A stretch of 64,000 nucleotides of DNA from Alphaproteobacteria bacterium (GTDB lineage: Bacteria; Pseudomonadota; Alphaproteobacteria; Bin95), in assembly GCA_965205265.1 (NCBI GenBank), contig CBDBGH010000003.1, forward strand, positions 5,184,001 to 5,248,000, in the 5' to 3' direction. Both the position numbers and the translations under genes were made by a program. Positions 1-64,000 of the stretch are shown one piece after another; position 1 is the first letter of the stretch, and the number at the start of each line of letters is the position of its first letter. The notes beneath the pieces were generated by a model. It was not told the DNA's origin. It did not search any database and saw only the letters and a list, made by a program, of their open reading frames with translations.

Positions 1-45
1 ATTCGCGGCGTCCTTCCTTGTAGAGGCCGAGCAGTTCCCCGAGGG

Positions 46-858
46 TCATCGACGCGGCCGGGGCGTCGGCAACCCGTGGCCGGAACCCGCCGGCGTCGGC
101 ACATGGCCTCCGGGGACGAGGATCGTCCCCTCCAGGCGGGCCCCGGAGAGGTCCGCGCCATCGAAATCCGCTCCCTGCAGCTCGGCGTCCGTCAGAATGG
201 CTCCGGCGAGCTTCGCCCCCCGGAAATCCGAGCCTCTCAGGTTGCACCCGGAAAGATTGGCCCCCTCCATGCAGGCTCCGGTGAAGTCGGCCCCGCGCAG
301 GTCCAGCCCGCGCAGGTCGACACGGGAGAGATCGACACCACGGAAGTCCCTCTCGCCGGCGGCGAAGCGCCGCCGGATATCTTCCGCGGTGAGCTTCTGA
401 AGCCGCCCTGCCCCACCCGGGACGAGAGCCATCTCCTCCATCCCGCTCTCCCCGTCGCCGTCCATCTGTCCCGCGGCTTCCTGCTCTTCGTCCCGGGCGG
501 CCTCCGCGGCGCGCTGCTCGTCGTCGCGCATGAACACGCCGCGCATGTTTGCTCCGTCAAACCGGCATCGGGAGATATCCGTGTCGCGGAAATTCGCCCC
601 GGTCAGGTCCGCCTCGCGCATGTCGGATCCCGCGAAAAGCGTCCCGGCCGCGCTCGCCCCTACAAAACAGGCCCCGCGGAAATCCCCGTCTCTCATGTCC
701 GCCCTGGAGAGCAAAGCCCCGGTCATGTCTGCCCCGGGGAGCCTGATCCCGGGCAGTCGCGCCCCGCGCAGATCGACGAATCTCAGCACCGCATTGCTGA
801 AGTCGCGCTGGCCCGCCGCGAACCTGGCAAGAAGCATTTCAGCGGTCATGACCGACAT
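46..858 (-). CDS. Pentapeptide repeat protein (two RFAAGxRDF-capped repeat modules)
   Basis: A(D/N)LxG-type repeats; modules start LARFAAGQRDF and RRFAAGERDF; ATG at 858 chosen inside the longer ORF 46..1221. Confidence 0.85.
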   Translation of the reverse strand: MSVMTAEMLLARFAAGQRDFSNAVLRFVDLRGARLPGIRLPGADMTGALLSRADMRDGDFRGACFVGASAAGTLFAGSDMREADLTGANFRDTDISRCRFDGANMRGVFMRDDEQRAAEAARDEEQEAAGQMDGDGESGMEEMALVPGGAGRLQKLTAEDIRRRFAAGERDFRGVDLSRVDLRGLDLRGADFTGACMEGANLSGCNLRGSDFRGAKLAGAILTDAELQGADFDGADLSGARLEGTILVPGGHVPTPAGSGHGLPTPRPRR

Positions 859-1221
859 CGGCGCCGCCCCTACGGATCCGGCGTTGTGCCGTTTTCGGCG
901 GCGTTGGAGGAAGACGGTGCCTTGGGAGGATCGCTCGATGGCATCGCGGGTCGTATTCTCCATCCGATAATGTGGAGGGACTATCCTGCATGCATCTGAA
1001 AACGCCAAACCGTCGCTTCCGTGCCGGCGCACGCCCCGCGAGCCCTTCCCCCGGAACCTGTCCGAAATCCCGAACGTCTTGGAGATTTCAGGGACGTCGG
1101 GAATAGTGGGCGCGGTCGACCGACAGGGATGTCCACATGAAGCCTCCCGGCACCAGGATGACCACAGGAGCATACCCCGCTCCACAGGAACCGGCCTGCC
1201 TGCGTCCAGGCAACAGAACAC

Positions 1222-1256
1222 AATCAGATTGCAAGAACAATCGGATTATTGTTCCA
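1222..1256. promoter_or_regulatory. Putative promoter/operator motif AATCAGATTGCAA-N7-CGGATT
   Basis: Same motif at 16375-16400; both copies lie in divergent intergenic regions. Confidence 0.45.
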
Positions 1257-1319
1257 GGGCGCATGGCGTCGTAGAATGCGTGGAGACATTCGATGCGGCG
1301 GCCGGAAAGGACAGGGCCG

Positions 1320-2402
1320 ATGAGCAAGCCTTACACCGTCCGGATCGACGATGGCCGGCATGAGGTCTGGTATGCCGGGTGGAGCCCCTTGCTCGAGACG
1401 CTCGATCATCTTGGCTGGCAGCCCCTCGCCGGTCCGGCCCGGGGCCCGGATTTCTTCGGACAGTCCGGTGAAACGGATTCCTGCGGGCTTCATGCCGCCC
1501 TTCCCCTCCTTCGTGCGCATGCCACGGACATGACCGCCACCGGCCGGCTGACGGCGGTCGCCGGTACGGACATATGGATGGCAAGCAAACCTCTCGTCCG
1601 GGAGGTCTTCTCCCGTCAATTCGACAGGGACCCCGGCGCCTACAGCCCCGTGGCCGGAAAGTACGGGGTCCCGGACCAGAGTATCGAAAGGCACCTGGCC
1701 GGCCGTCTCGGAGTGGAGCGTCGCACGGCCGATATTCTCATCGGCATGTTCGAGAATCTTCTCCGCAAGCCGCCGCGCAAGGGAATTCCGGATGCCGAAA
1801 TTCCCGCCCCCGACGATGAGGGGCCCGAGGCGCTCGCCCGGTTTATGGACACCGACATGACAGGGGCCGCCCTCACGGCGGCCGGAGACAGATGGACTGC
1901 ATGGTTGTTCTCCGGCCGGGACAGCCCCCTTGCCCGCTGGAACGGCGAACCTCACATGAAACCCGTAGCGGACATGCTCGCCCGGTTCGCGGACGGGCAA
2001 GGCCCGTCCGATACGGAATGGCAAAGGGCTCGCGAAAAGATCCATTTCCGGGCGCATGTTCTGGGCTACAACCTCACCGGGGCGGAAACGGCCCGCGGCA
2101 TGTCGCCATCCGAAAGGGAAGAGGCCGAAAAACGGTATTGGATGCGCTGGTCGCGCGCCACTGCCGCCCAGGCCGCGGCGCGTGCGCTCGACGGCGATAT
2201 GCCCGCTTGCATGCAGTCGCTCGATTCTTCCGTCAATTCGCTGGCGCGCGGTGAGGGGGCCTCCTTCGACAAGCGCAACACGGCTCGCAAACGCGCCTGG
2301 CGCGACCTGCGTGACCGCTTCGTCGAATTCATGGAGGAACACAGGCCCGAGCCGTCCGTCACGAGGGACGGGCCGGACGAGGCCCTGCAACCCTCCCTAT
2401 AG
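1320..2402 (+). CDS. Hypothetical protein
   Basis: 360-aa ORF, purine-rich RBS-like stretch upstream, Pro-rich tail (RPEPS...QPSL). Confidence 0.7.
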   Translation: MSKPYTVRIDDGRHEVWYAGWSPLLETLDHLGWQPLAGPARGPDFFGQSGETDSCGLHAALPLLRAHATDMTATGRLTAVAGTDIWMASKPLVREVFSRQFDRDPGAYSPVAGKYGVPDQSIERHLAGRLGVERRTADILIGMFENLLRKPPRKGIPDAEIPAPDDEGPEALARFMDTDMTGAALTAAGDRWTAWLFSGRDSPLARWNGEPHMKPVADMLARFADGQGPSDTEWQRAREKIHFRAHVLGYNLTGAETARGMSPSEREEAEKRYWMRWSRATAAQAAARALDGDMPACMQSLDSSVNSLARGEGASFDKRNTARKRAWRDLRDRFVEFMEEHRPEPSVTRDGPDEALQPSL

Positions 2403-2445
2403 ACGCGATGGTGCGGGCATCTGGCGGAGATGGAGGGCAGGTCCA

Positions 2446-3117
2446 ATGACCGGCGATACAGGCGCGAAAGAGACACGGGACGGCCTCACACCCTATGAGC
2501 GGCGGAACATCCGGCGCTCCTTCCTCCGAAGCCTTCTGGCCATGCTTGCGGCCATCAGCGTCACCACCTCTGTCACGATGCTGGTGGCCCTGCCGGCCAT
2601 CTATGTCATTGCGTTCATGTGTGCGGCGGGACTTCTCGTCCGCATCGATTCCTTCGACATGCCCCGGCGCGTCGCGCGCGCGCTCGACCAGGCCCTGGTG
2701 AAACCCCTTGCCTTCCTGGATACGCGTATCATCCTTGCCGTGGTGGTGATTCTTGCCGGATCCGGGCTTTTCGCCGGGATCCTTGTCCACGTCATTCTGG
2801 ACATCAATCTCGTCGCCGCCGGCAGCGACCCGGCTTTCGTGGGGCGTCTCTACGGACAGATTGCGGAAGCCATGCGGGCCATGACCGTATGGTCGAATCC
2901 CTTCTACGCCGTCACGATCATCACCTCGGTCGCCATTGCTGTCCTGTCCGGCCTCTATGACGGCCTGTGGACCGGCGCCGCTGCGGCACGGCACAGAGTC
3001 CGTCTGCGGCACCTCCTTCCTTCCGGGAAACGCCGCCGCCAGTGGAAGGACGATGCCCGGGAAAAGCGCCGGAACGAGCGCGAACAGCGCGAATTCTACT
3101 GGCGGGGACCACGGTAG
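2446..3117 (+). CDS. Hypothetical multi-pass membrane protein
   Basis: GGAGG RBS; several long hydrophobic segments. Confidence 0.7.
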   Translation: MTGDTGAKETRDGLTPYERRNIRRSFLRSLLAMLAAISVTTSVTMLVALPAIYVIAFMCAAGLLVRIDSFDMPRRVARALDQALVKPLAFLDTRIILAVVVILAGSGLFAGILVHVILDINLVAAGSDPAFVGRLYGQIAEAMRAMTVWSNPFYAVTIITSVAIAVLSGLYDGLWTGAAAARHRVRLRHLLPSGKRRRQWKDDAREKRRNEREQREFYWRGPR

Positions 3118-3124
3118 GCTGTCC

Positions 3125-3844
3125 TCATCCTGTGGCGGCAGCCGGGCAGTGTTTCAGCATCAGGCCAAGACCGCGGCGCTGAATCTCTGTCGGGTGGAAT
3201 TCCAGAACGATATCGATCCCGCCGCCGTTCAGGCGAACCGGGAAGGAAGCCGACGACAGCGCCAGACGATGGGCCGCGCTGACGGTGCCGGCCGGGGACA
3301 CCTCCACACTGTGGTCCGGCCGCGGGAATGAGTAGTCCTGGTTGGGCATGACGAATTCCCGCGCCTCGCCCGGTAGGTCGCCCGCCTGGAACCGAACCGG
3401 GATGCGTCGGCTTCCCCGGCCTGTCAGGCCGGCAAGCAGAAAGCGGAATGGATTTCCCCAGAAGGTCCTCGCATCCGGTTCTTCCGGATGTCTCCGGATG
3501 AACAGCTTGGATTGCAGGGGGCGTCCCTCTGCGTAGCCCTCCAGAGAGCTTCCCACTGCTCCGGGAAGGGGCGCCCTGCAACCGATAGTCCAATCCCCCA
3601 GGGCGAGGTCCAGGCGGCTCTCTGCATCCAGAGGCTCGTAGCCCGACAGGCGCACGGTCCCTCGCGCCGGAAGCAGAAACACCCAGATGGTGTGTTCGTC
3701 GTTGCTCGTGCTGATCCCGTCATGCCTGTACAGATCCCTGAAAGGGGAAGCTGCGGCGTATTCATAGAGGACACGCTCGGGGCCATCCGCCAAGGCGACG
3801 CCGCTGACGATGAGGATCAGGAGAGCGGCTGCGAGCGGCGCCAT
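3125..3844 (-). CDS. Hypothetical exported protein
   Basis: N-terminal hydrophobic signal-like peptide ending ALA; last gene of a minus-strand operon. Confidence 0.6.
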   Translation of the reverse strand: MAPLAAALLILIVSGVALADGPERVLYEYAAASPFRDLYRHDGISTSNDEHTIWVFLLPARGTVRLSGYEPLDAESRLDLALGDWTIGCRAPLPGAVGSSLEGYAEGRPLQSKLFIRRHPEEPDARTFWGNPFRFLLAGLTGRGSRRIPVRFQAGDLPGEAREFVMPNQDYSFPRPDHSVEVSPAGTVSAAHRLALSSASFPVRLNGGGIDIVLEFHPTEIQRRGLGLMLKHCPAAATG

Positions 3845-3862
3845 CGTCGACGGTCTGTAGGG

Positions 3863-4375
3863 TCAAACCGGTGCGCCGCCGAAGGGAGACGGTTCGGGTG
3901 CGCCCGACACCGAGGCCTCGTCCAACGGAGAGACGACGGGCTTGAAAGAGCTTTCCGGCCACGGGCCACCCCGGTCATCGAACAGCAGCACAGCACCGTT
4001 CCGGTCGATAGTGACCGAGCCGAATGATCCTTCATTCAACTCCCAGCCTGGGTGCTCAGTCCCCAGCAGCGAGAACATATACCAATCGAGGGCGTCTCTC
4101 AGGGACCGGGGCTCCTCTATCCCGACCCGTTCGGCTGTCCAGTCCGAGGGATCCCTTGTGGGATGAATTTCCCGAACGTCCTGGAGCCCGGGAATCAGGA
4201 AGTCGGTGTTCCTCTCCGCCGGTTCGAGAAGAACCTCCCCGATCTGGCCATCATCACCGAATCCTTCGTATTTGACGGTCACGGCCGATATTTCCCGCTC
4301 CTGCAGAGCCTTGATAATGCAGGCCAGGTTGTGCCCGCAGGCCGCCCTGTAGATATCGGGAATTGTCTGTGTCAT
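3863..4375 (-). CDS. DUF6878-like protein
   Basis: Motifs YEGFGDDGQI and HPGWELNEGSFG; paralog of 5885..6394; tail APEPSPF. Confidence 0.65.
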   Translation of the reverse strand: MTQTIPDIYRAACGHNLACIIKALQEREISAVTVKYEGFGDDGQIGEVLLEPAERNTDFLIPGLQDVREIHPTRDPSDWTAERVGIEEPRSLRDALDWYMFSLLGTEHPGWELNEGSFGSVTIDRNGAVLLFDDRGGPWPESSFKPVVSPLDEASVSGAPEPSPFGGAPV

Positions 4376-4413
4376 GGGGTCTCCTATCCTTCTTTGAGCC
4401 GCATCTTCGCGGA

Positions 4414-5661
4414 TCAGGGTTCCGGCGTATCGGGCGACGCCTTGCGCCCGTGCTTCAGCGGCCAGTCATTCTGGCTTGCAACAGCCCGGTGCGTGCGCAG
4501 AACGGCATAACTCTCCGGCTCGGTCTCTCCCCGCAGCCGCCAGTACAGCAGGTCCCTGTCCCGGTCGAAGCCGTACCATTCCCGTCTGGCCCAGTCATTG
4601 GAGGCGTAAGCGCGGGGAGCCTTGCCGTCGGCATCCTTCACATCGATGGCGGCGCCGCCGTCAAGCAGACCGTGCGCGGCGCCATACCGCTCTTCCATCA
4701 CCGCCAAGTGCAGGGCCGTGCGCCCCTGCGCATCGGGGGCATCGACCGGCGCTCCAGCCGCCAGCAGCGCGGCAATCCCGGCGACATCCCCCTGGACGGC
4801 GGCGATATGGAGGTCCGTGAACCCCCAGGCGATGATCGGGGTCGGATTCCGGCTGTCTGCGGAGCGGGCCACCACCCGGAAAGCCGTGTTGCGTAGGGCG
4901 TCGGTCACCTGACGGTCGATTTCGTCGGACGCCGGGCCGCCGCCCGGCCGATGCCGTATGGCGACGGCGCGCGGGACATTCACCGCGGCGCGGTGAAGCG
5001 CCCCGCCGAACCCGAGCAGGGCGTCGGCATGGCGGGCCATCTCCCAGTTGGCGTTCGCTCTCCTTCCGGAGTCCACCAGGGCGCGGGCCGAGAGCAGGGG
5101 GTCCCCGGTCAACATGCTGTGGGCGATGAGGGCCGCGGCTCCCGAGCGGTATTTCCCCTGCATGCAGTGGATGAGCATCGAGGGCGGCGGGCCGTCCTTC
5201 GCCGAGTCCATCCACTGGCGAAAGAACGCGATCAGGCCGCCGACATTGTCCGCGTCCGGAGAATGGGCGCCGCGCCCGTCACTGCGCTGGTCGTCATCGT
5301 CGATACGCGCATGATGCATGCGCAGGCCGGACTGCCCGGCCGCCCGAAACGCCTCCCATTCCTCATCCATGTCGACCTGCACGACACTTGCGAGAAAGCG
5401 GATCTCGGGGTGCTCCTCCAGCACCTCGACGACCTCGTTCATGGCGCAGATGTAGATGGCGGGCGAGGTGTCCGCATAGAGCCGTTCGATCTCCGCGGCG
5501 ATGCGGTCCCCCTCCGCAATCTCTTCGGGGCTGAAAGGCCGTCCTTCCTGCTTCCGGTATTCGATCGATCCGGGCCCGATCCGGCTGCTGTCGATCAGAG
5601 CGCGGGCGGAGGGCCGGTGGAACATTCTCACTCCAGGGCCTCCAGGCGTCCTCGTATTCAT
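4414..5661 (-). CDS. Protein-tyrosine-phosphatase-like (CX5R) domain fused to ankyrin repeats
   Basis: LIHCMQGKYRS P-loop; ankyrin motifs TDLHIAA and GRTALHLAV. Confidence 0.75.
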   Translation of the reverse strand: MNTRTPGGPGVRMFHRPSARALIDSSRIGPGSIEYRKQEGRPFSPEEIAEGDRIAAEIERLYADTSPAIYICAMNEVVEVLEEHPEIRFLASVVQVDMDEEWEAFRAAGQSGLRMHHARIDDDDQRSDGRGAHSPDADNVGGLIAFFRQWMDSAKDGPPPSMLIHCMQGKYRSGAAALIAHSMLTGDPLLSARALVDSGRRANANWEMARHADALLGFGGALHRAAVNVPRAVAIRHRPGGGPASDEIDRQVTDALRNTAFRVVARSADSRNPTPIIAWGFTDLHIAAVQGDVAGIAALLAAGAPVDAPDAQGRTALHLAVMEERYGAAHGLLDGGAAIDVKDADGKAPRAYASNDWARREWYGFDRDRDLLYWRLRGETEPESYAVLRTHRAVASQNDWPLKHGRKASPDTPEP

Positions 5662-5888
5662 GGCGTCGAACGCACCTCGCCAGCTTCGATCCGGCTGCCC
5701 GTGAAATCGGCCCCTGCCATGGCGGCCCTGCGGAACCGGTAGGCGGACAGGGGTGCGCCCCGGAAGATGGCTCCTGTCAGATCGACATCCGGGAGTTCGA
5801 GGCCCTCAAGATCTTGCTCGGAGAAGTCAGTGCCGCGGAAATCATGTACGCCCGTAGCGAAGCGCTCCAGAAGCTCCTGCGGCGTCAT
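5658..5888 (-). CDS. Short or truncated pentapeptide repeat protein
   Basis: MTPQELLERFATGVHDF cap plus about 10 repeats; ATGA overlaps with both neighbours. Confidence 0.65.
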   Translation of the reverse strand: MTPQELLERFATGVHDFRGTDFSEQDLEGLELPDVDLTGAIFRGAPLSAYRFRRAAMAGADFTGSRIEAGEVRSTP

Positions 5889-6394
5889 CCGGTTGCGCTT
5901 CCGTCGCCCTGCGGAGAGGGTTCCGGCAGGCCGCCTCCTGCATCGAGCGGGGACGACTGAGGCGTGTCCCCGCCGCTCTCATGCTCGATGTGACGCGTAT
6001 AGAAGTCGATTTCGGCACCGGCCGGGGTGATCTTGAACGCCCCGAAGGACCCGTCATCCAGTTCCCAGCCGGAATGCTCGAGAAACAGATAGTCCATGCA
6101 GTAACGGTCAATGGCGTCGTCCAGGTCCATCGGCCCGAGGGCGGTTCGCTCGGCATCGGGCGAATACGGCGGCCCCCCGCTGATCGTCTGCAATCCCTCG
6201 ATTATCCTCTGCGTGAGAGGAATGTCCGGAGGGGAGGTGATGATCTCCTCGACCATTCCGTTGTCCCCTTCTCCGTTGAACCGGGCCGTGATCTCGTCAA
6301 TGCCGCTTGCCTGCATGGTCTCGATTATGAGAGCCAGGTTGTGGCGGCTCGCAATCCGGGCGGGAAGGGGCTGTTGCTCCTGAAGGTCGTTCAT
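5885..6394 (-). CDS. DUF6878-like protein
   Basis: FNGEGDNGMV and HSGWELDDGSFG motifs; tail LPEPSP. Confidence 0.65.
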   Translation of the reverse strand: MNDLQEQQPLPARIASRHNLALIIETMQASGIDEITARFNGEGDNGMVEEIITSPPDIPLTQRIIEGLQTISGGPPYSPDAERTALGPMDLDDAIDRYCMDYLFLEHSGWELDDGSFGAFKITPAGAEIDFYTRHIEHESGGDTPQSSPLDAGGGLPEPSPQGDGSATG

Positions 6395-6470
6395 GCTTCC
6401 GCTTCTCCTGATTGTCGGCCGGGACCGGGAGAACTATTGCGCGGATGTCTGAAATTCCCAACGGGCTGGT

Positions 6471-8528
6471 TCAGCGGCGGTCCCGGACCGCAGTGACCGC
6501 GATCCCCTCGGCGGTCATTGCGTCGGCGAGTCCGGGGAAAAGACGGAACATCGCCTGCGAAACTGAGACCGGGTTCCGGGAACGGCCTTGTTGCGCCTCG
6601 AGGAAAGCGACCTGGGCGGCCTTCCGGACCTTCCGGGCTTTCCGGGGCCTGTAGGGGCGCCGGAAAGCCCGGGCGTTCAGGGCGGCGACGACAATGTCCG
6701 CCGCCTTGCGTTCGCGCACTGTCGGCTGACGGTTCCTGTAGCCGGCATGTTCGACCTGCCTCCAGGGTTCCGCCCCCATTTCATCGGGCTCCTCCCTTTC
6801 CCTTACGCCAAGCAGCGTCGAACGGCCGTCCTTCCAGAACAGCCGGTACACATGGAGTGGATGGCGGGGTGCGATGCAGTCCGCGATCATGCCGCCTGCG
6901 CAGTTCCGTTCGTTCTTCCCCGCGCCTATCAGCGCCCGACCGTCGGTAACCGGCTGAACCGAGAATCCGGCACGGCGTTCCAGGATCGGTTCCGGGCTCA
7001 TCCAGCAAACCGCAGCGAATCGCCCGGCTTCCGCTTCCGCCGTTTCCCGGCTCAAGACGTCGCCAGCCCAAGCCCAGCGCCTCGCCAGGTCGGCAAGCTG
7101 CCGGAAACTGCCGCCAGTGCCGTCAAGGCGGCCCCACAGGCGGTCCCATACCCGCGTGGCAGGATCCTCGGCCTCAGCGGTGAGATTGAACCATCGCTGG
7201 GCATCCCCGGTCTCGGGGGATTGCGTTTCGACGATGATCTGCCCGATCCGGTGTCTTGCGTCCCGCATCTCCCGGGCCACGAATCTTGCCTCCGAGATTG
7301 CCGCGATGGCCACCCTCCTGGGCGTCGGGCGAAGGGGGACTCCGTAGCGGGCGCAATCGCGCTCCAGCCCCTTCGGTGCCTCTTCGGGGTCTTCCAAGGC
7401 TCTCAACAGACGGCGGCCGTCTGTCCGGAAAATCGCGCACGCCCGTTCGAGGTCGGATCCGGAGAATCCGAAATCCCGAATTACGGTCCCGGCCAGGGCC
7501 GCCTCTTCCGGTCCTTCCCCGTCACGCCGCTTGCCGGGATGATCGAGCAGGTTCCGGGCCCAGCGCATCGCGGATCTCTGGCTGTTGCGTGAAAACGCCC
7601 CGCGGGACATGACGCCGGGGCCTGTCATCGCGGCTTCATAGCGCCGGACCCAGTCCCGATTGACACCGAAGACCTGTCGGCGGCGCCCTGTGCTTGCCTC
7701 GGCAAAACCCGTCTCGCCGGCGTCTCCCGGGCCGGACCGGGTAACCGACCGGCATTCCCTTTCCAGAACGGCGAGGATATCGCGCTCGCGCGCGCCCTGC
7801 TCCAGCATCGGGCGGATGTCCTCGCACCACAGGCGAGGATTCTCGCCGCGCACGGCGAGCGCAAAGCCCATGGGATAACGCAGGGCAAATCGGCGGGTGG
7901 CCATGCCGAGCGTGTCGTCGCGCCACAGTGCCTCGGCCACCCCGATCGCAACCCAGCCTGCATGGTCGAGTATTGCCATGGCCTGGAACATGGCCTCGAC
8001 ACGCCGAGGTTCGCCTGCGGCCTCGGCCAGAGACCGGCGGGCTGAGTGAAAGCGCGCCGCGAGCTGGCGGCGCAGCACCGCAACGGTCGCACGGGCGCGC
8101 CGGTTGCCCCATCCCCTGAGGATCGTGAAGAGGTGCGTGTCGATGCGCCAGGCGACCTCCTCCGCCGCCGGCATGTTGTTCCCGATCCCGCGACAGGCCG
8201 CAGCCCGGACGCTCCAGGCGCGGCACTCCGCTGCCGTTGGCCAATCGCGCAGACCGCCGGTGTCCTCCCCGAACCAGCCTGGCCGGACGCTCTCGCAGCG
8301 CGCGATCTCCTCGCCGGCGGGGAAAACCCTGATGACCGCGGCATCGGCCGGGCCCCTCAGGCCATATCCGTTGTGGAGACGCGGGACAGGCCAGCTGAAC
8401 CGCCCGCCTCCCAGTTCCCACGGCAGACGGTCCAGCACCCGCATCCCCCTCGGACGATTCCCGACATTGTCCCGGCGCAGGTTGTCCACCGCCAGGAGGT
8501 TGATTTCGAGGGGGCCTTCAAGACTCAC
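6471..8528 (-). CDS. Large hypothetical protein with C-terminal PcfJ-like domain
   Basis: 685 aa; PVTDGRALIGAGKNERNCAGG resembles the PcfJ LxxEGxxMxHCV motif. Confidence 0.55.
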   Translation of the reverse strand: MSLEGPLEINLLAVDNLRRDNVGNRPRGMRVLDRLPWELGGGRFSWPVPRLHNGYGLRGPADAAVIRVFPAGEEIARCESVRPGWFGEDTGGLRDWPTAAECRAWSVRAAACRGIGNNMPAAEEVAWRIDTHLFTILRGWGNRRARATVAVLRRQLAARFHSARRSLAEAAGEPRRVEAMFQAMAILDHAGWVAIGVAEALWRDDTLGMATRRFALRYPMGFALAVRGENPRLWCEDIRPMLEQGARERDILAVLERECRSVTRSGPGDAGETGFAEASTGRRRQVFGVNRDWVRRYEAAMTGPGVMSRGAFSRNSQRSAMRWARNLLDHPGKRRDGEGPEEAALAGTVIRDFGFSGSDLERACAIFRTDGRRLLRALEDPEEAPKGLERDCARYGVPLRPTPRRVAIAAISEARFVAREMRDARHRIGQIIVETQSPETGDAQRWFNLTAEAEDPATRVWDRLWGRLDGTGGSFRQLADLARRWAWAGDVLSRETAEAEAGRFAAVCWMSPEPILERRAGFSVQPVTDGRALIGAGKNERNCAGGMIADCIAPRHPLHVYRLFWKDGRSTLLGVREREEPDEMGAEPWRQVEHAGYRNRQPTVRERKAADIVVAALNARAFRRPYRPRKARKVRKAAQVAFLEAQQGRSRNPVSVSQAMFRLFPGLADAMTAEGIAVTAVRDRR

Positions 8529-8766
8529 GGTGCGCCTGCCTCCATCCGTTTGCCCGCAGTGAATCTCCTTACACGGGGAAGGGGCTCAACGCGAGCTGCG
8601 TGGCTTCACGGGACGGCTCCGCCAGCTGGCGGCCCCGGGGAAGAGGACTGTCCTCTCCGGGTCCTCTTCTCCACTGGAACCCTCGGGGTTTTACCGGCAT
8701 GGCGGATATGGGGGCCGGAAATCTGAAGATTGTGCGGTCGACAGGGTGGACGGGTTTGGCGGTTTC

Positions 8767-9402
8767 ATGGATGGGCTGCATATTTCGGGGCTCCTGCAGA
8801 CAAGGAATCCCGGCATGCCGCAAGACAGCTCCTTGCCCCGAGTGGACTTCAGGCACGGCCGCCGCCCAGGACTCGTCTTCTGCGAGGCAACCGTGCAGAT
8901 CGGTGACGAGAGGACCGTCGAGACATTCTACGGAGCGGACGGCTTTGTCGCCGCCCATGACTGGGCGGCGGAACTGGTGCGTCCGGTGATCGGCGAGGTT
9001 ACCGCAACCCGTCTCGCGGCGCGGGTCGCCGATCTCTGGAGGGCGGGGTTCACCAAGGAGGCCCACGCCGTCGACGCGGCAGGGAAGCAGGTCTCTCCGT
9101 TCGCCGACGAGGCCTGCGCCTGGAACTACCACGGCGCGGTCGAGCGGGCCTGCTACGAGTTCATGGTCGACAGGGGCCTCGACGACAACGGCCCGGATGT
9201 CCAGTTCGTCAATCTCCTCGAGGGTGAGTTCGGGCGGCGATATCCTGAAATGGTCAGCGGGCAGAGCGATGAATGGGGGGACTGGTGGCTTGAGGATGTT
9301 ATCGCCCGGCCGGAAATCACCCAGAAGACGATGATCGAGTTGGCAGAGGCCGTTCGGGACCTGCCGCAAGCTGTCCCGGGCGACGGGATGTCGCCCCCCT
9401 GA
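8767..9402 (+). CDS. Hypothetical protein
   Basis: Acidic 211-aa ORF with plausible codon usage; tail PGDGMSPP. Confidence 0.65.
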   Translation: MDGLHISGLLQTRNPGMPQDSSLPRVDFRHGRRPGLVFCEATVQIGDERTVETFYGADGFVAAHDWAAELVRPVIGEVTATRLAARVADLWRAGFTKEAHAVDAAGKQVSPFADEACAWNYHGAVERACYEFMVDRGLDDNGPDVQFVNLLEGEFGRRYPEMVSGQSDEWGDWWLEDVIARPEITQKTMIELAEAVRDLPQAVPGDGMSPP

Positions 9403-9442
9403 ACCCCGGCTCCACAGGGCAGGAAGCCGGAACAACTCGCGC

Positions 9443-9811
9443 ATGCCGGCGCGGACCGCCTTCGGACAGGGAGCATATAGGTTGCGAGCCGCTGAGATCC
9501 TGCTGCCGCCCCAAGTGCGGTATTTCCTTTCGGCAGGCGAGGCCGAGACGTGGCTCACGGAGAATCTGACCGAAATGGAGAGGGACAGCCTCTGGCCCTC
9601 GGTGCATTCCCGGTTGTTCTCGCGCATGTGGTTCTGCGCCCGTCGCTCGGCCGCGCCATCGCGACCCGTGCAATGGCTGTGCGTCGATGGGCAGTGGCGG
9701 GAACGGGTCATGTGGCCGTGTGAACCGGTCGGGCTGCAGGAATGGCTTCGCGGGGAGGACGGCCGCTGTCCTCACCCGGCTCTGCGCGCGGACGACCCCG
9801 TCAATGTGTGA
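9443..9811 (+). CDS. Hypothetical protein
   Basis: Trp-rich ORF filling the gap downstream of 9402. Confidence 0.45.
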   Translation: MPARTAFGQGAYRLRAAEILLPPQVRYFLSAGEAETWLTENLTEMERDSLWPSVHSRLFSRMWFCARRSAAPSRPVQWLCVDGQWRERVMWPCEPVGLQEWLRGEDGRCPHPALRADDPVNV

Positions 9812-9835
9812 TATAGGCGCCCTGGGCAAGGAAGG

Positions 9836-9862
9836 AGGCTGGCGGCGGGTGGCCGCCAGCCT
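9836..9862. terminator. Hairpin between convergent genes, possible terminator
   Basis: Perfect 11-bp stem AGGCTGGCGGC-gggtg-GCCGCCAGCCT; no strong U-tract. Confidence 0.4.
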
Positions 9863-10032
9863 TCACGATGGCTGGTTGCGCCTCAGGAATCGGGAGCATG
9901 TAGCCCCGGGAGCCCTTCAATGTGCGGGACCGCCGGAACCCCTGTAGTGCGGCCCTTGATACGCCCATTGTACCAGCCCTTCCTCGAATCCTTTACCCCC
10001 GGAGGCGAAAAATCGGACTGGCACAGCTGGAG

Positions 10033-11315
10033 TCAGAGAGGGGCCGCCGCTTCTTCCCTTTCAGCAGGCTCCGTCTCGCCCCGCAGATTGATGACGGCGC
10101 CGTCCACCAGCGCCGTGGACAGGTCGGTGCCCGCCGCGTCGACATACCCCAGGAGGACATCGCGGAGATCGGCCCGGTCCGCGGTTACGTCAGGCATCCG
10201 GGTTGCGATGAACTCCGAAAACCGGAAAACCGCTTCCGAAATATCGGCCCTGTCCATCTGGGCGGCCTCGAAATTGCAATCCGGCAGGGAGGCCTGACGC
10301 ATGTCCGTGTCTGTCATGACGGCCCCGGCGAAGGTCGCGCCTCCGCAGTCCCCTACCTTGATCTGCCGGAGGTCCGCGCCCCGGAACGATGACTGACGGA
10401 GGTCGCCGGCGCCGACAAGGGCCTTCACCAGTGTGGCGCGGTCGAACACCGACCCGCGCGCCTCGATGAAGGTCATGTCGGCCCGGGCAAGGTTGCAGCC
10501 GGAAAGAATGCAATCCTTGAGGGAGGCCCCCGAGAAGACGGCTTGCGAGCAGTCGGCATTCTCGAATCCGCACTTCTCGAAGCGCGCTCCCCGGCAATCC
10601 GCCAATGCCATGTTGGCCTGCCCGAAGGCGGCATTGTCCGCGTGGACCCGCATGAGACGGGCGCCCGGCAGCTTCGCTCCGCGCAGGTTGGCATCCTTCA
10701 GGATCGCCCAGGGCATATAGACCGCGACAAGGCTCGCTTCCTTCAGGGAGGCCCCGGTAAAGTCGGCCCGGTCCATGCGGGACTCGTCGAGAGTGGCATT
10801 GTCCAGTCTGGCCTCGTTCAGGCCGAGGTCCCGCATGGACGCCCTGCTCATGTTGGCGTGCCGCAGATCGCTTCGGTAGAGAGCGGCGCCCTGGAGGTCT
10901 GAATCGCGCAGGTCGGCATCCCGGAGGACCGCATCGGCCATGCGCGCGTGCCGGAGATGGGCGTCCCTGAAACTCGTGCCCCGCATCCGGGCGTCCTCAA
11001 GGATGGCCCCCGGCAGATACGCCCCACTCAGGTCGCTGCCCTCAAGGTTCGCCCTGGTGAAATCGGCGTCGGGCATCCTGGCCTTCTTCAGGCTGGCCTG
11101 CTGGATATGCGCCCCTCGAATTTGGCGCCGGTCAGGTCGGCATCGTCGAAGAGCGTTCCGACCAGGCGTGCCTGGCTGAAGTCAGCGCCGGCAAAATCAA
11201 GGCCTGAAAGATCGAGGCCGCTCAGGTCCCAACCGCGGAAATCCAGATGACGGAATTCGCGCTCGCCGAAGGCACACAGCCGCTCGATCGCCTCTCTCGT
11301 CGTCATCTTCTGCAT
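10033..11315 (-). pseudogene. Pentapeptide repeat protein with a one-base frameshift near 11112-11115
   Basis: ORFs 11088..11315 and 10033..11076 join into continuous repeats (KFEGAHIQQASLKKARMP) if one G is added to a G4 run. Confidence 0.75.
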
Positions 11316-11400
11316 GATGGAACCTCCCGTCGTTTTGCTATCGGGCGAAGAAAGGGATTGGCGGCTTTATTCGCACTGCGGCTTTCGCAGTCGGTGCCGG

Positions 11401-11817
11401 TCAGCATGGAACGCTCCCTTCATCGAACATGTCGGCAAACTGGTTGAGGTAGCGCACGAGAGAGGGGCGCCGGTAGCAGTGGGCCCGGGCGTGTCGGGCC
11501 AGATCCTCGACCCTGACCCCGCAGCCGGCAAGCAGAATCGAGCATTCATGCGGATGGATGGTGGAGAGCATCCAGTCGACCGCCGCACTGTGATTGCAGT
11601 CGGGGTCCGGCGGCCGCGCCAGGGCGGCAATTATGCCGGTCCCGGTCGGGGGCGGTCCGGGCATGCCGGCGCAGTGCTTGCGCACAATACGTCCCGCGAG
11701 AGCCTCCGCATCGGGCCATGGCCCGGATTTGCAACGGGCAAAGCGGCGCGAGTGTGCGGCAAACGCTTCCTGGCTGCACAATTCCACGGGCTCAAGATGT
11801 CCGTGACGGCGTCTCAT
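11401..11817 (-). CDS. Hypothetical protein, possible partner of the upstream nucleotidyltransferase
   Basis: ATGA overlap with the 11814 stop. Confidence 0.55.
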   Translation of the reverse strand: MRRRHGHLEPVELCSQEAFAAHSRRFARCKSGPWPDAEALAGRIVRKHCAGMPGPPPTGTGIIAALARPPDPDCNHSAAVDWMLSTIHPHECSILLAGCGVRVEDLARHARAHCYRRPSLVRYLNQFADMFDEGSVPC

Positions 11818-12563
11818 TGTCCCGGGTCCTTGAAGCCACCGTCATCTTCCGGGGCTTCCGCCGTGGACGGCGGAACGCTGAGCGCCTCGATCACGGCTTC
11901 CTTGAACGCCTCTCCGGTCCATTGGAAATAGGGCTCCACAAGGGGCCTCACCCTGTCGTTGAGCAGACGCTCGCCCGAAACATGCTGCCGGATGAGTCCT
12001 CGGACAGTCTCGATGTTCCGCGGATCGCTCTTCCCCAGGGCGGCCTGGAGGGCCGGTAAATCGAACTGTCTCGCGCAAACGATGTCGAAGAGGTCACGCG
12101 CGGCGATTTCGCCGGCCTCGTACATCCGCCGCACGATTTTCCCGTAGAGAATATCCACGTTCGAATGCAGGGCGAGGGCGGTGCCGGCCAGTCGGGTCGT
12201 ACGGCGGGGGTCGAGGTCGAAACCTCTGGGCAGAACGGTCACCTCGATGCCGTCTATCTCGGCATAGGTTCCGATTGAATCGCACCAGGTGGATTCTTCC
12301 ACACATCCCGGGATCGCCCTGATGGCCGCTTCCAGGCGTTCAAGTCCCGGCCTCCCCAGGGACTCGTAGGCACCCGGATCGCAGAACAGGTCCACGTCGA
12401 GGGAAACCCGGTGCGCCCACCGGGCCGCTAGAACCGAGCCTCCCCCGAACGACAGGTGCTCCGGTGCGATGAACTCCGAAAGCACGTTGAACATGCGCCG
12501 CGCGACCAGACCGGGACGGCCGGGGATCTCCTCTTCCCCCATGCAGTCCAAGGGTCTTTTCAC
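11814..12563 (-). CDS. AbiEii/AbiGii-family nucleotidyltransferase
   Basis: FGGGSVLAARWAHRVSLDVDLF motif and RDLFD; GTG start after GGAGG. Confidence 0.75.
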   Translation of the reverse strand: MKRPLDCMGEEEIPGRPGLVARRMFNVLSEFIAPEHLSFGGGSVLAARWAHRVSLDVDLFCDPGAYESLGRPGLERLEAAIRAIPGCVEESTWCDSIGTYAEIDGIEVTVLPRGFDLDPRRTTRLAGTALALHSNVDILYGKIVRRMYEAGEIAARDLFDIVCARQFDLPALQAALGKSDPRNIETVRGLIRQHVSGERLLNDRVRPLVEPYFQWTGEAFKEAVIEALSVPPSTAEAPEDDGGFKDPGQ

Positions 12564-12564
12564 A

Positions 12565-14004
12565 CTACGCCCCTCCTGCGTTTTCACGGTTTGGGAGAGA
12601 ACGGTCATCCTCCGGCTCCGGCGCGGTGTCGAAAAGGGCCTGTGACGTGTCGGCCCCGGCGAACCCTGCCACATGCTCCGGTACGGCGCCGCGGAAATCC
12701 GCGAACATCATCTTGGCGCCCGCGAAATTCGATCCGCTGATGCCCCAGGCGTCGGCAACCCTTGCCCCGGCCATCCAGGCCTCGGAAAAGTCGCTTTCGT
12801 TGAGATAGGCCTCCGAGAGGTCCGCGCCGTCCAGGCGAATGCCCGGCGCCGTTACGCCGGACAGGTAGGCTTCCCGCAGCCCGGCCCGGCTCAGCGTGGC
12901 CCGGGTAAGGTTGGCATTGACGAACCCCGCCCCCTCGAAAAAGCCTCCGGCCATGTCGGCCTCGACAAGGATCGCCGCCTCCAGATCAACCCCGGGGGCC
13001 CAGACATTCAGCATGCCCGCTCTCGAGAGATCGGTCCTTCGCATGTTGGTCCGTTCCAGAACAGCCCCGTGAAGGGAGGCTTCCTTCATGACGGCAAGCG
13101 TCATTCTTGCGCCGGTGAGGTCGGCTTCGCCCAGCCGGGCTTCGGAAAGGTCGGCAGACACGAAGGAGGCCCCGCAGAAACGCCCGTGCGCCAGAGCCGC
13201 GCCGGTCATCCTGGCTCGCTCGAAATCCGCGCCGGTCGCGAGCGCGTGCTTCAGGATCGCGCGGGTCATGTCGGCATGGATGAAACGCCCCCCGGACATG
13301 CGGGCTTGGGACAGGTCCGCGCCGGTCATGGAAGCGTCCACGAAGAACGCAAAGCCGAGACTGGCCCGGTGCATGATGGCCTCGGACAGGCGGGCCCCGT
13401 CGAAGACCGTGCGATTAAGCTTGGCATCGCTCAGGACTATCCCTTCCAGATGAAGGCCCGACAGGTCGAGACCGGACAGGTCCTCGCCGCGGAAGTCCCG
13501 TTCCCCGTCCCGGTAACGGCTGTTGACGGTCTCCCGGGTCTCCCTGAGCAGGGCATCGACAAGGTTGGCTCCCTGCATGTCGCAATATGCGAGTTTGGCC
13601 CCCGGAAGACAGGTTCCGCGAAAGCGCGCCTCTGCAAAGGAGCTCATGAAGAGCATGGCCCCTCGCATGTCGGCTCCGTCAAACACAGCCCGGTCGGCCG
13701 AAACGTCGGCCAGATTCACCTCACGCATGAGGGCGTCGGTGAAGTCGGCCCCTTCGAGACCGCTCCCCTTGAAATCGGTCATGTGGAGCCGCGTGGAGCG
13801 CAAACAGGCCCCGGCAAACGAACAGCCTTTGAAGCTGGAGTGAGTGATGGATGCCCCGGAGAAGTCGGAACCCGAAAAGTCGGCATCCGTCACGCTGAGG
13901 GTGTTCAGGTCGGCGCCCCGGAAGTCGCGGTTGCGGAAATCGCGCTCCCCGTCCGCGTAGCGCCGCTTGAGTTCCTCGCGTGTCATCGGTGTCAACGAAG
14001 CCAT
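12565..14004 (-). CDS. Pentapeptide repeat protein (two modules)
   Basis: RRYADGERDF and RYRDGERDF caps followed by repeats. Confidence 0.9.
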   Translation of the reverse strand: MASLTPMTREELKRRYADGERDFRNRDFRGADLNTLSVTDADFSGSDFSGASITHSSFKGCSFAGACLRSTRLHMTDFKGSGLEGADFTDALMREVNLADVSADRAVFDGADMRGAMLFMSSFAEARFRGTCLPGAKLAYCDMQGANLVDALLRETRETVNSRYRDGERDFRGEDLSGLDLSGLHLEGIVLSDAKLNRTVFDGARLSEAIMHRASLGFAFFVDASMTGADLSQARMSGGRFIHADMTRAILKHALATGADFERARMTGAALAHGRFCGASFVSADLSEARLGEADLTGARMTLAVMKEASLHGAVLERTNMRRTDLSRAGMLNVWAPGVDLEAAILVEADMAGGFFEGAGFVNANLTRATLSRAGLREAYLSGVTAPGIRLDGADLSEAYLNESDFSEAWMAGARVADAWGISGSNFAGAKMMFADFRGAVPEHVAGFAGADTSQALFDTAPEPEDDRSLPNRENAGGA

Positions 14005-14028
14005 GGCCGCGCCCCCTGTATGCGTGGA

Positions 14029-15348
14029 TCAGGCCGCTTCGGGAGCGGGGTCCGCACTGTCGGGCGGCAGGACCGCGTCCTTCAGGATGCAGTGTCCTGC
14101 CTTGAGGGCGCCGTCGAGGAACCGGGAGCGCGAGAGGTTCGCGTCGGTGAAGTCCGTCAGCAACAGCCGCGCCTCGACGAACGAGGCGTCTCTCGGTTCC
14201 GTGCCGGAGAGAATCGCGCGCTGCAGGGAGGCATAATGCAGAACGGACCCGACCATAAGCGCATCGGACAGGTCGGCGTCATCGAGATTTGCCCTTGTGA
14301 AGTCGGCCCGGTCGAGATCGCTGCCCGCGAAAGAACATCTGGTGAGGCCAGCCTTCTGAAACCGGGCTTCTTCAAGGTGTGCGCCTTGGAAGCCTGCGCC
14401 ATGCGCCGCGACGTTTTCGAACCCGGCTCTTGCGAGTTTGGCGTTCGGGAACCAGCTGTCCCGGATCCCCGCCTTCCGGAAATCGGCATCCTCAAGGTGG
14501 CTTCCATCGAAGATGGAACCGGGCATCGAGCACTCAACGAAGCATGCGCGCCCCGCGAGGACGTTGGTGAAATTGCAACGGTCCATACTGGCTCCGGTGA
14601 AATCCGCGCCCTGGAGGAACGCCCCGCAGAACTGCGCGTAATCCGCATTGCAGCCCTGGGCGTTGGCATTCGGGAGCTGGGCACCGTTCAGAACGGCGTA
14701 TTTGAGATTGGCCTTCTGGAGGTCGGATCCGCTGAGATCGGCGTCGATCATGCAGGTCCGCTGAAGCCGGGCCCCTGCAAGACGGGCATTCTTGAAATCC
14801 GCAGCGGCAAGATCCGCATCCTCGAAGCCGGCTTCTTCCAGGTTGGCCCCGGCGAAACTGGTGCCGCGGAGTCTCGATGCGGAGAAGACAATTCCGGGAA
14901 GATCGGCCCCGGAGAAATCAAGGCCCGAAAGATCGAGACCGCAGAATGCGCGTTCGCCGGCCGCATAGCGGCGCAACACTTCTCCGGCCGTATAGCGGAT
15001 TACCGCCCCGTCAAAGTCGGCGCCGGCGGTTCTCAGCCCGATCAGGCGCGCGCCGACAAGCAGGCTCTGCCGGAAATCCGCATCGGTGAAGTCGACATCC
15101 ATAAGGGAAGCATGCCGGAGATCGGCGCCTTTCAGGATGGCCCCTCTGGCTGATGCCTGGTGGATTTCCGCCTCACGAAGGCGGGCGCCGGAAAGATTTG
15201 TCCCGTTGAGCTGGACGTCATGCATCAGGGCTTCTTCGAAGCAGGCCCCGGAGAGATCGCAGTCGGAGAGGTCCTGCCCCTTGAAATTCTCGCCGGCAAA
15301 GTCCCGTGTTCCGGCCGAGTAGAGGCTCAGCAATTCTATCCGGTGCAT
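14029..15348 (-). CDS. Pentapeptide repeat protein (two modules)
   Basis: LYSAGTRDF and RRYAAGERAF caps; continuous repeats. Confidence 0.9.
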   Translation of the reverse strand: MHRIELLSLYSAGTRDFAGENFKGQDLSDCDLSGACFEEALMHDVQLNGTNLSGARLREAEIHQASARGAILKGADLRHASLMDVDFTDADFRQSLLVGARLIGLRTAGADFDGAVIRYTAGEVLRRYAAGERAFCGLDLSGLDFSGADLPGIVFSASRLRGTSFAGANLEEAGFEDADLAAADFKNARLAGARLQRTCMIDADLSGSDLQKANLKYAVLNGAQLPNANAQGCNADYAQFCGAFLQGADFTGASMDRCNFTNVLAGRACFVECSMPGSIFDGSHLEDADFRKAGIRDSWFPNAKLARAGFENVAAHGAGFQGAHLEEARFQKAGLTRCSFAGSDLDRADFTRANLDDADLSDALMVGSVLHYASLQRAILSGTEPRDASFVEARLLLTDFTDANLSRSRFLDGALKAGHCILKDAVLPPDSADPAPEAA

Positions 15349-15378
15349 GTTTGCATCCTTCTTTGGGTTTCCCCTCCC

Positions 15379-16296
15379 CTAGCGCGGCGAGGGTTCCGGC
15401 GGCCAGTCGTCATCGTTGCTGAGCCGGACCTGCGCCAGGTCGTTGAACTGTTTGATGTGGGGCGAAAGAGTGGCCCCGCGCAGGTCGGCGAGAGCGAAAT
15501 TCGAGCCGACGAGCGTGGCTGCGGACAGATCTGTGTCGCGGAAATCCGCACCGCCGAAATCGACGAACTTGAGATGGGCGCCCTCCAGAACGGCGTCACG
15601 CATATAGGCGTCGCGGAAGACAGCGAGACAGACCTCGGTAGTGAGGACCCCCTCATCATCCACAGGGAGCGTCCCGGGCGGCAGCGTGTAAGCTCCCTTC
15701 AGACAGGCCTCAAAAAACGTGCCGGCAGTGAAATCGCCACCCTCTATCCGCCCTGTCACTGTGCTTCGGGTGAAGTCGGCCTTCTTGGCGGAGACATGAT
15801 CCAATGCTGCCTCGGACAAGTCGGCGAAGCGCAGCGAGGCTCCCTGGAGCTTCGCATGCGAAAGCGTCGCCTCGAAGGCGGCGGCGTGGTCGAGGTTGGC
15901 CCCGCGGAGATCCGCGTCTGTGAGGTCGGCCCGCGTGAGCAGCGCCCTGTCCAATTTGGCCTCTCTGAAATCTCCGGCCGCCAGCGAGGCCCCCTCCATC
16001 CGGGAGAAGGACATGTCTGCATGATGGAATATCGCCCCCGGGGCGATCATGCCGGCCATATCGGCGTTGGTGAGATTGGCTCCGATGAAGTCGGTGTCCA
16101 CTGCTCGGATACCGCGCAGGATTGTCCGCCTCAGGCTCGTGCCGGCAAAGCTCGTCCCACTGAAGTCCAGCGCCTTGGCAAGTTCGTCGCGTTGTGCGCT
16201 GAAGTCGAGCCCCGACAGGTCCAGGCCCGAGAAGTCCCGCTCCCCGTCCGCCAGGCGCTGGATCACCTCTTCTGCCGTGAGACGCGGTTTGGACAT
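15379..16296 (-). CDS. Pentapeptide repeat protein
   Basis: RLADGERDF cap; GGAG RBS; tail PPEPSPR. Confidence 0.9.
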   Translation of the reverse strand: MSKPRLTAEEVIQRLADGERDFSGLDLSGLDFSAQRDELAKALDFSGTSFAGTSLRRTILRGIRAVDTDFIGANLTNADMAGMIAPGAIFHHADMSFSRMEGASLAAGDFREAKLDRALLTRADLTDADLRGANLDHAAAFEATLSHAKLQGASLRFADLSEAALDHVSAKKADFTRSTVTGRIEGGDFTAGTFFEACLKGAYTLPPGTLPVDDEGVLTTEVCLAVFRDAYMRDAVLEGAHLKFVDFGGADFRDTDLSAATLVGSNFALADLRGATLSPHIKQFNDLAQVRLSNDDDWPPEPSPR

Positions 16297-16360
16297 GGCG
16301 CTCCGTTCCTCCGATTGCCGTGATCTGGACAGTATTGCAGCGGTTCGTGAAAACCGGAAC

Positions 16361-16416
16361 CTGATTGTTACGATAATCAGATTGCAATAAAAAGCGGATT
16401 GTGATATCTTGTTCCA
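16361..16416. promoter_or_regulatory. Divergent promoter region with operator-like inverted repeats
   Basis: AT-rich; CTGATT-N8-AATCAG inverted repeat; TTGCAA -35-like hexamer; motif shared with 1222-1256. Confidence 0.5.
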
Positions 16417-16454
16417 AGCGCTGGAACAGCCCTGCAAGCGCGGAGGAAAGCCGG

Positions 16455-17678
16455 ATGCGCTTCATCCATAGCCTGAGACTGGCCGGCCTGCTCTCCTTTC
16501 CTCCGGACATGGAGCCGTTCGAACTCGAATCGCTCAATGTCCTCATCGGACCGAACGGGTCCGGCAAGTCGAACCTGATCGAGGCGTTCGAGCTTCTGCG
16601 GACCCTGCCGCAGGACCTTGCGATGACGCTTGCGGAAGGCGGCGGCGTGGACGAGTGGATATGGAAGGGGTCGCCTTCCAGCCGGACGGCGTGTGTGGAA
16701 TTGATGGTCGAGCAAATCCGGAGAAACAACGGCGGCAGCCGGTCCCCAGGCGGGGGACGGCTCCCTCTGCGGTACCGGCTTGAATTCGGGGAAGAGAACC
16801 GCCGCGTCCGCATTCTCGACGAGGCGGTTGAAGAACAGGAATTGAGTGGCGGCGATCACGAAGGCTTCTTCCACTACCGGCTTGCCGGGGACAGTTCCGG
16901 AACCAATCCGGTAATCTGCATCCGCGAGGGCGCGGTCCGGAAACGCAAGGAACTGCTGCGGTCGGAAGTCGGTCTCGGCACGTCGATTCTGGCGCAGCGG
17001 CGCGACCGGAATCTTTATCCGGAGATCACATGGCTGGGCTGGATACTGCCGCAAATCCAGACCTTCCGCGAGCGGTCGTTCGGCTGCCGTTCGGAGGCGC
17101 GCAAGCCTCAACCGACAGACCTGTCGGGAGACCGGCTTCTGCCTGATGCGAGCAATCTCGCCGCAATTGTCGACAATCTGGATAGCTGCGGGAATCGGCG
17201 GGCATTCGACGATTTGCTGAAACGCTTCTTCCCGCGCGTTGAAGGTTTGAGGACTGCGGTCATCGGCAAGACCGTCCAGCTTCAGCTCCACGAAACCGGT
17301 TTCGACGCCCCCATCCCGGCATCCCGCATGTCGGACGGCATGCTGCGGTTCATCGCGATACTGGCGGTGCTGATGTCGCCGGAGCCGCCGCCGCTGGTTT
17401 GCATCGAGGAGCCGGAACTGGGGCTGCACCCGGACGCGGCGGCGCTGCTGGGCGATGTGCTGAAGGATGCCTCCGAACGGATGCAGTTGATCGTCACCAC
17501 GCATTCAAGCGCCCTGCTGTCGGAGTTCAGCGACCGGCCGAACGCCGTCATTGCCTGCGAGCGGCCCGGCGCGGGCACGATGCTGCGCCGGCTGGACCCG
17601 GAGCGCGTCGCCCACTGGCTCGAGGACCATGCCTTGGGCGACATCTGGCGCATGGGAGCGCTGGGCGCGAACCCGTGA
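16455..17678 (+). CDS. AAA_21/AAA_15-type ABC-class ATPase
   Basis: Walker A GPNGSGKS, signature MSDG, Walker B and D-loop IEEPELGLHP, H-loop TTHS. Confidence 0.9.
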   Translation: MRFIHSLRLAGLLSFPPDMEPFELESLNVLIGPNGSGKSNLIEAFELLRTLPQDLAMTLAEGGGVDEWIWKGSPSSRTACVELMVEQIRRNNGGSRSPGGGRLPLRYRLEFGEENRRVRILDEAVEEQELSGGDHEGFFHYRLAGDSSGTNPVICIREGAVRKRKELLRSEVGLGTSILAQRRDRNLYPEITWLGWILPQIQTFRERSFGCRSEARKPQPTDLSGDRLLPDASNLAAIVDNLDSCGNRRAFDDLLKRFFPRVEGLRTAVIGKTVQLQLHETGFDAPIPASRMSDGMLRFIAILAVLMSPEPPPLVCIEEPELGLHPDAAALLGDVLKDASERMQLIVTTHSSALLSEFSDRPNAVIACERPGAGTMLRRLDPERVAHWLEDHALGDIWRMGALGANP

Positions 17679-17718
17679 CCGCCGAAACGATTTTCATGAT
17701 TTTCGACAGGAGGTCCTG

Positions 17719-18540
17719 ATGGCGGCTGCACCCGCCGGTTTCGCTCCCGTTGTGCGGCTCGGGCAGAACCCCGCGAGGGGGCGCGACCTGGTCGTGGGCG
17801 ACGTGCACGGGCATTTCGCGACGCTCCGCCACGCTCTCGCCGAGCTGGAGTTCGGCCCGGGCGACAGGCTGTTCTCGCTCGGCGACCTGATCGACCGCGG
17901 TCCGGACTCCCTTCAGGCACTGTCCTGGATCGATGGCAAGGAGCCCCCGGCGCGCTTCGACCTGGTCATCCGCGGCAATCACGAGCAGCTGATGCTCGAC
18001 GCGCTGGCGCCTGAAATCTCGGCGGCCTATGAGCCGCTTTGGCCGACCGACCGGGACCTCTGGTACGGCAACGGCGGCTACTGGTGGGAAGAGCGCGGCC
18101 CGGACGACCCCCGTCCGGAAGCCTGGACGGCGGCGCTCGGCGCCCTGCCCTTCGCGGCGCGCATCGAGACACCGCACGGCCCGGTGGGCCTGGTGCATGC
18201 CTGCCCCGTCCACCGGTCCTGGGAGGATCTGGAGAAGGCCCTGGCGCGATCTGGACCGGACAGCCGCCGGACCCGCATGCGGGCGCTCTGGAGCCGCATC
18301 TGGCATCGCTTCCCGCAGTCGGAGATCGGCGAGAGCGGCCGCGAATATGCCGGCCCGGTCGCCGGCGTGCGCGCCGTGGTGACCGGGCACACGCCCGTGA
18401 GCGACCCTGTCTGGCATTGGAACGTACTCGACATCGACACCGGCATCATCCGCCCGAATTTGCGCTGCCTCACCGTTACGCGCATTGACACGGAGGAAAT
18501 CGGGACATGGACCTTCGACCAGGTCGGGATAGACCGGTGA
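17719..18540 (+). CDS. Metallophosphoesterase, PrpA/PrpB-like (lambda phosphatase type)
   Basis: GDVHG, GDLIDRG, RGNHE, VHA, GHT and DTG motifs. Confidence 0.9.
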   Translation: MAAAPAGFAPVVRLGQNPARGRDLVVGDVHGHFATLRHALAELEFGPGDRLFSLGDLIDRGPDSLQALSWIDGKEPPARFDLVIRGNHEQLMLDALAPEISAAYEPLWPTDRDLWYGNGGYWWEERGPDDPRPEAWTAALGALPFAARIETPHGPVGLVHACPVHRSWEDLEKALARSGPDSRRTRMRALWSRIWHRFPQSEIGESGREYAGPVAGVRAVVTGHTPVSDPVWHWNVLDIDTGIIRPNLRCLTVTRIDTEEIGTWTFDQVGIDR

Positions 18541-18992
18541 TGGCCCGGGACAGCATCTTCGATGACGGTGCCCGGCTCATTGCGGATTTCGTGACGCCGG
18601 CCGAGGAAGCGCGCATTCTCGAGCGGATCGCCGAAGCGTCATGGCTCGGCGAACTCAACCGGCGGGTGCAGCATTACGGCTTCCGCTACGACTATCGCGG
18701 CGGCTTGTCCGATACTCCGGTTCCTGCCCTGCCCCGCTGGGCCCGGGTCATGGCCGAACGCCTGCGGCCTCTTTTCGCGGGCATGCTGCCAGTGCAGTGC
18801 ATCGTCAACGAATACCGGCCGGGCCAGGGCATCGGAATGCATGCCGACCACCGGGACTTCGGTCCCGTGGTGGCGTCCCTTTCGCTTGGGGAGGACTGGC
18901 CGATGCGTTTCAGGCCGCGCCGGGGCCGCTATGTACGCGACGGCCTGCCGGGTGACGAGATCGTCACCCTGCCCAGGCGATCGGTTCTCGTT
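18540..18992 (+). pseudogene. AlkB-like 2OG-Fe(II) dioxygenase truncated by IS1634
   Basis: RRVQHYGFRYDY, VNEYRPGQGIGMHAD and SLSLG motifs; distal His and RxSxTFR missing, IS starts at LPRRSVLV. Confidence 0.8.
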
Positions 18993-20908
18993 CCTGACTT
19001 CGACGGTTGGGCTGACTTCTGACCGATCTCGCGTCTGGAGTTTTCAGTAAAGCCAATGAGTTGGCAGTTGCGGTGCGGTCAAGCTGCGTTGTAGTGCCTA
19101 GTAAATCTTTGAGACTGTCAATGCCTCCGCCACGCGCTACACTCCCCCCATGTTCGTGCGCATCAAGACCTCCCCCAACAGCCCGCGACGCTCGGTCCAG
19201 ATCGTCGAGGCCGTGCGCGACGGCGGCAAGGTCCGACAGCGCATCGTCCGCCATGTCGGCGTGGCCATGGACGAGGACGAGCTCGAGCGCCTGAGGCAGC
19301 TCGGCGAGTACGTCAAGGCGAAGCTGGAGGACGAGCGTCAGCCGGCATTGTTTGCGCCCGAGAAGATCGCTGAGCAGGCGATCCGTGTCGGCCGCCGGGG
19401 GGACGGCAAGGAGGAACTCCCGGTCGACCTCAAGCAGCTTGAAGAGGAGCAGCGCCTGATCACAGGCATCCACGAGGTCTATGGCGAGATCTACCGGCTG
19501 CTGGGCCTCGACGCGCTGCTGCCGCGCTCGCGCTACCGGGCCTCCCATGACGCGCTGTTCCATGTGGTGATGGCGCGGGTAGCCAACCCCGACAGCAAGC
19601 GGGGCAGCGTGCGCCGGCTCGAGGAGGACTTCGGCGTGAGTCTTCCGCTCGAGAAGGTCTACCGGATGATGGATCAGCTCGACGCGACGGTGATCGAGCG
19701 ACTGCGCACGCGCGTCGGCGAGGCGAGCCGGTCGCTGCTGCCGGAGCCGGTCGCGATCCTCTTCTTCGATTGCACCACGCTCTACTTCGAGACGGCCGCC
19801 GAGGACGAGCTTCGCCAGCACGGCTTCAGCAAGGACGGCAAACACAAGGACTCGCAGGTTCTGCTGGCGCTGATGGTGACGCGCGAAGGGCTGCCGATCA
19901 GCTACGAGGTCTTCCCCGGCGCCACCTACGAGGGACACAGCATGGTCCCGGTCCTGCAGGACATGCAGCGCCGCCACCAGGTGGAGCGCACGGTATGCGT
20001 GGCCGACCGGGGCATGCTGAGCGCCGACAACCTCGACGCCATGGACGCCATCGGCGGCGAGTATGTCGTCGGCGCGCGGCTGCGCAAGCTGCCGCTCGCG
20101 CTGCTGGGGCAGGTTCTCGACCCCGGGACCTATGCCCCGCTGGAGGGCTCACAGGACCGCCGGGTCGGCGAGTGGGAGTACAAGGGCCGTCGCCTGATCG
20201 TCGTCTTCTGCCCCCAGCGCGCACGCAAGGACGCGCACGAGCGCCGCCATCAGGTGGAACGCCTGCTCGACAGGCTGGCCCGCAGCGACAATCCCAGGGA
20301 ACTGCTCTCCAATCACGGGGCGAAGCGCTTCATCGCCGTCGAGGGCGACGCACGGCTCACGGTGAACCCGGAGAAGATCGCCGAGGCCGCACGATGGGAC
20401 GGGCTCACCGGCGTCATCACCAATCTGCGCGACGCGCGCGTCACCGAAGTGATGGCTCACTACCAGGGGCTCTGGCAGGTCGAGGAGAGCTTCCGGATCA
20501 CCAAACACGACCTGAAGATACGTCCCATCTGGCACTGGAACCCGGACCGGATCCGCGCTCACATCGCCATCGCCTTCCTGGCCTTCGCCTGCGTTCGACA
20601 CCTTGCGTACCGCGTCGCCATCCAGAAGCGGCGGATGTCCCCGGAGGTCATCCGCTCCGCCCTCGTCCACCGCCAGTGCTCCCTGCTGCGCTGTCGGCAA
20701 TCGGGCAACCGCTACGTCATCCCCTCGAAGCCGACACCGGCGGCGGAGCAGATTTACGCAACCATGGGGCTGCCCCTGACGATCACCCCGTATCAACTCG
20801 CCTGACCGTCGACGAAGCACGGCTCGAAGAAATGCCGGATGTAGTGCCTAGCCGAAATGAGAACCAGGCAATATCAACTACTTATGCGAATCAACCGTCG
20901 AAGTCAGG
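18993..20908 (+). mobile_element. IS1634-family insertion sequence, copy 1 (1916 bp)
   Basis: 17-bp terminal IRs CCTGACTTCGACGGTTG / CAACCGTCGAAGTCAGG; same length and transposase as copy 2; no flanking duplication seen. Confidence 0.9.
19150..20805 (+). CDS. IS1634-family DDE transposase
   Basis: FFDCTTLYFE, GFSKDGK, VADRG and WQVEESFRITKHDL motifs. Confidence 0.92.
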   Translation: MFVRIKTSPNSPRRSVQIVEAVRDGGKVRQRIVRHVGVAMDEDELERLRQLGEYVKAKLEDERQPALFAPEKIAEQAIRVGRRGDGKEELPVDLKQLEEEQRLITGIHEVYGEIYRLLGLDALLPRSRYRASHDALFHVVMARVANPDSKRGSVRRLEEDFGVSLPLEKVYRMMDQLDATVIERLRTRVGEASRSLLPEPVAILFFDCTTLYFETAAEDELRQHGFSKDGKHKDSQVLLALMVTREGLPISYEVFPGATYEGHSMVPVLQDMQRRHQVERTVCVADRGMLSADNLDAMDAIGGEYVVGARLRKLPLALLGQVLDPGTYAPLEGSQDRRVGEWEYKGRRLIVVFCPQRARKDAHERRHQVERLLDRLARSDNPRELLSNHGAKRFIAVEGDARLTVNPEKIAEAARWDGLTGVITNLRDARVTEVMAHYQGLWQVEESFRITKHDLKIRPIWHWNPDRIRAHIAIAFLAFACVRHLAYRVAIQKRRMSPEVIRSALVHRQCSLLRCRQSGNRYVIPSKPTPAAEQIYATMGLPLTITPYQLA

Positions 20909-20991
20909 CGGCTGTCTGTAGAGGGGCCGTTTCGGGTTTTCATGTCGGCGGGGTAGGCTTTGTGTCGGTCTTGCAGGGAAAACGGCTGGCG

Positions 20992-21582
20992 ATGATCCTG
21001 AGTGAGTTCAGGCAGGCCTATGAAGCCGGAAGGCGGGATTTCTCCGGCGAGGTTCTGGCTGACGTGAACTTCGAGGGCCGCGACATGGAGGCGGTCAACT
21101 TCTCCGGCGCCGATCTGCGTGGCAGCCGGTTCCGGGACTGCCGGCTGGTAGAAGTGAGGTTCGACAGGGCCGACATGCGGCAGGCCGACCTGGCCGGCGC
21201 CTGGATCGAGGGGTGCCGGTTCGAGGAAGCCGAGATGGCGGACAGTGGACTGCCCGAGGCGCGGGTGTTCGATACCGATTTCCGGCACGCTTGGCTTCTG
21301 GGCGCCGATCTGCGCGGCGCGAGGGTCCGCGACTGCTCTTTCGTGGAGACGGACATGAGGCCGAGCGACCGCGCGAGAACCCGGGCGGACAATGCGCTGT
21401 TCGAGAATTCGGACTTCGAGGGCTCGATGGTGTCGGAGATGTCCTTTGCGGGAGTGCTGCTCCAGGGGTGTGCGGGCGAGCCTGCGCTGAGCGACGGAGC
21501 GGATTTCACGAATTGCCGGGCAATCCCGCGGCCGCCGGAGCCGGGTCCCGGGCCGGAACCGGACGCGGGGCCGACGCCATAG
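20992..21582 (+). CDS. Pentapeptide repeat protein
   Basis: AYEAGRRDF cap; tail PEPGPGPEPDAGPTP. Confidence 0.85.
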   Translation: MILSEFRQAYEAGRRDFSGEVLADVNFEGRDMEAVNFSGADLRGSRFRDCRLVEVRFDRADMRQADLAGAWIEGCRFEEAEMADSGLPEARVFDTDFRHAWLLGADLRGARVRDCSFVETDMRPSDRARTRADNALFENSDFEGSMVSEMSFAGVLLQGCAGEPALSDGADFTNCRAIPRPPEPGPGPEPDAGPTP

Positions 21583-21607
21583 CGGCCCGCTCGAGCTGGC
21601 GGAGGGT

Positions 21608-22513
21608 GTGATGGACAGGATGACGCGCGAGCAGGTCGAGAGAGCCTATGGCGAGGGCATGCGGGATTTTCGCGAGTTCGACCTGTCGGAACTGGACCTT
21701 TCTGGCCTTTCCCTGTCGAATGCCTGGATCGGCTGGGCGCGCAATACCGACTTTTCCAACGCCGATCTGGAGGAGGCGGTCCTCACGGATGTGACAGGTT
21801 GCAATTTCACCGATGCCCGGCTGTCGCGTGCCGTATTCGGGGAGCTTCTGCTGACCAGCACGGGCCCCGGCTACGCTGGCGGGGCCTGCTTCAGGGGAGC
21901 GAACCTGTCGCGTGCCGTATGCAAGCGGGCCATCTTCACCGGGGCCGATTTCACGGGGGCGAACATGACCGGCTGCGACTGCCGGTCCGGCAATTTCAGC
22001 AAGGCTGACCTTTCCGGGATCATAGGCAACTGGATCGTTTTCACAGGCGCCAGGCTGGACGGCGCGACGCTGAGCGACGCCCGGCTGTTGTACTCCAATT
22101 TCGACAGGGCCTCGCTTCGGGAGGCGATCCTGAAGGACACCCTGATCTCTGCCGTTTCGGCGGATTCGGCGACCTTCTCGAATGCGCGGATGGAGAAGGC
22201 CCGGATAGAACAGTCCGACTTTACACGGGCCGACCTGTCGGGCGCGGACATGCGCGGCGTCGTCGCCGCCTGGTCCCGGTTCGACGGGACGGTGTTCCGC
22301 AAGGCCGACCTGCGGGATCTGGAGGCGGAGGCTCCGGTGTTTGCCAGGGACGCCGACTGGAGGGAGGCCGACCTGTCCGGCGCCGGACTGGCAGAAGTGG
22401 TTTTCGCAGACGGCCGCTTCGAGGGAACGCGGGCGGAAGGCGTCCGGTTCGGCGATGGTGGCCCGCCTGAAGGGCTTGTTACGGGAAGGGCTGCGGCGGC
22501 GGGGCCCGGCTGA
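21608..22513 (+). CDS. Pentapeptide repeat protein
   Basis: AYGEGMRDF cap; repeats; GGAGG RBS. Confidence 0.9.
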   Translation: MMDRMTREQVERAYGEGMRDFREFDLSELDLSGLSLSNAWIGWARNTDFSNADLEEAVLTDVTGCNFTDARLSRAVFGELLLTSTGPGYAGGACFRGANLSRAVCKRAIFTGADFTGANMTGCDCRSGNFSKADLSGIIGNWIVFTGARLDGATLSDARLLYSNFDRASLREAILKDTLISAVSADSATFSNARMEKARIEQSDFTRADLSGADMRGVVAAWSRFDGTVFRKADLRDLEAEAPVFARDADWREADLSGAGLAEVVFADGRFEGTRAEGVRFGDGGPPEGLVTGRAAAAGPG

Positions 22514-22528
22514 GCTGGAGGAGATCTG

Positions 22529-23668
22529 GTGATGGACAGGGTAGTCCGGCGGATCGAGGAGCTTTACGCTGGCGGGCGCCGCGATTTCCGCGGCTGGGAC
22601 CTGCGTGGGCAGGACCTGCGCGGACTCCATCTATCGGGCGCGAACTTCACCGGCTGCGATTGCCGGGGTGCGGATTTCTCCGAGGCGACGCTCAACCGCG
22701 CGAGGTTCGACATGTGCGACATGCGCGGGGCTCGCTTTGCCGATGCCGCGCTCGGCATGGCACGGTTCTGGAGGGCTGATATTTCCGGGACCGACTTCCG
22801 GGGTGCCTATATCTATGGAGCAAGAGCCCGCGGGGCGAAGGTGGACCATACGGATTTCTCCGGGGTGCGCGGCGCGGAGCCGGGAGCAATGCTCGGCGGG
22901 CCGGATGAGGCGCTTGCCGAAGCGCGCCGGCATGTGCAGATCGACGAAGTCGGAAATGTGCGTGTGAATCCCGCGCGCATGGAGGGCCGTCGGCCCCAAT
23001 TCAGGCAGGAGGATGTGGATTTCCTGCGACGCGAGCGGATCGTGGCCCGCCTTGCGGCAGGCCAGCCGCGCACGACGTCCGGCCTGGTGGACTTCGGCGG
23101 CTATGACTTCTCGGGCCTGGACCTCTCGGGGCTGGACATGTCCAGCTGCGATATGACCCGGGCGCGGTTCCATGGCGCCGACATGCGGGGTGCGAAACTG
23201 ACAGGCTCGGCCCTTTACCGGGCCGAACTGGTGTCGGTGGACCTGACCGAGGCCCGGGCGGACGGCTGCTATATCGCCGAGGCGGACATGCTCGGATGCA
23301 GGGCCTCGGACGCGGTGTTCGACGAATGCGACATCAGGCGCACGGCCATTCTGGCATGCGACCTGGAAAGGGCAGGGTTCGAGCGAGCGAATATGAGCGG
23401 CAACCGGTTTGTGGACCCGGACATGGAGCGTGGCCTTCCGTTGGATGTCTGCCGTCGTCTCGATACGCCGTCGCGCACGGAGATGCCCGGGGCGACGTTG
23501 CGGGGCTCCCGGATCCGCGAGAGCGTGTTCAGCGAGGACCAGATGGCGGAGGCGGATTTCGCCGACGTCTCCTACAGTCCGCCGACCGCAGGGAAGGGGG
23601 GATACGGTGCGGAACCCGGGATGGTCCCGGAGGCGCGCCCCGAAGGGCCGACGCTGCCTTCGCTCTAG
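22529..23668 (+). CDS. Pentapeptide repeat protein (two modules)
   Basis: LYAGGRRDF cap; second repeat block after a linker. Confidence 0.9.
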   Translation: MMDRVVRRIEELYAGGRRDFRGWDLRGQDLRGLHLSGANFTGCDCRGADFSEATLNRARFDMCDMRGARFADAALGMARFWRADISGTDFRGAYIYGARARGAKVDHTDFSGVRGAEPGAMLGGPDEALAEARRHVQIDEVGNVRVNPARMEGRRPQFRQEDVDFLRRERIVARLAAGQPRTTSGLVDFGGYDFSGLDLSGLDMSSCDMTRARFHGADMRGAKLTGSALYRAELVSVDLTEARADGCYIAEADMLGCRASDAVFDECDIRRTAILACDLERAGFERANMSGNRFVDPDMERGLPLDVCRRLDTPSRTEMPGATLRGSRIRESVFSEDQMAEADFADVSYSPPTAGKGGYGAEPGMVPEARPEGPTLPSL

Positions 23669-23767
23669 CCCGGTCCCGCCGGGGTGTTCGGACGCCATAG
23701 GCGGACCTTCGTGTTTTCACCCCTCTGAAGCACAATGGCGTGAGAGGGTAAACGAGAGGCGTCGGCC

Positions 23768-24673
23768 ATGCTGCACGGGCTGAAGATGACCGAGGAGGAT
23801 GTCCGGAAGCGTCTTCAGAGAGGCGAGAAGAACTTCGCCGGCTGCGACTTCTCGATTCTCGATCTCGGCGGCCTCGACTTCTCGGGCTGCCGTCTCGACC
23901 GAGCACAGTTCAGGAGCTGCATTCTGGATCTGGAGAAGGCCAATCTGCGCGGGGCGGACATCAACGGCGCGGATTTCACCGGGGCGGCCTTGAGCGGGGC
24001 GTGCCTCGACGCCGCCCGGGGCGTCGGGGCGCGGTTCGCCGGGGTTGTGTTGCGTGAGGTCAGCATGGTGCGGGCCGACATGACGGAAGCGGATTTCAGC
24101 CGGGCCGACCTGACCGGCTCCAATCTCTACGGAACCCGCTTCCTGCGCGCGAACGCAGTCGAGGCGGTCATGCGCCGGGTCGAAGCACGCCGATCCTGTT
24201 TCATGGATGCGGACATGCGCAAGGCGGACATCGCGGATGGCCGCTTCGACCATGCGGTGCTGGACGCCGCCGACATGCGCGGCGTGTATGGTCCGGAGGC
24301 ATTCTTCACCGGGGCATCCATGCACATGGCATGCCTTGAGGAAGCGGTGCTCGACGATGTGAGGATGGGAGAGGCCGATCTCGGGTCGGCGAGCCTGCGA
24401 AACGCGGAAATGTCGGGCGCCCGTCTTTCCAGGGCCCATATGTCCGGCGCAGACATGTGCGAGGCCAAATTGCAGGGAGCCGATCTGGAGGAAGCGACCT
24501 GCGCCGGTGCGTCTTTCCTGGGTGCGGACCTGTCGGAAACGAATTTCAGGAACGCCCATTGGGACGAGGCCGCCGATTTCTCCGGAGCCCGGGTGACCGG
24601 GGCGCATTTCACCGGAGGGGCAGCGCCGCCGGGCGCCGTTCAGGATGAACCGGCGCCAGCGCTTGCGTCCTGA
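23768..24673 (+). CDS. Pentapeptide repeat protein
   Basis: RLQRGEKNF cap; continuous repeats. Confidence 0.9.
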   Translation: MLHGLKMTEEDVRKRLQRGEKNFAGCDFSILDLGGLDFSGCRLDRAQFRSCILDLEKANLRGADINGADFTGAALSGACLDAARGVGARFAGVVLREVSMVRADMTEADFSRADLTGSNLYGTRFLRANAVEAVMRRVEARRSCFMDADMRKADIADGRFDHAVLDAADMRGVYGPEAFFTGASMHMACLEEAVLDDVRMGEADLGSASLRNAEMSGARLSRAHMSGADMCEAKLQGADLEEATCAGASFLGADLSETNFRNAHWDEAADFSGARVTGAHFTGGAAPPGAVQDEPAPALAS

Positions 24674-24718
24674 CAGGGTCTGGGTGGACCGATTACACGA
24701 AACGAGGAGGACAGCAGG

Positions 24719-25396
24719 ATGGGTGACAACGAACCGCAGGAGGTCCTGTCCATTCCGTTGCTCGGAGCCGGGGAGCGCGACCGCTTCGCGGCGTTGACAT
24801 TCAAATTGAAGAGGATGTTCCGGGACCTGGAAGAGTTCCCCCGCGCCTTGGACGGAATGGAGCGCAACGACATGATTCGCTCGCTCGGTCTCCTGGACGA
24901 GGTCATTTACGGTCTGGACAGGTGGATGGAAGACCATCTGAGCGCGGCCTTCAGGGCCCGGGACCTGGCGGGCGAGAACGAGCGTCTGCGGGCGAGCAGT
25001 TCCGCCCTGTCGGAGGCCCTCCGGGGTTGGCACGAGCTGGATGACGGTCACACGCCGGAGCGCGTGTCCAGAGAGCAGCCCCTGATTTCAAGGGCAGAAA
25101 GGGATCGGGCCGGGTCCATCCTCTTCAATGCCGATGACGCCAACAGGATTGCCGAGTGGTCCCGGGAGCGGTTTGCCGAGGCGCTCGATGACCTCGAGGC
25201 TGAAATCCGGGGACAGTCGGCTCTGGCGTTCCGGTTCGCGCGGCACGCTTTGCAGGCCTATGCCCGGATTGCGCCGGACGAACCTGCGAGCAATCTCGTG
25301 AATGACTTCGATACGCTGGCGGAGATCGTCGAGGAGGTCCGCACCGATGCGCACAGGAGGCTGGAGGCGGAACAAGGGGACAGCGCGGAACCATAG
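24719..25396 (+). CDS. Hypothetical helical protein
   Basis: GAGGAGG RBS; 225-aa acidic ORF. Confidence 0.7.
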   Translation: MGDNEPQEVLSIPLLGAGERDRFAALTFKLKRMFRDLEEFPRALDGMERNDMIRSLGLLDEVIYGLDRWMEDHLSAAFRARDLAGENERLRASSSALSEALRGWHELDDGHTPERVSREQPLISRAERDRAGSILFNADDANRIAEWSRERFAEALDDLEAEIRGQSALAFRFARHALQAYARIAPDEPASNLVNDFDTLAEIVEEVRTDAHRRLEAEQGDSAEP

Positions 25397-25435
25397 TCGG
25401 TTCCGTCTTCCGGATTTACGAGGAGGGGAGCGGCC

Positions 25436-26395
25436 GTGAGAGGTCAACGTCCCTACAGGGAAATCCTGATGGAGCAGGCCGTGGTCATCAAGGACGCCCT
25501 CTGCGCCGATGTGGCGGCGTGGAACAGGGTCTTCGACGCCGGCGACGAAGAGCGGGCCGATGCGCTTCGCGCGGAAATGGCGGAGGGAGTCGCGCATGCG
25601 GTCGCGTTTCGGGTCAGTGACGGGTCCTGGCATTGGGAGTGGGGGCTGGCCGGCGCTCGTTTAGGCAGTGTCGATGTTCGCATGACCGGCCCGGTCGGGA
25701 AGGATGGCGAGATTGCCGATGCCACCCTGCAATGCCTGCAGGACGGCGCCTGGACCGATGTGCCCTGCACAGAGGACGAGAAAGCGCTGCTTTACGATGC
25801 GGCGCTCTTTGCGCTCGGGAATTGCGACAGCCTCATAGAGGAGGCGGTCGAGGAGGAGATCGACGAAGGCTTGCGGGACGGGCTGTCAGAGTTCTATTCG
25901 ATGCCGGTGGATCCGGGACGCGGCGAGGGCGATGGAAGCCCGCAGGCAGACGCGGTGCGCCACAATGTGGCGGTCGTCTGCGGTGCCTTGGAGGAGAACC
26001 GGATCGGTGGCCTCGTGGCCGCGTTCGGAGGGGAGGCAGGCGAGGGATCGGTTCGGATAGATCTGCCGAAGGCAGAGTGGATATTCGCGCTTCCCGTTCG
26101 GGGCCTTCTGGAGGACACCGGAGAGGGGCTGGCGGCTCCCCGGCCGGACATGCGTCTCGACGCGGCCGTGGCGTTTGTCGGCGCGGAAGTCCTGGACTCG
26201 CTCTACGGAGGAGAGTGGAAGGAGGGAGACGGCGCGCTCGGCAGGATCGTCTTCATGGACGACAAGGCGAGGGTGATGTGCGGGTCTCGGGCGGTTCTGG
26301 CCGAAGACCCGGCCGCGCGCTGGGACCGAGCGGAGATCGGAGGCCGTCATCTCCGTCGCCTCCCTGAGGAGGGAGGCCTTTCGCCTTCGCCATAG
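25436..26395 (+). CDS. Hypothetical protein with divergent C-terminal DUF6878-like domain
   Basis: HNVAVVCGAL...AFGGEAGEG...GEWKEGDGALG aligns by eye to the 3863 and 5885 proteins. Confidence 0.6.
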   Translation: MRGQRPYREILMEQAVVIKDALCADVAAWNRVFDAGDEERADALRAEMAEGVAHAVAFRVSDGSWHWEWGLAGARLGSVDVRMTGPVGKDGEIADATLQCLQDGAWTDVPCTEDEKALLYDAALFALGNCDSLIEEAVEEEIDEGLRDGLSEFYSMPVDPGRGEGDGSPQADAVRHNVAVVCGALEENRIGGLVAAFGGEAGEGSVRIDLPKAEWIFALPVRGLLEDTGEGLAAPRPDMRLDAAVAFVGAEVLDSLYGGEWKEGDGALGRIVFMDDKARVMCGSRAVLAEDPAARWDRAEIGGRHLRRLPEEGGLSPSP

Positions 26396-26681
26396 GGGCG
26401 CGGGATGCCCGGTATTTTCCCGGTTCGGAGACTTGTCCGGAGCCGCAGAAGGAGAAACCCTCATGTCGGAAGCGGGCCCATCCATTACCCTGACCGGGCT
26501 GCAGGAGCGCTACAACGCCGGCGAACGGGACTTCCGGGGGATTTCCGCACGCGGCCAACGTATCCGGAATATCGAGGTTCCCGGCGCGGACTTCAGCGGT
26601 GCGGATTTCAGCGGCGTCCACATCGAGGCGACGTGCGATTTTTCCGATTGCCGGCTGGACGATGCGGATTTCAGCCATAGC

Positions 26682-26881
26682 AGGATCGCTCGCGGGCATT
26701 TCATCCGCTGCGGTATGCAGCGGGCAAATCTGGAGGGGGCCCGGTTTCGCCAGCCCCTGTTCACCAAGGCCGATCTGAGCGAGGCCAATTGCAGGGAAGC
26801 CTATCTATGGGGCAGCGGCCTGACAAGCGCCTCTTTCAGGAATGCCGACCTTACGGAAGCGCTCGTCTCAAGGACAGATCT
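26682..26881 (+). repeat. 200-bp target-site duplication, left copy
   Basis: Matches 28798-28997 by eye and abuts the IS end. Confidence 0.9.
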
Positions 26882-28797
26882 CCTGACTTCGACGGTTGGG
26901 CTGACTTCTGACCGATCTCGCGTCTGGAGTTTTCAGTAAAGCCAATGAGTTGGCAGTTGCGGTGCGGTCAAGCTGCGTTGTAGTGCCTAGTAAATCTTTG
27001 AGACTGTCAATGCCTCCGCCACGCGCTACACTCCCCCCATGTTCGTGCGCATCAAGACCTCCCCCAACAGCCCGCGACGCTCGGTCCAGATCGTCGAGGC
27101 CGTGCGCGACGGCGGCAAGGTCCGACAGCGCATCGTCCGCCATGTCGGCGTGGCCATGGACGAGGACGAGCTCGAGCGCCTGAGGCAGCTCGGCGAGTAC
27201 GTCAAGGCGAAGCTGGAGGACGAGCGTCAGCCGGCATTGTTTGCGCCCGAGAAGATCGCTGAGCAGGCGATCCGTGTCGGCCGCCGGGGGGACGGCAAGG
27301 AGGAACTCCCGGTCGACCTCAAGCAGCTTGAAGAGGAGCAGCGCCTGATCACAGGCATCCACGAGGTCTATGGCGAGATCTACCGGCTGCTGGGCCTCGA
27401 CGCGCTGCTGCCGCGCTCGCGCTACCGGGCCTCCCATGACGCGCTGTTCCATGTGGTGATGGCGCGGGTAGCCAACCCCGACAGCAAGCGGGGCAGCGTG
27501 CGCCGGCTCGAGGAGGACTTCGGCGTGAGTCTTCCGCTCGAGAAGGTCTACCGGATGATGGATCAGCTCGACGCGACGGTGATCGAGCGACTGCGCACGC
27601 GCGTCGGCGAGGCGAGCCGGTCGCTGCTGCCGGAGCCGGTCGCGATCCTCTTCTTCGATTGCACCACGCTCTACTTCGAGACGGCCGCCGAGGACGAGCT
27701 TCGCCAGCACGGCTTCAGCAAGGACGGCAAACACAAGGACTCGCAGGTTCTGCTGGCGCTGATGGTGACGCGCGAAGGGCTGCCGATCAGCTACGAGGTC
27801 TTCCCCGGCGCCACCTACGAGGGACACAGCATGGTCCCGGTCCTGCAGGACATGCAGCGCCGCCACCAGGTGGAGCGCACGGTATGCGTGGCCGACCGGG
27901 GCATGCTGAGCGCCGACAACCTCGACGCCATGGACGCCATCGGCGGCGAGTATGTCGTCGGCGCGCGGCTGCGCAAGCTGCCGCTCGCGCTGCTGGGGCA
28001 GGTTCTCGACCCCGGGACCTATGCCCCGCTGGAGGGCTCACAGGACCGCCGGGTCGGCGAGTGGGAGTACAAGGGCCGTCGCCTGATCGTCGTCTTCTGC
28101 CCCCAGCGCGCACGCAAGGACGCGCACGAGCGCCGCCATCAGGTGGAACGCCTGCTCGACAGGCTGGCCCGCAGCGACAATCCCAGGGAACTGCTCTCCA
28201 ATCACGGGGCGAAGCGCTTCATCGCCGTCGAGGGCGACGCACGGCTCACGGTGAACCCGGAGAAGATCGCCGAGGCCGCACGATGGGACGGGCTCACCGG
28301 CGTCATCACCAATCTGCGCGACGCGCGCGTCACCGAAGTGATGGCTCACTACCAGGGGCTCTGGCAGGTCGAGGAGAGCTTCCGGATCACCAAACACGAC
28401 CTGAAGATACGTCCCATCTGGCACTGGAACCCGGACCGGATCCGCGCTCACATCGCCATCGCCTTCCTGGCCTTCGCCTGCGTTCGACACCTTGCGTACC
28501 GCGTCGCCATCCAGAAGCGGCGGATGTCCCCGGAGGTCATCCGCTCCGCCCTCGTCCACCGCCAGTGCTCCCTGCTGCGCTGTCGGCAATCGGGCAACCG
28601 CTACGTCATCCCCTCGAAGCCGACACCGGCGGCGGAGCAGATTTACGCAACCATGGGGCTGCCCCTGACGATCACCCCGTATCAACTCGCCTGACCGTCG
28701 ACGAAGCACGGCTCGAAGAAATGCCGGATGTAGTGCCTAGCCGAAATGAGAACCAGGCAATATCAACTACTTATGCGAATCAACCGTCGAAGTCAGG
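26882..28797 (+). mobile_element. IS1634-family insertion sequence, copy 2 (1916 bp)
   Basis: Same IRs and transposase as copy 1; flanked by a 200-bp direct repeat. Confidence 0.92.
27039..28694 (+). CDS. IS1634-family DDE transposase
   Basis: Protein identical to 19150..20805. Confidence 0.92.
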   Translation: MFVRIKTSPNSPRRSVQIVEAVRDGGKVRQRIVRHVGVAMDEDELERLRQLGEYVKAKLEDERQPALFAPEKIAEQAIRVGRRGDGKEELPVDLKQLEEEQRLITGIHEVYGEIYRLLGLDALLPRSRYRASHDALFHVVMARVANPDSKRGSVRRLEEDFGVSLPLEKVYRMMDQLDATVIERLRTRVGEASRSLLPEPVAILFFDCTTLYFETAAEDELRQHGFSKDGKHKDSQVLLALMVTREGLPISYEVFPGATYEGHSMVPVLQDMQRRHQVERTVCVADRGMLSADNLDAMDAIGGEYVVGARLRKLPLALLGQVLDPGTYAPLEGSQDRRVGEWEYKGRRLIVVFCPQRARKDAHERRHQVERLLDRLARSDNPRELLSNHGAKRFIAVEGDARLTVNPEKIAEAARWDGLTGVITNLRDARVTEVMAHYQGLWQVEESFRITKHDLKIRPIWHWNPDRIRAHIAIAFLAFACVRHLAYRVAIQKRRMSPEVIRSALVHRQCSLLRCRQSGNRYVIPSKPTPAAEQIYATMGLPLTITPYQLA

Positions 28798-28997
28798 AGG
28801 ATCGCTCGCGGGCATTTCATCCGCTGCGGTATGCAGCGGGCAAATCTGGAGGGGGCCCGGTTTCGCCAGCCCCTGTTCACCAAGGCCGATCTGAGCGAGG
28901 CCAATTGCAGGGAAGCCTATCTATGGGGCAGCGGCCTGACAAGCGCCTCTTTCAGGAATGCCGACCTTACGGAAGCGCTCGTCTCAAGGACAGATCT
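28798..28997 (+). repeat. 200-bp target-site duplication, right copy
   Basis: Matches 26682-26881. Confidence 0.9.
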
Positions 28998-29843
28998 GGA
29001 TAGAGCCGATTTCACCGGCGCCGTTCTTGACCATGCATCCTTCAACTTCTGCAAGGGAGATCATGCCGGTTTTGCAGGCGCCAGTCTTCGTCATACGGAT
29101 TTTGCCGGAAGCAGGCTCAGATGGGCCGATTTTGCGGGTGTAGAGATGTTTGCAACCCGCATGGAATCGACCAATCTTGCCGGAGCCCGTATGGCGGAGG
29201 CGACGATCTCGAGCGCCGGGTTCGACAACAGTTTCCTGCCCGGTACATCGTTCAGCCGCACGAAGATCTCCTCGTGCAGCTTCAAGGAGGCCCATATGCG
29301 CGCGGTTGACATGACCGGCGCGAAACTCATTCAGGCGATGTTCGAAAAGTCGGATCTGAGCGAAGCTAATTTTGAAGGGGCGACTATGGATGGCGTTGTG
29401 TTCTGTGAAACGGACATGACCCGGGCCCGCTTGACTGGCATAGACGCCTTTCCCCTCTGCTGGTTCGAGAAGAACATCCTGGAAGACGCAGAAGTCCCGG
29501 ATGGTTTCCCCGAGATGATCGAGAGGCTGAACCGTCAACAACGCGAACGTGACCGCCTGCCCGAACCGTCCCCGTTGGGAGCCGGCAGATGATTGCCGGC
29601 GCTTGTCCGCAAAAGATGCCTCGACCCGAACAGCAGGTTATTGAGATTGGCCTCCTGTGCCGGATGCCTTGATGGAGGCCGGTGTCAACTGAAGCCTGTT
29701 TGGGTTCCGTGCCTCCCGGCCTCGATGAACAGGATCACGATAATTTCGCACCTGGACCACCATAAGGAAGAGATAAATGGCGGTTGCGCAGAACCTGTGG
29801 TATGGCCCCGGCTCCGGCTGAACAGGGAAGGACAGACAGCCTC

Positions 29844-30119
29844 ATGATCGATGAAACGAACCTTACCAAGGGGCAACTGCGAAAGCTGAACGCGCTTCGG
29901 AAATCCGTCGGCGATGCCATCGCCGATGAGGCGTTTTCCAAGTGGCTGGCACAACATGGCAATGAGTCCGAGGCCGTCGACGGCAACGCCGATATCATCG
30001 CCGATACGCTCTGGCGACTGGTGGAACAGGGCAAGTTGGCAATTCGGCGCGGCGGTTATGTCGTTCGCCGGGGCCGCGGGCGTGTCATCGTCGAGATGCC
30101 GGCGGGATCCGCCGGTTAG
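29844..30119 (+). CDS. Small hypothetical protein
   Basis: 91-aa ORF followed by a terminator. Confidence 0.65.
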   Translation: MIDETNLTKGQLRKLNALRKSVGDAIADEAFSKWLAQHGNESEAVDGNADIIADTLWRLVEQGKLAIRRGGYVVRRGRGRVIVEMPAGSAG

Positions 30120-30130
30120 CGGGTTCTTGA

Positions 30131-30164
30131 GCCCGGTCCGCTTACGGCGGGCCGGGCCGTTTTT
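30131..30164 (+). terminator. Rho-independent terminator
   Basis: GCCCGGTCCGC-ttacg-GCGGGCCGGGC stem followed by CGTTTTT. Confidence 0.6.
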
Positions 30165-30668
30165 GAGTTCCCGAGAGATTCTGGATAACCATTTTGTGTT
30201 TGAGAGAAGTCCGGTGAAGATTTCGGGGGGAAAACCGTATATGGGGAATTCCCCCGCCAGTTTGGCGCCCCCCTCTTGTGCGCCCGGCCTGAACGCTTCG
30301 ACGATGTAGCGCTGTTCGAACACTTTGCGCCGGAGTTAAATTCTCTCCCGCCGAAACTCGGCGGCATCCGCGCTCCGGACCGCGAAATGGTTGCAGGCCG
30401 AGGCGTCAACCTGCCAGTCCCTCCTGCCTATCTTGGAGAGGCTGTCCGCCGCCTCGGCCATATAGGTTGCGACGTTGCGGATGAACCGTCCATAGTCTTC
30501 GGCAGAGAGGTTTGGAATTTCTGTGAGAATCGCACCGGCGTTCCCTGCAAATCGTTGAAGCGACAGACTAACGTCCTTCCGTTCGCCGAACTTCAAGGTG
30601 GCGTGCCGCGGGGACGGCGAGGTCGCGCCGTGCTACAATGGCGCCTGCGTGAGGAAAGAGCGCCGCTC

Positions 30669-31499
30669 ATGAGCATGATCGACATGTCGTTCGCGTCCGG
30701 CATTCCGCCGGTTCCCGCTTGCGCGGGCCCGTCGGTATCGGCCGTGACCGAGACGAGTTCGCTGGGGTCCCGCACCCTGGTGCTGCGCGGCACATCGGCG
30801 GACATCGCCGCCCTGCTGGACCGAATGGACGAGTGGCGGGGCGATGCGGGACGCCTGTTTGCCGATGTGAAAGCAGGACTGATCGCGCTGATGGCACCGT
30901 CATGGCCGCATGAGAACTACGGCGATGGCGTCGGTGACCTGGTCAAGACGATCGCGCGCGTCGGTGGTCTCCCCGTTATGGGCGGCGGCTCCTGGACACT
31001 CGGCCCGCGCAAGTCGCCAAAGGGTGGCGGGCTTGTGCCCGGAGACCGATCGCAGGCGGAACCCGACGCCTGCTACATTTTCGGCGAAAAAGTGCTGCGG
31101 GCGCGCACCGCCATCGCTGCCGGACAGAAGGCGGTGGAGGATGATTTCGGGGAGAAGGAACTGCCGGATCTTGTGGTCGAGGTGGATTTTACCAGCGCTT
31201 CGGCGAACAAGCCGGCCTTCTACCGTAGCCTTGGGATCCCGGAGATGTGGCGTCTGCGCTGGTCTGGACCGGAGTCCGCCGAAGCGCTGACGGTGGAAAT
31301 ACTCGACCTCCAGGCCGAGGCCGGGCCGGAGACGAAGCGGGCTGCCTCGGCGCTGCTGCCGCTGTGTACGCCGGAATTTGTGGTGGCGGCGCTGCCGGCG
31401 GCGAGAGGCGGCGACTGGGAAGCCCTTGATGCGCTGGTCGCCGAAGCAGTGGCGGCGGCGAAAGCCGACGCTCTGCCGGAGCCGTCTCCGTTCGACTGA
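30669..31499 (+). CDS. Uma2-family (PD-(D/E)XK) endonuclease-like protein
   Basis: AEPDACY, PDLVVEVD and YRSLGIPEMW motifs; tail LPEPSPFD. Confidence 0.8.
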   Translation: MSMIDMSFASGIPPVPACAGPSVSAVTETSSLGSRTLVLRGTSADIAALLDRMDEWRGDAGRLFADVKAGLIALMAPSWPHENYGDGVGDLVKTIARVGGLPVMGGGSWTLGPRKSPKGGGLVPGDRSQAEPDACYIFGEKVLRARTAIAAGQKAVEDDFGEKELPDLVVEVDFTSASANKPAFYRSLGIPEMWRLRWSGPESAEALTVEILDLQAEAGPETKRAASALLPLCTPEFVVAALPAARGGDWEALDALVAEAVAAAKADALPEPSPFD

Positions 31500-31609
31500 G
31501 GCGTGCTCGCAGGCCATGACGGCGCGGTGAGCCGGACATACGGACCTACGATGTTTCAGGAGATCTGCAGGACGTCACATGCCCGGGATCGGGATTCCCA
31601 CAGAAATTC

Positions 31610-31635
31610 AGAGGCGCTCGGAATTTTGTGGCACA
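31610..31635 (+). repeat. 26-bp inverted repeat, left
   Basis: AGAGGCGCTCGGAATTTTGTGGCACA is the exact reverse complement of 33066-33091. Confidence 0.85.
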
Positions 31636-31776
31636 ATTCGCCTCTTGAAGCAGGGCCCGGTAATTTTGGGACTCCCCGCTTTCTCAAGGACTTGTCGCCT
31701 GGGGACGGCGCGCCGCCTTTGTAATTGCGGTCGCTTCTTCCTATAATTCGTCTGTTCACGGGAACAAGGGACGGCA

Positions 31777-32082
31777 ATGGAGCCTGTCGGAAGCATCGTC
31801 GAGGAACGGTTCGCCTGCGCGGCGGAAGACTGCGCCGTCCAGTGGAAAATCTCGCCGGCCTATGACGATATCGGCGAGAAGCTGATGGCGCTGCGCAAGG
31901 AGGCTTGGGACCGCTATTCCCTGCGCGCCCTCTGGAACGTCCGGCCCGATGCGACGCTGGGCGCGATGCGCAGCGTCGCCAATGCCCTGCGCTGCTATGG
32001 AGACATGGACGCCGCCTTCCTCGCCGGAGCCATTCTCCGGGAAGTGGACCGACGGGAGGAGGGGCGCGGTGCCTCTCGATGA
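31777..32082 (+). CDS. Small protein, putative antitoxin partner
   Basis: 101 aa; overlaps the start of the downstream nucleotidyltransferase. Confidence 0.6.
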   Translation: MEPVGSIVEERFACAAEDCAVQWKISPAYDDIGEKLMALRKEAWDRYSLRALWNVRPDATLGAMRSVANALRCYGDMDAAFLAGAILREVDRREEGRGASR

Positions 32083-32941
32083 GTTCCAGAAGGGCATAAC
32101 CAATCTCCTCAGCGCCAACCGGGACATCGACAGCCCCTTTGCAGGAGGAGCGGTGATCCATCGGCATGGATTCCGGTTGAGCAGGGACCAGGACATCTTC
32201 AGCGGCTCCGACGTGACAGACATCGCCGCCCGCGATATCGCCACGCTTGAGGAGGCGGACTATGAAATTTTCGTCCAGCGCCGATATGACAGCTTCATCG
32301 AGTGCCATGTCGTCAAGCCCGGAGAAGGCGCCACTGTCCTGCAATGGACGCAGGCGTTGAGCCGGGAATTCTACCAGCCCGTGCCCGACGACCGGTTCGG
32401 ATACCGGCTGCATTTTGCCGACCTGGCGGCGAACAAGGCCCTTGCCGGGGCTACACGATCGGCGGTGAGGGACTTTGTCGACCTCTGGATGCTGGATCGG
32501 CACGTCCTCCCCTTGTGGCGTATTCTGTGCGCCGCGCCCGGGAAGGATCCTGACTTCAATCCATTGTCGATGATCGAGAGGATGCAGTTCAACTGGCATA
32601 TGGCCAAGACCCGGGATGCGGAGGAGTATTTGGCGACTATCGACCGTTCTCCCGAGAGTATGGGACTTTCTCTTCTCGACAGCCTCCGCGATGCGTCCGG
32701 GATCCTCAAGGACTTGCCTGAGGAGCACTATGGGCGTCTGCAGGTCCGGCCGGACGGCCAGCCCGTTCTGGCGCGCGAAAGCGGGCAGGACGGGCAATGG
32801 GTAAAGCCGGCTGTCGGCGGCGGCATGCCGTCCTTCGAGGGCAGCGATGGCGAGATGATTGCCGGACTCATCGAAGAATACGGTCCGGAGGGCCGCGGCC
32901 ATGCGGAAGAAGCGGATGACCGGTTCACCCGCGGTTGGTAG
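32069..32941 (+). CDS. AbiEii-like nucleotidyltransferase
   Basis: FAGGAVI...RLSRDQDIF, NKALA and RDFVD motifs; GTG after GGAGG. Confidence 0.7.
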   Translation: MPLDEFQKGITNLLSANRDIDSPFAGGAVIHRHGFRLSRDQDIFSGSDVTDIAARDIATLEEADYEIFVQRRYDSFIECHVVKPGEGATVLQWTQALSREFYQPVPDDRFGYRLHFADLAANKALAGATRSAVRDFVDLWMLDRHVLPLWRILCAAPGKDPDFNPLSMIERMQFNWHMAKTRDAEEYLATIDRSPESMGLSLLDSLRDASGILKDLPEEHYGRLQVRPDGQPVLARESGQDGQWVKPAVGGGMPSFEGSDGEMIAGLIEEYGPEGRGHAEEADDRFTRGW

Positions 32942-33065
32942 CTGCGGCGGCGCGTGAGACGAACAGGACGGCGTGGGAAACGAGGCGCCAGAACCTGTTT
33001 TTCCGGCAATTGAATCGAGCAGACTCAATGCGATAGATCGAGCGCGTTATAGCGCCTGTGCCGAC

Positions 33066-33120
33066 TGTGCCACAAAATTCCGAGCGCCTCTCAGAAATTC
33101 CGAACGCCTCTGTAGGGACA
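33066..33120 (-). repeat. Inverted repeat, right, with tandem sub-repeat; transposon-end-like
   Basis: Minus strand reads TGTCCCTAC-AGAGGCGTTCGGAATTT-CTG-AGAGGCGCTCGGAATTT-TGTGGCACA. Confidence 0.7.
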
Positions 33121-33178
33121 TATACGCGGGCGCCCGCTTGCCCTATATCCGCCTGCCGACGACAAGCGACCGGCGCGG

Positions 33179-33473
33179 GCTCGACCGGCTCGACCGGCTC
33201 TACCGGGCCTTGAGGGATGCGGGCGTCCACGAGCCGGGCGAGCCCGCGCCGGTCGTGCTGGAGGCGCTGCTCGACGACCTCAACACGCCGGCCGCCATCG
33301 CCGCCATGCACGAGACCGCGACAGCGCTCAACCGGTCCGAGGACGCCGGGGAGAAGGCGGCGCGGCGCTCGCGCGACTTCGCGCGGGCGGACGCGATCCG
33401 GGACGATCTGGCCGCGCGCGGCATAGCGCTCGAGGACGGGCCGGGAGGCACCGCCTGGCGGCGGACAGCCTGA
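33179..33473 (+). pseudogene. cysS: C-terminal fragment of cysteinyl-tRNA synthetase
   Basis: LDRLYRAL, ALLDDLNTPAAI and RDFARADAIRDDLAARGIALEDGPGGTAWRR; no catalytic domain. Confidence 0.7.
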
Positions 33474-33667
33474 GGAGGAAAGAGCGATGCGGTTCCGCCT
33501 TCACGACGCGGCGGGTATTGCGGACATAGAGGTTCCGGTCTCCGTCATCGTCATCGCCGGCTGGTCCGGACGCGACCGGGCGGCGGACCTCGGTTCGATT
33601 CTTCGGGCGGTCCTGTATGCAGTCGGCATTCTGGATGGGATGAGTCGTGCGATTCCCGGATTGCGGC

Positions 33668-34909
33668 CTACGCCGCGGCGCGCCCGTCCGGCCAATTGAG
33701 CGGCGTGGATGAGCGGGTGGAAAAGCGCGGTGGTCCGGGGCGGGTTTCCTCGACAATCCGGTCGACGACGGCCCGCAGCGCCTCTAGCTCGCCGGCGCCG
33801 TCCAGGCGGAGGAGATCGTAGAGTTCCACCTGGCGGTCAGCCCCCGAGCCTTCGCGGAGGATCCTCTCGATCCCGCACAGTTCGCCATCGCAGCCGAGTG
33901 CACGGGCGTCGTCGGCGACTTCCACGAGCAAGGCCTCGATACTGTCGGCTATGTCGATGCGCCCGCCGCGCCCGGAATCGCAGAGAAAGGCCAGCGTGCC
34001 ATAGCGCTGGGCCAGCCAGCAGTTTTCGGCAATGAGTTCCGTCGGCGGCTCCGGGGGAAGCGTCCCGGCACTGTCCCGGTGCAGCAGATGGCGCAGCGTC
34101 GAGGCATAAAGCGCCGCGAGCGCCACGGCGTCGTCCAGATCGGTGCAGATGTCGCACGCCCGGATCTCGATGGTGGGATAGGCGTGCGAAGGCCTGATCG
34201 TGAACCAGATCTGGCTGCTGTCGCGAATGGCCTCGACGCTGCGGTACATGTCCACCAGGGCGTCGAAATCGGCCTGGGCCGAAAAGACCGGCGGAACACT
34301 CGTGCGCGGCCAGGCGCCGAACAGGAGCGGCCGGTAGGAGCGGCAGCCGGCAAAGCCGCCGGTGTAGAAGGGAGAGGAGGCAGAGAGCGCGATGAACAGC
34401 GGGAGGTGACGGCGGAAGGCCGTCATCACCCGAAGGCGCGAGTCGGGGTCGCCGAAACCGGCATGGATATGCATGCCACTGGCGAAAGAGCGCCGGGCGA
34501 CGTCCTGCATCTCGACCTCGAACTCGCGGTAACGCGGTTCGGGGGTGACCACCTGGTCCTTCCAGGACGCGAAGGGATGGGTCGAGGCAGCCATGGCCCG
34601 GGCGCCGTGGGCTTCGGCCGCCCGGACCACAAGGCTACGGGTTTCGGTCAGCGCCTGGCGCAACTCGGCGATGGACCGGCACACGCGTGTCCCCGTCTCG
34701 ATCTGGGACCGCAGAAGTTCGGGAACCACCTTGTGCGGGCCGCGCTCACGGATGCATTGCTGCATGATCGCCGGGTCGGGGTCGGCGATCACATCGCGGG
34801 TTTCCGGGTCGACGAGGAAGAATTCTTCCTCGATGCCGAAGGTAAACTCCGGCCCGGAACCCGCGGCCGGACGGTCATCCGTTTCAATCTCTCCTGACGA
34901 CATGGTCAT
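33668..34909 (-). CDS. ybdK: Carboxylate-amine ligase (glutamate--cysteine ligase 2, YbdK family)
   Basis: FTFGIEEEFFLVD, STHPF, GMHIH, ALSASSPF and PTIEIRACD motifs. Confidence 0.85.
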   Translation of the reverse strand: MTMSSGEIETDDRPAAGSGPEFTFGIEEEFFLVDPETRDVIADPDPAIMQQCIRERGPHKVVPELLRSQIETGTRVCRSIAELRQALTETRSLVVRAAEAHGARAMAASTHPFASWKDQVVTPEPRYREFEVEMQDVARRSFASGMHIHAGFGDPDSRLRVMTAFRRHLPLFIALSASSPFYTGGFAGCRSYRPLLFGAWPRTSVPPVFSAQADFDALVDMYRSVEAIRDSSQIWFTIRPSHAYPTIEIRACDICTDLDDAVALAALYASTLRHLLHRDSAGTLPPEPPTELIAENCWLAQRYGTLAFLCDSGRGGRIDIADSIEALLVEVADDARALGCDGELCGIERILREGSGADRQVELYDLLRLDGAGELEALRAVVDRIVEETRPGPPRFSTRSSTPLNWPDGRAAA

Positions 34910-34956
34910 GAAGAACTCCTCTTTTTCGTTTCACGATATGCTGGATATGCATGGCA

Positions 34957-35190
34957 TCACGATGTCATGGCCCGCAGCGCCGTATGGATACGGTGGGCGT
35001 CCCGGGCGGCCGCGCTGGCCTCTTCGCGAATCCGCGGGCGCTTGGTCTGTTGAGCGAGCTGGAGTTGGCGGGCGCGTTCTTCGGCGACGGTTTCCGTGGC
35101 CTGATGCAGCCATAGCGGGTCGGTCGGGCAGGTGCCGCCGTCGACCATGCTCCGGATCATGTCGAAAGGAATCCCGCGATTGGCGGTCAT
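34957..35190 (-). CDS. Small hypothetical protein
   Basis: GAGG RBS; part of a run of small minus-strand genes. Confidence 0.5.
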   Translation of the reverse strand: MTANRGIPFDMIRSMVDGGTCPTDPLWLHQATETVAEERARQLQLAQQTKRPRIREEASAAARDAHRIHTALRAMTS

Positions 35191-35284
35191 GGCTGTTCTT
35201 CCTCACGCTCGGTATCGAATTCGGTGCGGCGCCCGGCGGGAAGGCACCCGTCCTCCCGCCGGGTTGCCGTCGCCGCCAGCCCGG

Positions 35285-35536
35285 TCATGGAAAGTCCGGT
35301 TGCGGGCCGTCGGGGTCGAAATCGGTGACCGCCTGCATTTCGTGGGTCTGCGCAAGACCCAGGGCGGCACGCTTGACGAAATGGCTGGCGGTCACGCCCT
35401 GGTCCGAGGCGGCTGTCGAGAGGCGGTCCCACTCGCTTTGGGTGACATAGACGGGGATCGTCCGGCCTTCCCTGTTGCCGCCGTTTCCCGGCGTTGCCAT
35501 CAGCCGACGCCGGTGGGCCCCCTTCTTCCGCCCCAT
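35285..35536 (-). CDS. Small ribbon-helix-helix-like protein
   Basis: TIPVYVTQSEWDRLSTAASDQGVTASHFVKRAAL pattern. Confidence 0.55.
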   Translation of the reverse strand: MGRKKGAHRRRLMATPGNGGNREGRTIPVYVTQSEWDRLSTAASDQGVTASHFVKRAALGLAQTHEMQAVTDFDPDGPQPDFP

Positions 35537-35772
35537 TATGGCGTCTCTCCGGCCCTGGCCGAATCCGTCGCGCCGGCGGCCGACTGCATCGCGGCAATGG
35601 CTTCCTGGACAAAATGGCTTAATGGCTGCATGTCGGCTTCGGGTGCCGACCCGCCCGTGCAGATCAGCGTTCTGTCGGGCAGGTGGCCGTTGTGGAGGCC
35701 TTTGGCGACGAGGTTGAGGGCTTTCGCCACCTTGTCCCAGGCTTCGGGTGAAAGGGTCGTTCCCGCACTCAT
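35536..35772 (-). CDS. Small hypothetical protein
   Basis: AGGAG RBS; TAATG coupling to the next gene. Confidence 0.55.
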   Translation of the reverse strand: MSAGTTLSPEAWDKVAKALNLVAKGLHNGHLPDRTLICTGGSAPEADMQPLSHFVQEAIAAMQSAAGATDSARAGETP

Positions 35773-35934
35773 TCGAAATCTCCTTGTGTCGGGTGGTTGA
35801 GGAAAAGCCGGTCGAGAAGGACGCGCGCCGGCAATGTCGGGAGCGTCCGGTTGTTGGTTGTGCTGGTCTTCCGTCGGCTTCTCCGGAGGACCTTCATGCC
35901 GGGAGTGTCTCGAGATCCCGGAGTTCGCGGCCGT

Positions 35935-36351
35935 TCATGTCAGGAGCCCGGCGCGCCCGTGGCCGTCGCCGGGGGCCGGCGTGGCCGTCCAGCCAGGTTC
36001 GACAAGGCCGCCGAGGACGGGCTCCATGTCGTAGAGATGACGTTCACGGAGCGCCTTGAGGCCCGCTTCGGTAAGCCGTACCGGGCGGGCGGCGCGCGCG
36101 CGGTCCCACTCGCCGATGTCGAACCAGTCCTCATGCTGCTGCCAGCGGTTCATGATCTCCATGCCGGTGAGCAGGTCGACGCGCAGCTCGTCGAGGCCCT
36201 CGGGCAGCCGGTCCCTGTTCCAGGGGCTGAACCAGAGCGTGCCGAGGTCGCGCATGCGTTCCATGATCTGCCAGTCCCCGTCGCGGATTGCTCGGGCCCG
36301 TTCGCGGGCGAGGGGGGCGTTGTCGAGGTTTTTCCGTGTCCTTGAGGTCAT
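35935..36351 (-). CDS. Hypothetical protein
   Basis: 138-aa ORF in the operon, GAGG RBS. Confidence 0.6.
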   Translation of the reverse strand: MTSRTRKNLDNAPLARERARAIRDGDWQIMERMRDLGTLWFSPWNRDRLPEGLDELRVDLLTGMEIMNRWQQHEDWFDIGEWDRARAARPVRLTEAGLKALRERHLYDMEPVLGGLVEPGWTATPAPGDGHGRAGLLT

Positions 36352-36362
36352 TGGGCGCCTCG

Positions 36363-36677
36363 CTATCCGGATACCTGCCGGATTGCGGCCGCGATGACCG
36401 CGTCAACGAAGGAATTGTAGATAAAGGGACCGGAACCGATGGCCCCGGCAATGACGAATTTGGAAAGCAGGGGCGGCGGGCGGTCTCCATCGGGCGTCCT
36501 GTAGGCCCTCCATACCGCAACGAAGACGAGGAGGCCCGCGAGCGCAAGGAAGGGAATGTGTCCCGCGAAGGGGATGACCGGAATCGACTGGACCAGAAGG
36601 ATCAGGTCCGGAGGCGGGCAGTCCGGGCAATCGGTGTCCGAAAGCAGCCATGCGGCGATCGAGGCCGGGATGCTCAT
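36363..36677 (-). CDS. Small membrane protein
   Basis: Hydrophobic segments, CPDC motif, ATGA coupling. Confidence 0.55.
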   Translation of the reverse strand: MSIPASIAAWLLSDTDCPDCPPPDLILLVQSIPVIPFAGHIPFLALAGLLVFVAVWRAYRTPDGDRPPPLLSKFVIAGAIGSGPFIYNSFVDAVIAAAIRQVSG

Positions 36678-36982
36678 TGTCGTGCCCCGGTTCCCGGATC
36701 GGGGCGGTTTAGCCCCGTCGGGTCGATCCCCAGTTCCTCGGCCTTTCTGCGGGCGGCCACGACAAGTGCCGTGGCCGCCTTCCATTCCTGGACCGTGGAG
36801 GCGTCCAGGCAGGCCTGCAATGCCGTCTGGGCCTGGGCATGAACCGAATAGGGGACATAGGGGACGCCGCTGCCGCGCTGATCGCCGGGCCGCCTCTCGT
36901 GGCTGTGCCAGAGGCCGCCGTCGGCGGTAAAGTCGTCCGGTGGCAGCACCCGGACGAGTGCAGGGGGGCCGCCGGCTGTCAT
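36674..36982 (-). CDS. Small hypothetical protein
   Basis: GGAGG RBS; ATGA coupling on both sides. Confidence 0.55.
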   Translation of the reverse strand: MTAGGPPALVRVLPPDDFTADGGLWHSHERRPGDQRGSGVPYVPYSVHAQAQTALQACLDASTVQEWKAATALVVAARRKAEELGIDPTGLNRPDPGTGARQ

Positions 36983-37197
36983 GCGGCCTCCTCGGCGTCG
37001 CCGGGGTCCGGCGTTTCCTCGGCGGACCGCCAGGCCATGGCATTGTGCTCCGCGCAATAGGGCTGCCCGGGCGCTTTGGGAGCGCGGCAAAAGCGGAATC
37101 CGGGGTCCTGAGGGTCTCCGATCGGCCAGACACAGGCGCCGGGCGAAAGCTCGCGATCGATCTCGAGGTCCTGGTCCGGCGTGCGTGCGTCAGCCAT
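36979..37197 (-). CDS. Stand-alone GcrA C-terminal (Cys/His) domain protein
   Basis: CVWPIGDPQDPGFRFC...PYCAEH matches the GcrA CxWPxGDP...FC...YCxxH signature. Confidence 0.8.
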   Translation of the reverse strand: MADARTPDQDLEIDRELSPGACVWPIGDPQDPGFRFCRAPKAPGQPYCAEHNAMAWRSAEETPDPGDAEEAA

Positions 37198-37405
37198 CGT
37201 CGGCACCCCTGTCCTCCTCGATGCTCCTGCGGATATGCGGGAGACCCTGTTCGATGCAGGCCCTGGCAAGCTCGGCGACCGTGACGCCGGCGCGGCGGGC
37301 CAGGGCCTGCATTTCGCGGAAGTCGGACGGCGTCAGCGAGAGGTTGAGCCGTTCCGTCAGCGGTTCGCGGGACCCGAGGAGCCGTCTTGTTGGTTTTCGT
37401 GTCAT
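37190..37405 (-). CDS. CopG/RHH-like DNA-binding protein
   Basis: ERLNLSLTPSDFREMQALARRAGVTVAELARACI pattern; first gene of the operon. Confidence 0.6.
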   Translation of the reverse strand: MTRKPTRRLLGSREPLTERLNLSLTPSDFREMQALARRAGVTVAELARACIEQGLPHIRRSIEEDRGADDG

Positions 37406-37460
37406 TTTGTGCTACACATTTTGACACAATGTCTGCGCGGCGTCAAGAGGGAAGAGATCG

Positions 37461-38246
37461 GTGTCGGACAAGATGGCGGGAGAGCGGGCGGTTTCGCCCC
37501 GGCCGGCCGCGCCGCTAGATGGCGGGCCTGTGCTGCTGCTCGATATAGACGGGGTTTGCGCTCCGACAGGGCAGAACGGGCGGTTCGATATCAGGTGTCC
37601 GCCGCCTGGCTTTGCAAGCACCGGACATATCTCCCTGCACTGTCCGTCGCATCCTCTGTTGCCGCAATGGCTGTCGGCGCTTGAGAGCGCTTTCCACCGG
37701 GTAGGGTGGATTTCGTCCTGGGGTCCGATGGCAGCGGATTTCGCCCGGCAGGTGCGGTATCCTCCCGGTATTGAATGGCCGAGCCTGTTCCCCGCCGGAG
37801 GAAGGAAGGTGGACGGCTGTCTGGACTGGGTTGCAAAGGACACGCCGCTGGCGGTTGTCGACGACCAGCTGTGCGCCGAGGATGCCCTGTTTCTCGAGAA
37901 GCTGTTCTGTCTGCGGGAAGCGCCGACACTGGTCATCTCTCCCGACCCGGCGGTCGGCCTGGGCGGAGCGCTGGTCGAGATCCTGTGCGACTTCGCGGCG
38001 TTTCCGGGAAAGGCGCGGTTTGAAGGCCGGTTTGTATGGGTGATATATGCCATCAGGATGTCAGGTGGCTGTCTGGCCGGGATGCCGATCCGCATGGCTG
38101 GCCGACAAGGCGGGCCAGGGGACGTCGGCTTGCGGCCGGCGAGAAAAGCCATTTCCTGCATAGCGATGCAGATCTTCCCCCTCTGGATGACCGGGACATT
38201 CGCCGGCGGGAACCGCGATAACGCGGGCGGCACTCAGGCCGGGTGA
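37461..38246 (+). CDS. HAD-superfamily domain protein
   Basis: LLLDIDGV motif I and AVVDD motif IV; C-terminal part may be degenerate. Confidence 0.6.
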   Translation: MSDKMAGERAVSPRPAAPLDGGPVLLLDIDGVCAPTGQNGRFDIRCPPPGFASTGHISLHCPSHPLLPQWLSALESAFHRVGWISSWGPMAADFARQVRYPPGIEWPSLFPAGGRKVDGCLDWVAKDTPLAVVDDQLCAEDALFLEKLFCLREAPTLVISPDPAVGLGGALVEILCDFAAFPGKARFEGRFVWVIYAIRMSGGCLAGMPIRMAGRQGGPGDVGLRPARKAISCIAMQIFPLWMTGTFAGGNRDNAGGTQAG

Positions 38247-38482
38247 GGCTCCGGAAGGGAATCGTGGTCGTCGAGAGCGGCTTGCCGGGACGCGACGGCG
38301 GTCTCGCAGGCCGTGATGATCCTGTGGTAGTCGTCGCCGTCTAGGATCCGTTCGACGCCGAGGATGAAACAGAGCTGGTTCGCGATGACCCGGGTTGCGG
38401 CGTTGGTGTTCCAGCAGTCATTGCGTTGCGAGTATATGCGATCAGGCAAGGAAGCGGGCAAGACAATGATGTCCGACGTCAA
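38234..38482 (-). CDS. Small hypothetical protein (start uncertain)
   Basis: Protein-like 3' part of ORF 38234..39148; tail LPEPHPA. Confidence 0.4.
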   Translation of the reverse strand: MTSDIIVLPASLPDRIYSQRNDCWNTNAATRVIANQLCFILGVERILDGDDYHRIITACETAVASRQAALDDHDSLPEPHPA

Positions 38483-38559
38483 TAAAAAGTGGTTGCAATG
38501 TGGTGCAAACAAGTGTATATGTGATGTAATTGTGGTGCTACAATTGAGGAGTCTGCCGG

Positions 38560-38880
38560 ATGACGGCAGCGTTGGACAAACCGGGTTGCCTCGACAATGT
38601 CTTCGTTGTCCGCGAGACGATCTGCTCGTCCTGCATCTACCGGAAGAGCAGCCTGCTCGATCTGGAGAAGCTGGAGTCGGAGGTGACCGACCGGTACGGC
38701 GGGATCGTCGGCTACAGGATCTGTCACCACCACGGGGAGGACAGGAACGGCCGGGGCACCTGCTGCCGCGGCTTCTGGAACCGGCACTGGAACAATTACG
38801 CGCCGGCGCGCGTCGCGAAACTGTTCGGCCTGGTGCGGTTCTCGGACGAGGGCGACTTCTGGACGGCAAGGAGTGGGTGA
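38560..38880 (+). CDS. Small Cys-rich hypothetical protein
   Basis: GAGGAG RBS; CSSC, ICHH and CCRGF motifs; AT-rich promoter upstream. Confidence 0.65.
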   Translation: MTAALDKPGCLDNVFVVRETICSSCIYRKSSLLDLEKLESEVTDRYGGIVGYRICHHHGEDRNGRGTCCRGFWNRHWNNYAPARVAKLFGLVRFSDEGDFWTARSG

Positions 38881-39133
38881 GCGGCGGAAACCGCCGGGAC
38901 CGCCGGCGACGGTGTTCTACGTGCCGACGACGGAGGAGCTGCGTGCGAGGGTAGGCAATCTGAGCGCGTGGGCCCGGCGGCTGCGGGTGAGCCCGCGATA
39001 TGCCGGCAACATTCTGAGACGCCACGGCGGAAGGGCGGTCGATCTCGGAAGGATCTGGGGTGAGGACAGTCGCGTGATCCTGCGCGAGGCGGCCGCCGCC
39101 ATGCAGGATCCGTCGCAGGACGAAAGGGAATGA
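38873..39133 (+). CDS. Small hypothetical protein
   Basis: Overlap-coupled between its neighbours. Confidence 0.45.
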   Translation: MGERRKPPGPPATVFYVPTTEELRARVGNLSAWARRLRVSPRYAGNILRRHGGRAVDLGRIWGEDSRVILREAAAAMQDPSQDERE

Positions 39134-39621
39134 CAATGAAGCATGCATTCACCACGATAACGGCGGCTGCGGCCGCCCTGTTTCTGGCGGGCTGCGGGCC
39201 GGACCAGGGTCCGAAACAGAACCTGGGGACCATTCTGGGGGCCGTCGGCGGGGCTGTGCTCGGCAATGAAGTCGGGAAGGGCCGGGGCCGCAAGGTGGCC
39301 ATCGCGGCCGGGACGCTGATGGGGGCGATGCTCGGCTCGCGCCTGGGCAGGGATCTCGACGAGGCCGACCGGATCATCGCCGACCGGTCGACGCGGAACG
39401 CCCTGGAGACGTCGCGGTCGGGAGACCGCACGGTCTGGCGGAACCCGGATAGCGGTAATTCGGGCTGGGTCGTGCCGACCCAGACCTGGGAAGCCTCGCC
39501 GGGGCGGTATTGCCGTGAGTTCCGGACGGGGATCACGGTCGGCGGCCGGCAGGAGACGGCTTACGGGACCGCCTGCCGCCAGCCGGACGGCAGTTGGGAG
39601 ATCGTGCAGCCGGGAGCCTGA
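39130..39621 (+). CDS. 17-kDa-surface-antigen-like lipoprotein (glycine zipper, RT0821/Lpp0805 type)
   Basis: Lipobox LAGC, Gly zipper, WRNPDSG, YCREF and GTACRQPDGSW motifs. Confidence 0.88.
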   Translation: MTMKHAFTTITAAAAALFLAGCGPDQGPKQNLGTILGAVGGAVLGNEVGKGRGRKVAIAAGTLMGAMLGSRLGRDLDEADRIIADRSTRNALETSRSGDRTVWRNPDSGNSGWVVPTQTWEASPGRYCREFRTGITVGGRQETAYGTACRQPDGSWEIVQPGA

Positions 39622-39640
39622 CGGTCGGCTGCATCTCGAG

Positions 39641-40135
39641 ATGCCTCGTAGCGGAGAAGCGCAGTCCGTGTCATCGGTCGTCGAGGAAGCGCAGAGGATC
39701 GCGATGGCCTTTCCCTGTCGACTGGCCGTCGAAGCGGGACATCCGCGCTACAGGTGGGTCTGCAACGGCCTGGTGCTGCGCATGACCGTCAATACGGGCT
39801 ATGAGTGACTGGAGGAGGGTTTCGGCGGGTCCGTGTGGCATGCCTCGATCAGCTTCCGGCGCCGGAGGTCCCGCCGCCAGTACCGGGCGGCCCTGCTCGC
39901 GGCCCTCAAGGGCGTCGGAGACCCTTCAAGGGAGTGGAGCGACACCAGCCCGGACGGCACGGTGTTTCACCTGCGCCGCCGCCTTACGGAGCCTGAGGAA
40001 TTGCGGGCGGGTTCGCCCGCCGACATCCGAGGAACGGACGAGGCGGTGCGCCGGCAGGCGGAAATGGCCCGGGTGCTCGGTTGGCCGCTTCGGCGGGCGC
40101 AGGACCTTGACAGGCCGGACGGTATTTTCTCGTGA
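39641..40135 (+). pseudogene. Hypothetical gene with one in-frame TGA at 39806-39808
   Basis: ORFs ending 39808 and starting 39833 share a frame, with only this stop between them. Confidence 0.45.
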
Positions 40136-40181
40136 CCCGGTTATCCTGTCTGCGGGCGGCACAGGAAGGAGGCAGTCGATC

Positions 40182-40931
40182 ATGAAAATGTCGGTGGAGG
40201 AATTCGTGCGTGCCCGGGATAAGGGAAGGCGCGTGTTCGCCGGCGTCGAACTGCCTCCCGGCTCAAGCCTGGCAGGCGAATGCCTGGAGGATGTCATCCT
40301 GGTCGGGGCTGTCCTTCGCGGGGTCGATTTCAGCAGGGCGGATCTCGGCGGCGCCGACCTTACCGGGGCAAATGTGGAAGAGGCGGACTTCAGTGGCGCC
40401 CAGCTGGAGCATGCCGTTCTGCACGGCGTGAGGGCTGCGCAGGCGAGATTCTCGGGCGCCGGCATGCAGGGCGTGCTGATGCGCGGGGCCGATGCGTCCG
40501 GAGCGCGCATGGACAATGTCCGGTTCAGCTACGGGGACCTGTCGGCGATCGCCGACCTGTCCGGGAGCGTGCTGAACGGGGCGGACCTGTCCGACTCGCT
40601 GATGAACGAGGTTTCGTTTCGCGGCGCCAAACTCCAGGATGCGGACCTGACCGGTGCAAGGGCCATGCGGACCCTGTTTGTCGAGGCGGACCTCCGTCAG
40701 GCAAGGCTCGTGGGCGTGACGGGGCAGGCGGCTCTCTTCTTGAAGGCAGATCTGACGGGGGCCAGTCTGGCGCAGGCCCGGCTACCGGACGCGGACTTCG
40801 CGTCGGCGGTGATGAGATACACCAATGTGGATTCCGCCGATCTGCGGGATGCGAAATTCGATAATGCGGCGATGGACGATGCGGTGCGTGCAGCCATCGT
40901 GCAGACAGAACCGGCCGGGCCGGCCCCTTGA
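40182..40931 (+). CDS. Pentapeptide repeat protein
   Basis: AGGAGG RBS; RARDKGRRVF cap; tail EPAGPAP. Confidence 0.9.
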   Translation: MKMSVEEFVRARDKGRRVFAGVELPPGSSLAGECLEDVILVGAVLRGVDFSRADLGGADLTGANVEEADFSGAQLEHAVLHGVRAAQARFSGAGMQGVLMRGADASGARMDNVRFSYGDLSAIADLSGSVLNGADLSDSLMNEVSFRGAKLQDADLTGARAMRTLFVEADLRQARLVGVTGQAALFLKADLTGASLAQARLPDADFASAVMRYTNVDSADLRDAKFDNAAMDDAVRAAIVQTEPAGPAP

Positions 40932-40966
40932 GGGGCCGCGGGCTCCACAGGGAAGGCATGCGGAAA

Positions 40967-41286
40967 TGGAAAGCAGGTTTGACGACAGGCCGGCATCCAG
41001 GCGGCCATCGGCAAGCGCCCCTCCTGTTCTCGAGATCGGCTGGGACAACGGGGCCGTGATCTATCCGGTCGGGGTCGAAACCGGAATCTCCGAAATCTAT
41101 GTCCAGAAGCGGTTCCATTCCGAGGCGGTGGACGCCATTCGGGCGTTGCTGCGGGTCATGGGAAGGCCGGAAGAGGGCGGAGAGGCCGCGCTGGCGCGAC
41201 GCAAGGCCGAAACGGTGCTGTTTCGCGAGGAGGCGTACCGTCTCGGTTCGAGGCCGGACGGGCTGCCGGTGAATTGGAGGTGCTGA
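40967..41286 (+). CDS. Hypothetical protein (start approximate)
   Basis: 3' part of ORF 40825..41286, coupled to the next gene. Confidence 0.45.
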
Positions 41287-42053
41287 TGGGCGCGCCCGAC
41301 CACCGCCTCGGAATGGAACCGCTTCTGGACATAAGTGAGGCGCGCTTGCTCTATCGCAGTTCGCTGGCTCGGCAGGCGGGCTGCGTCAACCGTCGGCGTC
41401 GTCGGAAGTTCCGTGCGATGGAACGCGCCGTCGACGAGCATGACGGGATGACGCTCGATGCCGCCGACGAGGAGGTTTGGGTCTGGTCGGACCTGCACCT
41501 GGGACATGCGAACATCATCGAATATGCAGCGCGACCGTTCGCCGGTGTCGATGAGATGAACGCGTCTCTGTGGCGGCAGTGGGAACGGATTGGAGGACGG
41601 GCGTCGACGATGGTGGTTGTCGGTGACCTGGCGATGGGCAGCGCCGTGTCCGACAACACATGGGCGCGCGTGCAGGGGACGGGGCCTGGAAAGAAAATCC
41701 TGGTGCTCGGGAATCACGACCTTACCGGTTCGGGCAAGGTGCGCGTCGAGGGATTCGATGAAATGGGGTCGCTCATGCTCTGCGCCGGTGACCCACCGCT
41801 TGTCTGGACCCATTTCCCGCTCGACGACGTGCCGGAGGGGTGGGTGAACGTGCATGGACACGAGCACGATGCGCCGCCGCGCGACTCGCGGCACATCAAT
41901 GTATGCGTCGAGCATCTCGACTTCGCGCCGGTGTCCCTCGGGAGGATCAGGGCGCTCGCAAGAGCGCTTGTTCGCGGCTCGGCGCCAACTTGCGGAAGGA
42001 CGATCGAGCGGATCGAAACGATCGAGGCGCGCTCGGCGGCCGGCGGCAACTGA
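41286..42053 (+). CDS. Calcineurin-like metallophosphoesterase
   Basis: SDLHLGH, VGD, GNHD, THFP and VHGHEH motifs. Confidence 0.85.
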   Translation: MGAPDHRLGMEPLLDISEARLLYRSSLARQAGCVNRRRRRKFRAMERAVDEHDGMTLDAADEEVWVWSDLHLGHANIIEYAARPFAGVDEMNASLWRQWERIGGRASTMVVVGDLAMGSAVSDNTWARVQGTGPGKKILVLGNHDLTGSGKVRVEGFDEMGSLMLCAGDPPLVWTHFPLDDVPEGWVNVHGHEHDAPPRDSRHINVCVEHLDFAPVSLGRIRALARALVRGSAPTCGRTIERIETIEARSAAGGN

Positions 42054-42055
42054 CG

Positions 42056-42871
42056 ATGGCAGGCGGCGGCATGCCTGTTCCGTCGCTCTGCGCGGTATTG
42101 CCTGCCAATGCCGGGGGCCGGGATTTCGTAGTCGGCGACATCCATGGCCATTTCCCGACCCTCCGACGGGCGCTCGCCGAGTTGGAGGTCGGCGCCGCCG
42201 ACCGTCTGCTGTCCGTCGGCGACCTTGTCGACCGCGGGCCGTCATCGGAGGAGGCGCTGGACTGGATGACGGGTGACGGGATGGACTGGCGGTTCGATCT
42301 CGTGCTCAGGGGCAATCATGAACAGATGATGCTGGAGGCCCTCGCGGAATGCCCGCTTCCCGGCGTCCGGGACAGTGTCCGGGACTTGTGGTACGGGAAT
42401 GGCGGGCAGTGGTGGGAAACGGCCGGCCAGGAGGCCCGGGCGGCGTTCTGGATGGCGGCTCTCTCGGACCTGCCGTTCGCTGCCCGTGTGGAGACGGCGC
42501 ACGGTCCGGTCGGCCTGGTGCATGCCTGTCCCGTCCACCGGGCCTGGAGGGAATTGGAGCGCGTCCTGGACGACGACAGCCATGCGGGCGATGTCGCCCG
42601 GACGAGGGCGATCTGGAGCCGCGCCTATTTCGGCAGGGTCGAGCCGCTGATCGGCGAGGACGGCAGCGAGTGGCAGGGCCCGGTCGAGGGGGTCAGGGCG
42701 GTTCTGGTCGGACACACAAGGGTCCGCGAGCCGGTCTGGGCAGGGAACGTGCTGCATATCGAGACGGGCGTCTATTCCGGCGGGCCGTTGACCCTGGCGC
42801 GGATAGACGGGCCGGAGATCGAGACCTGGAGTTTCCACCGGGAGGGAGCGGAACCTGTGGAGAGCGCATGA
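42056..42871 (+). CDS. Metallophosphoesterase, PrpA/PrpB-like; paralog of 17719..18540
   Basis: GDIHG, GDLVDRG, RGNHE and GHT motifs; long blocks shared with the 17719 protein. Confidence 0.9.
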   Translation: MAGGGMPVPSLCAVLPANAGGRDFVVGDIHGHFPTLRRALAELEVGAADRLLSVGDLVDRGPSSEEALDWMTGDGMDWRFDLVLRGNHEQMMLEALAECPLPGVRDSVRDLWYGNGGQWWETAGQEARAAFWMAALSDLPFAARVETAHGPVGLVHACPVHRAWRELERVLDDDSHAGDVARTRAIWSRAYFGRVEPLIGEDGSEWQGPVEGVRAVLVGHTRVREPVWAGNVLHIETGVYSGGPLTLARIDGPEIETWSFHREGAEPVESA

Positions 42872-43239
42872 TACGGACAGGGTTGCGGAATCTGGTTGCG
42901 AAGACGGTGGGCGGTGTCGTGCGGGAGTTTTCCCTTCCGGAGCTGCCGGGCGTCCGGATCGTGCATGCTCCGTGGTGGGAGGGCGGCTTCTATTACGAGT
43001 TCGAGGATATGCGAGCGTACGGGGCCTATCTTGAGGAGAGGAGAGCTGCGCAGCCGCGTGTCCCGCCAAACATCAACGGCGAGAGTCTGTATGGCAGGCT
43101 GCTGAAAACGGCGGTCGGGCTCTTTGTCTGGAACTGGGTGTTCTGGACCCGGATGCGCTTGCGTCTGCAAGACAGCCGCGTCCATCGTTGGTTCTTCGGC
43201 CACGGCACGGGACAGTGGTGGTATGATGGACACCGGTGA
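42868..43239 (+). CDS. Hypothetical Trp-rich protein
   Basis: ATGA overlap with the phosphatase stop. Confidence 0.5.
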   Translation: MIRTGLRNLVAKTVGGVVREFSLPELPGVRIVHAPWWEGGFYYEFEDMRAYGAYLEERRAAQPRVPPNINGESLYGRLLKTAVGLFVWNWVFWTRMRLRLQDSRVHRWFFGHGTGQWWYDGHR

Positions 43240-43299
43240 TCGATGTCTGGCGGGGACGGGGTGGCTGCCGCCGCGCCGTTTCGAGCGGTCCGGCGACGA

Positions 43300-43467
43300 G
43301 AATTTTCCGGGAACCTCTCGAATTCCTGCACGGTGTGGATTATGCGGTGCTTTTTTGCATGGTGGGAGGGATTGGCGGGACCGGTGAGGGCTCTTCGTGC
43401 GCCTGTTTCGGGGACCTCTCGAAAATGGCCGGATTCCCCTTTGCACAAGAAGGGGTTAGAAGGGACC
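43300..43467 (+). promoter_or_regulatory. Putative CRISPR leader
   Basis: Lower-GC stretch abutting repeat 1, containing ACCTCTCGAA twice. Confidence 0.55.
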
Positions 43468-43865
43468 CTATCCAGAGCCTCTGTGTTCCGGCCACACATT
43501 GAAGGCTGTGACCCTGGCGACCGCGTTGAGCATCCCGGCGGCTATCCAGAGCCTCTGTGTTCCGGCCACACATTGAAGGTGAGGGCTGACCGGTGAAGGC
43601 GTCGGCATTCCTCGGCCTATCCGGAGCCTCTGCGCTCCGGCCGCATTGAAGGTTTTCCCTGTCGCCCGGCTAAGTCCTCGAGCGCGCGGTCTATCCGGAG
43701 CCTCTGTGCTCCGGCCACATTGAAGGTGAACGCGGGACAGGAATGCGATAACGAGAAGGCCGGGTTATTCGGAGCCTCTGCGCTCCGGCCACACATTGAA
43801 GCAGTCGAAAAGCGGAGGATGCGGTATGGCAAGCGAATTCTGTCCGGAGCACAGGTTTCGGAAGG
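43468..43865 (+). CRISPR. Orphan CRISPR array: 5 repeats, a degenerate 6th, and 5 spacers; type I-G(I-U)-like repeat
   Basis: Repeats start at 43468, 43542, 43617, 43691, 43765 and (degenerate) 43840; consensus CTATCCGGAGCCTCTGYGCTCCGGCCAC(AC)ATTGAAG with CCGGAGC/GCTCCGG hairpin; unique 37-39-nt spacers. Confidence 0.88.
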
Positions 43866-43934
43866 GTTGGTCAGTGGCACGATCCTCCGCTATTCTATGA
43901 GCGGCACCTGCACGAACTGTCAGGAGGGACCCAG

Positions 43935-45081
43935 ATGAATGCGGAAGCGTTGGCCTTGGCGGCCGAGATTCGCGACTGCCTCGTGGTAATCGGGGACTCT
44001 CTTTAGCCGGGCGGCGTCTGCGGACCGGCTGGCGGTCCTGGATGCTCAAGCCGAAAATCCCGAACTCTGGAACGACCCGGCGCATGCCCGGGCGGTGATG
44101 CGCGAGCGACGGCATCTGGCCGGAAGGCTGGATGACCGGCGGCGCATGGAACAGGCGCTCCAGGACGCGCTCACGCTATGCGCTCTGGGCGAAGAGGAGG
44201 GAGATCCGGCGATCGTGGCCGAAGCCGCGGCCGGACTCCGGGCGCTGTGCCGGCAGGCCCGTCAGCGACGGCTCGAAACGCTGTTGTCCGGCGAAGCTGA
44301 CGGCAATGACTGCTACCTGGAAGTCACTGCCGGGGCCGGAGGCACGGAAGCCCAGGCCTGGGCGTGCATGCTGCTGCGCATGTATCTGCGCTGGGCTGGG
44401 GCCAAGGGCCATGAGATCGAGTGGCTGGAAGAGAGCCCCGGCAGTGAGGGAGGCCTCAAGTCGGCTTCGGTACTTGTCAGCGGCGTAAACGCCTATGGCT
44501 GGCTGAAGACCGAGAGCGGCGTTCATCGCCTTTCGCGGATATCGCCGTTCGACAGGCGGGCCCGGCGTCAGACGAGCTTTGCCTCGGCCTGGATATGGCC
44601 GGCCGTCGACGAGGAACGGGTCGGGATCGAGGTCGATGAAAGGGACCTCAGGATCGACCGCTACCGGGCGTCCGGGGCGGGCGGCCAGCACGTCAACAGG
44701 CGCGAGTCGGCGGTGCGGATCACGCACCTGCCTACCGGGACGGTCGTGCAGTGCCAGGACGAGCGCTCCCAGCACCGCAACCGGTCGACGGCGATGTCCA
44801 TGCTGAAGGCGCGGCTCTATGAGCGCGAACTTCGGGAACGGGAGGCGCGGGCGGCAGCGGAGGCCGCCGCAAAACCCGAGATCGCATGGGGCCGCCAGAT
44901 CCGGTCATACGTGCTTCAGCCGCAGCAACTGGTGAAAGACCTGCGGACCGGCCTGGAGAGGAATGACGCCGGGTCCGTCCTCGACGGGGATATAGACCGG
45001 TTCCTCAGTGCGGCGCTGGCGGCGCGGAGTGCGTATGCGGTGCGGGCGAGGCAGCCGGCTTTCAGCTTGACGACGGCTTGA
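43935..45081 (+). CDS. prfB: Peptide chain release factor 2-like protein; +1 frameshift at CTT TAG C (44001-44007)
   Basis: GGAGG RBS; 23 codons, then CTT TAG; +1 frame continues with ENPELWNDP, GGTEAQ, SPF and GGQ motifs; last residues supplied by IS66. Confidence 0.9.
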
Positions 45082-46663
45082 AGTTCCAGGGAAGCAGTTC
45101 ATCGAGGCGGTCATTGGGATGACCGGCTGCGATGGCTTCGAGTGTGGCCTTGAGCCAGGCGTGTGGCTCGACCTCGTTCAACTTCGCCGTCTGGATGAGG
45201 GATGCTATGCGTCCCCAGGCGGCGGCGCCGTCGTCGTGACCGGCGAACAAGGCGTTTTTCCGTGTAAGGACCACGGGCCGCAGGCTGTTTTCGACGGCAT
45301 TGCTATCCATTTCGACGCGGCCGTCGTCGAGGAAGATCCGGAGGCCGTCCCAATGACGGGCGATATAGGCGAGCTTTTCGCCGAGCCGGGACTTGGGCGA
45401 GACGCGGACGCGCTGCTGCGTCAGCCATTCGCCGAAGGCCTCGACCAGGGGCGCGGAGCGCGTTTGCCGTTCGGCGAGGCGCAGCTCCGGCGGGCTGCCG
45501 CGTATATCGGCCTCGATGGCGTAGAGTTCGGCGATCCGGCGTAAGCCCTCGGCTGCGATTTCCGAGCCGCTGCTGTCGTGGATTTCGCGAAGCCGGCGCC
45601 GACAATGGGCCCAACAGTAGGCCAGCCGCAGCGGCGCGCCGCCCTTGCGGCTCGGTCCGGCCAGCCGGCTGTAGCCGGCATAGCCATCGACCTGCAGGAT
45701 GCCGTCGAAGCCATCAAGGAAGCGCTCCGCATGTTCGCCGCCGCGCCCGGGGGCGTAGAAGTAGACGACGCCCGGTGGATCGGGCCCGCCCCAGGAACGG
45801 TCGTCGCGGGCCAGCGCCCATAACCAGCCGGTCTTCGTCCTGCCGCGGCCCGGATCGAGCACCGGCGCCCGCGTCTCATCCATGAAGAGCTTGGACGACC
45901 GTTTCAGGTGCCGTGCCAGGCGGTCAACCACCGGCCTGAGGTGGAACGAGGCCTTGCCGACCCAGCCGGCCAGCGTCGAGCGGTCCAGATCGAGGCCTGA
46001 GCGGGCATAGATCTGCGTCTGACGGTGCAACGGACAATGATCGGCGTATTTCGAGACCAGCACATGCGCGATAGCGCCTTCGGTCGGCAGCGCCCCTTCG
46101 ATCAGCCGGGCCGGCGCCGGCGCCTGGGTCACGCCTTCCTCACACCGGCGGCAGGCGTATTTCGGGCGCACCGTGACGATCACCCGCAACTGCGCCGGCA
46201 CGATGTCCAGGCGCTCCGTGCGATCCTCGCCGATCTTCGCCATTTCCCCGCAGCCGCAGGGGCAGAGCGTGCTCTCCGGCTCGATCACCTGCTCGATCCG
46301 CTCCAGGTGGTCCGGCAAATGGCCGAGATTGCGCGCCGGGCGAGGACGCTTCGGCGATTGGGCCGGCGCCGGATCGGCCGGCGTGATCGCTTCCTCGATC
46401 TCTTCCGCCGCCGCAACAAGGTCCTCGAACGCCAGCTGGCGCTCGTCCGCCGTCAGCTTCTCCGACCTTTTCCCGTAGATAACGCGCTGCAGCTCGCGCA
46501 CCAGGTGTTCGAGACGGCGGATGCGCTCGGACTGCGCCTCATTGCGGTCCGTCAACACCTCGTTCTCGGTGCGAAGCGTCTCCAGCGCCATGATCGCCTG
46601 CACCGCCGCTTCCCGCTGTTCGGGTGTCAGCGTTTCAAGGTCGATCTCCGCAAGCGCAGCCAT
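45062..46663 (-). CDS. tnpC: IS66 transposase TnpC
   Basis: CPCGC zinc ribbon, MDET, QVDGY, CWAHCRR and DSNAVENSLR motifs. Confidence 0.92.
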   Translation of the reverse strand: MAALAEIDLETLTPEQREAAVQAIMALETLRTENEVLTDRNEAQSERIRRLEHLVRELQRVIYGKRSEKLTADERQLAFEDLVAAAEEIEEAITPADPAPAQSPKRPRPARNLGHLPDHLERIEQVIEPESTLCPCGCGEMAKIGEDRTERLDIVPAQLRVIVTVRPKYACRRCEEGVTQAPAPARLIEGALPTEGAIAHVLVSKYADHCPLHRQTQIYARSGLDLDRSTLAGWVGKASFHLRPVVDRLARHLKRSSKLFMDETRAPVLDPGRGRTKTGWLWALARDDRSWGGPDPPGVVYFYAPGRGGEHAERFLDGFDGILQVDGYAGYSRLAGPSRKGGAPLRLAYCWAHCRRRLREIHDSSGSEIAAEGLRRIAELYAIEADIRGSPPELRLAERQTRSAPLVEAFGEWLTQQRVRVSPKSRLGEKLAYIARHWDGLRIFLDDGRVEMDSNAVENSLRPVVLTRKNALFAGHDDGAAAWGRIASLIQTAKLNEVEPHAWLKATLEAIAAGHPNDRLDELLPWNFKPSSS

Positions 46664-46718
46664 GGCTCGCTTGGTAGCACAGTGTCGCGGAGCCGGACGC
46701 CCCGATCCACCGGCTGAG

Positions 46719-47072
46719 TCACTCCGCCTCAGCCGGGCGCCGCGCCGACAGCGCCCGCACGCGACGCCAGTCCAGGCCCGCGAACAAGGCCTCGAACTGC
46801 GCATGGCTCAGCGACATCACCCCGTCGCGGATCGCCGGCCATACAAAGCCCTGGTCCTCCAGACGCTTGTAGATCAGCACCAGCCCGGTCCCGTCCCAGA
46901 AGACCAGCTTCAGCCTGTCAGCTCGCCTCGATCGAAAGACGTATACCGTGCCGGTGAACGGGTCCCGCCGCAGCGCGCCCTTCACATGCGCGACAAGGCC
47001 GTCGTGCTGGCGGCGGAAGTCGACGGGCTTCGTTGCGACAACGATCCGCACCCGGTTCGACGGGAAGATCAT
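46719..47072 (-). CDS. tnpB: IS66 accessory protein TnpB
   Basis: PVDFRRQHDGL and KLVFWDGTGLVLIYKRLE motifs. Confidence 0.9.
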   Translation of the reverse strand: MIFPSNRVRIVVATKPVDFRRQHDGLVAHVKGALRRDPFTGTVYVFRSRRADRLKLVFWDGTGLVLIYKRLEDQGFVWPAIRDGVMSLSHAQFEALFAGLDWRRVRALSARRPAEAE

Positions 47073-47458
47073 GACAGCGCATTCAGCGCAGACACGATCT
47101 CCGCCAGCCGGCCCGCCGGCACCGCCGCATCCAGACGGACCGTAACCCGGTCCAGAACCACTTCCAGACACCCACCGTTCGCCTCGGCGCCGTGCCCTTC
47201 AGCCCGGACCACCAGCGGCGCAAACTCCACTGCCTCGTCCGCTGCAGGCAAAACCAGGCGACCCTCCCGCGCCTTGCGACGCCAGTCCGACAGATGGCTT
47301 GGGCGAAGATCGTAACGCCGTGCTACCGAGGCCACCCTCGCGCCAGGCTCAAGCGTCTCCGCTACAATCCGCGCCTTCAACTCTTCCGGCCAGCGACGGC
47401 GACCCTTCACTCCACCGATCACCTCGACCGGGCTGAGAAACTCCGCAGTGCGCTCCAT
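47069..47458 (-). CDS. tnpA: IS66 accessory protein TnpA (HTH)
   Basis: RRRWPEELKARIVAETLEPGARVASVARRY motif. Confidence 0.88.
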   Translation of the reverse strand: MERTAEFLSPVEVIGGVKGRRRWPEELKARIVAETLEPGARVASVARRYDLRPSHLSDWRRKAREGRLVLPAADEAVEFAPLVVRAEGHGAEANGGCLEVVLDRVTVRLDAAVPAGRLAEIVSALNALS

Positions 47459-47622
47459 GGAGAAACTCCTCTACGTCCTCCCGAACGTAGCGGAGTCTCA
47501 AATCCCGAGACCGAGCGGAAGGTGCCCCTGCCGCATCGCTTACCGGAGTGCAGCGGGGTCCGGGTAATGGTGGGGGTGTGCGGCAGCAAGGGCGCCAGGA
47601 GACCGTTTGCAAGAAGTCCCTT

Positions 47623-47698
47623 TGGAAGGCCCGCCGGGACTTGAACCCGGAACCTGGCGGTTAAGAGCCGCCCGCTCTGCCGTTTGAGCTACAGGCCT
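47623..47698 (-). tRNA. tRNA-Lys (anticodon CTT), CCA encoded
   Basis: 76-nt cloverleaf: acceptor AGGCCTG/CGGGCCT, D arm GCTC/GAGC, anticodon arm GGCGG-CTCTTAA-CCGCC, T loop TTCAAGT. Confidence 0.92.
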
Positions 47699-48290
47699 TC
47701 GGAGGGCGCGGGAATATAGGGCGGCTTGCGAATTTGGGAAGGGCCGGGCGGTCCGTTGCCTTGTCTGCGGCGAATGGCAAGCCTGTTCATGCGTGCCACC
47801 TGAGCACATGAGAGCTGCAGAGCCGGGTGTCGGGGGCTTGGCTAGACAGGAGCGCCGTTCTCCCTTACAGTATTCTTGGAAGGTGCATGGGGTATATGGG
47901 GTATCCCTCTACCAGCCGAGCAGACGCCGACGGGCACCCCTGCCAGCCGAAAGAGGGTCACCTTTCCCGTTCCTTGCGACGGCGAGGAATGACATGGCGA
48001 GGCAAGGGAACGGCGGCTCCGGCCGCCGTTCGCTCGTTGGGCGGCTTGCATGAGCGGCTCCCCCCCCTGCCTTCTCGATCCGCAACCCGGCCGAACGCGG
48101 CGCGGTCCTCGTACGCTGGCCCGTCGGCGCATGGCATGACTTTCGGATGTGCCGCGGGAAGACAGTGAACAGCACGGCAGCATGCCTCTGGCGTGCCGGA
48201 GATCCTGCGGGCGGTGCGGATTTTCATGGGACTGACATAGAGTGGCGGCAGTGCGCCGGCCGTCCCGAGGGGCCGAGAGGAGAGTGACAG

Positions 48291-49442
48291 ATGGATTCCA
48301 CGCCGATCACGTTGGAGGAAATCCGTGAACTGGTCGCGTCCCGGCAGAGCGGTCGGCGGCTCGACCTGAGGGGGCGTGACCTCTCAGGCCTGGACCTCTC
48401 GGGTTTTGCTCTCGGGGCCGTCGATCTGAAATTCTGCAATGCCGCCGGAACGAGGTTCGACGGTGCGGAGCTGACCGGCTCGGACTGGGAGGGAACGGAT
48501 CTGAAGGGGGCGAGCTTCAGAAATGCGGGCTTGAGCGGGGCCTTCTTCAGCATGAACGGGGAGCTTTCCGAGGTCGATTTCACTGGAGCCATGCTGCGCG
48601 AGGCTCACTTCTACGATTGCAGCATGGAGAATATCGATTTCACGAACGCCGACCTTTCAGGTGCGGACTTCCATTCGGTAACGGCGCAGAGCGTGATCTT
48701 CGACGGCGCGGATCTCCGGAACATCGAGCGGACCGACGCCAGTGTCCCGTTCCCTGCCATGAACTGGCGGAAGGCGGAAACCCGGGCGGCCGCCAACCTT
48801 CTGGCCCTGGTCGAGGACTATGGCAGGGAGGCGGAGAAGGCGCACCCGGCCCAGGTTGAGATATCGCTCGAGCAACTCAATGGTGCCTTGGCCGAGGTCA
48901 TGGAGCGCGCCCGGGAGCGGAGCAGGGAGGCGCAGCAGGCTCGTGCGGCGCTCCATGTCCGTGTCTTGAACGGCGAGCGCCGGTTTGCAGGAGAACGATT
49001 CGAGTTCATGACCCTGACGGACCTCGACCTGTCGGGTTGTGACTTCTCGGGCTGCTCCTTCCGGGGGAGCCGACTGTCGGGGTCCGACCTGTCCGGGGCC
49101 ATCCTGAAAGATACCTTCCTGCTGGACGCCGTCTTCAACGGGGCCAAGTGCAGGAAGACCGACTTCACGTCCGCGTCGGCGACCATGGCGAGCTTCCTGG
49201 GCGCGGACATGAGGGAGGCGGTGCTGCGGCAGGCCTCCCTCGACAATGCCGACTTCCGGGGCGCCTGGCTCGAGGACACGGATTTCTCCGGGGCGGAAGG
49301 CAGGAACATCGATTTCCGGGAGGCGCACATGGGGGCAGACGAATGGGAGGGGGCGGAGATTGCCGGCCCGATCCTGCGCAGCCCGCGGACGGGTCCGGAG
49401 GCCGCTCCTGAAGACGCGGTGGCGGCTGGCCCCGCGCCATGA
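48291..49442 (+). CDS. Pentapeptide repeat protein (two modules, helical linker)
   Basis: AGGAG RBS; repeats; second cap RVLNGERRF; tail AAGPAP. Confidence 0.9.
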   Translation: MDSTPITLEEIRELVASRQSGRRLDLRGRDLSGLDLSGFALGAVDLKFCNAAGTRFDGAELTGSDWEGTDLKGASFRNAGLSGAFFSMNGELSEVDFTGAMLREAHFYDCSMENIDFTNADLSGADFHSVTAQSVIFDGADLRNIERTDASVPFPAMNWRKAETRAAANLLALVEDYGREAEKAHPAQVEISLEQLNGALAEVMERARERSREAQQARAALHVRVLNGERRFAGERFEFMTLTDLDLSGCDFSGCSFRGSRLSGSDLSGAILKDTFLLDAVFNGAKCRKTDFTSASATMASFLGADMREAVLRQASLDNADFRGAWLEDTDFSGAEGRNIDFREAHMGADEWEGAEIAGPILRSPRTGPEAAPEDAVAAGPAP

Positions 49443-49909
49443 GGCGCGCACAGGAGCGGGGCCCCGGAGACAACCAGGCCCTGGGCGGGCTGTGAGGAGG
49501 GGTCTTTCCGAAACGCAAGCGAACCCTGAATCCAAGGTGCCGGAAGGCCCGTAGGGCAGGTTTGGTCATTTCAGGAGAGCCGATGAAGATTTTGGGGGGA
49601 GGAATCGAGCCCGCCAATTGCCGAGCGGGCGATGCATCTCCGCCGACCTCCGGTCCCCGGCTCACCGCGAGAGCCGTGTTCACCACCAGTCAGCCGGTTC
49701 TTCCTCCGGCGGGACATCCGTCCAGCGAACGGACAGGTCGCGGAACGATCCCGGCAGCCCGGACAGGGCCGGGTCGTCGAAGGACAGGCCGAGATGTCCC
49801 GTCGCGATCGCGGCGGCGAGGCGCGCCTGTTCCGCGTCCCGGACCCGTTTCAGCGGGTCCCGGGTGGAGTCGTTTTCCACGATCCACTGCTTTTGCAGGG
49901 CGAACACCC

Positions 49910-51091
49910 TAGTATCCTGATCGAGAAGTTTATTAGAATAAGATTATCGGTTTTGATGGAGGGCTGACCGGTGGGGAGAGCAGCGGTCGCGATTACTTTG
50001 TCGGCAGCAGAACGACGAGAGTTGGAGGGTTTGGCGCGGCGTCGGAAGACGGCGCAGGGACTGGCGCGTCGGGCTCGGATTGTCCTGGCTGCTGCTGAGG
50101 GTCTGGAGAACAAGGCGATAGTTGCGCGCTTGGGAGCGGATGCGAATACGGTCGGCAAATGGCGGCGGCGTTTTGCCGAGCGCGGGCTTGACGGGCTCTA
50201 TGACGAGCCGCGCCCGGGCGCTCCGCGCAAGATCGGTGACGAGGAGGTTGCGGAGGTCATTGCCCGCACCCTGGAAGAAACACCCCCCGACGGCACGCAT
50301 TGGAGCCTGCGCTCGATGGCGCGCGCTGCAGGCTATGCGCCCTCGACGATCCATCGCATCTGGCAGGCTTTCGGCCTGCAGCCGCATCGCTCGGAGACGT
50401 TCAAGCTGTCGTCGGACCCACTGTTTGTGGAGAAGGTGCGGGACATTGTCGGCCTCTATCTCGACCCGCCCGAGCGCGCGCTGGTGCTCTGCGTCGATGA
50501 GAAGAGCCAGATCCAAGCTCTGGACCGCTCCCGCCCGCTGCTTCCCATGCGGCCGGGTCAGGTCGAGCGGCGTACTCATGACTACACGCGCCATGGCACC
50601 ACCACGCTGTTCGCGGCGCTGGACATCGCCACCGGCCGGGTCATCGGCCAGTGCTTGCCGCGCCACCGCAGCCGGGAGTTCCTCAAGTTCCTGCGCACGC
50701 TCGAAGCCCAGGTCCCCGGCGAACTCGACGTCCATCTGGTGATGGACAACTACGCAACCCACAAGACGCCCGCCGTCCGGCGTTGGCTGGCCCGGCATCC
50801 CCGCTGGCATGTCCACTTCACGCCCACCGGCGCCTCCTGGCTCAACCAGGTCGAGCGCTTCTTCGCACTCTTGACCGAGAAACAGCTCAGGCGCGGGGTT
50901 CATCGCTCGCCCCAGGAACTCGAGCAGGCCATCCGGAACTACATCGACACCGTCAACGCCGACCCGCGACCCTTCCGCTGGACCAAATCCGCCGACGACA
51001 TCCTTGCCACCATCAAGCGCTTCTGTCTGCGGACGCTGGAAACTGCCGAACGCCAGATGAAAATCATCAAAACTTCAGAATCAGGACACTA
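49910..51091 (+). mobile_element. IS630-family element
   Basis: IRs TAGTATCCTGATCGAGAAGTTT / AAACTTCAGAATCAGGACACTA; inserted at CTAG with TA duplication. Confidence 0.92.
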
Positions 51092-51092
51092 G
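49971..51092 (+). CDS. IS630-family transposase
   Basis: [18 protein letters not shown] and [10 protein letters not shown] motifs. Confidence 0.93.
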
Positions 51093-52140
51093 GGTCGAGG
51101 GTGACAAGCCGCACGGGCAGACCGGATTCATCGAAAGCCGTCGCTTCGAATTTCGGGGTGTTCAGGAGCCAGCGGCTGCTTTCGGTTGCAGCCGCGAGCA
51201 GGTCCTCCGGATGGTCCGACAGGCTCGCCTGACCTTCCCGCATGATTCTGTCATGGTCCAGAGGTTCCAGAAGGTCGACCGTGTACCCATTCCTGTTGGC
51301 GGCCGAGTAATGCCGGCCCGTTTTCCTGAAGGACCTGTCAACGGACTGGAGCGCCCCGACCAGCCCCTTCCCGGCCATCTCTCCGGAAAGACGCAGGCGC
51401 CGACGCGCGTCGCACGCCAGCAGACCGGCTTCGATCCTCACCCCCGCCGCCGCTTCATAGGCGAACAATGAATGCGTTCCCAGAACGATCAGGGAGGTCC
51501 CGAGCCAGTTCAGGTCGTCCAATTTCCGCATGATCCGGGCCGCCAGCGCCGGCACACGTCCCAGGCCGCGGGCCCGGAGCACCCGCGCCCTGCCGTCGAT
51601 CTGCCGCCTGAGCGCGGTGAACCGCTCCAGAGCCCGGGTCTTCCCATCGAGGAATTGCTCCAGTATCTTTTCGGTTTCGGGAGAGCGGCGGCCATAGGAC
51701 TTCCTCGTAGAGAGCCCGTGGGGGCGGCGAATGAGGTATTCGGCGTCTCCCCGTCTTTCGAATTTCAGCGATCCGCCGTAGCTGTGGCGCGTGTCCCGGC
51801 GCGCCTCCCGGAACAGGTCGAACCGGTCCCGGGCGTCCACGGAATCCCGGAGGCTGTCATAGTCCAACTGTATGATTTCCGTCATTTTTGCCAATTCTTC
51901 CTTGGATTCTTTTATCTTTTGGCAAAAACAGGAAAAATCAAGGTGTTGCGATAGAGTTTTTGAGCCTGGGCGAAGCCGCCGCGCGCGAGCCGCAATCGCA
52001 GGTGACAAGCCGAAAGCTCCGGGAGGCGCCAGGTTGAGGACACGGGATTCCCCCCAAAATATTCTCGGCTCTCATTTCAGGTCGAGGGGCTATCGTGAGA
52101 CTGGATGACAGCGCACGGTCCGGAGAAAGGGAGTCGGGCG

Positions 52141-53373
52141 ATGGAGTTGAAGCCGATATCGCAGCAGGAGCTGGAGGACCGGCTCGGCAGCCAGCGCTGG
52201 CCAGCCGACGTGCCGGACGCCGACGGCAACAACCTGCTGCACCGGGCGGCGGGACTCGGCGATCTGCGGAGTCTGGAGCTGCTTCTGGAGCCGAAGGGGC
52301 AAGGCAATCCCTGGCTGGTCAACGCCAGGGGAGAGACGCCCATGGCGCTGGCCGCTGCGGGTGGGCACGCCGACGCGATCAGGCTTCTTCTGGAAGCGGG
52401 GGTGCCTTCGTATGGAGCGGACAAGGCCGGGCGGAGCCCGTTGCACAGGGCTGCGGAAGCCGGCGCCGCCCATGCCGTGTCGGTTCTTCTGGAGGCCGGG
52501 GCCGCGGTTGACCCCGCCGACAAGCGCGGCCGGACACCCCTTCTCCTGGCTGTGTCCGCGGGGCATGAGAAGGTCGCGCGCCGCCTGCATCGCGCCGGGG
52601 CCGATCCTTGCCGGGAAGGCGGCTGGCTCGGCATGACGCCGCTTCATGAAGCGGTCCGCCTCAACCTCTCAAGTCTGGCCGGCAGCTTCATCGTCCAAGG
52701 GGAGAGAGCGAGCCCGCGCGATGCCTGGGGCCGGACGCCGCTTCATCTCGCCGCCCAGCGCGGGAATCGCGAGGCGTGCGTCACGCTGATCGCGCTGGGA
52801 GCGGATGTCGATACGCAGGACAGGAACGGCAATACGCCCCTGCACAGCGCGTGCCGGGGGGAGTTGCACGGAAACACCGACGCCAAGGAGCGGGGGGACA
52901 TCGTGCATCTTCTTGTCGATGGCGGCGCAGCCGACCCGAATATAGCCAATCAGGACGGGCAGACGGCCCTGCATTGGGCCGCGGCCGAGATGTTTACGGA
53001 AAGCCTGAAGAACTTGCTGGATGCTGACGGGGATCCGAACCTGCTCGACCAGAACAGACATACGCCGTTCCGTTGGGTGGTGATGAGCGGATATCCGGAT
53101 CTGGTCTCGATGGTGCTCAGCGCCGGCGCCGATCCGGATATGCGGGATATCCGGGGAGAGACGTCCCTGCACTGGGCGGCCCGACAGGGGTTCGGCGATG
53201 TGGTGGGGGTGCTACTCAAGGCCCGGGCGGATCCGCACGTCCTGAACAGGGACGGGCAGAGTCCCTTCGATCTCGCGAGTGAATGTCGGGGGGCGGACGG
53301 AACGCTGGACCACTATAACCTGCTGAAGGAGGCACAGGCTCCGGCCGGCGGAGATCTCCCGGAACCGGCCTAG
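52141..53373 (+). CDS. Ankyrin repeat protein (about 10 repeats)
   Basis: Recurrent G.TPLH.AA motifs; tail DLPEPA. Confidence 0.9.
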   Translation: MELKPISQQELEDRLGSQRWPADVPDADGNNLLHRAAGLGDLRSLELLLEPKGQGNPWLVNARGETPMALAAAGGHADAIRLLLEAGVPSYGADKAGRSPLHRAAEAGAAHAVSVLLEAGAAVDPADKRGRTPLLLAVSAGHEKVARRLHRAGADPCREGGWLGMTPLHEAVRLNLSSLAGSFIVQGERASPRDAWGRTPLHLAAQRGNREACVTLIALGADVDTQDRNGNTPLHSACRGELHGNTDAKERGDIVHLLVDGGAADPNIANQDGQTALHWAAAEMFTESLKNLLDADGDPNLLDQNRHTPFRWVVMSGYPDLVSMVLSAGADPDMRDIRGETSLHWAARQGFGDVVGVLLKARADPHVLNRDGQSPFDLASECRGADGTLDHYNLLKEAQAPAGGDLPEPA

Positions 53374-53374
53374 A

Positions 53375-54355
53375 TCAGCAGGGGGTCGGGGCTTCAGGGC
53401 TGTCTGCGGAAGGCACATCGTCGAGCTTCGCCCCGCTCAGCTTGGCCATGTGAAGCTGATGGGCGAACCTGGTATTGGCGCCGCGCAGGTCCGCATCGAC
53501 GAAAAAGGCCTCCCCGCAGCTCGCATAGGCGAGACTGGCGTGAAGCAGGACGGCTCCGGAAAAGTCGGCGCCGGCGAGATTGGCCTTGTCGAGCGAGGCC
53601 CGTGTGAGGTCCGTCCGGGCCAGACAGGCGTCGGAGAAATCGACCTCGCCGAGAACGGCCCGGGCCATCGAGGCCCTCTCGAGATCCGCACTCACAAAAT
53701 TCGCGAACAGGAGAGTCGTCCGGCCGAGAGACGCCCCGCGCAAGCTGGCGTTCGTGAAGGAAGAGCCGTTGGCGACGGCGTCGCGCAGGCAGGCCTCATT
53801 GAGATTTGCACCCTCGAAATTACACCGCCACAGCTCGGCATCCTCCAGCGAAGCCCGACGGAGGAAGGCGTGTTTGAACGAGGTTTCCACACATATGGCC
53901 CCGTTCATCTGGGCTCCTGTGAAGTCGGCTCCTTCGCATTCGCAGTCCGTGAGGATCACGGAACTCATATACGCCCCGCGGAAACTCGCGCCCTTGAAGG
54001 AGGCGCCGGTGAGGTCGAGATGCTGCAGAAACTGCCCGGAGAAGTCCTGGCCGTCGAAATTGCGTTCGCCGGCGGCGTAGCGGGCGCCGAGTTCGGCTTG
54101 GGACGGCCCGCGCCGGGAGGCGAGGATGTCGCCTGGGCGACGTTCCACGAGCCGGTCGGGCGCCGGGACGTGGATGTTGTCTTCGTGTATCTCAAGGACG
54201 TAGGGATTCCCGGCGTCCCCGTCTTTCCAGCTATCGCGGTAGTCGCAGAGAGCGACGGCCTTCTCGAAGCCGCGGTCGACATCGTCCGCCTCAACCTCGA
54301 CCTCGGCGCTATAGGACCTCGTGTAGGCGAGTGCGAACGTCCAGGTTTTGGTCAT
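53375..54355 (-). CDS. Pentapeptide repeat protein with N-terminal extra domain (tandem copy 6)
   Basis: N-domain WTFAL..VEVEADD; RYAAGERNF cap. Confidence 0.88.
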   Translation of the reverse strand: MTKTWTFALAYTRSYSAEVEVEADDVDRGFEKAVALCDYRDSWKDGDAGNPYVLEIHEDNIHVPAPDRLVERRPGDILASRRGPSQAELGARYAAGERNFDGQDFSGQFLQHLDLTGASFKGASFRGAYMSSVILTDCECEGADFTGAQMNGAICVETSFKHAFLRRASLEDAELWRCNFEGANLNEACLRDAVANGSSFTNASLRGASLGRTTLLFANFVSADLERASMARAVLGEVDFSDACLARTDLTRASLDKANLAGADFSGAVLLHASLAYASCGEAFFVDADLRGANTRFAHQLHMAKLSGAKLDDVPSADSPEAPTPC

Positions 54356-54374
54356 GGCAGTGAACTCCTCTCCG

Positions 54375-55343
54375 TCATTCGGCAATCGCCGGTCGGGAAC
54401 CGGACAGGGTGTCCTGCTCCCGATCCATGAAGGTCCTGGCGGTGTTGGCGCCGACGAGCTCGGCGCCGGCCATGCTGCAGGCGGTGAACACGGTGCAGGG
54501 CATGTTGGTGCCGACAAACTGCGCCCGCTCGAGCCGGGCTCTGTAGAATCCCGTGTCGTCGAGCGAGGCCCGGGAGAAGTCCGCCCCGGCCGCCTGGGCA
54601 TATTCGAAGAGGCAGTCGGCCACCAGCGCCCCGGCAAAGGTCGCGCGCTCGAGGGGAGTTCCGATGAAGTGGGTCTTCCGGATGCTCGCCGACAGGAACG
54701 AGGCGTCGGTCAGGTCCGTCTGCCGGAATGCGGCCGACGAGACAATGGCGCCGCGGAAGCCGGCGTTCCGGGCCCTGGCGCTCCCGAATGTCGTGCGCCA
54801 GAGCCGTGCCCGGTCGAACGATGCGCTGTCCAGACAGGCCTCGTCGAAAACCGCCTCGTCGAGGATGGCCGTGTCTAGCCGGGCGCCGTTGAAGACGGCC
54901 TTGCGGCAGTTGGCGCCGGTCAGCCGGAGGCCGTGCAGTTTCGCGCCTTCGAAAACGGCTTCGACAAGATCGGCGCCGGAGAGGTCGGCACCCGACAGGT
55001 CCATATGCGCGAAGTTCTCGCCGCTGAAGTCGCGCTCGCCCGCATCGTAGCGGGCGGCGAGTTCGATGGCGTCGGCGGACCGGTTCACGGACGGCCAGTC
55101 GGGGATCGGGCGCGCCAGGGGAGCCACAGGGATGCCGGCCGGGATCGGCAGCACGCTACCGGCCTCGGTGAGTTCGTAGGCGTAGGCCCGGTCGGTGGCG
55201 ATCACATCCCAGAGTCCGTCCCGGTCGGCGCGGACAGCCGCATCGGCGAAGGCTTCCTCGACAGTATTGCCGGCGCCTGCCGCCAGGGCGGCGTGGGACT
55301 GCCTGCGGATCAGGCCGAATTCGATGGTTCTGGTCATGCGCAT
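54375..55343 (-). CDS. Pentapeptide repeat protein with N-terminal extra domain (copy 5)
   Basis: N-domain ..TVEEAF..A..LW; RYDAGERDF cap. Confidence 0.88.
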   Translation of the reverse strand: MRMTRTIEFGLIRRQSHAALAAGAGNTVEEAFADAAVRADRDGLWDVIATDRAYAYELTEAGSVLPIPAGIPVAPLARPIPDWPSVNRSADAIELAARYDAGERDFSGENFAHMDLSGADLSGADLVEAVFEGAKLHGLRLTGANCRKAVFNGARLDTAILDEAVFDEACLDSASFDRARLWRTTFGSARARNAGFRGAIVSSAAFRQTDLTDASFLSASIRKTHFIGTPLERATFAGALVADCLFEYAQAAGADFSRASLDDTGFYRARLERAQFVGTNMPCTVFTACSMAGAELVGANTARTFMDREQDTLSGSRPAIAE

Positions 55344-55352
55344 GCGCTCCGG

Positions 55353-56375
55353 TCAGGGTGTCGGCTCCGGCAACTGGTTCGCAGGGGCGCTCGGCTCGCC
55401 GCCCCGCCGCATCGCGGTTACCCAGTCGGCGAGCGCGTCATCCATGATGGCGTCCTCCAGGTTGGCACAGTGGATATCGGAGGAACGGGCGTTGACGCCG
55501 GTGAGGTCCGCCCGGACGAGCGTGGCGTCCGCGAACTTGGCGCCGGGCATGTTCGCCTCCCTGAAAAGCGTGTCCGAGCAGTCCGCGGTGAGCAGGGAGG
55601 CTTCGTCAAGAAGGGCATGCTCGAAATCGGAGCGGACGAGCCGGGCGCCGTTGAGATTGGCGTGGAAGAAGTTCGCCTTGCGGCAGGAGGCATGGGATAG
55701 ATCGGTGCGGACGAAGATCGCATGGGTGAATTCGCCGTCGAACAGGGTGGCATGCTTCAGCGAGGCGTCGGAGAAGTGGCACCGGGACGCGCGGGCGTCG
55801 GTAAAGGTGGCCCCGCGAAGGTCGGCCCGGTCCATGACGGCGTGCCAGAGACGTGCGCCGGAGAAGTTCGCATGTCGGGCGTAGGCATTTCCGAAGCCTG
55901 CTTCGTCGAGACAGGCGCCGTTGAAGGCGGCGCCGGCAAGATTCGCGCCGCTGAAGTCCGCGAGGGCAAGCCTGCAGCCTGAGAAGTCCGTTCCGTTCAG
56001 CTTCGCCTCGTAGAAATTGGCCCCGGAGAGATCCAGGCCGGACAGGTCCTGGCCGGAGAAGTCCTCTCCCGCGAAGTCGCGCTCGCCGGCGGCGTAGCGG
56101 GCGGCGAGGGCGCGCGCCGCGCGCCTGTCGCGCCGCTCGGGCGGTCCGGCATGCGGGTTTTCGCCGATGGAATCGGGCACCGCGAGCGATATCCTGCCGT
56201 CGTGGATGTCGGTGGCGTGTTCGCTCTCGACTTCCCCGACGCGCCAGGCGCTGTCGTTGTTGGCGCGCTCGACGGCGGCGTGGAAGGCATCCTCCACGGT
56301 TTCGCCGGCCCCTTGGGCCCGGGCGTGGTAGAGGCGCTTCTGGACCAGTTCGAAGTCGTAGCTTTTTTCTGGCAT
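55353..56375 (-). CDS. Pentapeptide repeat protein with N-terminal extra domain (copy 4)
   Basis: RYAAGERDF cap; tail LPEPTP. Confidence 0.88.
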   Translation of the reverse strand: MPEKSYDFELVQKRLYHARAQGAGETVEDAFHAAVERANNDSAWRVGEVESEHATDIHDGRISLAVPDSIGENPHAGPPERRDRRAARALAARYAAGERDFAGEDFSGQDLSGLDLSGANFYEAKLNGTDFSGCRLALADFSGANLAGAAFNGACLDEAGFGNAYARHANFSGARLWHAVMDRADLRGATFTDARASRCHFSDASLKHATLFDGEFTHAIFVRTDLSHASCRKANFFHANLNGARLVRSDFEHALLDEASLLTADCSDTLFREANMPGAKFADATLVRADLTGVNARSSDIHCANLEDAIMDDALADWVTAMRRGGEPSAPANQLPEPTP

Positions 56376-56394
56376 GGATCGGGATCCCGGGTGG

Positions 56395-57432
56395 TCAGGG
56401 GGCGGGTGCAGCGGCTTCAGGGGCGGCGGCACGGTCGGAAAGGTGCTGAAGCAGCCAGGGATTGTCGGTTTCGACATCCGAAAGCGTTGCTTCGGTGATG
56501 TCCGAACCGCTGGCGTTGACGCCGGTGAGGTCGCTGCCGGTGAAATCTGCGCCGGCGCATGACGCGGACACCAGACTTGCGCCCCTGAGGGCTGCGAAGG
56601 AGACATTGGAACCCCAGAGGGTTGTCTCGTCCAGCACGGCGGCGGTGAGGTCTGCGCCGGACAGGATGGCCTGCTCCAGGGAGGTATTGGTCAGGTTGGC
56701 CCGGCGGAGCGAGGCATGGTCGAGATCCGTGTGCCAACACAGGGCGCCGCCCATCTGGATGCGGTCCAGAACGGCCCGTTTCATGTTGGAACTGCTGAAA
56801 TCGCATTTGGCAGCCATCGCATCGCGCAGGGAGGCGTCCTGGAGGTCGCAAGTCCTGAGCCGGGCGGACCACATGGCGGCCCTGTCGAAGCGGCTGCGCG
56901 GGAGCAGGGCAGTGGAGAGATCCGCTTCCTTCAGGTCGGCATCCCGGAAATCGGCGCCCGGGGCGCGGGCGTTCCTGAAGGACGCATTTGCCAGCTTGCA
57001 GCCCGAGAAATTCGTTCCTTGCAGCCGGGCCCTCTCGAAGCTGGCGGCCGTGAGGTCGAGACCGGACAGGTCCTGGCCTGAGAAGTCCTCGCCCGCGAAG
57101 TCGCGCTCGCCGGCGGCGTAGCGGGCGGCAAGCGTGCGGGCCGCCTCGGACAGATCGTCTTCGGGCCGGCTGGCCGGCTGGATGAAGCCGGGTGTCGGAT
57201 GCTCCGCATATCGGTCCGGAACGGGAAGTCCGAACCCGAGCTTCGAATCGGTCTCGTCGTCCACGACCGCTTCGATGAAGGGGCGGTCGTCCTCGTCGGA
57301 GCCCCAGAGGTCCTCGGCATCGGCTTCCTCTGCGGCGGTATCGAAGGCCTCGTCGATGCTGTCGGCGATGACGGTGACGCGCGCGGTGCGTCGTGTGAGG
57401 AGGGTCAGGTCAAGGGTCCAGGGATCGGACAT
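56395..57432 (-). CDS. Pentapeptide repeat protein with N-terminal extra domain (copy 3)
   Basis: WTLDL..ARVTVIADSIDEAF; RYAAGERDF cap. Confidence 0.88.
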   Translation of the reverse strand: MSDPWTLDLTLLTRRTARVTVIADSIDEAFDTAAEEADAEDLWGSDEDDRPFIEAVVDDETDSKLGFGLPVPDRYAEHPTPGFIQPASRPEDDLSEAARTLAARYAAGERDFAGEDFSGQDLSGLDLTAASFERARLQGTNFSGCKLANASFRNARAPGADFRDADLKEADLSTALLPRSRFDRAAMWSARLRTCDLQDASLRDAMAAKCDFSSSNMKRAVLDRIQMGGALCWHTDLDHASLRRANLTNTSLEQAILSGADLTAAVLDETTLWGSNVSFAALRGASLVSASCAGADFTGSDLTGVNASGSDITEATLSDVETDNPWLLQHLSDRAAAPEAAAPAP

Positions 57433-57445
57433 GGGCCAGCTCCGG

Positions 57446-58501
57446 TCAGGGGGTCGAAGGGAGGGAGGTTTCGGGGGCCGGTGGATCCGGATTCGGGGCC
57501 ATTTCGGCGAGGCCGGGGGCCGAGGTTTCCACGCCGTCCAGAACGGCCCCTGTCATGTCCGTGCCGACGAGGTTGGCTCCGCGGAGATTGGTCCGGGTGA
57601 AATTGGCTCCTCTGCATGATGCATGGGGAAGGTTGGCGCCGTTGAGGTTCCCGTCGGTGAAGTCCCCGTGATGCAGCGACGCACGGTCGAGGAGGGCCCC
57701 GGTGAAGTCCGCGCGCGCCGCGGCAACGCGCGTCAGCCGGGCCTGGAAGAGATTGGTCCATGCCAGCCAGGCATCCTCGATATCGGCTTCCAGGAAGGAC
57801 GCCAGGGCCATCTGGGCCCCGCTCATCGAGGCCCGTTTCATGCCTGCGCCATCGAAATGGGCCTGGCTTGCGATGGCGTCGCGCAGGCATGACTCGGAAA
57901 GATCCGCATTGTTGAACCCGGCGTTCCAGAGCCGGGTCCGATCCAGATGGGCGCGCGGCAGGCGGGCGTCGATGAACTGCGCTTCCGAGAGGTCGGCGCA
58001 GGAAAGCAGGACACCGTCCATCGTGGCGTTGTTGAAGTTCGCGCCGCGGAGATCCGCGGCGGAAAGTCTGGCCCCGCTGAGGTCGGCGCCGTCGAACCGG
58101 GCGTGAGGCAGGCGGATGCGGAGCAGGTCCTGGCCGGAGAAATCCTCGCCCGAGAAGTCGCGCTCGCCGGCGGCGTAGCGCGCCTCGAGGCGCTCGCGGT
58201 CGGGGAAGCCGCCGAAGCGCTGGTGCGGGCGGTCGTCGGGCCCTACGAAGACCGGCGGGGGCGTTTCCAAGAGGATGTCCGGGACCGGAATGAGGGATTT
58301 GCGGTAAGCGTTGCGCGGCTCGCCGTCTCCTTCGCCGACATTCTGGACAAAGGTGCGTATTTCGGGGGACTCGCACAGGAGATTGGCTTCCTCCGCATCG
58401 TTGAAAGCGGTCAGGAAGGCCAATTCCATGGAATCGCCCTCGGCAGTGACACGGGCCATCGAGCGGCTGGTTGCAACGAGGTCGAAGGTCCATTTACCCA
58501 T
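57446..58501 (-). CDS. Pentapeptide repeat protein with N-terminal extra domain (copy 2)
   Basis: MGKWTFDL..ARVTAEGDS; RYAAGERDF cap. Confidence 0.88.
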   Translation of the reverse strand: MGKWTFDLVATSRSMARVTAEGDSMELAFLTAFNDAEEANLLCESPEIRTFVQNVGEGDGEPRNAYRKSLIPVPDILLETPPPVFVGPDDRPHQRFGGFPDRERLEARYAAGERDFSGEDFSGQDLLRIRLPHARFDGADLSGARLSAADLRGANFNNATMDGVLLSCADLSEAQFIDARLPRAHLDRTRLWNAGFNNADLSESCLRDAIASQAHFDGAGMKRASMSGAQMALASFLEADIEDAWLAWTNLFQARLTRVAAARADFTGALLDRASLHHGDFTDGNLNGANLPHASCRGANFTRTNLRGANLVGTDMTGAVLDGVETSAPGLAEMAPNPDPPAPETSLPSTP

Positions 58502-58518
58502 GCCGGCACCTTCCGGAG

Positions 58519-59544
58519 CTATGGAGACGCATCTTCAATGCCGGCTTCCCGAGCCAGCGCGGAGTCGGAGAACAGCGCGCCGCCCAGGGTGGCCGAGGAA
58601 ATATCGGACTCCATGAAATTGGCGCCGCGCATGTCGGCATCCGTGAAGTCGGTGTCCATGCAATGCGTTCTGGGCATGTTGGCGCCGCAGAACCTCGCGC
58701 CGGAGAAATCGCAGAAGCTCAGATTGACCTTGTCGAGCAGCGCCCCGGTAAAATCGGCCCGGCGCGCTATGGCGTCGCGCATATGGATGCAGAACATGTT
58801 GGCGCGAACGAACGTGGCGTCCGTGAGATCGGCAAAGGTCAGGAAGGCGTCCGTGAGGTGGGCTTCGTTCAGGCAGGCGCGCTGCAGATCCGCCCTGCTG
58901 AAGACGGCGCTGCTCGCGATGACGCCGCGCAGGGATGCGTCCGTGAGGATGGCGTCGGAAAACCGCGCTCGCCAGAGATTTGCATGGTCGAGATGGGCGC
59001 GGGGCAGGCGGGTCTCATCGAATTCGGCTTCCGCGAGATTGGCGTGCAAAAGAACGGCTCCGGGAAGCATGGCGCGCTTGAATTTCGTGTTCCGAAGATT
59101 GGCCCCGCGCAGATCGGCGTTTGCGAAGGTTGCTCCATCGAACCAGGCGTAAGGGACCTCGACGTCGGACAGGTCCTGGCCGGAGAAGTCCTCGCCGGAG
59201 AAATCGCGCTCTCCCCGGTCGTAGCGCTGCTGGAGCTTCCGGGCGTCCTCCGAAAGTTCACGATGCGGCGAAGCCCCCGGACCGAAATATCGGGCGGAAT
59301 GGTGTTCGTCGAGGGCGTCCGGAACGGGAATGACGGAGTATCCATGGAAGGGATTGCAGGGGTTGGCTTCGCCTTCGCATACATTGTCGACGGACTCGGC
59401 GCGGTCCTCGACCTCTTCCCAGAGGCCGCCCAGATTGGCCTGGTCGAGGGCGGCGTTGAAGGCGGCGGTCATCGACTCGCCGTCGGCCGTGACGCGGGCG
59501 ACGCAGTAGTCGGCCCGACGGAGGTCGAATGTCCACTTGCCCAT
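58519..59544 (-). CDS. Pentapeptide repeat protein with N-terminal extra domain (copy 1)
   Basis: MGKWTFDL..ARVTADGES; RYDRGERDF cap. Confidence 0.88.
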   Translation of the reverse strand: MGKWTFDLRRADYCVARVTADGESMTAAFNAALDQANLGGLWEEVEDRAESVDNVCEGEANPCNPFHGYSVIPVPDALDEHHSARYFGPGASPHRELSEDARKLQQRYDRGERDFSGEDFSGQDLSDVEVPYAWFDGATFANADLRGANLRNTKFKRAMLPGAVLLHANLAEAEFDETRLPRAHLDHANLWRARFSDAILTDASLRGVIASSAVFSRADLQRACLNEAHLTDAFLTFADLTDATFVRANMFCIHMRDAIARRADFTGALLDKVNLSFCDFSGARFCGANMPRTHCMDTDFTDADMRGANFMESDISSATLGGALFSDSALAREAGIEDASP

Positions 59545-59607
59545 GGGAAGCCTTCCTCCTGTCCTTCGGTCAGCTGCCCCGGTTCGGCCGGGAGGGGACC
59601 GGGACCG

Positions 59608-62600
59608 TCAGCTGCATCCGTCGGTCTGCCCGCAGGTCATGCATTTGAGGCAGGTCCCGTTGCGGACCATGGTGAAGTTCCCGCAGCCGCCGCAGGCGTC
59701 GCCCTCGTATCCCATGCGGCGGGCCTGGGCGACGGCGAAGTCCCTCGAGCCGGGCGCCGGGGCGACACCGCCGCTGTCGTCCGGGAAGGCGTAGAGGTTA
59801 TCGCGTGCGAAACCGCGGCTCGCGCCGAGGACGGCCGCGGGGCCCGCGGCTTCGATGACCGTGCCGTGCCCGGTTTCGGAGCCGTTGCCGTCGCCCAGGC
59901 TGTCGGGCCGGAGATCTTCCGGTTGGACATGGGCGAGGTCGCGGCGGCCGAGATAGGAGATCGCCAGTTCGCGGAAGATATAGTCGAGCACGGAGGTCGA
60001 CATCTTGATGGTGTCATTGCCCTCGACGAGCCCGGAGGGCTCGAAGCGCGTGAACACGAAGGCTTCGACGAACTCTTCCAGAGGCACGCCGTACTGCAGG
60101 CCGATCGAGATCGCGATGGCGAAATTGTTCATCAGGCTGCGGAAGGCCGCGCCTTCCTTGTGCATGTCGATGAAGATCTCGCCGAGCTTGCCGTCGTCAT
60201 ATTCGCCCGTGCGCAGATAGACCTTGTGGTTCCCGACCCGGGCCTTCTGGGTGTAGCCCTTGCGCCGGTGCGGGAGGCGCTCGCGCTCCATATGGCGGAC
60301 GAGGCGCTCCGCCACGGACGCCACGCGCAGCGGCACCGGATCGTCCGCTTCGGCGCCCGGGTCGTCGCCGAGCACGACAGAGGACAGCGGCTGGGAGAGT
60401 TTCGAGCCGTCGCGGTAGAGGGCGTTGGCCTTCAGGCCCAGCTCCCAGGAAAGCATGTAGGCGTCGGTGCAGTCCTGGACCGTGGCCTCGTTGGGCATGT
60501 TCACCGTCTTCGAGATGGCGCCAGAAATGAAGGGCTGGACCGCGCCGAGCATGCGGATATGGCTCTCGGTGGAGAGGCAGCGCGTGCCGGTCTGGCCGCA
60601 GGGATTGGCGCAGTCGAACACCGGGAGGTGTTCCTCGCGCAATCCTGGGGCGCCTTCCACGGTCATCGCCCCGCCGCACCAGAGGTTTGCGGCGTCGATC
60701 TCCTGCCTGGTGAAGCCGAGGGCCGCGAGAATATCGCCGCCGGCGATGGCGTCGTCATCCAGCCCGAGCGCCGTCCGGCAGTCCTCCTCGCCGATTTGCG
60801 CGGGGGTAAAGACGAACCGGATATCGAAGGCGCCGGGAAGGGCCGCCTCGACGGCGGCGGTCATGTCGGTGGTGAAGCCCCTGGCCGCAAGCGCGTCATG
60901 GTCGATTGCGGGCGACCCGGCGAGAGTGCCGCGGCCGATGGCGTGGCGCTCGATGGCGCCGATTTCGTCTTCATCGTAGCCCAGGCTGCGCAGCGCCGCC
61001 GGCACGAGGCTGTTGATGATCTTGAAATGGCCGCCGCCGGCGAGCTTCTTGAACTTCACAAGGGCGAAGTCCGGCTCGATACCGGTGGTGTCGCAGTCCA
61101 TGACCAGACCGATCGTGCCGGTGGGCGCTATCACGGTCGTCTGGGCGTTGCGGTATCCGTGTTCCACGCCTGCCTCGAGCGCAAGGTCCCATGCGCTCCG
61201 GGCGGCCCCGACAAGGCCGGGGAAGGGGCAGGCGTCGCGGTCGAGGGGTTGCGGGAGCGTATGCAGGCCTTCGTAGCCCTCGCTGCGCCCGTAGGCCGCC
61301 CGGCGATGATTGCGGATGACGCGCAGCATGTTCTCGCTGTTGGCCTCGTAGCCCTGGAAGGGTCCGAGGGTCCGGGCCATGTCGGCCGAGGTCTCGTAGG
61401 CGGTCGCGGTCATGAGCGAGGCGATGGCGCCGCCGACCCCGCGTCCCGCCTCGCTGTCGTAGGGAATGCCGCAGGACATCAGCAGCCCGCCGAGATTGGC
61501 GAAGCCGAGACCGAGCGTGCGGTAGCGCCAGGAGCGTTCGGCGATGCGCCGGGACGGGAACTGGGCCATGGACTCCGAAATCTCGAGCGTGATCGTCCAT
61601 AGCCGGACGGCCTTGCGGAAGTGGAGCGCGTCGAAGCCTCCGTCTTCGTCCAGGAAGGCCATCAGGTTGAGGGAAGCGAGATTGCATGCCGTGTCGTCGA
61701 GGAACATGTACTCGGAACAGGGGTTGGAGGCGTCGATGCGTCCCTCGGCCGGACAGGTGTGCCAGTCATTGATGGTCGTGTCGTACTGAAGTCCGGGGTC
61801 CGCGGAAGCCCAGGCGGCCGTGGCGATACGGTCCATGAGGTCGCGGGCCTTCACGGTGCGCGCAACCTCGCCGTCGGTCCGCTGGACGAGGTCCCAGTCC
61901 CCGTCGTCGCGGACGGCCTTCAGGAAGGTGTCGGTAACGCGTACCGAGTTGTTCGAGTTCTGGCCGGCGACGGTCAGATAGGCCTCGCTGTCCCAGTCCG
62001 TGTCGTAGGTGTCGACGGCCATGCTCCGATAGCCCTGACGGGCGAACTGGATGGCCCGCTGGATGTAGGCGTCCGGGATGAAGGCCCGCCGGGCGTCGCG
62101 GACCGCCCGGCGGAGCCCCGGATTGCGGCGCGGATCAAAAGGATCCGAGACGCCGCTCTCCGGTTCTGTACAGGTCTCCATGATGAGAGGCAGATGATGG
62201 GCGCAGGCTTTCGAGCCCGCGACCAGGGCCGCGACTTTCTGCTCCTCCACGGCCTTCCAGTCGATATAGTCCTCGATGTCGGGATGATCGATGTCGAGGG
62301 TGACCATCTTGGCGGCCCGGCGCGTGGTGCCGCCGGACTTGATGGCGCCCGCAGCGCGGTCGCCGATCTTGAGGAAGCTCATCAGCCCGGAGGACCGCCC
62401 GCCGCCGGAAAGCGGTTCGCCTTCGCCGCGCAGCCTCGAGAAATTGCTTCCGGTCCCGGAGCCGTATTTGAACAGGCGCGCCTCGCGCTGCCAGAGGTCC
62501 ATGATCCCGCCTTCATTGACCAGGTCGTCGGTGATCGACTGGATGAAGCAGGCATGCGGCTGCGGGCGCGCGTAGGAGGAGGTGGACGCGACGACCTCGC

Positions 62601-63186
62601 CGGTCTCCGGGTCGGCGTGGTAGTGGCCCTGCGAGGGGCCGTCCAGACCATAGGCCCAGTGCAGGCCGGTATTGAACCATTGCGGCGAGTTGGGGGCCCC
62701 GATCTGCCGGGCGAGCATCGCCGTCATCTCGGTATAGTAGAGCCGGGCGTCGTCTTCATCGGCGAAGCAGCCGGACTTCCAGCCCCAGTAGGTCCAGGCC
62801 CCGGCCATGCGGTGGAAGACCTGCCGGGCATCGGTCTCGGCGCCGAACCCGGCGCCCGGGGCCGCCCGCCGGGCCTGCAGCCACTCGGGAACGCCCTCCT
62901 CGTGGACCGGCTCCGTGCGGTCCGGCACGCCCGCCTTGCGGAAATACTTCTGCGCGAGCACGTCGACGGCGACCTGGGACCAGTCTTCCGGGGCGAGGAC
63001 GGCGTCGGCCGAAAAGACCGAGGTGCCGTCGGGATTGCGGATATCGCTCTGTCGCGCGGCATAGGAAACGGGTGCCAGGACGTGCGCCGGCAAGGGACTT
63101 TCGCCGTCGGGGAAAAGCAGCCTCCGGACCGGGCCAGCGATTTCGGGATCTCGCGGGACGGGGGCGGAAATACCTTCGGGGCTCAT
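59608..63186 (-). CDS. nrdJ: Vitamin B12-dependent (class II) ribonucleotide reductase
   Basis: [27 protein letters not shown] and IAPTGT motifs; C-terminal CxxC...CxxC. Confidence 0.95.
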
Positions 63187-63279
63187 GGGGTCCTCGCTGC
63201 GGGTATTCGAACCCGATGCAGGGTAAAGCTGTCCGGTGAAAATCCAGCGCGGGAATTTTCGGCCGGGAGGGTGCGGGGC

Positions 63280-63999
63280 TCAGGACGGGCGGGCAGTGTG
63301 CTCCGGAGCGCCGAGGGCGCTGCCGAGCCGTTCGGCTTCGGACCGGTAGGCAAGAGCGCAGGAAAAGCCCGCCTCGATCCGGGCCGTGATCGGCTCCGGG
63401 GCATCGGACGGAGTCGGCGCGTTTTCTCCGTGGAAGGGCCGAAGCCCCCATCCGCCACGATTCAGGCCTTCGCAGGGAAGGGTCTTCCATTCCTTGTAAG
63501 TGGATGCGAAGGCCTCCGACCATGCGTCGCCGTCGAGCGGCGCCCCGTGGGCAAGCAGGTCCAGCACGGCATTGCGGGCCGACCCGATGAAATTGTCATC
63601 GCAATCGAGTCCGGCCAAGGCATCCCGGTAGCGCGATGCGAGCTGGGGATGCGTCGTGCAGGCCCAGAGGATCTCGATGGCTGTGCAAAGATACTTGCAG
63701 GTCAGGTATTCGAGGCGGCGTCGGCGTTCGTGCTCCGCCTGGGCGGCGTCGGCTGCTGCTGCTGCTGCTGCGGCGATGGCGGCCGCCTTGCCGGGCGAAG
63801 CGAGGCAGGCTTCCGCGCAGCCCGACAGCGAACTGCGCATGAAAGAAGACCACAAAGTCGCCGGACTCTCCTTTGCGGTATCCGTCCAGAGATAGTCCAG
63901 CGTCAGGGTCGGCATTTCCGGTCTTGCGTCGAACTCCCGGCTGCGCAGCTCCCCGATCATGCCGTGGACCAGCGCGCAATCGGCGTCGTGGAGTTCCCG
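63280..63999 (-). CDS. Hypothetical protein, 5' end beyond the window
   Basis: Frame open to the window edge; contains a poly-Ala tract. Confidence 0.5.
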   Translation of the reverse strand, partial: RELHDADCALVHGMIGELRSREFDARPEMPTLTLDYLWTDTAKESPATLWSSFMRSSLSGCAEACLASPGKAAAIAAAAAAAADAAQAEHERRRRLEYLTCKYLCTAIEILWACTTHPQLASRYRDALAGLDCDDNFIGSARNAVLDLLAHGAPLDGDAWSEAFASTYKEWKTLPCEGLNRGGWGLRPFHGENAPTPSDAPEPITARIEAGFSCALAYRSEAERLGSALGAPEHTARPS

Positions 64000-64000
64000 C

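Follow-up and report, generated by a model that had tools for sequence, protein, structure and literature searches.

The division of stop codons between RF1 and RF2 is a textbook case of codon reading by a protein. In the window, by which we mean the whole 64,000-nt stretch of alphaproteobacterial DNA analyzed here, a prfB-type gene (43935-45081, + strand) carries TAG inside its frameshift cassette, in place of the internal stop readable by RF2 (TGA, rarely TAA). This raises the question of whether the encoded factor keeps the specificity of RF2 or has come to accept UAG.

The gene comprises a 23-codon ORF0, which translates from the ATG at 43935 as MNAEALALAAEIRDCLVVIGDSL, followed by a 358-aa RF2 reached through the +1 frame. 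The product (P0002) scored 439.4 bits against the RF2/prfB model TIGR00020 (cutoff, 370) and contains the Pfam domains PCRF (169 bits) and RF-1 (138.7 bits). The length of ORF0 equals that in normal alphaproteobacterial prfB genes, as judged from an alignment with three 5' ends, and the GC3 of the gene (0.80) is in line with that of its neighbors. We found no outstanding RNA structure 3' of the shift site (z = -0.72) and no promoter-like site, and the one terminator-like match was no better than chance level. In its profile score, PCRF and RF-1 domains, SPF and GGQ motifs, 23-codon ORF0, CUU-U and following C, the gene resembles canonical prfB; it differs in its TAG sensor, in a Ser and an Ala at two decoding positions, in a weakened and mis-spaced Shine-Dalgarno (SD)-like element, and in its location, which is an IS-rich island and not a housekeeping context. 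The features are collected in Table 1.

Table 1. Features at and around the RF2 paralogue gene (positions in the window)
Feature	Position	Strand	Basis
Metallophos-like ORFs, two, upstream of RF2	41274-42053 and 41840-42871		profile searches
Repeat array, 5 repeats of 36-38 nt, spacing 74-75 nt	43468-43802		
Ribosome-binding site AGGAGG, 7 nt upstream of the ORF0 ATG (43935)	43922-43927	+	direct sequence reading
ORF0, 23 sense codons and TAG	43935-44006	+	translation, alignment to the 5' ends of three normal prfB genes
Internal SD-like stimulator in degenerate form, GGGGAC	43992-43997	+	alignment with three prfB genes
+1 frameshift site CTT TAG C: slippery CTT-T (CTT, 44001-44003), amber stop (TAG, 44004-44006), weak-context C (44007)	44001-44007	+	sequence
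+1 frame ORF for the RF2 paralogue P0002 (residues 24-381, 358 aa, TGA stop)	44005-45081	+	profiles
Ala118 in GGTEAQAW (GCC), helix alpha5, equivalent to E. coli D143	44356-44358	+	alignment
Ser147-Glu148-Gly149, equivalent to E. coli E172-V173-A174	44443-44451	+	alignment
Ser177 in HRLSR (TCG), equivalent to E. coli V202 and T. thermophilus V203	44533-44535	+	alignment
SPF tripeptide, S180-P181-F182, intact	44542-44550	+	sequence
Gln189 in RRQTS (CAG)	44569-44571	+	sequence
GGQ catalytic motif, G226-G227-Q228, intact	44680-44688	+	sequence
Gln307, two residues past the E. coli D329 equivalent	44923-44925	+	alignment
IS66-family element: TnpC 45062-46804, TnpB 46719-47171	45027-47404 (boundaries approximate)	-	NCBIfam, Pfam

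The cassette has the short ORF0, the CUU-U slippery site and the C 3' of the stop that typify RF2 genes, and when aligned, the ORF0 and shift region correspond to those of three normal prfB genes at every codon. An earlier note, made from the letters of this DNA, had described a prfB-type +1 site in the usual place with CTT-T kept and TAG as the stop, together with intact SPF and GGQ motifs; sequence and alignment confirmed all of this. Its further statement that a G-rich GGGGAC lies 3 nt upstream held for the hexamer itself but less well for its function as a stimulator. The prfB genes of Tistrella, Sinorhizobium and Methylobacterium read AGG AGG YAT CTT TGA C at the same place, and whereas the normal SD-like AGGAGG or AGGGGG stops 3 nt before CUU, the G-run of GGGGAC stops 5 nt before CTT. 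Because the stimulator is degraded and mis-spaced, frameshifting may be inefficient, which counts against the reading that we favor, namely acceptance of UAG.

According to the available text of the survey by Prince et al. (bioRxiv 10.1101/2024.09.24.614795), none of 8160 prfB frameshift motifs has TAG; the sensor stops are TGA in 98.6% and TAA in 1.4%, and the survey takes the lack of TAG to prove that RF2 autoregulation is in every case the function of the motif. Searches of literature text for CTTTAG or CUU UAG matched primers only. Set against the 8160 surveyed motifs, TAG at a prfB frameshift site is exceptional and unprecedented, and the window gene is the first of its kind. TAG is also an ordinary stop in this host, ending 10 of the 43 putative genes in the window (TGA, 33; TAA, 0); therefore, UAG termination matters to the organism.

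Translation starts at 43935, and for the full-length product to be made tRNA-Leu must slip by +1 at CUU-UAG-C, from CUU to UUU; this slip would compete with UAG termination rather than with ordinary cellular RF2. Since the internal stop is UAG, synthesis of the paralogue would not respond to housekeeping RF2 but would depend on how efficiently UAG is read. We tentatively favor, at slightly less than an even chance, an RF2-derived paralogue that accepts UAG and whose synthesis is linked to UAG termination and independent of housekeeping RF2. If the paralogue does read UAG, it would be autoregulated through its own cognate codon. The same sensor could also belong to an ordinary UGA/UAA RF2 paralogue, in which TAG only lifts repression by housekeeping RF2 and leaves an RF1-sensing or constitutive low-level spare, Ser and Ala being unrelated fine-tuning. 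Housekeeping RF2 reads every stop but UAG, so a paralogue that has to escape its repression would arrive at TAG; an extra RF2 is, however, no remedy for slow UAG termination, and we consider this explanation unlikely.

The residues in the decoding region bear directly on this choice. The window protein is missing two near-invariant RF2 decoding residues, the Val of HRLVR and the Asp of EAQDW. The replacements HRLSR and GGTEAQAW, both reported in the earlier note, were borne out by the codons, and they proved to be rare: Ser occupies the Val202 position in 0 of 256 other RF2s, and Ala the Asp143 position in 0 of 253, with Asp in 249. A third reported change, RRHTS to RRQTS, is present in the window but is not unusual, as the 330 proteins with an RR.TS motif (379 examined, 49 without it) have H in 273 cases, Q in 56 and E in one. 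Further changes include A174G (2 of 256 other RF2s), T257R (1 of 256) and Gln at residue 307, where 98.6% of 216 alphaproteobacterial-type RF2s have Tyr. When one genome per species was scanned by pattern (185,579 species, in a collection that lacks the genomes of the window and of its close relative P0004), two loci had a polar residue in place of the Val in an RF2 decoding motif, neither of them a full-length RF2.

The changes run toward RF1, the UAG reader encoded by prfA, with a polar Ser where RF1 has Gln and an uncharged Ala where it has Leu. As had been proposed, the Val of HRLVR lies at the RF1 Gln position and RF1 is hydrophobic at the Asp position: in the alignment, Ser177 falls opposite the RF1 Gln for the third base (HRVQR) and Ala118 opposite the RF1 Leu, and A174G and Y307Q give residues identical to those of RF1 (NFPQGRV). 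D143, the Asp of helix alpha5, is presumably implicated in reading G at codon position 2, and we likewise assume, in part, the decoding roles of T. thermophilus V203 and T216. In molecular dynamics, the O6 carbonyl at codon position 3 makes an unfavorable contact with RF2 Val190, which corresponds to V203 of T. thermophilus and V202 of E. coli (PMC5776981, available text), and RF1 Gln181/185 is described as contacting the third base and as critical for G (PMC6821328; PMC3974865; available text).

On this background, V202, which rejects G at position 3, was changed to Ser on the clade stem together with the change of the helix-alpha5 Asp to Ala, and the resulting factor would most likely accept G at position 3 and read UAG, in an RF1-like or a broadened manner. 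That a factor on an RF2 scaffold was switched or widened to UAG by coupled Val-to-Ser and Asp-to-Ala changes, with its sensor matched by UGA to UAG, is a proposal that we regard as possible, with somewhat less than an even chance. The window protein is no RF1 by descent or by motif: it scored 246 and 241.7 bits against RF1 models with cutoffs of 400 and 423, has SPF rather than PxT and Ser rather than Gln, and its tree position is inside RF2.

Laboratory mutants offer a comparison. In the accessible part of PMC7530605, the UAG-reading ('omnipotent') RF2 mutants are E167K, E170K, E172K, K177R and D329A/G, and the class is marked by loss of charge at E167, E170, E172 or D329 or by K177R, A293E or K294N; E172K raises UAG release 30-40 fold, the D329 mutants are described among the UAG-reading variants, and the UAG-reading mutants described there all terminate at UGG as well and owe their effect to altered charges at sites remote from the bases. 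E172, one of these sites, is altered in both the window protein (Ser) and P0004 (Asp then Lys), and other clade changes fall at or adjoining positions where laboratory mutations raise UAG reading, beside K177 and D329, with further clade-specific changes around residues 294-307, near the D329 equivalent. Unlike in these mutants, the window protein is changed at the decoding-pocket Val and Asp, which are absent from the mutations listed in PMC7530605. A293 and the residue aligned with K294 (an invariant Arg) are the same as in normal relatives, and at the E170 and D329 positions every alphaproteobacterial relative likewise has Pro and Gln. In E. coli numbering, E167, K177, H/Q214 and T215 are unchanged, which, with the intact SPF, fits an RF2 of ordinary specificity; that explanation leaves unaccounted for, however, that the two most conserved of the changed residues sit at decoding positions. 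We counted the unchanged E167 and K177 against UAG reading, along with the IS66 element at the 3' end of the gene, the IS-rich setting, the clade size of two among the matches listed and the possible decay of P0004. Moreover, because SPF is intact, a factor accepting G should also threaten UGG (Trp) codons, which again counts against it.

P0004 (76% identity) is the sole close relative and carries both Ser and Ala, so that these changes are not unique to the window, a point that the earlier note had left to a homolog check. The unusual residues are independently confirmed by this second protein, and a true TGA misread as TAG would take two adjacent base errors; a sequencing or assembly error is thus extremely improbable. 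The full-length Ser/Ala clade has two members among the matches listed from 5.8 billion protein clusters. With 50%-identity representatives, all RF2s collapse into few clusters. No close relative was found on plasmids (259 records; best, 61% identity) or in phages (148 records; best full-length, about 51%). In the phylogeny, P0002 and P0004 form a clade (SH-aLRT 100; stem, 0.40) that is sister (99) to P0005/6/7/66, the normal RF2s of an alphaproteobacterial lineage, whose stem is 0.10, and the Ser and Ala changes map to the stem of the paralogue clade. The interpretation first suggested, co-evolution of the amber sensor with the decoding residues to give a UAG-reading factor, is partly supported; TAG together with Ser and Ala is seen in one gene, the window copy.

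The long stem could also mark a redundant duplicate drifting to a pseudogene, with TAG, the weak SD-like element, IS66 and the decoding changes as damage under relaxed selection. Among 216 alphaproteobacterial-type RF2s, 143 columns have a conservation of 95% or more. P0002 departs from these at 12 columns and P0004 at 20, nine being common to both, against a mean of 1.4 (median, 1; maximum, 23) in normal RF2s. Such departures favor decay, as do the degraded hexamer and its spacing, the small number of members among the matches listed, and P0004, whose private changes show no significant avoidance of conserved columns (10/143 conserved vs 20/167 variable; p = 0.18). P0004 also lacks the invariant Thr of GGTE, and this copy may be decaying. 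The window copy, however, retains 131 of these 143 columns, and its private changes are ninefold depleted there (2/143 conserved vs 21/167 variable; ratio, 0.11; Fisher p = 1.2e-4), which indicates purifying selection. It also keeps the ORF0 start, the ribosome-binding site, the exact length and two open frames; its catalytic motifs are all intact and its decoding motifs mostly so; its GC3 is like that of its neighbors; and passing from TGA to TAG took two substitutions with the stop, CTT-T and C retained. Drift to a pseudogene is accordingly quite unlikely for the window copy.

The RF2 gene lies within an IS-rich accessory region, and an IS66 element adjoins it and replaces its C-terminal tail, which would again suit a pseudogene. 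Similarity to other IS66 copies begins at 45027-45072 and stops at about 47392-47404, and the native 3' end has been replaced, the RF2 gene having its final 17 codons and its stop at or inside the IS66 end; no terminal inverted repeat of IS66 was found. The gene is best explained as an intact, selectively maintained prfB paralogue in an IS-rich region of an alphaproteobacterial chromosome.

Both loci of the pattern scan are from Verrucomicrobia MAGs and encode a mini-RF2 family (P0380-P0386; one locus, L001 4371-4871). Its members, 149-166 aa long, consist of the codon-reading superdomain only. They share with the window protein the SPF motif and, at the two decoding positions, Ser (6/7) and Ala (5/7), and they retain RRHTS; unlike it, they have no domain 1, GGQ domain or frameshift. 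A joint clade of the mini-RF2s and the window pair was rejected (delta lnL, 32.4; p-AU, 0.007), so the Ser/Ala pair had an independent origin in the mini-RF2s. This recurrence argues that the two residues are functionally coupled, and it is unexplained by an RF2 paralogue of ordinary specificity. If the UAG reading is true, the independent pair in a catalytically dead mini-RF2 would make Ser/Ala a general 'amber key' for RF2-type decoders.

Release factors also act in ribosome rescue, as with PrfH and RtcB or the RF2 recruited by ArfA. The paralogue may instead be specialized for a task beyond ordinary stop codons, for example the rescue of stalled or damaged ribosomes, Ser and Ala fitting a partner or an altered A site, possibly together with a neighboring metallophosphoesterase. 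The mini-RF2, which is incapable of peptide release, has the same Ser/Ala, and a calcineurin-like phosphoesterase gene adjoins it in L001; two Metallophos-like ORFs lie upstream in the window, and the clade-specific changes around residues 294-307 would fit a partner-dependent role as well. However, the phosphoesterases of the window and of L001 show no BLASTP similarity (E = 4.6), so a conserved RF2-phosphatase module is not supported, and in the window 1 kb of sequence, with another ORF and the repeat array, lies between the Metallophos-like ORFs and the RF2 gene. There was no RtcB among 20 neighboring ORFs and no RtcB or ArfA-like partner among the ORFs tested, and rescue leaves the TAG sensor unexplained. 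PrfH (RF-H), a natural class-I release factor paralogue linked to RtcB, likewise has changed decoding residues and presumably acts on a special substrate; the window protein differs from it in keeping domain 1 and SPF and in scoring 111 bits, below the cutoff of 166.65, against the PrfH model TIGR03072. A rescue factor thus seems improbable to us.

Anti-phage or RF1-backup roles for the paralogue are speculation. PADLOC assigned no defense family to the RF2, to the ORFs upstream of it or to the mini-RF2. The repeats of the array are 66-100% identical to the reference copy and reached 21.1 bits against CRISPR-DR16 (gathering score, 35); no cas families were detected among the ORFs tested, and the array region had no match in phages and plasmids.

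Should acceptance of UAG be true, the gene would be an evolutionary record of a change in stop-codon specificity, with the sensor codon as an internal read-out of the codon that the factor reads and V202S plus D143A as a two-residue hypothesis. It might reveal a way of accepting G at position 3 that spares UGG, a matter of interest for genetic-code engineering, for understanding how the RF1/RF2 split evolved and for the conflicts over stop codons that set hosts against recoded phages. A comparable retuning was inferred, in the available text of PMC6821328, for scenedesmacean mitochondrial mtRF1a from changes at the Gln181, Thr186 and Ser206 positions and from changed stop-codon usage. There, an organellar RF1 scaffold goes RF2-like, whereas in the window a bacterial RF2 scaffold would go RF1-like and carries its own sensor codon.

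The gene at 43935-45081 (+) displays, on reading its sequence, the complete anatomy of prfB, including a short leading frame (ORF0) with an in-frame stop at the +1 frameshift site, the sensor stop. Against the NCBIfam RF2 model its product, P0002, scored 439.4 bits (cutoff 370), and both the PCRF and RF-1 domains were found. The RF1 models gave 246 and 241.7 bits, under their cutoffs of 400 and 423, and the PrfH model gave 111, under 166.65, so neither identity was accepted.

Features of the RF2 paralogue gene and its surroundings
Feature	Position	Strand	Remark
Ribosome-binding-site-like AGGAGG	7 nt upstream of ATG 43935	+	from sequence
ORF0, 23 codons, MNAEALALAAEIRDCLVVIGDSL	from ATG 43935, ends CTT TAG C at 44001-44007	+	by translation
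+1 frame, open	44005 to TGA at 45079-45081	+	358-residue product P0002
IS66 element	45027-47404 (TnpC 45062-46804, TnpB 46719-47171)	-	downstream of the P0002 gene
tRNA-Lys(CTT)	47623-47698	-	just past IS66
Metallophosphoesterase-like ORF (weak Metallophos/PdeM-like)	41274-42053		upstream of the P0002 gene, precedes the 41840-42871 ORF
PrpA/lambda-phosphatase-like metallophosphoesterase	41840-42871	+	1 kb upstream of the RF2 paralogue
PrpA/lambda-phosphatase-like metallophosphoesterase	17551-18540	+	between AAA_21 ATPase (16401-17678) and AlkB-like 2OG-Fe(II) oxygenase (18507-19022)
CRISPR-like mini-array	43468-43802	+	133 nt upstream of the RF2 start
Pentapeptide-repeat ORFs (18)	46-1221, 10033-16437, 20857-24673, 28831-29592, 39801-40931, 48291-49442, 53375-59544		
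Ankyrin-repeat proteins	4414-5661, 52105-53373		
551-aa ORFs	19150-20805, 27039-28694	+	second matches IS1634 transposase model

Alignment to the E. coli RF2 chains in the PDB placed Ala118, Ser177 and Gln189 of P0002 at D143, V202 and H214, and its unaltered SPF (180-182) at 205-207; GGQ (226-228) is likewise unaltered. Both HRLSR (Ser177, TCG 44533-44535) and GGTEAQAW (Ala118, 44356-44358), reported in an earlier note, were confirmed. RRQTS, listed there with them, is also present (Gln189) but proved ordinary, Q occurring in 56 of the 330 proteins having the motif. The gene shares the autoregulation-type layout of canonical prfB and the profile, domains and motifs of RF2, but lacks three near-universal features, namely Val202, Asp143 and a sensor stop cognate to RF2.

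The sensor stop is without counterpart in a published survey, in which the frameshift motif of prfB typed in 8160 genomes carried TGA in 98.6%, TAA in 1.4% and TAG in none, an absence from which the authors argue (Prince et al., bioRxiv 10.1101/2024.09.24.614795). The literature searched, including the portions consulted of that preprint, describes no TAG-type site, and a text search for the frameshift-site hexamer matched primers only. By 5'-end alignment, the sequence is CTG AGG AGG YAT CTT TGA CTG G in three normal alphaproteobacterial genes and ATC GGG GAC TCT CTT TAG CCG G in the window counterpart, which retains the slippery CTT-T, the C following the stop and an ORF0 of the usual length. 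The G-rich Shine-Dalgarno (SD)-like element claimed earlier stands in part: the GGGG run remains, but the hexamer is degraded and the run stops 5 nt short of CTT instead of 3 nt. In E. coli prfB the spacing of this element to CTT matters. Because the spacing is altered, +1 frameshifting may be less efficient at the window site. No RNA structure stood out downstream of the shift site. TAG closes 10 of the 43 putative window genes (TGA 33, TAA 0; window G+C 65.7%) and is therefore an ordinary stop here. If synthesis of the paralogue depends on a slip at CUU-UAG-C, it would be uncoupled from housekeeping RF2 and tied to UAG termination efficiency. A spare RF2 of normal specificity that had merely escaped RF2 repression would account for this sensor, though not for the changed decoding residues, and we regard it as unlikely.

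Those residues are rare. Among other RF2s in the alignment, a set of 256 sequences drawn from our own searches, Ser at V202 occurred in 0/256 and Ala at D143 in 0/253; of the further changes common to P0002 and its single close relative, P0004, A174G (2/256) and T257R (1/256) were nearly as rare. When one genome per species was scanned across 185,579 species for RF2 decoding motifs whose Val was replaced by any polar residue, two loci were found, neither a full-length RF2. In a set of 379 compared proteins, Ser and Ala occurred together in P0002, in the database entry of the same protein (P0003) and in P0004 only. In the literature, in searches directed at other subjects than these residues, we met no natural RF2 carrying them. 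The representative search also returned P0248 (353 aa), RF1-like in its first two thirds (HRVQRVPATE) and RF2-like in its last third; it may be a chimera that exists in nature or the product of misassembly.

We searched 5.8 billion protein clusters with whole P0002 and then with residues 105-205, each time scoring about 8000 candidates; among the best 120 listed, the only close relative besides the window's own protein was P0004 (76% identity, on a 302,850 bp ENA contig). P0004 independently carries the unusual residues; an assembly error at the sensor stop is hardly credible. In a maximum-likelihood tree of 42 RF2s, P0002 and P0004 grouped together (SH-aLRT 100), their common stem measuring 0.40 substitutions per site. 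Their sister (support 99) comprised four normal RF2s (P0005, P0006, P0007, P0066; stem 0.10, tips 0.02-0.10), which carry HRLVR, EAQDW and RRHTS and whose +1 frame reads GGIFDW, the signature of CTT TGA C. From this long stem beside normal RF2s, the pair is placed by sequence as a fast-evolving paralogue branch within the alphaproteobacterial (Rhodospirillales-like) RF2 lineage.

At 143 columns showing conservation of 95% or more among 216 alphaproteobacterial-type RF2s, P0002 departed at 12 and P0004 at 20 (normal RF2s: mean 1.4, median 1, maximum 23). Nine departures were common to both: D143A, A174G, V202S, Y223W, V225A, T243R, T257R, G318A and, at residue 307, Gln in place of Tyr; this residue corresponds to E. 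coli S331, two positions beyond D329. E172 was also altered in both, one protein having Ser and the other Asp. With changes polarised against the sister group, the stem altered 9/143 conserved versus 37/167 variable columns (rate ratio 0.28). Private changes of P0002 fell in 2/143 versus 21/167 (ratio 0.11, p = 1.2e-4), those of P0004 in 10/143 versus 20/167 (ratio 0.58, p = 0.18). By avoiding conserved columns, the P0002 changes indicate that the window copy is kept under clear purifying selection following a burst of change on the stem. P0004, which has lost the invariant Thr of GGTE, may be relaxing. That the window gene is a decaying duplicate we consider improbable.

Aligned with RF1 sequences, Ser177 falls on the Gln of HRVQR and Ala118 on the Leu of GGDEAALF, and A174G and the residue-307 Gln are RF1's own residues (HGGYK, NFPQGRV). 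If the His202 of PMC5681627 is His215, as it presumably is, numbering is offset by 13 residues. On that offset the changed Val would be Val190, unfavourable hydrophobic contact with which partly explained, in MD simulations, RF2's rejection of a position-3 carbonyl (PMC5776981). According to published work, the RF1 Gln (residue 181 of the T. thermophilus protein, 185 of the E. coli one) forms a hydrogen bond with the third base, and recognition of G at that position depends critically on it (PMC6821328; PMC3974865). Putting a hydroxyl in place of Val, and removing the nearby carboxylate, would each be predicted to make G at position 3 easier to accept. In a laboratory evolution of Salmonella RF2 to UAG reading, changes lay at E167, E170, E172, K177, D329, A293 and K294, and every UAG-reading variant released at UGG too (PMC7530605). 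Compared with those mutants, the P0002/P0004 clade alters E172, the adjoining A174 and the residue two after the D329 equivalent, but keeps E167 and K177. We tentatively favour, at somewhat short of even chances, a maintained RF2 paralogue made by a slip at CUU-UAG-C, with a decoding pocket remodelled to accept G at position 3; the gene anatomy, the rarity and shared derivation of the residues, the constraint on the window copy and the recurrence of the pair described next are observed, whereas UAG reading and autoregulation by the paralogue are what we infer from them.

The two substitutions recurred in a family of seven clusters (149-166 aa, P0380-P0386) from Verrucomicrobia MAGs and metagenomes. 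At the two loci from the species scan, L001 (4371-4871, -) and L002 (6614-7114, +), both in Verrucomicrobia MAGs, a 166-aa protein consists of the RF2 codon-reading superdomain only, without domain 1 and the GGQ domain, its gene flanked by those for a calcineurin-like phosphoesterase and a type III DNA methyltransferase. The family retains SPF and RRHTS, with HRLSR in 6/7 (HRLAR in 1/7) and, before the helix-alpha5 Trp, Ala in 5/7, Thr in 1/7 and Asp in 1/7; its members are predicted to be catalytically dead stop-codon binders. In a tree of 154 shared columns with both trait columns taken out, this family lay far from the P0002/P0004 pair, and the AU test rejected a joint clade (delta lnL 32.4, p-AU 0.007), the group having been chosen post hoc from the tree. 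The two substitutions have thus appeared together on two separate occasions, an argument for functional coupling between them, whichever codon is read. For P0002 we think a special role that does not depend on the codon, ribosome rescue for example, rather doubtful.

The P0002 gene lies in a non-housekeeping setting, with a 122-aa ORF also upstream and IS1634, IS630, an AbiEii-like ORF and an AAA_21 ATPase elsewhere in the window. Its native 3' end has been replaced by the abutting IS66-family element, which begins where RF2 family homology stops (Arg341, 45027), so that the last 17 codons and the stop coincide with the IS terminus or fall within it; a search for terminal inverted repeats of IS66 found none. 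IS66 and the tRNA gene suggest an island border. Within the 64 kb we detected neither RF1 nor RtcB, no suppressor tRNA and, among the ORFs tested, no cas gene. The mini-array on the same strand as the RF2 gene has five repeats of 36-38 nt spaced 74-75 nt, ending ATTGAAGG; repeats 3-5 form a 7-bp hairpin, and repeats 1-2 are mutually identical with a weakened stem. Its best Rfam match was CRISPR-DR16, whose 21.1 bits (E = 0.12) fall short of the gathering score of 35, and the region had no match in phage or plasmid collections. The two PrpA/lambda-phosphatase-like metallophosphoesterases are paralogues (51% aa identity). The expansion of pentapeptide- and ankyrin-repeat proteins packed into 64 kb is unusual, and the two 551-aa ORFs, with equal codon-position G+C values, flank several pentapeptide-repeat genes in an arrangement resembling a composite transposon.

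Follow-up and report, generated by a model that had tools for sequence, protein, structure and literature searches.

Bacteria divide the reading of stop codons between RF1 and RF2, and a normal RF2 does not read UAG; the RF2 of Lak phages must not read TAG. D143 in helix alpha5 of RF2 acts in reading codon position 2 (residue numbering follows E. coli RF2 throughout), a role for which no description was found in the literature searched. The Val of the HRLVR motif (V202) presumably corresponds to V190 in Thermus numbering. According to the available part of PMC5776981, V190 makes an unfavourable contact with the G carbonyl at codon position 3, and RF1 has Q185; the accessible text of PMC11903333 identifies S205 as a residue whose change weakens UGA reading. 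A survey of NCBI-annotated prfB genes in RefSeq representative genomes reported no TAG at the prfB frameshift site among 8,164 genomes that use frameshifting (PMC12421855, available text). Laboratory attempts to obtain a UAG-reading RF2 involved E167K, E170K, E172K, K177R, D329A/G and R213I; alterations of the 167-177 loop and of D329 led to UAG reading at the cost of toxic release at the tryptophan codon UGG (PMC7530605, as far as its text was accessible). Other accessory class-1 release factors, PrfH (RFH) and ArfB, have been linked to rescue (PMC6514570, available part), and the TAG-recoded Lak and Agate phages carry an RF2 on a large mobile element (bioRxiv 10.1101/2021.08.26.457843, available part).

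Here, we analysed a second prfB in a stretch of 64,000 nucleotides (the window; positions 5,184,001 to 5,248,000 of contig CBDBGH010000003.1, assembly GCA_965205265.1) from an alphaproteobacterial genome that also carries ordinary copies of prfA and of prfB, the latter with the site CTT TGA C. The features of the locus are collected in Table 1. The gene product is 70% identical to that of the canonical housekeeping prfB. It reached 439 bits against the RF2 model TIGR00020 (cutoff 370) and remained below the cutoffs of the models for prfA (242 bits, cutoff 423; SPF is found instead of PxT), PrfH (111 bits, cutoff 167) and ArfB (41 bits, cutoff 100). By sequence, the product is an RF2 and not an RF1, PrfH or ArfB; it shares with the latter two the status of an accessory class-1 release factor, and unlike them it is a full four-domain RF2, far below both model cutoffs. 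AlphaFold returned a pLDDT of 47 from a two-row alignment. We propose that this gene encodes an accessory RF2, catalytically intact as judged by its motifs, with a broadened specificity, whose synthesis would report spare UAG-termination capacity; we give this reading a probability of about 45%. It may thus be a natural RF2 that reads UAG.

Table 1 Features of the second prfB locus, in window positions
Feature	Position	Strand	Detail
CRISPR-type mini-array	43468..43875	+	5 repeats ending ATTGAAG and a degenerate sixth; directly upstream of the gene
Shine-Dalgarno (SD) AGGAGG of the start codon	43921..43926	+	anti-SD duplex -10.8 kcal/mol
First coding segment	43935..44003	+	ATG at 43935; 23 codons, frame 0
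Internal SD-like GGGGAC	43992..43997	+	-5.7 kcal/mol, against -9.5 kcal/mol in the host genus
Frameshift site CTT TAG C	44001..44007	+	prfB-type +1; CTT (codon 23) 44001-44003, amber sensor codon TAG 44004-44006, C 44007
Main RF2 frame (+1)	44005..45081	+	open, 358 residues; SPF and GGQ intact
Helix alpha5 Asp to Ala (D143A)	44356..44358	+	GCC; GAC in housekeeping prfB
A174G	44449..44451	+	in the 167-177 loop; RF1 residue
HRLVR Val to Ser (V202S)	44533..44535	+	TCG; GTG in housekeeping prfB
RRHTS His to Gln (H214Q)	44569..44571	+	CAT in housekeeping prfB; not diagnostic
Tyr to Gln (about 330-331)	44923..44925	+	RF1 residue; adjoins the D329 position
IS66	45033..47543	-	inserted five codons before the original stop of the second prfB
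IS66 target duplication	45025-45032 and 47544-47551		8 bp
Original TAA of the second prfB	47565-47567		beyond IS66
tRNA-Lys(CTT)	47626..47698	-	just downstream of the original end of the second prfB

Comparison with the canonical autoregulated prfB, as presented in the available text of PMC12421855, indicated that domains, SPF and GGQ motifs, site position, slippery CTTT, SD-like spacer and the C after the stop are all the same. The second prfB departs from it by its sensor stop, TAG in place of the canonical TGA or TAA, by being a second copy on a mobile element and by D143A, A174G, V202S and the Tyr to Gln change near 330. Since a strong SD lies before codon 1, the full protein would need the frameshift; at the three internal starts tested, the anti-SD duplex amounted to -1.7 to -3.1 kcal/mol. 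The first coding segment matches the housekeeping prfB at 12 of 23 residues and 68% of the bases with no indel, and shows no codon-position pattern of constraint (15, 16 and 16 of 23 by position). The internal SD is weaker than that of the host, yet within the range of canonical sites, as L117 and four cyanobacterial loci have canonical prfB sites with an internal SD of -4.0 kcal/mol.

The original prediction had described TAG at a prfB-type frameshift site, HRLSR and GGTEAQAW in place of the usual motifs, and intact SPF and GGQ. Each of these was found, every named base being present, and the TAG was identical in the assembled contigs of four public runs from three studies (P1, P2 and P3), a comparison made on contigs, not raw reads, and with one run possibly corresponding to the source sample. 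Two of these runs (P1 and P2) spanned 43600-45061 with zero differences, and the contigs of the other two (P1 and P3) matched across the TAG. At the 3' end, the IS66 copy, 99.96-100% identical to three chromosomal copies, changed the last four residues into fifteen and spared all domains; the last 15 residues of the present product come from IS66, which corrects the earlier description. The gene's own stop was TAA originally and is TGA at present.

In CreTA-like systems, the guide recognises the toxin promoter through its seed and a PAM. Spacer 5 of the mini-array (43807-43820; spacer positions 5-18) is complementary at 13 of 14 positions to 43882-43895, a possible -10 region, and 3 of 400 random stretches of the element match equally well. 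None of the 58 spacers of the element had a seed-anchored match near the second prfB. A role of the mini-array as a CRISPR guide for the gene was not supported, there being no seed match, nor was an SD-switch link between the two. The locus is surrounded by a cluster of at least nine pentapeptide-repeat genes, together with ankyrin-repeat genes (window positions 28831-59544).

Phylogenetic analysis showed that the product nests among RF2 and pairs, on a long stem, with P0004 (SH-aLRT 100), a 76% identical homolog on a 302,850-bp contig with the same Ala, Ser and Gln (D143A, V202S and H214Q); the pair is sister to the prfB of the host genus (SH-aLRT 93). This clade has two known members, and the sensor codon was read in the second prfB alone. 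The P0004 gene was not recovered by pattern scans of 37 family genomes, 81 genome-contig stretches and 19 metagenome-contig stretches. Viral contigs gave one degenerate match and no related locus, the 120 best matches of a fragment search included no additional HRLSR protein (61 had Val and 59 lacked the motif), and plasmid and phage collections contained no close relative (best 61%); of four records examined from these collections, two are from Bacillus and show a chromosomal secA-prfB neighbourhood.

The amino-acid path leading to the second prfB product is about four times longer than that of the housekeeping protein (0.49 and 0.13). Between the two genes, dN/dS was 0.22 overall and 0.17 in the core with dS near 1, and no internal stop or frame-breaking indel occurs over 343 codons. 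Conservation was assessed at 169 columns conserved at 90% or more in 135 canonical RF2: 11 were changed in both the second prfB product and P0004, 10 of them to the same residue, with 3 private changes in the former and 12, including T139M, in the latter. The changes include the GGQ-proximal T257R, and the switch loop is also altered. These patterns fit a retained, faster-evolving paralogue better than decay; P0004 looks more relaxed, and its private changes fit relaxed selection.

Alignment of 20 RF1 and 13 RF2 sequences yielded 37 columns that separate the two families. The second prfB product is RF2-like at 30 of these and has the RF1 residue at 4. In agreement with the original prediction, V202 and D143 are both among the 37: D143 is Asp in 99% of the 135 canonical RF2 and Leu in 20/20 RF1, and V202 is Val in all canonical RF2 rows and Gln in 20/20 RF1. 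A174 is Gly in 19/20 RF1 and Ala in 13/13 RF2, and the Tyr near 330 is Gln in 20/20 RF1 and Tyr in 13/13 RF2. The discriminating-column changes common to P0004 are D143A, A174G, V202S, the Tyr to Gln change and one that looks neutral; the fraction of shared changes located at discriminating columns (4/11) looks close to chance. SPF, R213, S205 and T215 are retained. RRQTS is present as predicted; its interpretation as an unusual, matched decoding change did not hold, as H214Q moves away from RF1, which has His, and is common in ordinary RF2 (16/122 scanned proteins, query copies included, and 60/151 rows in another set). About 65 RF2 that retain D143 and appear to be housekeeping factors have Tyr, Ala, Gly, Glu or Asp in place of V202; the loss of Val at this position is therefore not by itself a sign of UAG reading. 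Tyr occurs at this position (HRLYR), together with D143, in many Acidimicrobiia RF2 (L034 and about 40 similar loci), and Ala occurs in those of Patescibacteria and some Bacteroidota. Similarly to the laboratory-evolved factors of PMC7530605, in the part of that study available, the second prfB encodes a duplicated RF2 altered in the 167-177 loop (E172S and A174G) and beside D329; unlike them, it is natural, has V202 and D143 themselves hit, contains no tested allele and keeps R213.

The combination of V202S with D143A/N, a changed A174 and H214Q was also found in a phage-like RF2 group (L114, L118, L122, L128, P0127, P0128 and P0153). L129 belongs to the same clade with V202S and D143A/N, and tRNA clusters lie beside L114, on a 440-kb contig, and L129. 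In pattern and profile searches, D143 was lost in 9/11 HRLSR proteins, compared with 1/164 HRLVR proteins and 1/66 others (2/230), counted over rows that had to match both motifs and include non-independent kin. Most of the nine belong to the phage-like group, and three other V202S proteins keep D143. A single origin of this group and the second prfB/P0004 pair was rejected (p-AU 0.012; 24 rows, quick tree); D143A/N with V202S arose at least twice independently. Other RF2 arrangements were encountered: L117 (about 5275-7669, minus strand) contains two RF2 genes in tandem, a canonical one and a divergent one with V202S, each having CTT TGA C, and L072, L095, L119, L123, L125, L127, L132 and L031/L126 encode short RF2 derivatives with the codon-reading domain and no GGQ domain.

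A TAG sensor was not a regular companion of these changes. The site reads CTT TGA C in 30/30 other alphaproteobacterial prfB loci, with TAG in 0/30, and TGA in 6/6 other V202S genes with a readable site. Four of these six have D143A/N, and the four readable sites of the phage-like genes with D143A/N and V202S all have TGA. The original prediction that the sensor codon and the decoding residues co-evolved was only partly borne out: D143A and V202S are common to P0004 and recur in an unrelated lineage, whereas a necessary tie between them and the TAG sensor was not supported, the phage-like genes having retained TGA. In four Microcoleus/Oscillatoriales genomes (L039, L045, L087 and L093), a GGQ-less RF2 paralogue lies in tandem upstream of prfB and keeps SPF and a frameshift site (near 992, the prfB site being near 2141-2145). 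Its sensor is TGA once, TAA once and TAG twice, one copy having an internal stop; TAG can therefore arise by drift. These GGQ-less paralogues cannot regulate themselves by release. In the freely accessible literature searched, neither a catalytically intact prfB with a TAG sensor nor an accessory prfB paralogue of this kind was described. The second prfB, as assembled, departs from the rule that TAG does not serve as a prfB sensor.

A region of about 550 kb with atypical word use (about 4.75-5.30 Mb of contig C3) contains the gene. Among 105 proteins chosen from 254 candidates, we identified Dot/Icm-type transfer genes, own copies of DnaA, DnaB, DnaG, RpoD, GyrB, TopA, RecJ, ThyX and NrdJ, an RNA ligase, type I-G cas genes and toxin-antitoxin genes; the region also has 28 clustered tRNAs and a second tmRNA. 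We read it as a giant conjugative element collecting host genes. It is IS-rich, holds several drifting CRISPR-type mini-arrays and may account for part of the 7.28% contamination figure of the genome. Searches for element boundaries and att sites found none, and 36 other genomes of the family contained neither the prfB variant nor the element's DotM. Two stretches, C3 4632568-4659093 and 5407582-5463552, contain long, nearly identical copies (up to 21 kb) of sequence found elsewhere on the contig, which may be assembly joins. With our own gene caller, stops in the element were TGA 262, TAG 88 and TAA 19, and those of the chromosome 2313, 745 and 241; as this usage equals that of the host, the element is not TAG-recoded. 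No tRNA with a CTA anticodon (amber suppressor) was present among the 86 tRNAs of the genome. A role in enforcing amber termination against recoding, suggested originally, finds no local support in these counts. The Lak and Agate phages are TAG-recoded, whereas in the element TAG serves as a stop as often as in the host; D143 and V202, changed in the second prfB product, are both present in the Lak RF2, for which an in-frame frameshift stop was not observed.

Our preferred reading of a broadened RF2 is supported by the origin and context of the gene, its intact SPF and GGQ motifs, purifying selection, and changes that are shared with P0004 and convergent with the phage-like group. We hypothesize that the prfB of a forerunner of the host genus was taken up by a giant conjugative element and retained there as an accessory release factor with a loosened codon-reading head. 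Ribosomes starting at the ATG would pause at UAG after CUU, where host RF1 would usually terminate; when termination is slow, tRNA-Leu would slip +1 and the full protein would be produced. V202S may make G at codon position 3 acceptable by removing a hydrophobic penalty, assisted by A174G and the Tyr to Gln change near D329, and the loosened factor would read UAG besides UAA and probably UGA. D143A may weaken the reading of G at position 2; loss of D143 would pair with V202S because the former would limit the harmful release at UGG that the latter allows. If UAG is read, the site would form a feedback loop on total UAG-termination capacity, and the broadened head would then tolerate the TAG without requiring it. 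With host RF1 in the cell, the site would report total UAG capacity whatever the product reads. A wider proposal, that mobile elements repeatedly evolved an all-stop factor on the RF2 scaffold, in which V202S admits G and loss of D143 guards UGG, and that the sensor here followed to UAG, is speculative and on the unlikely side.

An RF2 of ordinary specificity (UAA and UGA) would account for the conserved SPF, R213 and T215 and for the RF2-like residues at 30/37 discriminating columns. Its sensor would have drifted to TAG because host RF2 made self-regulation unnecessary, so that expression would be low or set by host RF1, and the residue changes would reflect other adaptation to the mobile element. 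The drift to TAG and TAA in the cyanobacterial paralogues, the non-Val residues of housekeeping RF2 and the TGA of the phage-like relatives are consistent with this; the association of D143 loss and V202S, seen in two or more independent lineages, and the two shared changes to exactly the RF1 residue are harder to accommodate, and we consider such an ordinary factor unlikely. A full RF1-like switch (UAA and UAG, with UGA lost) and matched self-regulation is less likely than a broadened specificity and is, in our view, improbable. The TAG sensor, D143A and V202S point toward RF1 chemistry, A174G and the Tyr to Gln change are RF1 residues, and RF1-like specificity in an RF2 duplicate is predicted by PMC7530605 in its accessible text. 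The retained S205 is nevertheless tied to UGA reading (PMC11903333, available part), relatives with D143A/N and V202S keep TGA, and the gene's own stops, TAA and then TGA, do not suit a loss of UGA reading.

A different function was also considered, in which the factor, being lax in codon checking, would free stalled ribosomes from damaged or cleaved mRNA or compete with host factors; the TAG site would then act as a brake that holds back a toxic protein until stress releases it. The tmRNA, tRNA array, RNA ligase and toxin-antitoxin genes of the element are compatible with such a rescue or interfering factor, as are the changes reaching the switch loop and T257R, and loosened RF2 variants were toxic without the frameshift (PMC7530605, available part). 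Most of the decoding head is intact, however, the product has no ArfB-like tail and no RtcB or PrfH partner was seen adjoining, which makes this function doubtful at best. We give as little credence to a once-functional paralogue now decaying, with TAG, weak SD and IS66 as signs of recent neglect. The position of IS66 in the last codons of the gene, the IS-rich region and the long amino-acid path would fit decay. Against it stand the unbroken 343 codons at dS near 1, the 3 private changes at conserved columns and the sparing of all domains by IS66; the dN/dS near 1 that the original prediction associated with a decaying copy was not observed, the value being 0.22, and 10 rare changes are identical in P0004.

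Collectively, the data presented describe a natural RF2 duplicate with inherited and convergent changes, which offers a ready test of whether the UGG-toxicity barrier can be crossed, and of the roles of V202 and D143. If the all-stop reading is true, this would be the first feedback loop in nature through which a bacterial release factor senses UAG, and the collateral-toxicity trade-off that stalled laboratory evolution would have been solved. If it reads UAG, the factor would also be a candidate single release factor for the engineering of recoded organisms. Giant conjugative elements may adjust not only the supply of tRNAs but also termination.
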